Translations under genes and position numbers: made by a program | Origin: Anaerolineae bacterium | GTDB taxonomy: Bacteria; Chloroflexota; Anaerolineae; B4-G1; DUEL01 | Assembly (NCBI GenBank): GCA_041082215.1 | Contig: JBDOIF010000056.1 | Location: 1-38,940 of the forward strand | Reading direction: 5' to 3' | DNA length: 38,940 nt | The notes under the pieces: model-generated | Told to the model about the DNA's origin: nothing | The model's input: the letters and a program-made list of their open reading frames with translations, nothing else | Databases searched by the model: none | In this document: positions 1 through 38,940 of the stretch, piece after piece | How positions within the stretch are numbered: position 1 is the first letter of the stretch | Layout: every line of letters starts with the position of its first letter

Positions 1-242
1 GCCTCGAAGGTCTCCCAGGCCAGCCGGTGCACCTCCTGGCTGTCCACTCCTTTGCGGTGGGTCATAATGAGCTGGAGGTCATCGCCGCAAGCGGTGACAT
101 GGAAGTCCACGAGCAGGTCCTCCGTCACCGCCGCCTCCAGCCGGTCCTCCGCCTCTTCGATCAGCTCATCGTGGACGCTGGAGTGGCCGACGAAGCCGCC
201 GACGTCGGCCTTGATGACGCTGAGGGTGATCTTGTCGCTCAT
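1..242 (-). CDS. fbp: Fructose-1,6-bisphosphate aldolase/phosphatase (class V FBPase), N-terminal part; runs off the left edge
   Basis: Manual translation: MSDKITLSVIKADVGGFVGHSSVH...HVTACGDDLQLIMTHRKGVDSQEVHRLAWETFE. It has the IKADVG..GH and GDD..LIMTH motifs of the FBPA/P family, with a GGAGGTGA RBS upstream. Confidence 0.93.
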   Translation of the reverse strand, partial: MSDKITLSVIKADVGGFVGHSSVHDELIEEAEDRLEAAVTEDLLVDFHVTACGDDLQLIMTHRKGVDSQEVHRLAWETFE

Positions 243-371
243 CGGGTCACCTCCATATTCGTGGATTGGGCGCTCGATCCGTTTCCTCTCCCACCCCCCG
301 CTGCCGAAGAGGATGGGAGGTCAGTTCAGCGTTTGCTCTCCCCCTCCTTCGCAACTATCCCCTTCACCGAC

Positions 372-400
372 AGTATAGCATGAGGAAGGGGGGGATGCAA
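372..400 (-). promoter_or_regulatory. Sigma70-type promoter for fbp
   Basis: Minus strand reads TTGCAT-17 bp-TATACT with an extended -10 TG (TGcTATACT). Confidence 0.65.
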
Positions 401-557
401 TACGATGGCCCGTTGTCGGGTGCATTTCAGTTTTTGGGAAGATGTGGTAACTGCCTGCGCTGGAGGCTAATTGCCCGGCCTGGCCCTCATCCCACCCCCT
501 GGCCCCCTCCCCAAAATTAAGGTGTAACTCGCCACCAAACTGAAATGCACCCGCCCG

Positions 558-585
558 TTGTGCCGGCCCCGGATCGGTGTAGAAT
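558..585 (+). promoter_or_regulatory. Possible sigma70 promoter for the aminotransferase
   Basis: TTGTGC-16 bp-TAGAAT, about 46 bp upstream of ATG 632. Confidence 0.4.
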
Positions 586-631
586 ACGAAAGCAGTTGCG
601 GCAAAAATCCAGAGAGACCAGGGAGGAACCT

Positions 632-1756
632 ATGCCTGTGTTTCAGCCCTTTGAAATGGAACGGATGATGTCCAGGCTGGAGAACGTCGTGGACTACAAC
701 CTTTCCGAAAGCGGCGTCCACCCGCTCACCATACGGGAGCTGGTGGACGACCCGGAGACGATCGAGGAGCTGCTGGACACCAGATTGGGTTACCCCCAGA
801 CCAACGGCATCCCCGAACTGCGGGAGAACATCGCCGCCCTCTATCCCGGCGCGACCCCCGAAAACGTGCTGGTCACCGTCGGGTGCTCGGAGGCCAACTT
901 CGTCACCCTCCAGACCCTTCTGGCGCCTGGGGACGAGCTGGTGGTGATGCTGCCCAACTATATGCAGGTCTGGGGCATCGCCCATAACTACGGCTTCCGT
1001 CTCAGGCCCTTTCATCTCCGGGAGGAGCGGGGCTGGGCGCCCGATCTGGACGAACTGGACAGGAGCCTCTCAAAACGGACGAAGCTCATCGCCGTCTGCA
1101 ATCCCAACAACCCTACCGGCTACATCCTCACCGAGGGGGAAATGGAGGCCATCGTGGAGGCCGCCGAGCGGGTTGGGGCGTGGATCCTGGCCGACGAGGT
1201 CTACTGCGGCACGGAACGGGAAAGGGAAAGCCTGACCCCCACCTTCTGGGGGCGGTACGAAAGGGTGGTGGCGACGGGCAGCGTCAGCAAAGCCTACGGC
1301 CTGCCAGGGCTGCGGATCGGCTGGGTGGTCGGGCCGGCGGGCACGGTGGATGAGATCTGGGCCCGCCACGAGTATACGACCATAGACGCCCCGATGCTGG
1401 GCAACCGGCTGGCAGCCGTCGCCCTCTCGCCTCAGGTGCGGCCACGGATCATCGAGCGCACCCGCAGCTACATCCGTCGCGGCTTCTCCATCTTCCAGGC
1501 CTGGCTGGAAGGCCACGAAAGGCTCTTTTCCCTGATCCCTCCCCAGGCAGCGGCCATCGCCTTTCCCCGCTACCATATCAACATAAACTCAACGGAGCTG
1601 GTGGAACGGCTGGTCCGCGAAAAGAGCGTGCTGGTCGTGCCGGGGGACCATTTTGGTATGGACCATCATCTCCGCATCAGCTTCGGCCTGCCCCCCGACG
1701 TTCTCGTGGCAGGGCTGGACCGGATCGGCGAGCTGATTTTCGAGCTACAGCGGTGA
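632..1756 (+). CDS. PLP-dependent aminotransferase class I/II
   Basis: Motifs CNPNNPTG, ILADEVY, GSVSKAYGLPGLRIGW (PLP Lys) and LRISFG. GGAGG RBS before ATG 632. Confidence 0.92.
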   Translation: MPVFQPFEMERMMSRLENVVDYNLSESGVHPLTIRELVDDPETIEELLDTRLGYPQTNGIPELRENIAALYPGATPENVLVTVGCSEANFVTLQTLLAPGDELVVMLPNYMQVWGIAHNYGFRLRPFHLREERGWAPDLDELDRSLSKRTKLIAVCNPNNPTGYILTEGEMEAIVEAAERVGAWILADEVYCGTERERESLTPTFWGRYERVVATGSVSKAYGLPGLRIGWVVGPAGTVDEIWARHEYTTIDAPMLGNRLAAVALSPQVRPRIIERTRSYIRRGFSIFQAWLEGHERLFSLIPPQAAAIAFPRYHININSTELVERLVREKSVLVVPGDHFGMDHHLRISFGLPPDVLVAGLDRIGELIFELQR

Positions 1757-3488
1757 AATGGGTCTGGCGCTCCCTCACCGCCTCCACCTCCCGTTCCAGA
1801 ATCCGCCGCAGGATGGCGACGGAGCAGGCATAGGTGGCGTCCATCCCATAATAGGAGAGCGGCTCAGCCAGGGTCTGGCTTCGGGTGAAGGGGGTGTCGG
1901 AAGCGTAATGGAGGATGCCGATCTCGAAGGGGGCCCCGTAGAGGTTGACGATCTCATTCACCGGATACCGCTTGGGCCGGATCGCCTCATAGACCGCCGA
2001 GAGATAGGGGCCGGCTTCCATCTCTATATCAGTGAACCCTTCCCGGTAGAAAACGTCCATATACCGCCGGTTCTGAAGGAAGGTCCCCTGCACGCTGATG
2101 GCCTTCTGGTTGTCCAGCACCGTGCCGTACACCAGATATGGCCGCACGTCGGCGGCGGCGAAGCTGTTCTGGAAGAGGTAGGTGTTCTGGGAGTGCTCGT
2201 CGTGGACCACGGCGGGGATCATCACATCCCCCACCCGGCCGTTGAGGGTGGCCGCCTTGCCGAGGACGTACAGTCCCATCAGCCGACCGACCCCTGTCGT
2301 CACTTCGGTCAGGATGCGGTAGGCGGCGACTCCGAGGGGGTAGTCTATGTTCAGGATCACCGCGTCCGAGTCGCGCAGGTATTCCAGCCCCTCCATCCGC
2401 AGCCGGGGGTCGAGCCATTCCGCCCTCAGCGCGCACAGTTCGATCACCTGCGCGTCCACATAGAGATGGTGCTGGCTTTCGACATGCCAGATGCCGCAGG
2501 TGTGCGTCTCCTCCCGGCACGCCCGGGCGATAGACTGGCCTTCAGGCAACTGGGTGTACTTTCTCAGCACATAATACAGGAAATTCTCCGGGCTGCTGGG
2601 GACTCCTTCCTCCTGAATGGCCCGATACTCCGCCTGGAGAGCCGGGTCGCCTGATCCCTCGACGAAGCGGATCAGCTCCTCCCTTCGCCGCAGCGCACAG
2701 CCTGTGAGCAGGTTGACCAGGCTGTGGGTGTTGCTGGAGACGAAGTAAACAGGCCGGTCCCTGAGCGGCTCGGGGATACCGGCGACGATATTCTCCCACC
2801 AGAAACGGGTCGCCCTCCGGTAGTCCACGTAGGAGCCGGAGAGGAGCCGGACGGCCAGTCGCTTCCGCTGGCGGCCCATCGCCAGCAAGGTAGGGGCGAA
2901 GTCCGACCTCCACGCCGCTTCCAGCCGTGCCAGCTCCTCCGCCGATAATCCCAGCAGCAACCGGAGCTCCTCCCGCAGCGCTTCATCCACCGCCCGTTCG
3001 CCCCCGACACAGGCGGCCAGCTCCATAAGGGCGGGGGTGTTGTGGAGCCGCTGATGGACCTTTTCCCACTCGATCTGGTAGGCGGTAAGGGTCGGTATCA
3101 GGTCGTCAATATCGGACCGGCTGGCGATAAAGGCCGCCAGGGTCTCCTTCCCATCGAAGAGCATCCGCCGCCGCCGGCCCGGGGCGGATACAGGGGTCCA
3201 GCGGGCCACGTCGGGGTAATCTCCCTCCTCGAGCGCCCGCGCCGAAGGAGCCATCACCACCAGCCGCGCCTGCCGGATGCATGGTGGCAGCCGCAGGCTG
3301 GTGTAGATCAGCGCGTCCAGGTCAATTTCCGCCGTGCCCGCCTTCGGATGCAGCGCCGACTCCATCCGGGTATGGCTCTCCACCAGCGACTGGATCTGCA
3401 CCTCGTCGGTGGTCCGCAGCAGCGAATAGTAGGTCCGCTGGTAGAGCTCGATCTCCTCGCTCCCCGTGCTGGGTACGGTTCGTTCCAC
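1677..3488 (-). CDS. Conserved protein (DUF6909-like) with a C-terminal nucleoside phosphorylase/AMP-nucleosidase-like region
   Basis: 603-aa ORF with host-like codon usage. The C-terminal motifs GKAATL..VGDVMIP, DIEMEA and ASDTP resemble the PNP/UDP-family core. The family label is from recall. Confidence 0.7.
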   Translation of the reverse strand: MERTVPSTGSEEIELYQRTYYSLLRTTDEVQIQSLVESHTRMESALHPKAGTAEIDLDALIYTSLRLPPCIRQARLVVMAPSARALEEGDYPDVARWTPVSAPGRRRRMLFDGKETLAAFIASRSDIDDLIPTLTAYQIEWEKVHQRLHNTPALMELAACVGGERAVDEALREELRLLLGLSAEELARLEAAWRSDFAPTLLAMGRQRKRLAVRLLSGSYVDYRRATRFWWENIVAGIPEPLRDRPVYFVSSNTHSLVNLLTGCALRRREELIRFVEGSGDPALQAEYRAIQEEGVPSSPENFLYYVLRKYTQLPEGQSIARACREETHTCGIWHVESQHHLYVDAQVIELCALRAEWLDPRLRMEGLEYLRDSDAVILNIDYPLGVAAYRILTEVTTGVGRLMGLYVLGKAATLNGRVGDVMIPAVVHDEHSQNTYLFQNSFAAADVRPYLVYGTVLDNQKAISVQGTFLQNRRYMDVFYREGFTDIEMEAGPYLSAVYEAIRPKRYPVNEIVNLYGAPFEIGILHYASDTPFTRSQTLAEPLSYYGMDATYACSVAILRRILEREVEAVRERQTHFTAVARKSARRSGPALPRERRGAGRS

Positions 3489-3506
3489 CTGTCTCTTGCC
3501 TCTTGC

Positions 3507-4679
3507 CTAATGCCTCAACGAGCGCACGTCGTACACCCGTCCCTTCCATCCGATCCCGCTGAAGGCGGCCTGGCGGATGGAATCCAGCATAACCAGGATG
3601 ACCAGGCCAACGGTAAGCGGGTAGAGGACAGCAGTGCGGCGGGGCAACCGGAAGCGGACCGCCAGAGCATACCACAGCCCGCTGTTCAGAAAGACCTGGA
3701 AGAGGGCCAGTCGGACCGCTGGCTCGCCGAACCGGCCCTGCCAGAGCCCCTGGAAGAGCAGGAAGACCGGCCAGAGGAAGAGAAAGCCGTAGAAGATGAC
3801 CATCAGCAGGCTGGGCAACAGCCGGTACTCCAGGGCGGCAAAGGCGCTCTTGGCCAGGCCGTGCCACGCCTCCCGAAAGCCGTGGTAGAAATGGACCTCC
3901 ACCTGTTCCGATCCGTCCACCAGCACGACCCGCCCGCCTGCTGCCCGCACCCGTCGGGCCAGCACCACATCTTCGGCGATCTCCCCCCGTACCGCCCGGT
4001 GGCCACCGATGCGGCGGTACGCCTCCCGGCGGAAGAGCATGAACGGCCCCAGCGCCATTGTGAGGAAGGGAAGCCGTAGTCTCTGTCCCAGAGCCAGCGG
4101 GAAGCAGCCCAGCAGCCCGAAGGGGATGATCGGCAGCAGCAGCTCCTCGCCCAGAGAGTGGGTCGCGGTGCGGGGGATCATGCTCAACAGGTCGGCCCCG
4201 TTCTGCTGCGCCGCCTGAACCGCCCAGGAGATGGTATCTGGACGGTGGTCTGTATCGGCATCTGTGAACAACAGCCACTCCCCCTGCGCCATCTGGGCCA
4301 GCTGGTGGCAGGCAAAGTTCTTCCCCATCCATCCCGGTGGAAGCGGCTGGCCCCGCACCAACTGGAGGCGGGGGTCCTCCCGCGCCATCTCCGCCACAAT
4401 CTCCGGCGTCCCATCGCTGGAGCCGTCGTCCAGCACCACCACTTCCAGCAGCGGGTAGTCCTGCGCCAGCAGCGACTCCAGGCAGCGGCGGATATTGCGG
4501 GCCTCGTCGCGGGCCGGCACCAGCACCGAGACCGGCCACATCCCCTTCGTCCCTTCTCCGCGCGGAGTCGCCCGCCCCAGCATCCGCAGGTTGGCAACCA
4601 GATTTGCCCCCACCACCAGCAACAGCACGGTCAGCGCGATCTGGTAATGGATCAGCGTGGGAAAGATTGCAGGTTCCAT
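3507..4679 (-). CDS. Family 2 glycosyltransferase, membrane-anchored (CrtQ/HpnB-like)
   Basis: Motifs VSVLVPARDE, DDGSSDGT, LPPGWMGKNFAC, FTDAD and IAEDV, with N- and C-terminal TM segments. Start placed at ATG 4679; the frame stays open to GTG 4757. Confidence 0.9.
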   Translation of the reverse strand: MEPAIFPTLIHYQIALTVLLLVVGANLVANLRMLGRATPRGEGTKGMWPVSVLVPARDEARNIRRCLESLLAQDYPLLEVVVLDDGSSDGTPEIVAEMAREDPRLQLVRGQPLPPGWMGKNFACHQLAQMAQGEWLLFTDADTDHRPDTISWAVQAAQQNGADLLSMIPRTATHSLGEELLLPIIPFGLLGCFPLALGQRLRLPFLTMALGPFMLFRREAYRRIGGHRAVRGEIAEDVVLARRVRAAGGRVVLVDGSEQVEVHFYHGFREAWHGLAKSAFAALEYRLLPSLLMVIFYGFLFLWPVFLLFQGLWQGRFGEPAVRLALFQVFLNSGLWYALAVRFRLPRRTAVLYPLTVGLVILVMLDSIRQAAFSGIGWKGRVYDVRSLRH

Positions 4680-4690
4680 AGCACAACGCC

Positions 4691-4767
4691 TGACGTTTGA
4701 CGTTTGACGTTTGACGTTTGACGTTTGACGTTTGACGTTTGACGTTTCAGGTTTCACGTTTCACGTC
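4691..4767. repeat. Heptamer tandem repeat (TGACGTT)x8 plus 3 degenerate units
   Basis: Eight perfect copies at 4691-4746, followed by TCAGGTT, TCACGTT, TCACGTC. Confidence 0.97.
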
Positions 4768-5397
4768 TTCGGCCTCCGGGTGGAACCCCGGTCGGCCCTC
4801 CTGCCAGGGGGAGCGTGCCCACACCTCCCGTTCGTGAGCGCGGTCGAGGGCCTTTTTCACCGCCAGGGAGAGGAACAGGCAGAGGACGTAGGGCACGGTC
4901 CACAGCGGCGCGCCAAAGACAGGCGGCAGGAGAATGACGCCGGGGATGCCCAGGACGAGCGCCTTATTCATATCCCGGGTGAGAAGATAGGCCAGGAGGA
5001 CCATCACCCCGCCGGCCAGGGTGGAGAGGGGGGAGAGGCCGAGGAGGAAACCCAGCGTGGCGGCGACCCCCTTGCCGCCCCGGAAGCCGAGAAAGGGGGA
5101 GAAGTTGTGGCCCAGGGGGGCAGCAAAGCCACAGGCCAGAAGCGTGGCGGGGAGGAGAGCCATCCGGTGAGCCATCAGGTAGGCGCCGAACCCTTTAGCC
5201 ACATCCAGCACCCCGGCCAGCACCCCCCAGGCCGGCCCCACCACGTGATAGACGTTCCGCGCCCCTACGTTCCCCTCCCCGTGCTCGTAGATGTCAATCC
5301 CTGCCCGCCAGCGGGCAATCAGGTAGGAGAAGGGAATCGCGCCAAGAAAATAAGCGATGAGGACAACGGCTGCTTCGTGAAAAATATAGTACGTCAT
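4747..5397 (-). CDS. plsY: PlsY-family acyltransferase (divergent)
   Basis: Motifs AYFLGAIPF, HGEGNVGARN and GHNFSPFLGFRGGKGVA. AAGGAGG RBS. The motif-3 H..N is not evident. Confidence 0.8.
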   Translation of the reverse strand: MTYYIFHEAAVVLIAYFLGAIPFSYLIARWRAGIDIYEHGEGNVGARNVYHVVGPAWGVLAGVLDVAKGFGAYLMAHRMALLPATLLACGFAAPLGHNFSPFLGFRGGKGVAATLGFLLGLSPLSTLAGGVMVLLAYLLTRDMNKALVLGIPGVILLPPVFGAPLWTVPYVLCLFLSLAVKKALDRAHEREVWARSPWQEGRPGFHPEAEDVKRET

Positions 5398-5417
5398 AAG
5401 AACCTCCTTCTATCCGT

Positions 5418-6845
5418 TTATTCGTTTCGTCCTCCCGCCGCCCTTTCAATTGCCCTCACTATCTTATAATACCCCGTACACCGACAAAGGTTTCCCGCGA
5501 TCCCGTAGAGGACCTGCTCCCGGGAGGGTCGTTCGATCTCCTCCAGCAGTTTGGCCCCGGCCATAATGAAGCCCGGGATGCAGTAGCCACACTGGACCGC
5601 TCCTTCTTCGATGAAAGCCTCCTGGAGTGGGTGGAGTTCATCCTCCCTGGCGAGCCCCTCGATGGTGACGATCTGAGCGCCGTGGGCACGGGGAGCCGGG
5701 ACCAGGCAGGAGAGCACCGCAATGCCGTCCATCCAGACGGTACAGGCGCCGCACTCCCCTTCGTCGCACCCCTCCTTGGTTCCTGTCAGTCCCAGGTTCT
5801 CCCGCAGCATCGCCAGCAGGGTCTTGCCGTTGGCCCCCCGCACGATGTGGTTTTCCCCGTTAACGGTACACTCGATCGGCTCTTCCCCCCCCACGGTGTG
5901 GCGGACCGTCTTACCTGCCAGCCGGGGGAAACGCCCGTCGGTGCGGCCCCACAGGAGGGGCGGCCGGGCCGGGAACCCCTCCCGCTCCCTTCCCCCTGCC
6001 AGCGCCGTCAGCGCCCGCCGCACCAGCACCCGCACCATCCGCCGCCGATACTCCGCCCCGGCGCGGATGTCGTCTATCGGGGCAGCAGCCTCCGCCGCCA
6101 GCTCCGCCGCCCGCCCGATCCGTTCCTCCGAAAGCGGCCCACCCACCAGCACCCCCTCCGCCTCCGGCGCCCGGATGACGGTGGGGGCCACGCTCCCCAG
6201 CGCAATCCGCGCCCGGGTGACGATCCCGCCGTCAAAGCGGACCACCACCGCTGCGTTGACCACCGAGACCGCCAGCGCCCGCCGGAGGCCCAGCTTCACG
6301 AACGCCCCTCGCTCGTCAGGCCGCATCGCTGGCACCCGCACCTCCACCAGCATCTCGTCGGGGGCCATGTCCACCTGCCGTACCCCCCGATAGAATTCGG
6401 GGAAGGCCAGGACCCGCCTGCCCCGCACCGACTGGAGGACGACCGTCGCCCCCAGCGCCCAGAGGACGGGGATGGTGTCGTTGGCAGGGGAGGCGGTGAT
6501 CAGGTTCCCCCCCAGCGTCCCCCGGTTGCGGATGGCAGGCGCTCCGACGCTCCACGCCGCCTGGGCCAGGGGGAATGCCCGCTCCACCACCAGCTCCGAG
6601 GCGACCAGCCGGTTGTGGGTGAGCAGGGGGCCGATGTGGAGGACGCCTTCCTCCAGCCTGACCCCACCCAATCCCGGCACCCGACTGACGTCAATCAGGA
6701 CGGGGGCCCGGCGCACTCCCCGCTCCAGCTCGATCAGCAGGTCGGTGCCGCCGGCGATGACCCGCGCCTGTGGCCCGTGCTCGGCCAGCAGCCGCAGGGC
6801 CTCCTCCACCGACGTCGGCGTGTAATAGGTGTTCCAGGACGCCAC
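5418..6845 (-). CDS. Xanthine dehydrogenase/CO dehydrogenase family FAD-binding subunit fused to the 2Fe-2S subunit
   Basis: FAD domain motifs IAGGTDL, IRNRGTLGGN..ASPAND, IDDIRAGAEYR, followed by GTKEGCDEGECGAC, QCGYC and GNLCRCTGY. GTG start after AGGAGG. Confidence 0.92.
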   Translation of the reverse strand: MASWNTYYTPTSVEEALRLLAEHGPQARVIAGGTDLLIELERGVRRAPVLIDVSRVPGLGGVRLEEGVLHIGPLLTHNRLVASELVVERAFPLAQAAWSVGAPAIRNRGTLGGNLITASPANDTIPVLWALGATVVLQSVRGRRVLAFPEFYRGVRQVDMAPDEMLVEVRVPAMRPDERGAFVKLGLRRALAVSVVNAAVVVRFDGGIVTRARIALGSVAPTVIRAPEAEGVLVGGPLSEERIGRAAELAAEAAAPIDDIRAGAEYRRRMVRVLVRRALTALAGGREREGFPARPPLLWGRTDGRFPRLAGKTVRHTVGGEEPIECTVNGENHIVRGANGKTLLAMLRENLGLTGTKEGCDEGECGACTVWMDGIAVLSCLVPAPRAHGAQIVTIEGLAREDELHPLQEAFIEEGAVQCGYCIPGFIMAGAKLLEEIERPSREQVLYGIAGNLCRCTGYYKIVRAIERAAGGRNE

Positions 6846-6995
6846 GGCAAACCTCCTGAAAAGTCGCTTGCGGCTTCAGTATACTCATTTGCCGTCGGGG
6901 AGCAACTAACCGCAATCTTCCCTCCCATCCCACTTTCCCGGGTGTATTTCAGTCTGGGGGCGAGATGTCCCTGGCCCGGGCCGGACCCGGGGAAA

Positions 6996-7083
6996 CACGA
7001 ATGACGCGAATGGGAACGAATATCGCGAATGGGGCAGGGATCCCTCCTGTTCGCAGTATTCGGGCCATTCGTGGGATTTGCGA
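6996..7083. repeat. Inverted array of ~9-bp-period CGAAT / ATTCG units
   Basis: CGAAT at 6998, 7007, 7017, 7026, facing GTTCG/ATTCG/ATTCG/ATTTG at 7049, 7058, 7067, 7076. Confidence 0.8.
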
Positions 7084-7199
7084 TCCACCGGCGAGCGGGA
7101 GGACCACTCGCCCCAAAATTGAAATACGCCCACTTTCCTTTATGCCCGTTCTCTGCTATCATATACCCCGCGCGATGCGGGCGAAAGGGGGAAGTGGAG

Positions 7200-7763
7200 A
7201 TGGCGAAAAGGCGCGGCGACCGGTTTCCTCTACTGGTCTATGCTCCCCTTGGGCGGCGATGGACCAGCCTGGGACTGCTACTGATGCTGACCTCCGGAGC
7301 GCTGTGGTGGCTGGCGCCGCGCATCCTCGGCCCTACCCCCTGGCGTCACCTGGCCCTTTTCCCCGTCCTGGCAGGCGGCGCTCTGTTCATTTACGGCCTC
7401 GCCGCGCGGAAGATGGCCTACGTCCAGTGCTTCCCCACCTACCTCCGGATCCAGACCCCCTTCTATCCCCTGGTCATCTCCTACCGCCGTGTCCTGGGGA
7501 CTCGACCGGTGCAGGTGGGGGCGATTTTCGATCCTCAAAAGGACAGAGCCGCCCGCCGGTCCTGGCCGAGGGGATACTGGGCGAAGACGGCACTGGCCCT
7601 GGAGCTGAAGGGGCTCCCGGTGAAGAGGTGGTGGCTGCGGCTCTGGTTCGACCGCCATCTCTTTCTACCAGAGGGAAGCGGCCTGGTGCTCTTTGTAGAA
7701 GACTGGATGGGGCTTTCAGCGCAACTGGACAGCTTCCGGGTCGCCTACCGGGCACGGCAGTAG
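7200..7763 (+). CDS. Hypothetical membrane protein (two N-terminal TM helices plus a soluble domain)
   Basis: ATG 7200 follows a purine-rich RBS-like stretch and an extended -10 (TGcTATCAT at 7154-7162). Hydrophobic N-terminus, host-like codons. Confidence 0.75.
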   Translation: MAKRRGDRFPLLVYAPLGRRWTSLGLLLMLTSGALWWLAPRILGPTPWRHLALFPVLAGGALFIYGLAARKMAYVQCFPTYLRIQTPFYPLVISYRRVLGTRPVQVGAIFDPQKDRAARRSWPRGYWAKTALALELKGLPVKRWWLRLWFDRHLFLPEGSGLVLFVEDWMGLSAQLDSFRVAYRARQ

Positions 7764-7796
7764 AGACACGCTCCGCAGGCCGACACAGGGCCAGCC

Positions 7797-10340
7797 CTAC
7801 AGAACCATCACCGTGGACCCCTCGGCGGTCTTGGTTACCTCGATCCGCACGGGGAAGGCATCCCGCAGCTCTTCGATGTGGGTGATGACCAGGATGCAGG
7901 CAAACTCGTCCTGGATAGAGTGGATGGCCTCCACCAGTCGTTCCCGTCCCTGCACATCCTGGGTGCCGAACCCTTCGTCAATGACCAGTGTGGATAGCTG
8001 CGCTCCGGCCCGGCGGGCCAGCAGCCGGGAGAGGGCGATGCGGAGGGCGAAGTTGACGCGGAACTGTTCGCCGCCGGAGTAGTTCTCATAAGGCCGTTCC
8101 CCCAGCTCATCCATTATGCGGATGTCCAGGGTTTCCCGCACTTCCCCCGCCTGCGTCTCCCGCTGGGTTTCCAGCCGCACGTGCATCCGGCCGCCGGTCA
8201 TCCGGGCCAGGAGCCGGTTGGCCTCCGCCTCGATCTCCGGCACCGCCGCCTCGATGATCATCGCCGGCACTCCCTGAACGCCGAAGGCGGTCCGCAGCTC
8301 CTGGTAGATGGATTCCAGCTTCCGCAGCTCATCCCGGCGCTGGCGGCGGCCTTCCCGCTGCTGGGCCAGGGCATCGCAGGCAGCGAGCCGCTGCTGGGCG
8401 GCCCCCAGCCGCTGACGGGCCTCGGCCTCGGCGGCCCGCATCCGGTTCAGCTCCCCTTCGACGGCGGGGGCCTCTTTGAGCCGCTCCGTCAACACGGCGG
8501 CCCCCCTCTCCAGCTCCGCCCTGCGGGCCAGGGCAGCCTCTTCCTGCTCCCGCCACCGCTGTTCCGCCTCCGCCAGTCGGGCCAGGGCCTGCTCCTCCTG
8601 CTCGATGCCCGACCGGGCAGCGTCCAATTGCCCCTTCTGCTCCACAAACCCCTCGTTTTCGGCGACGGCGCGACGGGCCGCCCTGTGGGCCTCCGGGTCG
8701 TACCCCAGCTCCGCCGCCCGGGCGGCCACCGCTGCCAGCTCTGCCTGAGCTTCCGGGGCATACGCCTCCGCCGCCAGTTGGGCCTCCACGCGGGCCAGCT
8801 CCTCCCGGACCGTCTCCAGCGCCCGCTCCGCCTCCTCCCCGTCCCGGATCCGCTCCGCCAGCGCCGCCGCCTCCCGCTCCAGCCGGGGCAGCTCGTGGAG
8901 GAGGGACTCGCTCTGAGCGATCTGGGTCTCCAACCCCGCCACCTCTGCCGAGATCCCCTCCAGACGGGCCCGGTTAGCCCGGTACCGATCCCCCTTCTGT
9001 TTCCCCTCTGCCCGGAGTTCCTCGATCAACTGCAGCCGCTTCTCCTCGGTGAGGGGCTGTTCGCAGAGGGGACAGGTGGCCCCTGCCTGTTCCAGCAGCT
9101 CGATCCGCTCCTTGAGGGCCTCCATCTCCGGCTTGAGGGCCCTGTTCTCCGCCTCCAGCGCCGCCCGCTCCTCAGCCAGCCGGGCCAGGTCCGCCCGCGC
9201 CATCTCCCGGCTCTCCATCAACTGACGGAGATGGGTCGCCTGCGCCTGGGCCTCCTCGTACTGGCGGAGGAGTTCGGGGGTAGCCCGCCGACGTTCCAGC
9301 CCGTCAACCTGCTGGGCGATCCGACCCCGTTCCACCTCCAGGGCGCGACGGGCCTCCTCGATCTCCCGTTCCAGCTCCCTCTGCCGTTCGCCCAGGTCTG
9401 CCAGTGCGGAGAGCTTTTCCCCCAGCATCCGCTCCTGTTCCAGCGCCTTCTGGTAGGCAGCAAACCCCGCCTCGATCTCCTCCGCCCGGGCCAGGAGCTG
9501 CCGGTACTGGGCCAGGCGGGCCTCCCGCTCCCTTCGCTCGACAGACAGCGCCTCCTGCTCCCGCCGGGCCTGGGCGATCCGGCCCTCCAGCTCCTCCATC
9601 TGTGCCTGGAGGTGGCGGAGCTCCGTCCGCGCCGTCTCCAGCTCCTGCCAGGCGGCCTGCACCTTCTGGAGGGTTTCACTCAGCTCCACCACCTCCGCCC
9701 GGGCAGCCTGGAGCTGGGCTTCGTATTCAGGCCGGCGGGCCAGTTCCGCCTCGATCTCGGCCAGACGGAGGTCGAGGGCGCGGCCTTCCTCCTGCACCTC
9801 CCGCAGCCGCTCCTTGGCCCGCTCCTCGTAGACCCCCCAGCGGTCCAGCCCCAGGATCTCCCCCAGCACCCGCTTCCGGTCGGCGGGGGTTTTGACCGTG
9901 AACTCGTCGGCGCGGCCCTGACGGAGGAAGGCGGAGTTGACGAAGGTATCGTAATCCAGCCGGAGTAACCCTTCGATCCTGAGCTGGGTAGCGCGAAGGG
10001 TGCTCTCGGCGATGGAACGCCAGCGGCCGTTGTCCTGGACCTGAAAGTCGAGCAGGGAGCGGCCCCGTTTGCCCCCTTCCCGCTTCCGGACCACCCGATA
10101 GAGGTCAGGGCCAAGCCGGAAGGTGAAATCCACCTCCATTTCGTCCTGGCCCAGCCGGATCAGCTCGTCGTCCCGCCGGGCGCGGGCGCGGCCCCACAGC
10201 GCCCAGGTGATCCCGTCCAGCAGGGCAGACTTGCCCGCCCCGTTTTCGCCGCTCAGGCAGGCGACGTGGATGCCGGAGAAATCCACCGTGGCCTGGCGGT
10301 AACACATAAAGTTGGTGAGGGAGAGGCGTTGGGGGATCAT
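7797..10340 (-). CDS. sbcC: SbcC/Rad50-type SMC ATPase
   Basis: Walker A GENGAGKS, Q-loop FLRQG, long coiled coil with a central CPLC zinc hook, signature YSGGE, Walker B LVIDEGFG, and ITH. Confidence 0.93.
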   Translation of the reverse strand: MIPQRLSLTNFMCYRQATVDFSGIHVACLSGENGAGKSALLDGITWALWGRARARRDDELIRLGQDEMEVDFTFRLGPDLYRVVRKREGGKRGRSLLDFQVQDNGRWRSIAESTLRATQLRIEGLLRLDYDTFVNSAFLRQGRADEFTVKTPADRKRVLGEILGLDRWGVYEERAKERLREVQEEGRALDLRLAEIEAELARRPEYEAQLQAARAEVVELSETLQKVQAAWQELETARTELRHLQAQMEELEGRIAQARREQEALSVERREREARLAQYRQLLARAEEIEAGFAAYQKALEQERMLGEKLSALADLGERQRELEREIEEARRALEVERGRIAQQVDGLERRRATPELLRQYEEAQAQATHLRQLMESREMARADLARLAEERAALEAENRALKPEMEALKERIELLEQAGATCPLCEQPLTEEKRLQLIEELRAEGKQKGDRYRANRARLEGISAEVAGLETQIAQSESLLHELPRLEREAAALAERIRDGEEAERALETVREELARVEAQLAAEAYAPEAQAELAAVAARAAELGYDPEAHRAARRAVAENEGFVEQKGQLDAARSGIEQEEQALARLAEAEQRWREQEEAALARRAELERGAAVLTERLKEAPAVEGELNRMRAAEAEARQRLGAAQQRLAACDALAQQREGRRQRRDELRKLESIYQELRTAFGVQGVPAMIIEAAVPEIEAEANRLLARMTGGRMHVRLETQRETQAGEVRETLDIRIMDELGERPYENYSGGEQFRVNFALRIALSRLLARRAGAQLSTLVIDEGFGTQDVQGRERLVEAIHSIQDEFACILVITHIEELRDAFPVRIEVTKTAEGSTVMVL

Positions 10341-10372
10341 CCGTCTATCGTCCGCCGCTCATCGCATATCGC

Positions 10373-11470
10373 TCACCACCCCCGTGGCTGCTGCTGCGTG
10401 ATGCAGTGGATGTTCCCGCCGCCCAGGAGGATTTCCCGCGCAGGGACCCCGACCACGCGCCGCTCTGGCAACAATCGCTGGAGGGTTGCCAGCGCTTCGG
10501 CGTCGTGCGGGTCGTCGAAGGTGGGGACAATCGCGCCGCCGTTGCAGAAGTAGAAGTTGATATACGAGGCAGCCATGCGGTCGCCCGCCTGACGCGGGAG
10601 TGTTCCTTCCACTGCATCCACCCCTTCGGCCTCTTCGGGGGTGATGATCACCGGGTTCGGCTGATGGATCTTGTGGACGGTCAGACGCCGCCCCCGGGCA
10701 TCGGTGACGGACATCAGGTAGTCCAGGGCCTCAGCAGAGCGCTCATACTGCGGATCAGAGCGGTCGTCCGTCCAGGTCAGGGCGATCTCGCCGGGACGCA
10801 GGAAGCAGGCGATGTTATCCACGTGGCCAGAGGTCTCATCGTTGTAAACGCCACGCGGGATCCAGAGCACCTTTTCCACGTTGAGGTATTCCTTCAGCAC
10901 CTCTTCGATCTGCTCCTGCGTCAGATCGGGGTTGCGGCCGGGGCTGAGCAGACACTCGGCGGTGGTGATGCAGGTCCCTTCGCCGTCCACGTGAATCGAG
11001 CCGCCTTCCAGAACAATGGGCGCGCGGTAGCGGTCCAGCCGCTCAATTTCCAGCACCTTTTGTGGAACGGCATCGTCCAGGTCCCAGGGGAAGTACAGGC
11101 CGTTGTACAGCCCGCCCCATGCATTGAACCTCCAGTCAATGCCGCGCACTTCGCCCTGGCCGTTGATGACAAAAGTCGGGCCGCAGTCGCGCATCCAGGA
11201 GTCGTTGTTGGAGATCTCGACCACGCGCACTTCGGGTGGGAGCATCTGGCGGGCGTTGGCATACTGGCTCTGGTTGACGCCCATCGTCACCGGCTCAAAC
11301 TGCGCGATGGCACGGGCGACGGCGACGAAAGCCCTCTGCGCCGGCTTCGCGCCCAACCGCCAGTTGTCCGGTCGTTGAGGCCAGAGCATCCACGTCCCGA
11401 CATGAGGCGCAAACTCAGCGGGCATAAAAAAGCCATCGGCTCGAGGGGTCGAGTTGCACAAGCGCGCCAT
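10373..11470 (-). CDS. aguA: Agmatine deiminase
   Basis: Motifs [48 protein letters not shown] and [13 protein letters not shown]. Confidence 0.96.
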
Positions 11471-11480
11471 CTGCGCCTCC

Positions 11481-12500
11481 TTAATCCAAAGCCGGATGGT
11501 TCAACAATGCCTCGATTTGCCCTTTGTGATAGGCTCTGAGTTCCTCGGATGGCCGTTTGAGGCGCGGGTAGATCAGGTAGACCAGCAAACCTTTTTCGGT
11601 GTGGAGGCGGTTCTCGGACTGATCGAAAATGATCGAGCGGGGGTGGTCCATCACCTCATCGGTGACTTCCACGCCGCGCGAGGCGGGCAGGCAGTGCATA
11701 AACTTGCAGTGGGACGGCGCTTTGTTGAACAGGTCGAGGTTGATCTGATATGTCGGCATGAAGGCAGCGCGACGCTCAGGGATCTGGTCCTCCTGACCGA
11801 CCCACCACCAGAGGTCGGTGTAGATGAAGTCGGCTTCGCGCACCGCCGCTACCGGGTCTTCGGTAACCGTCAGTGTACCGCCCGATTCGCGGCAGTTGGC
11901 CTCAGCCTGGGCAATCCAGTCTGCTGGCGCCTGGTATTTCTTCGGCGCGGCATGGGTAAAGTGCATGCCCAGCCGGGTGCAGATGAGCATCAGTGAGGAG
12001 AGGACGTTCGTGGCATCACCGATGAAGGTCACGCGCAGATCCTCCAGCCGTTTCCCGGCGGGCATGTGTTCCATCATCGTCAGGACATCACAGACGACCT
12101 GGGTAGGATGGTTGTAATCGGTCAGGCCGTTGATGACGGGGACTTCAGCATATCTGGCCAGCTCGGTGATCGTCTGATGCTTGAGCGTGCGGGCAAAGAT
12201 AGCGTCGCACATGCGTGAGAGGACCTTAGCCGTATCGTACAGGGACTCGCGCACGCCGAGGTGGATCTCGCCCGGCTTGAGATAGAGCGCGTGTCCGCCG
12301 AGCTCCGTCATGGCGACCTCGAAAGAGACCCTCGTGCGGGTAGAAGGCTCCTCGAAGATCATCGCCAGCGAAGCCCCCTCGAGCAACCTGGGCGTGCAAC
12401 CCTGTTTGTCGGCAGCCTTGATACGACGGATCAGCTCGATGATGGCAAGCAGCTCCTCCTTCGCGAAATCCTGTGTGTCAATAAAGTGTTTCAGCCCCAT
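11481..12500 (-). CDS. ptcA: Putrescine carbamoyltransferase (OTCase family)
   Basis: Motifs [17 protein letters not shown] and ENRLH. The OTC SMG loop is absent ([10 protein letters not shown]). Has a C-terminal helical extension and lies directly upstream of aguA. Confidence 0.85.
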
Positions 12501-12527
12501 TGTTTCCTCCTCCTCTCGTCGGCTTTC

Positions 12528-14369
12528 TCACCCGCCCATGCGCAGGCGGGTCCATCTGCCCACCTGCTCCAGGATCTCCTCTGCGCTCCGGTAGGCCGCT
12601 TCGCCGCTGGCCCCCAGCATCTGCGCCAGTTCAGCGACCCTCTCCGCCCCTTCCAGCGCAGCGACGCGGGTGACGGTGCGCCCCCCGGCGACGACCTTCT
12701 CCACCCGCAGGTGCTGATCGCCGAAGGCGGCCAGTTGCGGCAGGTGGGTGACGCAGAGCACCTGATGGGCAACGCCGCCGTTCTCGCCGGCCACGGTCAG
12801 CGCCCAGAGCTTTTCCCCTACTGTCGCGCCCACCCGCCCCCCGATCCCCTGGTCAATCTCGTCGAAGATCAGCGTGGGGGTCTCGTCGGCGCGGGAGAGG
12901 ACCGCCTTGAGGGCCAGCATCAGCCGGGAGGTCTCCCCGCCGGAGGCGATCTTCGCCAGGGGCTTGAGCGGTTCACCAGGGTTGGGGGAAACAAGGAACT
13001 CGACCCGGTCAATGCCGGTCGCGTCAAAGGCCACCTTTGGGGGGATTTCAGGTTGCAGGCTGGAGGCCTCAAGTTGCTCTATGCCGGAACCCGCAACCTG
13101 GAGCCTGAGGCCTGAAATCGAAGCGGGCAGAGGGATCCCCTGCGCATCCTCCCGCCACTGGAACTCCACCCCAAACCGGGCGCCGGCCATCCGCAGGTCC
13201 TGCAGTTCCCGCTCGACCTCCTGAGCCAGTCGCTGGGCGGCCTCCTGGCGGCGGGTGGAAAGCTCCCACGCCAGCCCCGTCAGCTCCCCCAGCAGCCGCT
13301 CCTCTTCCGCCCGCAGCTCCTCGATCCGCTCCTCGCTGTGGGTGATCGCCTCCAGCTCCCGGGCCGCCTGGCGGGCATAGGCCAGCACGTCGGCGATGGT
13401 GGGGCCATACTTCCGTTCCAGCCGGTGGATCAGGTCCAGCCGATCTTCCACCTCCGACAGCCGCCGGGGGTTGTATTCCACCCGCTCCCGGTAATCCCGG
13501 AGCGCATCGGCCAGGTCCTGCAGCCGGTAGGTGAGCTCCTCCGCCTCCCGGAGCTGGGGTTCCAGGCTGCCGTCAATACGGGCCAGCCCTTCCAGAGCAC
13601 GGACAGCGGTCCCCAGGAGGTCCATCGCTGCCGGGGATTCCTCTGTCCCCTCATTTAAAGCGCCCAGCCCTTCCGCCAATAGCTCCGCCAGCCGTTCGGC
13701 GTTGGCCAGCCGGACCCGCTCCTCAGCCAGTTCCTCCTCTTCGCCAGGCGTGAGGGCCGCCGCCTCGATCTCGGCGATCTGGTACTGGAGCAGGTCTATC
13801 CGCTGGACCCGTTCCCGCTCGCTTCGTTCCAGTTCCGCCCGTTCCCTTCGCACCCGCTGCACCTGGGAGGCCAGGTCTGCCACCCGTCTCCGCAGTTCCC
13901 CCAGGTCAGCGTACCGATCCAGGAGGTTCACATGCTCCCGCACCCGCAGGAGGGAAAGGTGCTCGCTCTGCCCGTGGATGTCCACCAGCCCCTCGGCCAC
14001 CTCCCGCAGAAGCGCCAGCGTCACCGCCCGTCCATTGACCCGACAGAGGGAACGGCCCTCGGCACGGACCTCCCGGGCCAGCATCAACAGGTCCGGCTCA
14101 TCCCCCTCCAGCCCTTCCTGTTCCAGCAGAGGCTGGAGGGCGACCCGGCGGGCCGGCTCCAGTTGGAAGATGGCCTCCACCAGCGCCCGGTCCGCCCCTG
14201 CGCGGATGACGGTCGTATCCGCCCGTCCGCCCAGCACCAGCTCGACAGCGTCAATGATGATGGACTTCCCCGCCCCGGTCTCTCCGGTGAGGACGACAAA
14301 GCCGGGAGGGAGGGTAAGGTGGAGTTCGTCTATGATAGCGAAGTCGTGGATATGGAGTTCCCTCAGCAT
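12528..14369 (-). CDS. recN: DNA repair protein RecN
   Basis: Motifs LTGETGAGKSIIIDA, DIHGQ, SPNPGEPLKPLAKIASGGETSR, IFDEIDQGIGG and CVTHLPQLAA. Confidence 0.97.
   Translation of the reverse strand: MLRELHIHDFAIIDELHLTLPPGFVVLTGETGAGKSIIIDAVELVLGGRADTTVIRAGADRALVEAIFQLEPARRVALQPLLEQEGLEGDEPDLLMLAREVRAEGRSLCRVNGRAVTLALLREVAEGLVDIHGQSEHLSLLRVREHVNLLDRYADLGELRRRVADLASQVQRVRRERAELERSERERVQRIDLLQYQIAEIEAAALTPGEEEELAEERVRLANAERLAELLAEGLGALNEGTEESPAAMDLLGTAVRALEGLARIDGSLEPQLREAEELTYRLQDLADALRDYRERVEYNPRRLSEVEDRLDLIHRLERKYGPTIADVLAYARQAARELEAITHSEERIEELRAEEERLLGELTGLAWELSTRRQEAAQRLAQEVERELQDLRMAGARFGVEFQWREDAQGIPLPASISGLRLQVAGSGIEQLEASSLQPEIPPKVAFDATGIDRVEFLVSPNPGEPLKPLAKIASGGETSRLMLALKAVLSRADETPTLIFDEIDQGIGGRVGATVGEKLWALTVAGENGGVAHQVLCVTHLPQLAAFGDQHLRVEKVVAGGRTVTRVAALEGAERVAELAQMLGASGEAAYRSAEEILEQVGRWTRLRMGG
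13044..13119. repeat. Inverted degenerate heptamer element inside recN
   Basis: Perfect 9-bp terminal IR GATTTCAGG...CCTGAAATC enclosing 7-bp-period units (TTGCAGG CTGGAGG ... CCGCAAC CTGGAGC CTGAGGC). Confidence 0.7.
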
Positions 14370-14397
14370 AGGTCTCCTGCATGCTGCGTGCTGCGTA

Positions 14398-14916
14398 TCA
14401 GGTACGGAGCCGTGCGACGGCGGCGCCGACGGCGGTGACCAGATAGAGGCCGGTCCATATCAGCGTCCAGGCACCTGCTGGCAGCCAGGAGGGATCGGAG
14501 AGGCTGGCGACGAGCGGCAGGAGGGCCAGCAGTGCCCGGGGCAGCCCGCCGATCAGCACACATCCCCCCACGACCAGCCAGGTATACCGGCCGCGTCGCC
14601 GACGGATGGCCCGGCGGGCCGCTTCGGCGATCCCTGCCCCGACCAGGGGGCCGAGAAAGAGGTTGAACCAGCCCAGGGCCGGCAGGACCCATCCGGCGAT
14701 CAGCCCCAAAGGCAGGGCCACTGCTGCGGCGACGAGATAGTACACCGGCCGGAAGTCGGCGTAGAAGACCCGTTGCTGCCGGTTGCGGCAGGCAGGACAG
14801 ATATACCCCACCTCGGTCCGCACGGCGCATCTGGCGCAGATCGGCGCGTCGCAGCGGGCACAGCGGAGGTAGGTTTCGACGTTGGGATGGTTGATGCAGT
14901 GTAATGGCTCCGACAT
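14398..14916 (-). CDS. B-box-like zinc-finger membrane protein
   Basis: CxxH-x7-CxxC-x4-CxxC-x9-CxxC (CINHPNVETYLRCARCDAPICARCAVRTEVGYICPAC), followed by about four TM helices. Confidence 0.8.
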   Translation of the reverse strand: MSEPLHCINHPNVETYLRCARCDAPICARCAVRTEVGYICPACRNRQQRVFYADFRPVYYLVAAAVALPLGLIAGWVLPALGWFNLFLGPLVGAGIAEAARRAIRRRRGRYTWLVVGGCVLIGGLPRALLALLPLVASLSDPSWLPAGAWTLIWTGLYLVTAVGAAVARLRT

Positions 14917-14935
14917 AGAGAGTGCTCCGTGGAGG

Positions 14936-15852
14936 TCAGATGTTCAGAAGCTCGAAGATCTCGTCACGTATCGCTTCATCTGCCAGAAGGTCTTCTATTG
15001 TGAACCAATGAGTCACGAGATGCCGATTGATCTCCAAGTCATTTCTCGCCCTCGGTGTCATAGACACACCCTGGATGATCAGCACCGTTATAGCGGCAGG
15101 ATTCTCCTCTCTAACACGGCTGAGGCTCTTAAGTGCTGCTCCCAGCCGCTCCAGAACTCCTGCAGGGTCTATCCCTCCTTAATGACATCACCTTTGTAGA
15201 AGGCAATATCCGGCTCGTCAGCAAAGATGACCGCACGGCCGTCGGAGAGTTTCATTTGTGTGCCGTCTTCTGCTTCTTGCACCGACCATTCCCTTTCGCG
15301 CAACCTCCGCTGGATCAATCCCTTCACAACCGTTTCGACTCTTGTGCCTTTGATATTCTGCCAGGAACCCTGGGCCTGAGTGCCAGCAGCCATACCTCGC
15401 CACAGGTCGAACTCCCGGGCATCAATCTGTTCATCGAACTCAATCAACCTGCTGATGATCTGGTTCAGATGGCGAGAAAGCTCGCAGGCAATGGCACGAT
15501 CTGGGATAACTGAAGCAGTCTCATACTGACTTACGGCGAGTCCTACTCGTGCCATGGATTTCTGTGAGGCCATGGAGAGCATACGGTAATAAGCAGTTGC
15601 GCCTGGAACGCTTGTCAGGACCTCCGGATGAGCAAAGACAGTGACCGGCTTGATCCCCCGATGGATCACCTTCTTCCAGGCACTTTCGGAGACGCCGAGG
15701 TCGGTCAAATCCCACTCCAGAGATTCCCCCTTAAAAGCATCCAGAGCAGAGGCCACAGAGAGCATTCTCCACTCGTGGAGTTTTTGATGAAAGAACTCGC
15801 TCTTGGTTAGCTGATCCAGGAACCAGACCTGACGGTATACATCCGACTTCAC
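14936..15852 (-). pseudogene. XcyI-family type II restriction endonuclease, frameshifted
   Basis: GTG start overlaps the MTase stop, with a GGAGG RBS. The first frame ends ...EPDIAFYKGDVIKEG* at 15169. A shifted frame continues GGIDPAGVLERLGAALKSLSRVREENPAAITVLIIQGVSMT...IFELLNI* to 14936. GSWQNIKG and xGGIDPAG resemble the XcyI family (recall). Confidence 0.75.
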
Positions 15853-17174
15853 TGTTTCCTCCAAACAACGACACTCTCTCGAACGGGGACGCGCCCGAAA
15901 CGCCCCATTTGTTGAGAACTGTTACCTTTGTAGCGGGCAATGATGACTTCCTCTACGGTAAAGCCCGCGTCTTCAGCCATTTCAGAGAGTATCAGGTCAA
16001 CGGGAAGCAATTGACCTTCAAAGCGGACGTTGTCTACAACCATTGCTACCCGTGCCGGGGAAGCTAACACATTTCCCCATTCCTGGATGGCTTTCTGCAT
16101 ATCTACAAAGTAGGCTGTGAGCATGTCCGGGATTCTCGGATTGTTAAGTTCTTTACCCCGTGCCCTCAGGAAGTCCACCATCTCACGCACAGCCGGATGG
16201 GGAGGGGTCTCACCAGAGTCCAACCTGGATTCAATGTGGGAACGGAGCATGCTATGACGCAGGTCTCTCAGTTCTGCGAAGTCCTGAACAAAGTGGAAAC
16301 AGAGCTCCAACGAGTAGGTACGCGTATAGTCATACCGGTTGGCATAGGGCGGCGAAGTAATGATCGCCGTTGGTGGCCGTTCGAAGGCTATCTGGCTTAA
16401 CGCGCGGCTATCCCCCAGAATGGCCGTGAAGGGCGAAAAGGCAGTTGTCCATCCTAACTCACGGATCCACAGCAAATCTCTCTCGGCATCCACCACCTTT
16501 TTGGCTAATGCTTCCTCTGGATCAGCCAGCTTCTTGTCTCGTTTCAACCTCAGGAACTGCCCGTCCTTAGACGTGTAACTGCAGGGCTCAAGGATCGAGA
16601 AGAACAGCAACCGAAAGATATCCCTGAAAGGTTGTTCCAGAGCATCAATGGCCCCCTTCCACCTGCGCAGTGTAAGCAGGACATCGGCCGGGAAGGCCAC
16701 ATCCATTATAGCGACATCCATAGCAATAGCAGCCGGTTCTGCCCTAGAAACCTCTTTCCTAAGCCGCTCGAACATCTCACGAAGTTCCCCGGGTGCGATG
16801 GAGAAAAACAGGCGGAGAGTCTGTGCGATAAAAACAGCTACTGGCAGACGGTCAATGCCAATGGAAGGTATCCCCTTGCAGGATGCCGCGAGCAGGGTGG
16901 TGCCCATACCACAGAAGGGGTCCAGGACATAATCATCTCTACCTAATCCCAACCGGGCTATCCATCTATCTACAAAGCGAAAGGCGAATGCTTCTTTATA
17001 GCGATAGAGACGCAGGAGAGGCACTTCTTTGTTACCGATGTAGGAAACCAGGCTCCCTAACTGCAGGTCCTCTCGAAGCAGATGAGCGTACTTCTGCTCC
17101 AATTGCCGGGCCTCGGTATTGGACCAGGTTTCCAGCGCGGGTTCCAACTCAAACAGTACCAGTTGCTTCATCAT
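15849..17174 (-). CDS. DNA amino-methyltransferase, probably N4-cytosine, alpha class
   Basis: Motif I VLDPFCGMGTT lies N-terminal to motif IV IITSPPY. Also YRYKEAF. Visibly lower GC than the flanks, and coupled to the REase gene. Confidence 0.9.
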   Translation of the reverse strand: MMKQLVLFELEPALETWSNTEARQLEQKYAHLLREDLQLGSLVSYIGNKEVPLLRLYRYKEAFAFRFVDRWIARLGLGRDDYVLDPFCGMGTTLLAASCKGIPSIGIDRLPVAVFIAQTLRLFFSIAPGELREMFERLRKEVSRAEPAAIAMDVAIMDVAFPADVLLTLRRWKGAIDALEQPFRDIFRLLFFSILEPCSYTSKDGQFLRLKRDKKLADPEEALAKKVVDAERDLLWIRELGWTTAFSPFTAILGDSRALSQIAFERPPTAIITSPPYANRYDYTRTYSLELCFHFVQDFAELRDLRHSMLRSHIESRLDSGETPPHPAVREMVDFLRARGKELNNPRIPDMLTAYFVDMQKAIQEWGNVLASPARVAMVVDNVRFEGQLLPVDLILSEMAEDAGFTVEEVIIARYKGNSSQQMGRFGRVPVRESVVVWRKQ

Positions 17175-17190
17175 CCTTCACCGAAGGCTA

Positions 17191-18069
17191 TCATGGATCG
17201 CGGATTGGACCAGGTAACTGCCCCTGCCCCTCTCTCGGCACCAGCCGCGCCATCAGGGTGCGGTAAAAGTAATCCCGCTCCCGCACGCGGGCAAAGTACG
17301 CCACATGGGGGCTGGCCTCGACCCGCACCGCGTCACCCGGGGCCAGCTCCGTCACCATCTCCCCATCCAGTGTAAGGGTGGCCGGGGAATGGCCCAGCAC
17401 CGTCACCTGTACACAGGCTCCCTCTGCCAGCACCACCGCCCGGTCCAGGCTCAGATGGGGGGCAACGGGCACCAGGAGGATATTCCGCTGCTGAGGCGGC
17501 ATGATCGGCCCCCCGGCCGCCAGGGCGTAGGCAGTGCTCCCGGTAGGGGTGGCGACGATGAGGGCATCCGCAACGTAGGTGGTGAGGAGATCACCGTCCA
17601 CCCGCACCTCTAATCGCACCACCCGGCCCAGCCCCCCCTGACCCACCACCACGTCGTTCAGCGCGTCACCCGGCAGGGGCGTAGCGCGCTGTGCCCCTGC
17701 AGACGGTCCCACGAGGGCGGCCCGCAACATCATCCGTTCCTCCACCCAGTAATCTCCCGCCAGCACGCGGGGGATCACCTCCTCCCAATTCCCTGGGTCC
17801 GCCTCGGTGAGGAACCCCATCCGCCCCAGATTGACCCCCAGGATAAGGGTCCCAAGCCCTGCGACGGTGCGGGCAGCGCGGAGGATAGAACCGTCCCCGC
17901 CCAGAGTGACCAGCAGCTCGGTCTGCCCCGCCCTCCGGGCAGCGTCCCCATCCAGCCGGTCCGTCTCCCACACCTCGACCCCCTGTCGGCGCAGGGCGTC
18001 GGCGATCCGGCCCCCCAGCGGGGCGGCCTCCGGGATGCGGGGATGCCGGAAGATCCCCACCCTTCTCAC
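17191..18069 (-). CDS. nadK: NAD(+) kinase
   Basis: Motifs LGGDGSIL, GVNLGRMGFL, ALNDVVV and ATPTGSTAYALAAGGP. GTG start overlaps the hisS TGA. Confidence 0.96.
   Translation of the reverse strand: MRRVGIFRHPRIPEAAPLGGRIADALRRQGVEVWETDRLDGDAARRAGQTELLVTLGGDGSILRAARTVAGLGTLILGVNLGRMGFLTEADPGNWEEVIPRVLAGDYWVEERMMLRAALVGPSAGAQRATPLPGDALNDVVVGQGGLGRVVRLEVRVDGDLLTTYVADALIVATPTGSTAYALAAGGPIMPPQQRNILLVPVAPHLSLDRAVVLAEGACVQVTVLGHSPATLTLDGEMVTELAPGDAVRVEASPHVAYFARVRERDYFYRTLMARLVPREGQGQLPGPIRDP
17673..17700. repeat. REP-like palindrome inside nadK
   Basis: GCAGGGGCGTAGCGCGCTGTGCCCCTGC: perfect 8-bp outer stem and near-complementary core. Confidence 0.75.
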
Positions 18070-19334
18070 AGGATGGTTCGCGCCTGGAACCACGCCGTCA
18101 ACTCTCCCAGAGGAACTTCCGTCTGATCCCCGGCCTCCATATCACGGACGGTCGCCATCTCCCGGGCCAGTTCATCCTCTCCCAGGATGACGGCGTACCG
18201 GACCCCGCGCCTGTTCGCCTCCCGCATCTGGCTCTTCAACCCTCGCTCGTCGAAGGCCTGCCAGACGCCTACGCCGGCACGCCGCAGGCAGTCGGCCAGG
18301 CGGACCGCCTCCCGGCGGCCCTTCCGGCCCAGATAGGCCAGGAAAACGGACGGGGCAGGCAGGGAGGGGACCTCTATCTCCTGAGCTTTCATCACCAGCA
18401 CGATCCGCTCGATCCCCGCCGCCACGCCCACGCCCGGCGTTGGCGGGCCGCCAAGGGCCTCCGCCAGGCCGTCGTACCGCCCGCCGCCACAGACCGCCGC
18501 CTGCGCCCCAATCCCGGCCGCCCAGACCTCAAAGACCGTCTTGGTGTAGTAGTCCAGACCCCGTACCAGCCGGTGGTTGAGGGTGTAGGGCCTTCCCAGC
18601 AGGTCGAGGTACGCGCGCAGCTCGGCGAAGTGATCGGCGCATTCCCCGCAGAGATGGTCGCCGATGGGCGGGGCAGCAGCGATAACTGGCTGGCATAACT
18701 CCGCTTTGCAGTCCAGCAACCGCAGCGGGCTGGTCTGAAACCGGCGACGGCAGTCGTCGCAGACCTCGTCGAGGTGCTGCCGGTAGTAGGCCCTGAGCAC
18801 CTCCACATAACCCGGCCGGCAGCGGGGGCAACCGGTGGAATTGAGCTGAAAAGACAGGTCCCGAAACCCCAGCCCCGCATAGAGGTCCCAGATCAGCACC
18901 ATCACCTCCAGGTCTGCTGCCGGGTCCTGCGTGCCCAGGATCTCCAGATTGAACTGGTGGAACTGACGGTAGCGGCCCGCCTGGGGGCGGTCGTAGCGGA
19001 AGACCGGCCCCAGGGAGTAGAGCTTGACTGGCTGAGGACGGACGTGCATCCCGTGCTCGATGTAGGCGCGGACAACGCCGGCGGTGAACTCCGGCCGGAG
19101 GGTGAGGGATTCTCCCCCCTTGTCCTCGAACGTATACATCTCCTTCTCTACGACATCGGTGGCTGTGCCGATCCCCCGGGCGAAGAGGTCGGTCGTCTCG
19201 AAGATCGGCACATCAATCCGCTCGAAGCCCGCCTGCCGGGCCAGCCGGACCGCAAGGGACCGTACGTATTCCCAGTAGGGTTGATCCTCCGGCAGGATGT
19301 CCATCGTGCCGGTCGGACGCTGGAAACGGGGCAT
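18066..19334 (-). CDS. hisS: Histidine--tRNA ligase
   Basis: Motifs KEMYTF, LRPEFTAG, FRYDRPQAGRYRQFHQ, LVRGLDYYT, GGGRYDGL and GIER. Confidence 0.98.
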   Translation of the reverse strand: MPRFQRPTGTMDILPEDQPYWEYVRSLAVRLARQAGFERIDVPIFETTDLFARGIGTATDVVEKEMYTFEDKGGESLTLRPEFTAGVVRAYIEHGMHVRPQPVKLYSLGPVFRYDRPQAGRYRQFHQFNLEILGTQDPAADLEVMVLIWDLYAGLGFRDLSFQLNSTGCPRCRPGYVEVLRAYYRQHLDEVCDDCRRRFQTSPLRLLDCKAELCQPVIAAAPPIGDHLCGECADHFAELRAYLDLLGRPYTLNHRLVRGLDYYTKTVFEVWAAGIGAQAAVCGGGRYDGLAEALGGPPTPGVGVAAGIERIVLVMKAQEIEVPSLPAPSVFLAYLGRKGRREAVRLADCLRRAGVGVWQAFDERGLKSQMREANRRGVRYAVILGEDELAREMATVRDMEAGDQTEVPLGELTAWFQARTIL

Positions 19335-19371
19335 GCTCTTCTCCTTCTCTCCAATACGGGAAGTCGAGGGT

Positions 19372-19400
19372 ATTATACGCGATTTCGAGGGAGTTGTCTA
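19372..19400 (-). promoter_or_regulatory. Sigma70 promoter of the hisS operon
   Basis: TAGACA-17 bp-TATAAT on the minus strand. Confidence 0.8.
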
Positions 19401-19407
19401 CACTACC

Positions 19408-19436
19408 TTGCCAGCCCACCCATTCTCCAGTACAAT
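19408..19436 (+). promoter_or_regulatory. Sigma70 promoter of ssnA, back-to-back with the hisS promoter
   Basis: TTGCCA-17 bp-TACAAT. Confidence 0.78.
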
Positions 19437-19485
19437 CTCCTGAGGGGACACAGACCGGTCATCCACGCTCCGAAAGGAGGCGCCT

Positions 19486-20829
19486 ATGTTGATCACACAC
19501 GCGCGACTGGCGACCCTGGGGGCGGAACCCCGGTTGATCGAAGACGGGGCGCTCCTCATCCGTGGCGAGGCCATCGCCGAGGTGGGCACGACGATGGAGC
19601 TGACCACCCGCCATCCCCGCGAGGAGCGGTGGGACGCCGGAGGACAGATGGTGATGCCCGCCTCTATCTGCGGCCACACCCATTTCTACGGCGCTTTCGC
19701 CCGCGGAATGGCCATCCCGGGTGAACCGCCCTCCAACTTCCCCCAGATCCTGGAGCGGCTCTGGTGGCGGCTCGATAAGGCCCTCACCCTGGAAGACGTC
19801 CGCTACTCCGCCCTGGTCTGCCTGGTGGACGCCATCCGCCACGGCACCACCACCCTTATTGACCACCATGCCAGCCCCAATGCCATCGAAGGGAGCCTGG
19901 ACGCCATCGCCGGGGCGGTGGAGGAGGCCGGTCTGCGGGCTTCCCTCTGCTACGAGGTGACCGACCGGGATGGGCCGGAGCGGGCGCGGGCGGGCATTGA
20001 GGAGAACATCCGTTTCGCCCGCTCGCAACGGGCGGCTCGCCCACGGCGACTGGCTGCCTCCTTCGGCCTCCACGCCTCCCTCACCCTCTCCGATGGGACC
20101 CTGGCCGACTGCGTCGCCGCAGCAGGGGAGCTGGGCATAGGCTTCCACGTCCACGTGGCGGAGGATGCAGCCGACCAGGAAGACAGCCTTCGCAAGAGCG
20201 GCAGGCGGGTCGTCCTGCGGCTTCACGACGCAGGGGTTCTCGGCCCCCAGACCATCGCCGTCCACTGCGTCCACGTGGACCAGAAGGAGATTGAGGTGCT
20301 GGCGGAGACCGGCACGTGGGTCACCCATCAGCCCCGGTCGAACATGAACAATGGGGTGGGAGTTGCACCGGTGGAAAAGATGGTGGGCGCCGGAGTGCGC
20401 GTGGCCCTGGGCAACGATGGCTTTTCCAACAATATGTTCGCCGAAATGAAAGCGGCCTACCTGGTCCACAAGCTGGCCCGGCGCGACCCCCGGGCGATGC
20501 CTGGCGACCTGGTGATGCGGCTGGCCTACGAGAACAACGCCCACCTCGCCCGGGTGTTCTGGCCTGAGCTGATTCTGGGAGAGCTGACCCCCGGGGCGGT
20601 CGCCGACCTGGTCTTCCTGGATTACCACCCCACCACTCCGCTGACGGCGGGGAACCTGCCGTGGCATCTCCTTTTCGGCCTGGAGGCCTCGATGATCACC
20701 GGCACCGTCTGCGGCGGGCAGGTATTGATGCGAGACCGGCGGCTGCTGACGCTGGATGAGGAGGCCATTACCGCGCACTCCCGTGAACTGGCGGCGGAGG
20801 CATGGAAACGGGTGGAAGAGGGGGATTGA
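19486..20829 (+). CDS. ssnA: Putative aminohydrolase SsnA (amidohydrolase family)
   Basis: Motifs CGHTHFY, LWWRLDKAL, GTTTLIDHHASP, CYEVTDRDG, FGLHASLT, HVHVAE and PRSNMNNGVG. AGGAGG RBS. Confidence 0.9.
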   Translation: MLITHARLATLGAEPRLIEDGALLIRGEAIAEVGTTMELTTRHPREERWDAGGQMVMPASICGHTHFYGAFARGMAIPGEPPSNFPQILERLWWRLDKALTLEDVRYSALVCLVDAIRHGTTTLIDHHASPNAIEGSLDAIAGAVEEAGLRASLCYEVTDRDGPERARAGIEENIRFARSQRAARPRRLAASFGLHASLTLSDGTLADCVAAAGELGIGFHVHVAEDAADQEDSLRKSGRRVVLRLHDAGVLGPQTIAVHCVHVDQKEIEVLAETGTWVTHQPRSNMNNGVGVAPVEKMVGAGVRVALGNDGFSNNMFAEMKAAYLVHKLARRDPRAMPGDLVMRLAYENNAHLARVFWPELILGELTPGAVADLVFLDYHPTTPLTAGNLPWHLLFGLEASMITGTVCGGQVLMRDRRLLTLDEEAITAHSRELAAEAWKRVEEGD

Positions 20830-20909
20830 GTGGCAAGGTTTACCATCTTGAGGTAGAATAACACCAGATCGGACGGGAACGTATCATTCTGCGTGTAAGG
20901 AGGTTAACC

Positions 20910-21569
20910 ATGCTGGTTGGAGATCGAATGACCCAACGCCCCATCACCATCGGCGAGGATGCATCCGTGGAGGAGGCGCTGCAACTGATGCACAGCGAGC
21001 ATATCCGGCGACTGCCGGTGGTGGATAAGCACGGCAAGCTGGTGGGGATCGTCTCGGAGCTGGACCTCTTGAAGGTCTCCCCTTCCCCCGCCACCACGCT
21101 CAGCATCTACGAGATCCCCTACCTCCTGGCCAGGATCAAAATGCGGGACATTATGACCCGCAACGTGATCACCGTCACCGAGGACACCCCGCTGGAGGAG
21201 GCAGCCCGTATTATGGCGGATAACAAGATCGGCGGCCTGCCGGTGGTGCGGGGCGACAAGCTGGTGGGGATCATCACCGAGACCGACCTCTTCAAGATCT
21301 TCCTGGAGATGCTGGGCGGCCGGGAGAGCGGCGTCCGGCTGAGCCTCCTGGTCCCGGAGCGGAAGGGAGTGCTGGCCCAGATCACCGGCAAGATCGCCGA
21401 GCTGGGGGGCAACATCCTGGCCCTGGGGACGACGATGGGGGAGGACCCCTCCAACCGCCAGGTGACGATCCGGGTGGCGGATGTGGAGCAGGAGCGGCTG
21501 GTGGCGGCTTTGAAGGAGCTGGGGCTGGAGGTGCTGGACGCCCGGTTCTGTACCCTGCCGTCCTGCTAA
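20910..21569 (+). CDS. CBS-pair + ACT domain protein (AcuB-like)
   Basis: Two CBS repeats (IRRLPVVD..LVGIVSELD; IGGLPVV..LVGIITETD), SPSPATTLSIYE, and a C-terminal ACT domain (PERKGVLAQI..GGNI). Confidence 0.9.
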   Translation: MLVGDRMTQRPITIGEDASVEEALQLMHSEHIRRLPVVDKHGKLVGIVSELDLLKVSPSPATTLSIYEIPYLLARIKMRDIMTRNVITVTEDTPLEEAARIMADNKIGGLPVVRGDKLVGIITETDLFKIFLEMLGGRESGVRLSLLVPERKGVLAQITGKIAELGGNILALGTTMGEDPSNRQVTIRVADVEQERLVAALKELGLEVLDARFCTLPSC

Positions 21570-21602
21570 GAGCCGCATCGGTTCACGGACAGGTGTTACG
21601 CA

Positions 21603-23603
21603 TCATAGGGGCGCGGCGACGCTGCGCCCCTGTTCTTTTCCCCTGCACACCCGCACTGGCTCGATCTCCCGCACCGGATGGGGAGGGAAGTTTTCCACAA
21701 AGAGGTGGTGAAGCAACTGAACGGAGAGCACCCCCGCCAGCGCCATGTCATCCCCCTCGCTGACCCGCGCTCCTGCCCGGCATTTGTGGATCAGTCGGGC
21801 TACCGCCTGAGGGTCGAAGCAGCCAGCAGCCCGCACTGCCTCCGGCGAGAGCAGCGCCTCCACGTAGTCAAAGGGCCGGGCAAAGAAGGCAGGGTGGATG
21901 GGGGCACGGTACGGCTGCTTGCTCCGCTGCCAGATCTGGGGAGGCAGCAGACCCTGGGCGCTCTTCTTCAGGATGTACTTCTCCTGCAACCCCCGGATCT
22001 TATAGTAGGGCGGCAGACGGCTGGCAAAGGCTACCACCCGATGGTCCAGGAAGGGGAACCGTCCCTCCACCGAGTTGGCCGCCATCATCCGGTCCCCCTG
22101 GGAGGAGAGGAGGTAGGGGGACATAAAGGTAGCGACCTCGATGTACTGGGCCTGGGCAAGGGGGCTCCAGCGGGAAATCCGCCCATCCAGCCGGGCGAGA
22201 AACTCCCCCACGGGGTCGTACTCCCCCAGGGCCGACCGGAGGTCGGGGGAGAAGAGCCGCTGCAACCGGGCAGTGTTGCGCCAGCGGACCTGGTGGGAGT
22301 AGCCCACCCGATCTGTCTCTGTAAACCCGGGACGGAAGAAAGCAGAGAGGTAGGCTTCTCCCTCCCGGGAAAGGTCGGCCACATAGGGGTACAGCCGCCG
22401 CAGGAGCAGGGGCCGCCAGACGGAATCCGGCTGGCGGGCCCAGAACCGGCGGACCTTGTCCTCGCGGTAGATGTTGTAACCGCCCAGGAACTCGTCGGCC
22501 CCTTCGCCAGTCAGCACCACCTTGATCCCGTTCTCCCGCACCAGCCGGGAGAGCAGGTACATCGGAGCAGGGGAGGTGCGCAACAGGGGGGCCTCGGCAT
22601 GCCAGACCACGTCGGGGAAGAGCTGGCCGATGTCGGCATTGGTGCACTCGATCTGCCGGTGGTCGGTCTCCAGAAAGGCAGTGGCAACGGCCTGATATTG
22701 CCGCTCGTCGAAGGCGGCCTCCTCGAAGCCCACGGAGAAGGTGCACAGCGCTTCCGGCGTGTGACGGCGGACGAGGGCGGTGATGAATGAGGAGTCCAGC
22801 CCTCCGCTGAGGTAGCTCCCCACCGGCACATCTGCCCGCAACCGGAGCCGTGTCGCGTCCGAAAGGAGCTCCCGCAGCCGCTCCGCCGCCTCCCCCTCCG
22901 AAAGCCGCTCCTCCTCTCCCGCCTCCGGGAAGTCCAGCCCCCAGTAGCGGAAAACCTGGAGGGAGCCGGCCCGCACCCGCATATAGTGGCCCGGCGGCAG
23001 CTCCGCGATCCCCTGGAAGGCGGTGCGGGGCGCCAGCGGGGCCCAGAAGGTGAAAGCCTGGGCCAGAGCAAAGGGGTCAAGCCGGGCCTCCACCCGGGGG
23101 TCGAGCAGGATCGCCTTGATCTCCGAGCCGAAGACAAGCCCCTCCGGGAGCTGTGCGTAGAAGAGAGGGCGGACCCCCAGCCGGTCCCGCGCCAGGAAAA
23201 GCTCCCCTCTCCGCGCGTCCCAGATGGCGATGGCGAACTGGCCGTTGAGCTGATGGAGACACTCCGGCCCCAAGTCTTCATAGAGGTGGAGGATCACCTC
23301 GGTATCGCTGCGGGTGGAGAAGCGGTGGCCGGCCCGCTCCAGCCCGGCCCGCAGCTCAGGATGGTTATACACCTCGCCGTTGAAAACGATCCAGAGGGAG
23401 CCGTCCTCGTTGGTGATGGGTTGCTGGCCGGTGCTCAGATCCACAATGCTGAGGCGCGCGCAGCCGATGCCCGCCCGGTGGTCCAGATAGAAGCCGAACT
23501 CGTCGGGGCCGCGGTGGCGGATGACCCCCAGCATACGGCGCAGCAGCCCTTCCTCCGGGGGATGTCCTCCGCTCCAATCCAGCATACCGACGATGCCGCA
23601 CAC
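21603..23603 (-). CDS. asnB: Asparagine synthase (glutamine-hydrolysing)-family amidotransferase
   Basis: GTG start gives M-CGI (N-terminal Cys) after an AGGAG RBS. Motifs HRGPD, RLSIVDL, FNGEVYN, YLSGGLDSS, VLTGEGADE and EGRFPFLD. Confidence 0.95.
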   Translation of the reverse strand: MCGIVGMLDWSGGHPPEEGLLRRMLGVIRHRGPDEFGFYLDHRAGIGCARLSIVDLSTGQQPITNEDGSLWIVFNGEVYNHPELRAGLERAGHRFSTRSDTEVILHLYEDLGPECLHQLNGQFAIAIWDARRGELFLARDRLGVRPLFYAQLPEGLVFGSEIKAILLDPRVEARLDPFALAQAFTFWAPLAPRTAFQGIAELPPGHYMRVRAGSLQVFRYWGLDFPEAGEEERLSEGEAAERLRELLSDATRLRLRADVPVGSYLSGGLDSSFITALVRRHTPEALCTFSVGFEEAAFDERQYQAVATAFLETDHRQIECTNADIGQLFPDVVWHAEAPLLRTSPAPMYLLSRLVRENGIKVVLTGEGADEFLGGYNIYREDKVRRFWARQPDSVWRPLLLRRLYPYVADLSREGEAYLSAFFRPGFTETDRVGYSHQVRWRNTARLQRLFSPDLRSALGEYDPVGEFLARLDGRISRWSPLAQAQYIEVATFMSPYLLSSQGDRMMAANSVEGRFPFLDHRVVAFASRLPPYYKIRGLQEKYILKKSAQGLLPPQIWQRSKQPYRAPIHPAFFARPFDYVEALLSPEAVRAAGCFDPQAVARLIHKCRAGARVSEGDDMALAGVLSVQLLHHLFVENFPPHPVREIEPVRVCRGKEQGRSVAAPL
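21607..21631. repeat. REP-like palindrome in the last codons of asnB
   Basis: AGGGGCGCGGCGACGCTGCGCCCCT, same type as the nadK element. Confidence 0.75.
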
Positions 23604-23674
23604 ACTCAATCTCCTATCCACCTGACGCGACCGGGCCGAATCTCATGAATGTTCCCGGGCGGTTCTAGCCGTAC

Positions 23675-23724
23675 GCAGTGCAGGCTGTCAGCCTGCCAGA
23701 AACAGGCCTGGCGGCCTGCGCTAC
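23675..23724. repeat. Inverted REP-like doublet
   Basis: GCAGTGCAGGCTGTCAGCCTGC faces the reverse complement of GTAGCGCAGGCCGCCAGGCCTG. Confidence 0.65.
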
Positions 23725-23753
23725 TTGGGCAGGTCATCGCCCTATTTCACACC

Positions 23754-23789
23754 ATTCGTGTCATTCGCCGGACTCGTGGAACTCGTGAT
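23754..23789. repeat. Four 9-bp-period A(T/C)TCG units
   Basis: ATTCGTGTC ATTCGCCGG ACTCGTGGA ACTCGTGAT, same family as 6996-7083. Confidence 0.75.
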
Positions 23790-23815
23790 CTACAAAACTG
23801 CCGGGCGATATACCA

Positions 23816-25357
23816 TCAGGTCTGAAGGGCAGACCGTTTAATTTTCCCTGAGGGGGTCTTGGGCAGGGAGGAACGGAACTCCACGTAGTGGGGCACCTTG
23901 AAGTCCTCCAGGTGCTGGCGGCAGTGGCGGAGCACTTCCTGCTCGGTGAGGGCGTGGCCGTCGCCGCAGACAATGAAGGCTTTGATCGCCTGTCCCAGCA
24001 GTTCATCGGGCACGCCGACGACGGCTACCTCCACCACTCCGGGCAACTGATAGATGACGCCCTCCACCTCTTTGGGGGCCACCTTCTCGCCGCGGCTCTT
24101 GATAATGTCGTCCTTGCGGGCGACAAAGTAGAAGAACCCCTCTTCGTCCATCCAGAACAGGTCGCCGGTGTAGAGGAGCCGCTCCGCCGGGTAGCGGCCT
24201 GGTCGGTATCGCCTGGCCGTCTCCTCCGGATCCCCCCAGTACCCCTGCATCACGTGGGAGCCGCGCACCACCAGCTCGCCGATCTCCCCCGGCCCCAGCC
24301 GGTTGCCGGCCTCATCCTCGACCCAGCATTCGGTGCCAGGGATGGGGATCCCCACCGATCCGGGCCGCCGGTCCAGCTCCTCCGGCGGCAGGTAGAGGGT
24401 GCGCTTGCACTCGGTGAGGCCGTACATCGAATAGAGGCGGGCCCAGGGGAACGCCTCCCGCAGCCGACGGATATGTTCCACCGGCAGGGCGGCGGCGGTG
24501 TTGGTGAGGTAGCGAAGAGAGGAGAGATCGAAGCGGCCCAGGTCCATCTGGAGCAACATGGCAAAGAGGGTCGGCACGCCGGGGAGGCCGGTCACCCGCT
24601 CCTCCTCGATCCGCCGCAGGACCGCCGCCGGATAGGCAAAGGACCGCTCCAGGACGAGGGTGCCGCCGAATTTGAAGACCATCAACAACTGGTAGAGGCC
24701 GTAGTCGAAAGAGAGGGGGAGAACGTTGATGACGATGTCCTCCGGCGTATTCTCCAGGTACTGGATGATGGAGGAGGCGGCGAAGACCATATTGGCGTGG
24801 GTGGACATCACCCCTTTGGGGTCGCCGGTGCTGCCGGAGGTATAGATCAGGCAGGCCAGATCAATGTCAATGGCCGGGCAGGGCGGACGGATGGGAGAGG
24901 CGCTTGCCAGCAGGTGGTCGAAGGAAGCCAGCTCCGGCCCCTGCTGCGCCGTCTCTTCCGCCCTCTCCCCACAGAGGACGACAAAGCGGAGAGAGGGGAC
25001 GGCCCGGAGCAGGCGGAGGGCCTCCTTCCCAGTTCGGGCAGAGACAAAGAGGCCGGTGGCGGCACAGTTGTTCAGGACGTAGGCCAGCCTGTCCGTTTTG
25101 GTGGTGGGATTGACCACGGTGAAAACGCCGCCAGCTTTGAGGATAGCGAAGATAGCGATCACGGCCTCGGCGGAGTTGGGAAGCCACACCGCCACCCGAT
25201 CCCCCCGCCCCATGCCCAACCGGAGCAGCCCGTTCGCCAGCCGGTTGGCCTGCTCCTCGATCTGAGCATAGGTCAGCCGCTGGCCATCGCAGACCAGGGC
25301 GATTTTGTCCGGGAACCGCTCCGCGCTGTCCTGCAGGAAGTCATTCACCAGCACCAT
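23816..25357 (-). CDS. AMP-binding (ANL family) acyl/aminoacyl ligase
   Basis: Motifs YTSGSTGDPKG, PLSFDYG, YGLTE, LYTGD, RKDDIIKSRGEKV and LPKTPSGK. Confidence 0.93.
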   Translation of the reverse strand: MVLVNDFLQDSAERFPDKIALVCDGQRLTYAQIEEQANRLANGLLRLGMGRGDRVAVWLPNSAEAVIAIFAILKAGGVFTVVNPTTKTDRLAYVLNNCAATGLFVSARTGKEALRLLRAVPSLRFVVLCGERAEETAQQGPELASFDHLLASASPIRPPCPAIDIDLACLIYTSGSTGDPKGVMSTHANMVFAASSIIQYLENTPEDIVINVLPLSFDYGLYQLLMVFKFGGTLVLERSFAYPAAVLRRIEEERVTGLPGVPTLFAMLLQMDLGRFDLSSLRYLTNTAAALPVEHIRRLREAFPWARLYSMYGLTECKRTLYLPPEELDRRPGSVGIPIPGTECWVEDEAGNRLGPGEIGELVVRGSHVMQGYWGDPEETARRYRPGRYPAERLLYTGDLFWMDEEGFFYFVARKDDIIKSRGEKVAPKEVEGVIYQLPGVVEVAVVGVPDELLGQAIKAFIVCGDGHALTEQEVLRHCRQHLEDFKVPHYVEFRSSLPKTPSGKIKRSALQT

Positions 25358-25625
25358 CTCCCGCCTCCCCCAACTTTCTCCGCACGTACCGGGCCAGGCG
25401 GGCAACGGAGTCAAAGTTATCGGGCAGAATCTCCTCATCCTCAACGGTGATGCCGAAGGTCTCCTCCACAAACATCACCAGCTCCAACACGCCGGTGGAA
25501 TCAACGATGCCCTCTTCAAGGAAAGAGGCCTCATCCCGCAGTTGGGACCCGTCGTCGGTGAAAAGGAAGTTCTCCAGGACATAGCGACGGATCAGCATCT
25601 CTACGGACACTGCTTCGACAATCAT
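25341..25625 (-). CDS. Acyl/peptidyl carrier protein
   Basis: Acidic 94-aa protein with the phosphopantetheine site GIVDSTGVLELV and PDNFDS. GGAGG RBS. Confidence 0.93.
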   Translation of the reverse strand: MIVEAVSVEMLIRRYVLENFLFTDDGSQLRDEASFLEEGIVDSTGVLELVMFVEETFGITVEDEEILPDNFDSVARLARYVRRKLGEAGDGAGE

Positions 25626-25860
25626 TGTCCTCTTCCTCCCTAGATTTTACTGCATGGCATTTTACAGCGGGGGGGTTGGTTTAAGGTGACCAGATTCCTA
25701 GAAAAGGGCTAGAACTCCCGAACGCTTGGAGGGCAGAGGAAGAATCTCTAATTATTTTCCAATTTCTTCGTTACCGAACCCTGACGAAGCAAACCTATAT
25801 TATAGAGAAGCCTGACCGGGCTTTGCACGGCTTATTTATAGGGAGGTGGGAGGTGAAACT

Positions 25861-26931
25861 ATGATGCTCATAGCCCGAGCGCCGGTGCGCATTAGCTTTG
25901 GGGGAGGGGGGACCGACCTGCCAGCTTACTATGAACGGCACGGCGGGATGGTGGTGAGCGCGACGATCAACCACTACGTCTACACCATCCTCACCCCCAA
26001 CGGTGCGGACGGCGTGCAGATCATCTCGGCCGACTACCGGGCACTGAGCGAGGGGCCGACCTGCGAGGACCTGATCTGGGACGGCGACCTGAGCCTTCCG
26101 AAGGCGGTCACCTACTATTTCAACGTCGGCAAAGGGGTGCGGATCTTCCTTGCTTCGGAGGTTCCACCCGGGACCGGCCTGGGTTCCTCCGGGAGCGTGG
26201 CCGTGGCGATGATCAAGGCGCTGGCCTTCTGGTGTGGCCTGGACCTGGGTCCCGGGGAGGTGGCGGAGCTGGCCTGCTACATCGAGATCGAGAAGCTGGG
26301 GATGCCCGTCGGCAAGCAGGACCAGTACGCGGCGGCCTACGGAGGGCTGAACTGCATCCGCTTTTCGCGGGACAGGGTGGAGGTGGAGCCTCTGATGCTC
26401 CCCAAAGAACTCATCGAGAAACTGCAGGCAGGGTTGATGCTGTTCTTCACCGGCAAGTCGCGCCAGTCCTCCACCATCCTGCGCCGACAGAGCCGGGCCA
26501 GTGAGCTAGGAGACCCGAAGACGGTCCAGCGGCTGGATCTCATCAAACAGTTGGGCGAGGAGATACGGTCCGCGCTTCTGGCGGGAGACCTGGAGGCCTT
26601 CGGAGAGTTGCTGCATCGCTCCTGGCAACAGAAACGGGGAGTGGTGGAAGGCATATCCACCCCCTTCCTCGATGAGTGCTACCAGGTGGCCCGGGAGCGG
26701 GGGGCGCTGGGCGGAAAGGTGACGGGGGCAGGGGGTGGAGGGTTCCTCCTCCTGTATTGCCCGCCGGAACGGCAGGGGGCAGTGGCGGAAGGGCTGCAAA
26801 GGATGGGCCTCCAGCAGCGGGAGTTCTCCTTCGACTTCGACGGCGTTCAGGTGATGCAGGGGGTGCCGTGGTCGCATCCCCAGGTTGCCCCCCGGCTGCC
26901 CCTCGTAACCGACATCGTGGAAAAGGCGTAA
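25861..26931 (+). CDS. hddA: GHMP kinase, D-glycero-alpha-D-manno-heptose-7-phosphate kinase-like
   Basis: Motifs RAPVRISFGGGGTD, PPGTGLGSSGS, VGKQDQY..AYGG, GALGGKVTGAGGGGF. GGAGGTG RBS. Confidence 0.85.
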   Translation: MMLIARAPVRISFGGGGTDLPAYYERHGGMVVSATINHYVYTILTPNGADGVQIISADYRALSEGPTCEDLIWDGDLSLPKAVTYYFNVGKGVRIFLASEVPPGTGLGSSGSVAVAMIKALAFWCGLDLGPGEVAELACYIEIEKLGMPVGKQDQYAAAYGGLNCIRFSRDRVEVEPLMLPKELIEKLQAGLMLFFTGKSRQSSTILRRQSRASELGDPKTVQRLDLIKQLGEEIRSALLAGDLEAFGELLHRSWQQKRGVVEGISTPFLDECYQVARERGALGGKVTGAGGGGFLLLYCPPERQGAVAEGLQRMGLQQREFSFDFDGVQVMQGVPWSHPQVAPRLPLVTDIVEKA

Positions 26932-27003
26932 AGGTCGTCCAGCGAGGCCGGAGGCCTTCCCCCTTCCCCTACCTCCCGGCTTCTCCCACCTATGGAGCTA
27001 TGT

Positions 27004-27624
27004 ATGCGCCGAGCCGTTTTTATAGACCGTGATGGGGTGATCTGTCGCAACAGGAACGACCATGTGAAGAGCTGGGAGGAGTTCGTCTTCCTCCCCGGTG
27101 CGCTGAAGGCGATGGCCCGGCTGGCTTCCCTGGACCTGCCCATTATTGTGATCACGAATCAGGCTATTATCAACCGGCGGATGGTCTCCGCCGAGATGGT
27201 GGATGCCATCCACGCGCGGATGGTGGGGGCGATTGAGGCGGCCGGCGGTCGGGTGGACCGGGTGATGTACTGCCCGCACCGGCCTGACGAGCACTGCACC
27301 TGCCGTAAACCCCAGCCGGGCCTGCTGCTGATGGCAGCGGAAGAGCTGGAGCTGGACCTTTCCTGCTCTTATCTGATCGGAGACGCGGAGTCGGATATGA
27401 AGGCAGGCCGTGCGGTGGGGTGTCGCCGCTATCTGGTGCTCACCGGCCGGGGACGACGCCAGCTTCTGCAATGCTGGCTTCACGGCGAACGGGGTTTCAC
27501 CGTGGTGCCCAACCTGAGCGCTGCGACGACCGCCATCCTCCGACGGGAACACAGCGATGGCACGTCTTTTCGCCTATCCCTTTTCGGTGGTAATGGAAAA
27601 AAGAAATCCGGTAGCTGCCTGTGA
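27004..27624 (+). CDS. gmhB: D-glycero-D-manno-heptose-1,7-bisphosphate phosphatase (HAD IIIA)
   Basis: Motifs FIDRDGVI, ITNQ, YCPH..CTCRKPQPG, IGDAESD and VLTGRG. Confidence 0.9.
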   Translation: MRRAVFIDRDGVICRNRNDHVKSWEEFVFLPGALKAMARLASLDLPIIVITNQAIINRRMVSAEMVDAIHARMVGAIEAAGGRVDRVMYCPHRPDEHCTCRKPQPGLLLMAAEELELDLSCSYLIGDAESDMKAGRAVGCRRYLVLTGRGRRQLLQCWLHGERGFTVVPNLSAATTAILRREHSDGTSFRLSLFGGNGKKKSGSCL

Positions 27625-28447
27625 GGCCGATCAGGGCCTGGGCACGACCTACGAGCGATTCGCCATATATCGGTGGCTGGAGGAGCTGGTAGGTCGCTTC
27701 CCGGTCCGTTTCGTGCTGGAGGGGCCAGGGGACGGGGTGGCGGGCATTCCCGGCATCCACAGCCTCCCCCTGGCCCTGCGCGGCTGCCTGGTCACGGTCG
27801 TCCTGGAGAACCCGGCGGAGATCGCCCTGGCCCAACGGGCCTGGGCCGCCCAGGGTTGCCTGGCCCAGGTGGACCTCATCCGCGTGGACGAACTTCCCCT
27901 TTTCTCCCCTCCCCATCGCTTCGACCTGGTCTGGAATTTCAACCGCCTTCCCTTTACCGACCCCGCCGCTCTGATCGGAGAGATGGCCCGTCTCTCCCGC
28001 CGGTACGTCGCCCTGGTCGTGCCCAACCGGCGCAACTACGGCTTCCCTGCCCGGCGGCTTTACCACCGGCGCACCCGCCTCCCCTGGCCCTACGGCGATC
28101 GGAGGGTTATGCATCCAGAAGTGGTGCGAAGGCTCCTGGAAAGGGCCGGCCTTCGTCTCCTGGAGGTGCGCTGGCTGGACGTTGCCCCCTGGCCGGACAT
28201 CCTCGACCCCCGGGCCTGGCTCGCGGCTATGGTCCCCGCAGCCCGGCGGCTGCTGAAGGGCAACGGCCGGGGCGGATACCGCTGGGGGCCGGAGGAGCTT
28301 CCCTACTTCGACCCCATCACCCACGCCGACCTCCACCGGCGGATGCATCGGTTGGGCTGGCTGGAACGGACCTGCCCGGCGTGGATGCAGGTCCCCTTCG
28401 CCCACCATTTCGCGGTGATCGCGGAGCTTGGGGATGCGCGCGATTGA
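27593..28447 (+). CDS. Class I SAM-dependent methyltransferase-like protein
   Basis: Atypical motif I VLEGPGDGVAG, FDLVWNFN, and DP..LIGEMARLSRRYV..VPN. Alternative start at 27557. Confidence 0.65.
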   Translation: MEKRNPVAACEADQGLGTTYERFAIYRWLEELVGRFPVRFVLEGPGDGVAGIPGIHSLPLALRGCLVTVVLENPAEIALAQRAWAAQGCLAQVDLIRVDELPLFSPPHRFDLVWNFNRLPFTDPAALIGEMARLSRRYVALVVPNRRNYGFPARRLYHRRTRLPWPYGDRRVMHPEVVRRLLERAGLRLLEVRWLDVAPWPDILDPRAWLAAMVPAARRLLKGNGRGGYRWGPEELPYFDPITHADLHRRMHRLGWLERTCPAWMQVPFAHHFAVIAELGDARD

Positions 28448-29528
28448 ACTCCTCTGGCGGCTTCCGGGCTACTGGGCCTCCCGACGGTGGGGATGGCCCC
28501 GGCCCCTGCCGATGAACCTCACCCTCAGCCTCACCTACCGCTGCAACTCCCGCTGCGCCACCTGCAACGTCTGGCGGAAGGAGGCGGAGGAGCTGACGGT
28601 GGAGGAATGGGACCGGGTGTTCCGCTCCCTGGGCCACGCGCCCTACTGGATCACCGTCAGCGGGGGAGAGCCGCTGCTGCGGGAAGACGCGGTCGAGGTC
28701 ATCCGCCGTGCCTGCGAGCTTTGCCGGCCCGCCATCCTGAACATCCCCACCAACGGCCTCCTGCCGGAGCGGATCGCCCGCTCCGTCGCCCAGGTGACGG
28801 CCGCCTGTCCCCACACCCGGATCGTCGTCAACCTCTCACTGGATGGCTGGGGGGCAGACCACGATCACATCCGTGGGGTTCCGGGCAACTTCGAGCGGGC
28901 AATGGAGACCTACCGGCGGCTGCGGGCAATAAAGGCCTCCAATCTGAGTCTAGGGGTCCACACCGTCGTCTCCCGCCTGAACGCCCCGGCCGTGCCGGCC
29001 CTCGCCGCCCGCATCCGGCAGGAGCTGGCCCCCGACTCCTATATCACCGAGATCGCCGAAGAACGGGTGGAGCTGGGGACGGTCGGCGCGGAGATCACAC
29101 CCGGCCCCGCCGCATACGGCGAGGCCATTGAGCAGGTGCTGGCCCTTCAGTCCATTTATCCCCCCTCCGGCCTGGGCCGGGTGACGGCGGCCTTCCGCCG
29201 TCGGTACTACCGGCTGGTCCAGCGGTGGCTTCGGGAGCGCCGACAGGTGATCCCATGCTATGCTGGCTGGGCCTCCGCCCAGGTCTCGCCGGAAGGGGAC
29301 GTCTGGTTCTGCTGCACCCGTGCGGCCCCGGTCGGCAACCTCCGTCGGGCCGGCTACGATTTCCGCCGCATCTGGTGGGGGGAAAAGGCCCGGGAGCTGC
29401 GGGAGGAGGTCCGGGCGGGCCGCTGTGATTGCCCCCTGGCCAACGCTGCCTACACCAACCTGCTCCTGCATCCCCCTTCGCTGATCGGTGTGGCGTGGGA
29501 GCTGGTGCGGAAGGATGGGCATGTATGA
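28434..29528 (+). CDS. Radical SAM protein with SPASM/Twitch-type C-terminus
   Basis: Motifs CNSRCATC, SGGEPLLR, SLDG..HD.IRG; C-terminal PCYAG..GDVWFCC..GNL..CDCP. Confidence 0.92.
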   Translation: MRAIELLWRLPGYWASRRWGWPRPLPMNLTLSLTYRCNSRCATCNVWRKEAEELTVEEWDRVFRSLGHAPYWITVSGGEPLLREDAVEVIRRACELCRPAILNIPTNGLLPERIARSVAQVTAACPHTRIVVNLSLDGWGADHDHIRGVPGNFERAMETYRRLRAIKASNLSLGVHTVVSRLNAPAVPALAARIRQELAPDSYITEIAEERVELGTVGAEITPGPAAYGEAIEQVLALQSIYPPSGLGRVTAAFRRRYYRLVQRWLRERRQVIPCYAGWASAQVSPEGDVWFCCTRAAPVGNLRRAGYDFRRIWWGEKARELREEVRAGRCDCPLANAAYTNLLLHPPSLIGVAWELVRKDGHV

Positions 29529-30514
29529 TGGTGCTGGTCACCGGCGCCACGGGCTTCATCGGCGGCCACCTGGTCCGCCACCTGATCGAGCAGGGCCATA
29601 CCGTCCGGGCGCTGGTCCGTAACCCGGCCCCCCAGCTCGAGCAGGAGGGAGTGGAGACGGTCATCGGCGACCTGACGCGGCCCGAGACGCTCGCGGAGGC
29701 CGTCAGGGGGGCCGAAGCGATTTTCCATCTGGCCGCCCTTCGGGACCGGTGGGGAGTGCCGCTGGCAACCTACCGGACGGTCAATACCGTAGGGACCTGT
29801 CACCTGCTGGCCGCGGCCATGCAGGCCGAGGTGGGCCGGTTCGTCTACTGCAGCTCGGTAGGGGTGGCCCGCTACCCTGGCCGGGTTGACGCCAACGAGA
29901 CGTTGCCCTATGCCCAACCGACCAGCCAGGTCGGTTACCACCGCACGAAGATGGAAGCGGAACGGCTGGTAGTGGTGGCTGCACGGGCCGGAGCGGTGCC
30001 CGCCGTGGTGGTCCGCCCGGTCATCTCCTACGGGCCAGGTGACCAGACCGGGATGGTGGCCCAACTGCTGGTCCGGTTGGCGCGGGGACGGTTCCTGCCG
30101 GTGGGGGATGGACGCAACCGCGTGGACCTGGTCTATGTGGAGGACCTGGTGGAGGGGATGAGGCTGGCATGGGAGCGAGGGAGCGTGGGCCGGGTCTACA
30201 TCCTTTCCGGCCCTCGCCCGGTGACGATGCGGGAGGTCGTGCTGGCCGCGTGTGCGGCCCTGGGGAAGTCTCCCCCGCCCTTCCACGTGCCGGAGGGGCT
30301 GGCCCGATCCCTTGCAGGGTGGGCCGAGCGGGTATGGGGTGCGCTGGGATGGCGTCCGCCGATCACCCGCGACGCCGTGGCCACGCTGACAGTAGACCGG
30401 GGCTTCAGCCACGCCCGGGCGCGGGCGGAGCTGGGCTATAACCCCTGCGTGACACTGGAAGAGGGGTTCAGGCGAACGGTGGCCTGGCTTCGGGAGATGG
30501 GCCAGGTCCGCTGA
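29525..30514 (+). CDS. NAD-dependent epimerase/dehydratase (extended SDR)
   Basis: Motifs LVTGATGFIGG, FHLAA, CSS, YxxxK (YHRTK) and YGPGD. ATGA overlap with the upstream gene. Confidence 0.92.
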   Translation: MMVLVTGATGFIGGHLVRHLIEQGHTVRALVRNPAPQLEQEGVETVIGDLTRPETLAEAVRGAEAIFHLAALRDRWGVPLATYRTVNTVGTCHLLAAAMQAEVGRFVYCSSVGVARYPGRVDANETLPYAQPTSQVGYHRTKMEAERLVVVAARAGAVPAVVVRPVISYGPGDQTGMVAQLLVRLARGRFLPVGDGRNRVDLVYVEDLVEGMRLAWERGSVGRVYILSGPRPVTMREVVLAACAALGKSPPPFHVPEGLARSLAGWAERVWGALGWRPPITRDAVATLTVDRGFSHARARAELGYNPCVTLEEGFRRTVAWLREMGQVR

Positions 30515-30527
30515 GGAGGGAGCAGGG

Positions 30528-31640
30528 ATGTCTGGCGTGAGTATCTGGCGACGAAGTAAAGAGCGGTATCGGCTTCTCGGGACCGAGTGTCCCCGATGCG
30601 GAAGCCGTTTTGTGGCCCCCCGTCTGGTCTGCCCAACCTGCCGTGAGGAGGTGGAATCCCTCTCCAGCGAGGTCTTCCCGCGAATAGCCACCCCCGCTAC
30701 TGGCGAGCGGATTGCCGCCTCGGTCATCATCCCCTCCTACAACGCCGCTGCCACCATCCGGCAGACCCTTTCCTCCCTGCAAGCTCAGGATTGCCCTGAG
30801 CCATACGAGGTGATCGTCGTTGACAGCTCCGACGACGGGACCGACCGGATCATTGCCGGGGAGTTTCCCTGGGTGCGCCTCCTGCATCTGCTCCAGCGCA
30901 CCGACCCCGGCACTGCCCGCAACCTGGGGATCGCCCGCTCGCAGGGGGAGGTGATCGCCTGCCTGGACGCCGATTGCGTCGCTCCGACAGACTGGTTGGG
31001 GCGGATGCTGGAAGCGCAACGGGCTGGCCATCTGGTGGTGGGCGGGGCGGTGGAGAACGGCAATCCTGCCAGCCTGGTGGCCCGGGCGGGATATATGGGA
31101 GAATTCCGGGAGTTTCTGCCGGTGGGCAGCCCGCGGATGGTGGGCCATGTGCCTACGTGCAACATCTCTTACCACCGCTCCATCTTTGCCCGGTTCGGCG
31201 GCTTCCCCACCCGGTTTTACCCTCAGGAGGACCTCCTGTTCCACTGGCGACTGGCGCACCACGGCGTCGCTATCTGGTTCGACCCCTCCATACGGATCCG
31301 CCACTTCCACCGTGCCTCATTCCCTTCCTACCTGATCCACCAGCACCGGATCGGGCAGATCACCGCCCGCGTCCTCCGGCTGACAGGAGAGGAGGGGGCC
31401 TTCCTGGCCCGCTCGCCTGTGCTGGCACTCCTGGCCTCGCCGCTTCTGCCCCTCTACAAATGGGCGCGGACGCTGGGGGTCTTTCTCAACCATGCCCCCT
31501 CCGTCCTTCGCCGCTCCCTGCTGGCCTCCCTCCTCCTCCTGCCTGGCCTCTACGCCTGGGTCGCAGGGTTCGTCGCCGGGGCCTGGGGGCCGCCGCTTCA
31601 CTGGGTAGAAGGGGAGGGGTTGACGTGGCAACCAGCCTGA
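30528..31640 (+). CDS. Family 2 glycosyltransferase with an N-terminal DUF35-type zinc ribbon
   Basis: WRRSKERYRLLGTECPRCGSRFVAPRLVCPTC precedes SVIIPSYN, VIVVDSSDD, ARNLG, LDADC and QEDL. C-terminal TMs. GAGGAGG RBS before ATG 30528. Confidence 0.85.
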   Translation: MSGVSIWRRSKERYRLLGTECPRCGSRFVAPRLVCPTCREEVESLSSEVFPRIATPATGERIAASVIIPSYNAAATIRQTLSSLQAQDCPEPYEVIVVDSSDDGTDRIIAGEFPWVRLLHLLQRTDPGTARNLGIARSQGEVIACLDADCVAPTDWLGRMLEAQRAGHLVVGGAVENGNPASLVARAGYMGEFREFLPVGSPRMVGHVPTCNISYHRSIFARFGGFPTRFYPQEDLLFHWRLAHHGVAIWFDPSIRIRHFHRASFPSYLIHQHRIGQITARVLRLTGEEGAFLARSPVLALLASPLLPLYKWARTLGVFLNHAPSVLRRSLLASLLLLPGLYAWVAGFVAGAWGPPLHWVEGEGLTWQPA

Positions 31641-32665
31641 ACTGCGCTCTCCATGAGGTGGGCCTGAGGCTGGAGACGGAGGGGAAGGAGTTCCTCTCCT
31701 TCGCCCGCCAGTACCTGCGCCCCCTACAGGCCAGGGATGGAATTCATCCAACCATCGAGGTGAGGCTCGAATGGGGCCGACGGTTACCTCCGACCGACCT
31801 GGAGCCGCTGGGAAGGCGGGTATGGATCGGCGATGGACGGCTGCGGCTGAGCGAGATCCGACCGGTGCCCGGCCTCGAGCTGGAAATGGAATGGGGACAG
31901 GCCAGCCTGCAAATTCATGCCGCCTACCGCTGGCCGACCCGCCGGGCGCGCTGGCTGGCCCGCTTTTCCTGGGCTGCGCGGGCCCGCCTCTACGTCCCGC
32001 TGCTCTACTACCTGGTCTACTTCCCGCTGGGATGGTGGATGGAGCGGGAGCGGGGATGGAGCCTCATCCATGCTGCCGGGCTGGCAGATGGGGAGGAGGG
32101 GGTCGTGCTGACCGGCCTGCCAGGGTGCGGGAAGTCCACCTTTGTCTGGGCCGCATTGACCCTCCCCGGGTGGCGGGTGCTCTCCGATAACCTCCTCTTC
32201 ACCGACGGCCACCTCGTGTGGGCCTGTCCGGAGCCGCTCCACGTGGACAGGCAGGCCCAGGAGCTCTCCGGCGGGTCCCCGGAAGGAGTCCGGTCGGCTG
32301 GTCGGACCTTTTCCCATCACCGGGAAGATTTCGAGCCGGAGCCTCACCGGCAGGCCGAGATCACACGGCCCCGGAAGTTGATCTTCCTGCAGCGAGGACG
32401 AGAGGGCAGGATCAGGCGCCTGGAAGAGAGCGATGCCCTCTGCCGGCTATGGGTCGGCGACCTGCACGCCCAGGAGTGGCTGGCCTATCAGGAATGCGCC
32501 ACTGCTGTCCATCACCTGATCCCGGAGGTCGGTAACCCGCTCTGGCGGTGGGTAAACCTTCAGGGACTGGCAACGCTTCCCTCCTATGAGGTCACTCTGG
32601 GCAAAGGGGACGATCTGGTGGAAGCGGTACGGCAGGCACTGGAAAGGACGGAAAGGGATGGTTGA
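31625..32665 (+). CDS. HprK-related P-loop kinase-like protein
   Basis: LIHAAG...LTGLPGCGKST...GWRVLSDN matches the HPr kinase C-terminal pattern (H, Walker A, xDD-like). GTG start after GGGGAGGGG. Confidence 0.7.
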   Translation: MATSLNCALHEVGLRLETEGKEFLSFARQYLRPLQARDGIHPTIEVRLEWGRRLPPTDLEPLGRRVWIGDGRLRLSEIRPVPGLELEMEWGQASLQIHAAYRWPTRRARWLARFSWAARARLYVPLLYYLVYFPLGWWMERERGWSLIHAAGLADGEEGVVLTGLPGCGKSTFVWAALTLPGWRVLSDNLLFTDGHLVWACPEPLHVDRQAQELSGGSPEGVRSAGRTFSHHREDFEPEPHRQAEITRPRKLIFLQRGREGRIRRLEESDALCRLWVGDLHAQEWLAYQECATAVHHLIPEVGNPLWRWVNLQGLATLPSYEVTLGKGDDLVEAVRQALERTERDG

Positions 32666-34100
32666 ACCCCTGGAGCGGAGCCGACGCCCGGTGGTCATCT
32701 CACCGCCGGACCTCCCGCCCCCGCCGGAGGCGCTGGAGGCGGTGGAGGAGCTGGCCCGCGCCCCCTGGCTGGCCCTCCCCCCCGTAGCCCTGCCGGACCT
32801 GCACTGGAAGCCCGATCTGGAGAGTCCCTCCAGCCTGGCGACAGCCACGGAGGATGTGCTGGTGCTGGGGCTCACCAGCCCCTCCCCCCACTGCGGAATG
32901 GGGCTGGCCCTGACCGATCTGGAGGCGGATTTCGCCACTCCCCGACGGCTGGACCGGTTTTTCGGCTACCTGGCGGCCCGGCTGGACCCCCAACGGAGGG
33001 AACCGGCGCTGGACGAAACGGCCCTCGATACCGTCCTGCTCGGTGGGCTTTCCGCCTGGAGGGAGCGGGAAGAGCGGGTGGTGGTGATGGAGACGATGGA
33101 AGGGGAAGGGAACGCCTTCTCCCCCGACGAGGCCGCCGCCGAGGGAGCGGCCATCCTGAGCGCGATTCCCCAATGGCTGCGGCCGCTGGCCCGCCAGGAG
33201 TTCGGACTGGTGGGCCGGGGGAACCACTTCCTGGAGGTCCAGATGGTGGAGGAGGTGCTGGACCCGGGGAAGGCGGCGGAGTGGGGGGTGGAGAGCGGGC
33301 AGGTGGTACTGATGGTCCACGCCGACTCCGGCCATCTGGGGGCAGTTGTGGGTCGGCTTTTTGCCCACAGGCGGAAGAACTCCCGGCGGGGGAGGTGGAT
33401 GGAGTGGCGGGTCAAGCTCCCCTACCATCTACGGCAGGTCTCTTCACCGCAGGCCCTTTGGGAGCGGATGCGCCTCTTCTGGCCGGGTCGCTGGGTCCCC
33501 ATCCGGGCCGACTCGGTGGCGGGGCGGCTCTGCCGCTGGGCGCTGGGGGCGGCAGCCAATTACGCCGCTGCCGGTCGGCTGGCGCTTTGGGGGATGGTGG
33601 CAGAGGCGCTGGCTGCCGCCGGGGGCACGGGACGGGTGCGGCTGCTGTGGGACGCGCCCCACAACGGCATCTGGCGGGAGGAGATCGGAGGCCGCCAAAT
33701 ATGGGTGCACCGCCACAACGCTGCCCGCGTCCGTCCGGGCGATCCGGCGTTGCTCCCCGGCTGCGAGCGGGCCTCCTCGCTGCTGTGTGTGGGAGAAGTG
33801 GGGGCAGCCGCCACGCTGCATTCGGCCAGCCACGGGGCAGGAAAGGCCATCGCACGGTTGGGACGGCCGCTGACATCAGGGACGGAAAGAACCTGGATCT
33901 ACGGATACGACGGGGCCTCCCCTCAACCTGTCCCCCATCTGAGCGACGCAGGTCTCTGGGCCGTGGCCGGCACGCTGGCAGCCCACGCCATCGTCCGCCC
34001 GGTCGCCCGGCTGCGGCCCGTGGCGACCCTTAAGGACCGGGGTATGGATGGAAACCACAGAGACGCAGAGGACACGGAGAAATATCGAGAGGATCTTTAG
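32658..34100 (+). CDS. Divergent RtcB-family protein
   Basis: Ordered RtcB motifs: LPDLH, HCGM, GRGNHFLEVQ, MVHADS, DAPHN, WVHRHNA, LPG, SASHGAG and RLRPVATLK. Confidence 0.85.
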   Translation: MVEPLERSRRPVVISPPDLPPPPEALEAVEELARAPWLALPPVALPDLHWKPDLESPSSLATATEDVLVLGLTSPSPHCGMGLALTDLEADFATPRRLDRFFGYLAARLDPQRREPALDETALDTVLLGGLSAWREREERVVVMETMEGEGNAFSPDEAAAEGAAILSAIPQWLRPLARQEFGLVGRGNHFLEVQMVEEVLDPGKAAEWGVESGQVVLMVHADSGHLGAVVGRLFAHRRKNSRRGRWMEWRVKLPYHLRQVSSPQALWERMRLFWPGRWVPIRADSVAGRLCRWALGAAANYAAAGRLALWGMVAEALAAAGGTGRVRLLWDAPHNGIWREEIGGRQIWVHRHNAARVRPGDPALLPGCERASSLLCVGEVGAAATLHSASHGAGKAIARLGRPLTSGTERTWIYGYDGASPQPVPHLSDAGLWAVAGTLAAHAIVRPVARLRPVATLKDRGMDGNHRDAEDTEKYREDL

Positions 34101-34128
34101 AGCTCTGTGACATCTGTGCCTCCATGTG
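34054..34128. repeat. Inverted CACAGAG/CTCTGTG-type periodic element
   Basis: ACCACAGAGACGCAGAGGACACGGAG...CTCTGTGACATCTGTGCCTCCATGTG, spanning the RtcB-like stop codon. Confidence 0.7.
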
Positions 34129-34150
34129 AAAATCTGGAGAGTGAGGGGAG

Positions 34151-35470
34151 ATGCGGTTTTTCCGAAACGTCCTGGGCACGTTCCTCACCGAAGTGCTGAC
34201 CGTGCTCATCAACCTGCTGATCGGAATCGTGAGCGCACGTGTGCTGGGCCCGGACCGGAGGGGTGTGCTGACGCTGGTGATGACGCTGCCAGTCACCCTT
34301 GTCGCCTTCACCGACCTGGGGATCTCGCAGGCCAATGTCTACTTCATCGCTCGCAAAAACCGCCCGGCTGCCGTCGTCGCCACCAATGCGGTCTATCTGG
34401 CCGCCGGAACCGGGTTGCTGGTGGGCACAGGGCTGTGGCTGGCCCGTGGGCTGGCCCTGACCACCTTTCTGCGCGGGCTGCCCCCCCACTACCTCGGCCT
34501 CATCCTGGTCCTTTCGCCCGTGATGCTGTTATACACCTACTGGATGGCGATCCCGCGCGCCTTTCAGCGCTTTGGCCTGTTCAACCTGCTCCGGCTGATG
34601 ATGCCGGCTGCGATTCTGATCTCGATGGTGCTGGCCCTGCTGGTCTTCCGGGGAGGGATCGGATGGGCCACCGTCGCCTATGGCGGGGGGATCCTGGGCG
34701 CTACCGGACTGAGCCTGTTCGTCGTGGGCCGCTTCGCCCGCCCACGCCTCCGTCCTGACTGGACGCTTGTGCGGGATTCGCTCATCTACGGCCTCAAGTC
34801 CTACTCCCAGAACCTGATCGGCCACCTGACCTACCGGCTGGACATCTACCTGGTGGCCTTCTTCCTCACTCCACGGGACGTGGCCTTCTACGGGATTGCC
34901 ACCTCTGTCGCGGAGATGATCTGGTACATCCCCAACTCGGTGGGACTGGTCCTTTTCCCCAAACTCTCCGCCGCCGAGGAGTCCCAGGTCCACCAGGTCA
35001 CAGCCGAGGTCTGCCGACACACGCTGCTGGTCACACCTCTGACCGGCGTGGCCGTCCTGGCGGCTGGCGTTGTGGGGATCCCGCTGCTGTACGGTCCGGA
35101 GTACGCTCCCGCTGTGCGGCCGCTGCTGCTCCTGGTCCCCGGCGCGACGATGATGACCCTCTACAAGGTGCTATCCCGCAACTTTTCCAGCCGCGACCGA
35201 CAACAGGTCTCGATCCTGGCGGCAGTGGTGGGCCTGGTGCTGAACGTCGCCCTGGACTGGCTCTTTATCCCCCTTTGGGGGATCGTCGGCGCCGCGCTGG
35301 CCTCCGGCCTGGCCTACAGCGCGACAGGCCTGGTGCTCCTGTGGGCCTTCCATCGGGAATCGGGCCTTTCGCTGGAGGATGCCCTGCGTTTCCGGCGCAG
35401 CGACCTGGGCCGCTACAGGGACCTGATGCAGACGCTGCGGGCACGTCTGCTTGCAAAGGCAGAAAGATGA
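34151..35470 (+). CDS. Wzx-like oligosaccharide flippase (MOP superfamily)
   Basis: About 12 TM segments. Motifs ARVLGPDRRG, DLGI, YRLDIYLV, LFPKLS, LYGPEY and LFIPLWGIVGAALAS. Confidence 0.9.
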   Translation: MRFFRNVLGTFLTEVLTVLINLLIGIVSARVLGPDRRGVLTLVMTLPVTLVAFTDLGISQANVYFIARKNRPAAVVATNAVYLAAGTGLLVGTGLWLARGLALTTFLRGLPPHYLGLILVLSPVMLLYTYWMAIPRAFQRFGLFNLLRLMMPAAILISMVLALLVFRGGIGWATVAYGGGILGATGLSLFVVGRFARPRLRPDWTLVRDSLIYGLKSYSQNLIGHLTYRLDIYLVAFFLTPRDVAFYGIATSVAEMIWYIPNSVGLVLFPKLSAAEESQVHQVTAEVCRHTLLVTPLTGVAVLAAGVVGIPLLYGPEYAPAVRPLLLLVPGATMMTLYKVLSRNFSSRDRQQVSILAAVVGLVLNVALDWLFIPLWGIVGAALASGLAYSATGLVLLWAFHRESGLSLEDALRFRRSDLGRYRDLMQTLRARLLAKAER

Positions 35471-35477
35471 GGTCGTG

Positions 35478-36548
35478 ATGAAGCTTCTGAACTTCCTCTC
35501 CTGGCGTCACTGGGGCCTGCTGCGCTACAATTCTATCTTCCAGAATGTCGCCCTCTTCTTTTACGTGGCGCTGGCCCGACGCTGGTTCGGCCTGGACTTT
35601 CTGCGGGACGTGGGCCTCTTTCTGCTCCTCAGCCTGGCAGGGACCGCTTACGGCTACCTGGTCAACGACTGGGCGGACCTGGACCTGGACCGGCGGGCGG
35701 GGAAGCGCAATGTCTTTTCCGGAATGGGTCGGGCGAAAGGGGTGTCGGTGCTGGCCGTGGTACTGGCGCTGGTGGTGGCGCTGGGGCTGCCTTTTGTCCA
35801 CAGGCCCGGCTTCCTGCCCCTCTGGGGGGCCTGGTGGCTGCTGGCGACCTTCTACTCCCTGCCGCCGGTGCGGCTGAAGGAGCGGGGCGGGCTGGGGCTG
35901 GCGGCCACGATCCTCGCCCAGCAGCCGCTGCCGGCAGCGATGGCCTTTGCCGCCCTGGGCCATCTTTTCACCCTGGGAGCGCTGGCTTTCATCACCTACA
36001 TCGCCCTGCGGGGCATCTGCTCCGACGTGGGCCACCAGATGCGGGATCGGGAGAAGGATGCAGTGGCTGGGGCACGGACCTTCGCCGTTCGCCACGGCCA
36101 TCGGGCTATCGCCCGCATCTACGGCATCAGCCTGGAGCTGGAAACGCTGCTTCTGGGGGCCGTCCTGGCGGTGCTGCTGGCCGACCTGCCCCTGGTCCCT
36201 ATCGGGAAATGGTCCATCTCCCCGGTCTGGCCGCTGGTGGTCGGATACCTGGCGCTCCTCCCCTTTACCCTGGGCCGCGCCTGGCTGCGGCTGGAGCGGG
36301 GCGAGTGGGTGGACCCCTACGATGAATCGCCGGAGGGTCCGCCGCGCGACCTCCTGCACCTGATCCACCACCCTTTCCCCACGGTCCTGCTTCCCCTCTA
36401 CCTGGGGGTCTGGCTGACCCTCTGCTACTGGCCCAACTTCGTCTTCGTGGTCGGGCTGGCCCTGCCGTACGGCCTGTACGACCCCCGGCGCTGGGCGGGG
36501 ACGTGGCCGGTGCGGGCGCTGCGGTCGGTTGTGAAACGAGGCCTATGA
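35478..36548 (+). CDS. UbiA-family prenyltransferase
   Basis: First Asp-rich motif NDWADLDLDRRAGK, YSLPPVRLKER, second motif HQMRDREKD..G.RT; multiple TMs. Confidence 0.85.
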   Translation: MKLLNFLSWRHWGLLRYNSIFQNVALFFYVALARRWFGLDFLRDVGLFLLLSLAGTAYGYLVNDWADLDLDRRAGKRNVFSGMGRAKGVSVLAVVLALVVALGLPFVHRPGFLPLWGAWWLLATFYSLPPVRLKERGGLGLAATILAQQPLPAAMAFAALGHLFTLGALAFITYIALRGICSDVGHQMRDREKDAVAGARTFAVRHGHRAIARIYGISLELETLLLGAVLAVLLADLPLVPIGKWSISPVWPLVVGYLALLPFTLGRAWLRLERGEWVDPYDESPEGPPRDLLHLIHHPFPTVLLPLYLGVWLTLCYWPNFVFVVGLALPYGLYDPRRWAGTWPVRALRSVVKRGL

Positions 36549-36559
36549 GGCAGGAAAGG

Positions 36560-38940
36560 ATGACAGGCGGTTTCATCTTACCTCTGGATCGGAGCGAACA
36601 GGCCCACCGCCTCGGGGCAGGAGGTAAAGGGTATGCCCTGGCCCGGCTCTCTCAGGCTGGCTTCCCCGTGCCCCCTGGCTTCATCGTCACTGCCGATGCC
36701 TACCGGGCCTTCGTCGCCGCCAACGGCCTGGAGCGGAACCTGACCGAAGCGCTCACCGGGGAAGACCCAATGGCTGCCGCCCGCGCCCAGGCGGCCTTCT
36801 GGGAAGGGGAGATGCCGCCGGAGATCGCGCAAGCTATCGGCAGGGCCTACCGGGCGATGGGAACCGGCCCGGTAGCGGTCCGCTCCTCCGCAGTGGCCGA
36901 GGATGGGAGCGTCGCCTCTTTCGCCGGGCAGCACGAGACGGTCCTGGGCGTGGTCGGTGAGGGGCCGCTTCTGGCAGCGGTGCGGCGGTGCTGGGCCTCC
37001 CTGTGGAATGAGCAGGCCCTGGCCTACCGCCACTCCCGGGGGATAGAAACGGAGCCGGCGATGGCGGTGGTGGTGCAGCGGATGGTGGACGCCGCCCAGG
37101 CCGGGGTGGCCTTCACCCTCGACCCCGCGAGTGGACGTCGGGACGTGGTTGTTGTCGAGGCGGTGGCGGGGAGCGGAGAGCGGCTGGTGGGAGGCCAGGC
37201 CGCACCGCGCCGCTACGTCGTCCGACGGGAGAAGGATTGCCGCGCCCTGGGAGATGGCCTGCTGGATGGCGTCCGGCTGGCAGCCATCGTCCGCCTGGCC
37301 CGCCGGGTGGAGGCGTGGGCGGGGAAGCCCCAGGACGTGGAGTGGGCGGTGGACCATGCCGGCCGTGTATACCTGCTCCAGGCCCGGCCGGTCACCGCCG
37401 TCGGGGGGACTCCGCAGGCCGCCACCCGCTGGACCCGCGATAATGTGGGGGAGGTCGCACCCGACCCCATCACCCCTCTGAGCTGGTCGATGCTGGAGCC
37501 GATGACCAACGGGGCCTTCCGGGGAGTCCTCCGCCGCCTGGGGATGGGCCAGCTCTCCACCACTTTCTTCAGCCGCTTCTACGGACGGGTCTATCTCAAC
37601 GGGACCCTCTTCCAGAGGGTGATGGGTCGCTTCTACATTTCACAGGCTGGCTGGCGAGATCTGCCTCACCTGGCGCTGACGGGTCTGAGGGCGCTGTGGC
37701 TTTTGTGCCGTCTGCCTGCGGAGGGCGAGAGGGCCATCGCCGCGGTCCTGGAGCGTCGCCTCGACGAAGGCCCATCACTGGCCATCAGCCAATTGGACAA
37801 CTGGCGCCGTCTGGGCGCCGAAGTGATGGAGGTCCACCTGGCGGTGACGGTGATGGCCGAGTTGCTCTACCAGGCCCTGGACAAGCTGCTGGCCCGTTGG
37901 AGTGATGGGACAGCCACCGCTGCCGCTCTGACGGCGGGGCTGACGGGGGTCCGGAGCGCCGAGGTGGGGCAGGCGCTGGCGGCCCTGGCGCGGGAGATCC
38001 GCAAGGACAGGGCGCTACAGGAGCAGTTCCTGAGGGCGGACCCCCAGGCCCTTCCGGTCCGGCTGGCAGGGACGGAAGCGGGGCGGGCGGTCTGGTCGCA
38101 GGTCGAGTCGTTCCTGGCCCGGCACGGCCATTGTGCAGCGCAGGAGTTCGAACTGGCCGTTCCCCGCTGGCGGGATGACCCCACGCCGGTCCTGAAGGCA
38201 CTGCAGATGCAGGTGCGGGCGATGGAGGAGACGCCCACTGCCGATCCGGCGGCAGCACGCATCGCTGCCACGGCGCGAGTGGAGCGGGGTATGAACCCGC
38301 CCCTGCGCTGGCTCTTCCGCTTTCTATTGCGTCGGGCGCAGGGCTTCACCATCGCCCGCGAGAACCTGAAGTATCACTTTGTCCTGGCCTATAGCCGGCT
38401 GCGGGACTTCTACCTGGAGCTGGCGGCGGAGCTGGTTGCCGCAGGGCGGCTGGAGGAGCAGAAAGACGTTTTCTTCCTGACGGCCGATGAGGTGAGGGAA
38501 CTGGTCGGTGGAGGGCTGACGCCGGGGGAAGCCCGACAGCGAATAGCCCGGCGGCGGCGGGCGTGGGAGGGGCAGCGGCGGGTCGAGCCACCGGCGGTGC
38601 TCGACTCGCTGGGCGACGGCCGCCTGCGGCCTGTCCTGCTCCCCGTCGGGCCGGAGGGCGGAAACGGGCTGTACCTTCGTGGCCTGGCCGCCAGTCCCGG
38701 CACATATACCGGCCGGGCGCGGGTGGTCCGTTCGCTGGGCGAGGGGGCCGACCTCAAGCCTGGAGAGGTCCTGGTGGCACTGGCCACCAGCCCCGGGTGG
38801 GCTCCCCTGCTGGTGGCCGCCGGGGCGCTGGTCACCGAGATCGGCGGCACGCTCTCCCACGGGGCGATCATCGCCCGGGAGTACGGCCTGCCCGCCGTCC
38901 TCAACGTCCCCGATGCAACCCGCCGCATCCGCACCGGCCA
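36560..38940 (+). CDS. PEP-utilising phosphotransferase (ATP-grasp + substrate domain + phospho-His domain; rifampin phosphotransferase-like architecture); runs off the right edge
   Basis: Manual translation: GGKGYALARL..GFPVPPGF, VAVRSSAVAED..SFAGQHET, MAVVVQRMV, PQDVEWA, LLQARPVT, WTRDNVGEV, and GGTLSHGAIIAREYGLPAV in the same frame. Alternative start at 36545. Confidence 0.9.
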   Translation, partial: MTGGFILPLDRSEQAHRLGAGGKGYALARLSQAGFPVPPGFIVTADAYRAFVAANGLERNLTEALTGEDPMAAARAQAAFWEGEMPPEIAQAIGRAYRAMGTGPVAVRSSAVAEDGSVASFAGQHETVLGVVGEGPLLAAVRRCWASLWNEQALAYRHSRGIETEPAMAVVVQRMVDAAQAGVAFTLDPASGRRDVVVVEAVAGSGERLVGGQAAPRRYVVRREKDCRALGDGLLDGVRLAAIVRLARRVEAWAGKPQDVEWAVDHAGRVYLLQARPVTAVGGTPQAATRWTRDNVGEVAPDPITPLSWSMLEPMTNGAFRGVLRRLGMGQLSTTFFSRFYGRVYLNGTLFQRVMGRFYISQAGWRDLPHLALTGLRALWLLCRLPAEGERAIAAVLERRLDEGPSLAISQLDNWRRLGAEVMEVHLAVTVMAELLYQALDKLLARWSDGTATAAALTAGLTGVRSAEVGQALAALAREIRKDRALQEQFLRADPQALPVRLAGTEAGRAVWSQVESFLARHGHCAAQEFELAVPRWRDDPTPVLKALQMQVRAMEETPTADPAAARIAATARVERGMNPPLRWLFRFLLRRAQGFTIARENLKYHFVLAYSRLRDFYLELAAELVAAGRLEEQKDVFFLTADEVRELVGGGLTPGEARQRIARRRRAWEGQRRVEPPAVLDSLGDGRLRPVLLPVGPEGGNGLYLRGLAASPGTYTGRARVVRSLGEGADLKPGEVLVALATSPGWAPLLVAAGALVTEIGGTLSHGAIIAREYGLPAVLNVPDATRRIRTG

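Follow-up and report, generated by a model that had tools for sequence, protein, structure and literature searches.

The window, that is the whole stretch of 38,940 nucleotides analysed, carries a divergent gene of the RtcB family whose product (P0001) probably acts on phosphate groups of sugars, joining or activating them, and not on RNA. The reading favoured here, with a probability of about 0.5, is that the paralog forms with the kinase encoded upstream a module that would activate a phosphomonoester with GMP and make a phosphodiester on a glycan intermediate. This explanation includes, at even odds, that the protein is a catalytically competent RtcB-type guanylyltransferase/ligase which no longer acts on RNA. 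A more tentative extension is that RtcB chemistry may have been recruited from RNA repair, with a dedicated kinase, an R-pp-G product and sealing to a hydroxyl on a glycan. To our knowledge RtcB has been described solely as a ligase of nucleic acids, and a full-text literature search found no paper that connects it with HprK-like kinases, glycosyltransferases, flippases or polysaccharides.

P0001 is an RtcB protein by sequence and fold. Its open reading frame is translated without a stop, overlaps the upstream kinase gene and precedes a flippase gene, as the original prediction had stated and as confirmed on the window sequence (Table 1). The match to the Pfam RtcB family (PF01139; 131.8 bits, E 5.2e-38) lies above the gathering cut-off of 27 bits and spans residues 30–400, corresponding to model positions 3–357 of 426. 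The protein also matches Thermus thermophilus TTHA1785 (E 3.1e-19) and P. horikoshii RtcB (PhoRtcB; E 4.8e-17) in phmmer. The AF2 model, whose input alignment contained 22 clade sequences, has a mean pLDDT of 91.3 and a pTM of 0.91, the last 21 residues being a low-confidence tail. All 16 PDB matches retrieved with this model by Foldseek at E <= 0.001 are RtcB chains, the fold being common to canonical RtcB (PH1602, TTHA1785, E. coli RtcB and human RTCB; TM 0.64–0.73). The paralog is nevertheless distant from canonical members, with 22–24% identity to TTHA1785 and PhoRtcB in the Foldseek alignments, 27% identity to the canonical RtcB of its own genome, and scores below the cut-offs of the NCBIfam RtcB equivalogs NF007153 (85.1 bits versus 407) and TIGR03073 (47.9 versus 271.8).

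Table 1. Genes of the cluster that includes the RtcB-family gene and their coordinates in the window
Feature	Coordinates	Strand	Evidence and remarks
AsnB-type amidotransferase	21603–23621	-	Divergent pair with acyl-AMP ligase (21603–25471)
Acyl-AMP ligase	23816–25471	-	Divergent pair with AsnB-type amidotransferase
GHMP sugar kinase, HddA-like	25846–26931	+	NF049969, 208 bits (cut-off 600)
HAD-IIIA phosphatase, GmhB-like	26992–27624	+	NF006506, 170.7 bits (cut-off 178)
Conserved protein, no assigned family	27557–28447	+	No family at E <= 0.001 (weak Methyltransf_25, E 0.0038); conserved in related loci
Radical SAM/SPASM protein	28428–29528	+	Profile matches
SDR sugar epimerase/dehydratase-like	29429–30514	+	Epimerase, 144 bits; synteny conserved
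GT2 glycosyltransferase, N-terminal zinc ribbon	30528–31640	+	Pfam
PEPCK/HprK-fold P-loop kinase-like protein, ~346 aa	31625–32665	+	Start inferred
Divergent RtcB-family paralog (P0001), 480 aa	32658–34100	+	Pfam, phmmer, alignments, AF2/Foldseek
MOP-family (Wzx/MurJ-like) flippase	34151–35470	+	Polysacc_synt, 57 bits; MurJ, 38.5 bits
UbiA-family prenyltransferase	35451–36548	+	UbiA, 61 bits; conserved downstream
PEP-synthase/rifampicin-phosphotransferase-like protein (PPDK_N + swivel His domain)	36503–38940	+	Cut by contig end

The residues of P0001 were mapped onto PhoRtcB by a HMMER alignment and by a MAFFT alignment (A1), and the clade counts refer to 117 members of at least 430 aa each. 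Both alignments uphold the lists of the original prediction, which had named the residues from Asp65 through the C-terminal Lys as kept and D95, HADSG, HRHNA, PGCE and the missing E.P.AYK as the sites of change. The residues of P0001 shared with canonical RtcB (PhoRtcB counterparts within brackets) are D47 (Asp65), C79 (Cys98), N189/H190 (Asn202/His203), H221 (His234), H335/N336 (His329/Asn330), H392 (His404) and K459 (Lys480). In the clade, Cys98, His203, Phe204, Glu206, His234, His329, Asn330 and His404 are present in 117/117 members, Asn202 in 115, Asp65 in 114 and Lys480 in 111; judged from sequence, the nucleotidyl-transfer core is under selection. The nucleophile His404 corresponds to H392, the predicted GMP acceptor. 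The M1 ligands described for PhoRtcB, His234, His329 and Cys98 (PMC9745838), are H221, H335 and C79, each invariant, and the guanine contacts Phe204, Glu206 and Lys480 are common to both types of protein, the last two being described as such in the same source. Because catalytic residues are kept in 111–117 of the 117 members, the gene is read as a real, conserved and intact RtcB paralog that is not decaying; the lack of conservation that would have spoken for decay was not seen. The residue pattern, which recurs in all these homologs, is far beyond chance.

Unlike canonical RtcB, the paralog has Ser in place of Asp95, altered residues at the Arg238, Arg190, Gln194 and His242 positions, an HRHN motif and an extra basic segment. 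P0001 carries S76 at the Asp95 position (PSPHCG), HADSG for HTGSR, HRHNA for HRKGA, PGCE for PGSM and P-H-L-S-D for E.P.AYK. Both the Ser and the change of HRKG to HRHN are found in 117/117 clade members. In PhoRtcB Asp95 is reported as an M2 ligand whose replacement by Ala gives an inactive enzyme with no rescue by archease (PMC3973293). The M2 ligand set Asp95/Cys98/His203 is incomplete in P0001, Cys98 and His203 being kept, and since the substitution extends to every clade member the guanylylation chemistry may be altered or lost. The contacts to the 5'-OH strand are not kept, Arg238, Arg190 and Gln194 being G225, L177 and E181 in P0001. Arg238 is described as a clamp on the first two phosphodiesters of the 5'-OH strand; with its E. 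coli counterpart mutated to Ala, sealing is reported to be 200-fold slower (PMC8051266). At this position 101 of the 117 members carry Gly, 12 Glu, three Asp and one Ser, and none Arg. The Arg190 position is hydrophobic (its six commonest residues, I, L, V, M, A and W, none of them Arg, account for 116/117), the Gln194 position is mostly Glu, and the His242 position is Ala in 98/117. On these alignments the RNA acceptor site is rebuilt in the clade. The Arg238 position is followed by a clade-specific segment of 56 aa (residues 230–285 of P0001) with a net charge of +8 to +15 in 22/22 aligned members. A segment this basic could have nucleic acid, membrane or phospho-glycan as its binding partner.

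The phylogeny and neighbourhood survey proposed with the original prediction delineate a separate clade tied to HprK-like kinase, glycosyltransferase and flippase/exporter genes in several phyla. The clade (33 tree rows, SH-aLRT 99), whose members reach down to 36% identity with the query, branches apart from both canonical RtcB and a set of 14 Lachnospiraceae rows; at E <= 1e-30 it comes to 75 representative clusters. As a negative control, four RtcB loci of Lachnospiraceae that fall outside it were compared, and all four have unrelated, variable contexts; simple longest ORFs were used for them, as the custom gene caller performs poorly on low-GC loci. The proposed search for a canonical rtcB in the genome was also positive: such a gene (586.8 bits) lies on another contig, ~800 bp from an archease gene. 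Among 151 sampled genomes of the class, eight have the paralog and all eight also have a canonical-type match. The paralog locus differs from that of canonical RtcB in having no archease, RtcA, RtcR or PrfH gene and in its context of glycan synthesis. The asserted lack of RNA-repair neighbours agrees with a Pfam scan of 30 distinct window ORFs, which detected no archease, RtcA or other RNA-repair domain.

The ATG of the RtcB-family gene at position 32658 overlaps the end of the kinase gene (stop codon TGA, 32663–32665) by 8 nt. The kinase ORF overlaps the neighbouring genes on both sides, its start being chosen by third-position GC content (GC3) and homology. The kinase motifs LHAsA...GLxGxGKST, SDNL and CPEP are conserved. 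The assignment of the protein to the HprK/PEPCK-fold kinases is weak: LHAsA and GxxGxGK(S/T)T align to both HprK and ATP-PEPCK, but the scores are far under the family cut-offs (41.5 bits for HprK-related kinase A, TIGR04352, versus 200) and the amino terminus of ~140 aa has no assigned fold. The best PDB match of the kinase A4 profile is ATP-PEPCK (E 0.0036), HprK being at E 0.16, while Pfam Hpr_kinase_C gives weak matches (E 0.0028 or worse) to 10 of 24 kinase members. The HPr or PTS context of HprK is absent at this locus.

The kinase gene is adjacent or fused to the RtcB-family gene in 31 of 36 clade loci, which come from at least four named phyla (16/17 Chloroflexota-type, 8/9 Acidobacteriota-type and 7/7 KSB1/Deferribacterota-type loci). 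The remaining five comprise two loci cut by contig ends and three without the kinase (L028, L036 and L072); L036 has a Tmk-like P-loop gene in its place. The kinase-RtcB fusion P0122, 99% identical to the L005 ORF, has a Pro/Ala/Ser-rich linker of 60 aa and was the only protein found in a search for longer (fused) proteins. A further open frame of 1062 aa (G019) is on a contig that equals the contig of L005 in length (108,973 bases); it is probably a second copy of that record rather than another fusion. The flippase-RtcB fusion is represented once, by P0163 on a long branch; this protein has the same sequence as the L072 ORF and shows, by eye, Asp at the Cys98 position. Gene neighbourhood establishes linkage, not chemistry. 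Note that prediction of a complex between the RtcB paralog and the kinase gave a score of 0.00 in a run without controls, which counts neither for nor against binding.

The genes around the module are those of glycan assembly and export. A flippase homologue lies downstream in 12/12 Chloroflexota-type loci whose contig extends past the RtcB-family gene, and the GT2 gene is conserved upstream of the kinase in loci of this type. Over the clade, the neighbours include GT2/GT4, MOP flippase, ABC exporter, Wzy, phosphoglycosyltransferase, GT-C and MBOAT genes. The amidotransferase/acyl-AMP ligase pair, which is also found to the left of L011 and L018 (the ligase also in L015), probably delimits the cluster on its left side. 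PADLOC gave no defence match for the RtcB paralog, the kinase, the PEP-synthase-like protein or the conserved protein of no assigned family. Readings of the cluster as a hopanoid or mycofactocin locus were rejected, the NCBIfam scores being far below cut-offs. Contigs from the metatranscriptomic hot-spring run X8 fall on 24 of the 30 bins of positions 25500–38940, including inside the kinase gene; they are not counted as expression, as DNA is possible in such libraries and contigs do not demonstrate a transcript.

One branch of the original prediction, in which the paralog replaces HddC in the heptose route, was not borne out, the GHMP kinase and the HAD phosphatase failing to accompany the module. 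In tblastn the former matched none of 79 related loci and the latter L003 only; the module is therefore not tied to the heptose route. By this comparison the GHMP kinase is peculiar to the cluster as it occurs in this genome, and its score is far below the HddA cut-off. The search for hddC gave a point in favour of this branch: the seven NTP_transferase genes of the genome all score below the HddC cut-off (at best 69.6 versus 300). The only GmhA-like gene of the genome is on another contig. If the paralog stopped after GMP transfer, its product would be of the kind made by sugar-1-phosphate guanylyltransferases of the HddC/ManC type, namely a GDP-linked phospho-compound; the fold and mechanism of these enzymes (PF00483) are unrelated, with no covalent His-GMP intermediate, and P0001 has no match to PF00483.

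The context fits best the other branch, in which the full RtcB cycle runs on the phosphate made by the kinase. The fold, the kept and altered residues, the synteny and the fusions are observed, whereas the substrate and the use of all steps of the cycle are inferred, phosphorylated glycan intermediates being put forward as a candidate substrate class. The two-enzyme module would help to build an envelope glycan or glycolipid, working at the cytoplasmic face. The kinase would put a phosphomonoester on a sugar, a glycan intermediate or a small alcohol, and the paralog, using GTP and a metal ion, would guanylylate itself at His392. GMP would then be moved to the kinase-made phosphate, giving R-O-P-P-G, and the hydroxyl of a second sugar or alcohol would attack the activated phosphate to form the phosphodiester and release GMP. 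The flippase or an ABC exporter would carry the product outward. The LicA/LicC/LicD-type and CDP-alcohol routes, in which nucleotidyltransferase and phosphotransferase are separate enzymes, have the same end result as proposed here, a phosphodiester-linked substituent on a surface glycan from a nucleotide-activated kinase product. Here, by contrast, activation and joining would both fall to one enzyme of the RtcB type.

In Chloroflexota, Acidobacteriota, KSB1 and other groups there is thus a conserved subfamily that keeps the GMP-transfer core but not the RNA-binding residues, has its own kinase and resides in glycan operons. It points to a second use for the His-GMP/pp-G mechanism, away from RNA. 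If correct, this would define a new enzyme class in glycan biosynthesis and a previously unknown route, spread over several phyla, to phosphodiester links in surface polymers without a nucleotide-sugar or CDP-alcohol donor. It would account for some phosphodiester-linked or cyclic-phosphate substituents where LicD, Stealth and CDP-alcohol enzymes are absent, and would call for caution in labelling every PF01139 match an RNA ligase.

Alternatively the paralog could be a guanylyltransferase only, stopping after GMP transfer and leaving the R-pp-G (a GDP-sugar or GDP-alcohol) to a nearby glycosyltransferase or phosphotransferase, substitution for HddC being one form of this. Such a role is unlikely, although the first two RtcB steps yield exactly a phosphoanhydride to GMP (PMC9745838, PMC8051266), the guanine contacts are kept, the genome has no NTP_transferase at the HddC cut-off, a GT2 or GT4 gene adjoins the module in most loci, and the loss of the acceptor-strand contacts would fit an enzyme without a second substrate. 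The heptose genes, however, do not travel with the module and the GHMP kinase falls short of HddA (208 versus 600 bits). Retention of Asn202, described as holding the attacking 5'-OH in PhoRtcB (PMC8051266), also speaks against it, if weakly, since this residue is reported to contact the GTP phosphates as well (PMC9745838). The new conserved basic segment, probably beside the acceptor site, suggests that a second substrate may still be bound. The same very basic segment could be claimed for an enzyme that still acts on nucleic acids (an RNA/DNA ligase or an end-capping enzyme), its place in glycan clusters being due to co-regulation or hitch-hiking. Membership of PF01139, the kept catalytic core and the existence of Myxococcus RtcB paralogs with altered nucleic-acid activities count for this reading as well. 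It is made very unlikely by the loss of Arg238, Arg190 and Gln194, by the absence of RNA-repair genes among the 30 window ORFs scanned, by the canonical RtcB with archease elsewhere in the genome, by the gene overlaps on both sides of the kinase and by an association with glycan genes that crosses several phyla and includes the flippase fusion.

Less likely still is modification of a peptide or protein, in which a Ser/Thr residue in a RiPP precursor or a glycoprotein would be phosphorylated by the kinase and then activated for linkage by the RtcB paralog. The substrate of HprK is a protein serine, lasso peptides are phosphorylated by HprK-like kinases too, and the neighbourhoods include Radical SAM/SPASM, Asn-synthase-like and ABC-exporter genes. 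Yet the constant neighbours are glycosyltransferases and flippases of lipid-linked glycans, scores against mycofactocin and RiPP models fall far short of the cut-offs, and all-against-all clustering of neighbours revealed no conserved small precursor among ORFs of at least 60 aa, a size below which precursors would be missed. The least probable of the readings considered is a pseudoenzyme or scaffold that has lost catalysis and only binds GTP or organises the kinase and flippase. It draws on the reported inactivity of PhoRtcB D95A (PMC3973293) and on the Ser found at that position throughout the clade. Against it, the His nucleophile, the three M1 ligands, Asn202, Asn330 and Asp65 remain in place in nearly every clade member and the Ser is itself invariant, so that the site looks redesigned, not relaxed.

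The RtcB paralog of the window represents a real, conserved and uncharacterised RtcB subfamily that is coupled to its own kinase and lies in envelope-glycan gene clusters. Its 480-codon open frame matches the Pfam RtcB family over residues 30-400 (131.8 bits, cut-off 27) and, in phmmer, the RtcB proteins of known structure from T. thermophilus (E 3.1e-19) and P. horikoshii (PhoRtcB; E 4.8e-17). The scores against the NCBIfam RNA-ligase equivalogs are far under their cut-offs (85.1 bits versus 407 and 47.9 versus 271.8). The AF2 model built from 22 clade sequences (pLDDT 91.3, pTM 0.91) retrieved with Foldseek 16 PDB matches at E <= 0.001, all of them RtcB chains (TM 0.64-0.73). The paralog start codon lies within an 8-nt overlap with the end of the upstream gene and a MOP-family flippase gene follows. 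The original prediction had described this sequence correctly, including the lack of RNA-repair domains: a Pfam scan of the 30 distinct window ORFs found no archease, RtcA or similar domain. Most aligned relatives have the C-terminal Lys at the end of the protein or at most 3 residues from it, while the paralog and its 99% identical twin P0002 carry past this Lys an acidic, low-confidence tail of 21 residues.

Coordinates of the features discussed (window positions unless a locus is named)
Feature	Position	Strand	Remarks
DUF6909 protein gene	1680-3488	-	603 aa
Agmatine-deiminase/carbamoyltransferase region	7800-14369	-	
Low-GC island	15172-17174	-	53% versus about 65%
Operon block	25846 to contig end	+	
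PEPCK/HprK-fold kinase	31625-32665	+	TGA 32663-32665
RtcB paralog	32658-34100	+	ATG at 32658
Acidic tail of paralog	34038-34100	+	last 21 codons
Flippase	34151-35470	+	
PEP-synthase-like gene	36503-38940	+	incomplete, ends at contig end
Archease gene	L001 131-538		contig C130
Canonical RtcB gene	L001 1357-2808		contig C130
Flippase-RtcB fusion P0163	L072 7871-11362		996 aa

The operon block codes, in this order, for a GHMP kinase, a HAD-IIIA phosphatase, a conserved protein of unassigned family, a radical SAM/SPASM protein, an SDR epimerase-like protein, a GT2 with zinc ribbon, the PEPCK/HprK-fold kinase, the RtcB paralog, the flippase, a UbiA prenyltransferase and a PEP-synthase-like phosphotransferase. 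The last of these, similar to PEP synthase and rifampicin phosphotransferase, is a conserved feature of the right-hand end of Chloroflexota clusters and would be the third phosphotransferase of the operon. PADLOC gave no match. Contigs from one hot-spring metatranscriptome cover much of the operon, a type of contig that cannot prove transcription.

The window gene is an extra copy. The search for a canonical rtcB suggested by the original prediction identified one at 586.8 bits in this 3.5-Mb, 96% complete genome, with an archease gene ~800 bp upstream, an arrangement like the well-known pair for tRNA splicing or repair. An even sample of the class has the paralog in 8/151 genomes (clade-profile score >500 bits); a canonical-type match accompanies it in all eight, and most of the remaining genomes have the canonical type only, so the paralog is a patchy accessory gene.

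A word-indexed search with a threshold of E <= 1e-5 yielded 167 relatives, most of them from Chloroflexota MAGs and every one labelled just "RtcB", and an exhaustive search of 50%-identity representatives yielded 75 clusters at E <= 1e-30. The 79 loci fetched came from species-representative genomes. A quick maximum-likelihood tree built from 49 RtcB rows unites 33 of them in a clade with SH-aLRT 99; the canonical RtcB of the same genome and a 14-row Lachnospiraceae group fall outside it. Across the 36 loci of the clade, a count that includes RtcB frames truncated to <400 aa, tblastn with window proteins and clustering of called ORFs placed an HprK-like kinase directly upstream or fused in 31: 16/17 of Chloroflexota type (the exception, L010, is a 1.6-kb contig), 8/9 of Acidobacteriota type (L027 starts at RtcB), 7/7 of KSB1/Deferribacterota type (L033 by tblastn only) and 0/3 others (L028, L072 and L036, which has a Tmk-like P-loop gene). 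The clade is linked with this kinase and, in several phyla, with glycosyltransferase, flippase or exporter genes.

The other neighbours vary by lineage but share one theme. Chloroflexota loci display a protein of unassigned family, rSAM, SDR, GT2, kinase, RtcB, MOP flippase, a GT-C in some loci, UbiA and the PPS-like enzyme; a flippase homologue is present in 12/12 of those whose contig reaches past RtcB. The Acidobacteriota order is GT4, ABC exporter, kinase, RtcB, then GT4 or GT2 with a 2OG oxygenase, with Mur-ligase-like, AsnB-like, rSAM/SPASM and sulfatase-family genes nearby. KSB1 and relatives have two GT4, an APH-fold kinase, a two-component pair, kinase, RtcB, proteins of unassigned family and MBOAT, and the Eisenbacteria locus L072 has a phosphoglycosyltransferase, Wzy, a flippase-RtcB fusion and a CDP-alcohol phosphatidyltransferase. 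Four Lachnospiraceae loci from outside this clade (RtcB ~295 bits), taken as controls, have unrelated, variable contexts, and neither archease nor kinase was found in these four. The Lachnospiraceae group (L039-L081, mouse-gut-type) is a tight set of 499-aa RtcB proteins, ~295 bits, in variable housekeeping contexts.

Gene fusions were also found. P0122 (885 aa, 99% identical to the L005 ORF) joins a kinase homologue (41% identity to the window kinase over 302 aa, E 9e-55) to the RtcB paralog by a ~60-residue Pro/Ala/Ser-rich linker. P0201 (755 aa) carries an HprK-related kinase domain and an RtcB far closer to the canonical type (296.6 bits); the kinase-RtcB pairing is therefore not confined to the divergent clade. 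P0163, identical to the L072 ORF of an Eisenbacteria MAG, combines a MOP flippase with an RtcB-clade domain; it is a single instance on a very long branch and has, by eye, Asp at the Cys98 position (SVNDGMG versus SPxNCGM). In the kinase family the motifs LHAsA...GLxGxGK(S/T)T, SDNL and CPEP are conserved, and an alignment of 24 sequences has 16 invariant columns. Its profile best matches, among solved proteins, ATP-dependent PEPCK (E 0.0036; HprK E 0.16), and the window kinase scores 41.5 bits against TIGR04352 "HprK-related kinase A" (cut-off 200). The protein is predicted to be a P-loop kinase-like member of the PEPCK/HprK superfamily.

Residues were compared in a HMMER alignment to PhoRtcB and a MAFFT alignment with the own-genome canonical RtcB, and counted in 117 clade members of >= 430 aa; roles follow PMC9745838, PMC8051266 and PMC3973293. 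The GMP-accepting nucleophile His404, the M1 metal ligands Cys98, His234 and His329, the M2 ligand His203, Asn330 (GTP gamma-phosphate) and the guanine contacts Phe204 and Glu206 are each kept in 117/117, followed by Asn202 (GTP phosphates and 5'-OH; 115), the nucleophile's partner Asp65 (114) and the guanine contact Lys480 (111). The M2 ligand Asp95, whose D95A mutation inactivates PhoRtcB (PMC3973293), is replaced by Ser in 117/117. Arg238 of PhoRtcB holds the 5'-OH strand by its first two phosphodiesters, and its E. coli counterpart mutated to Ala seals 200-fold slower (PMC8051266); in the clade this position is never Arg (Gly 101, Glu 12, Asp 3, Ser 1). The Arg190 position is hydrophobic, most members have Glu at Gln194, Ala replaces His242 in 98/117 and HRHN stands in place of HRKG in 117/117. 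Extra sequence straight after the His234 helix is found in the clade. The 56-residue segment 230-285 is basic in 22/22 aligned members (net charge +8 to +15, mean +10.8), whereas residues 1-459 are overall neutral.

Together the kept and changed residues show a redesign, conserved in the clade, that affects the acceptor side and one metal site; the gene is not decaying. A pseudoenzyme was considered, and replacement of Asp95 by Ser could weaken guanylylation; against a decaying gene, catalytic residues are kept in 111-117 of the 117 members. Also considered were a persisting role on nucleic acid, which segment 230-285 could bind as well, action on a peptide or protein, and a role limited to GMP transfer. 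The original prediction proposed either replacement of HddC in GDP-heptose synthesis or a full RtcB cycle on a glycan phosphate. None of the genome's 7 NTP_transferase genes, all on other contigs, reaches the HddC cut-off (best 69.6 versus 300), which fits a missing HddC. However, the window GHMP kinase is only HddA-like (208, cut-off 600) and tblastn with it gave no match across the 79 loci; for the HAD phosphatase the one match was in L003, the closest relative. The kinase-RtcB module thus occurs almost everywhere without a heptose route, and HddC replacement as a general function is not supported. A full RtcB cycle acting on a phosphate made by the kinase would agree with several findings: the kinase is constantly paired or fused, the guanylyl-transfer core is kept, RNA contacts are lost, the acceptor side is rebuilt and flippases or exporters are adjacent. 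The best-supported reading is a putative non-RNA phosphate-activating or phosphate-joining role, with a probability of about 0.5. In the full-text literature outside subscription journals, no report tying RtcB to glycan genes or HprK-like kinases was found.

Elsewhere in the window, the low-GC island codes for an XcyI-like restriction endonuclease and an N6/N4 DNA methylase and is probably an acquired restriction-modification system. Agmatine-deiminase-like (PAD_porph) and carbamoyltransferase genes, flanked by Rad50/SbcC-like and SMC_N ATPase genes, have no relation to the RtcB finding. The DUF6909 protein matches this uncharacterised family end to end (733.6 bits), and its gene adjoins GT2/GT21 glycosyltransferase and PlsY-type acyltransferase genes.
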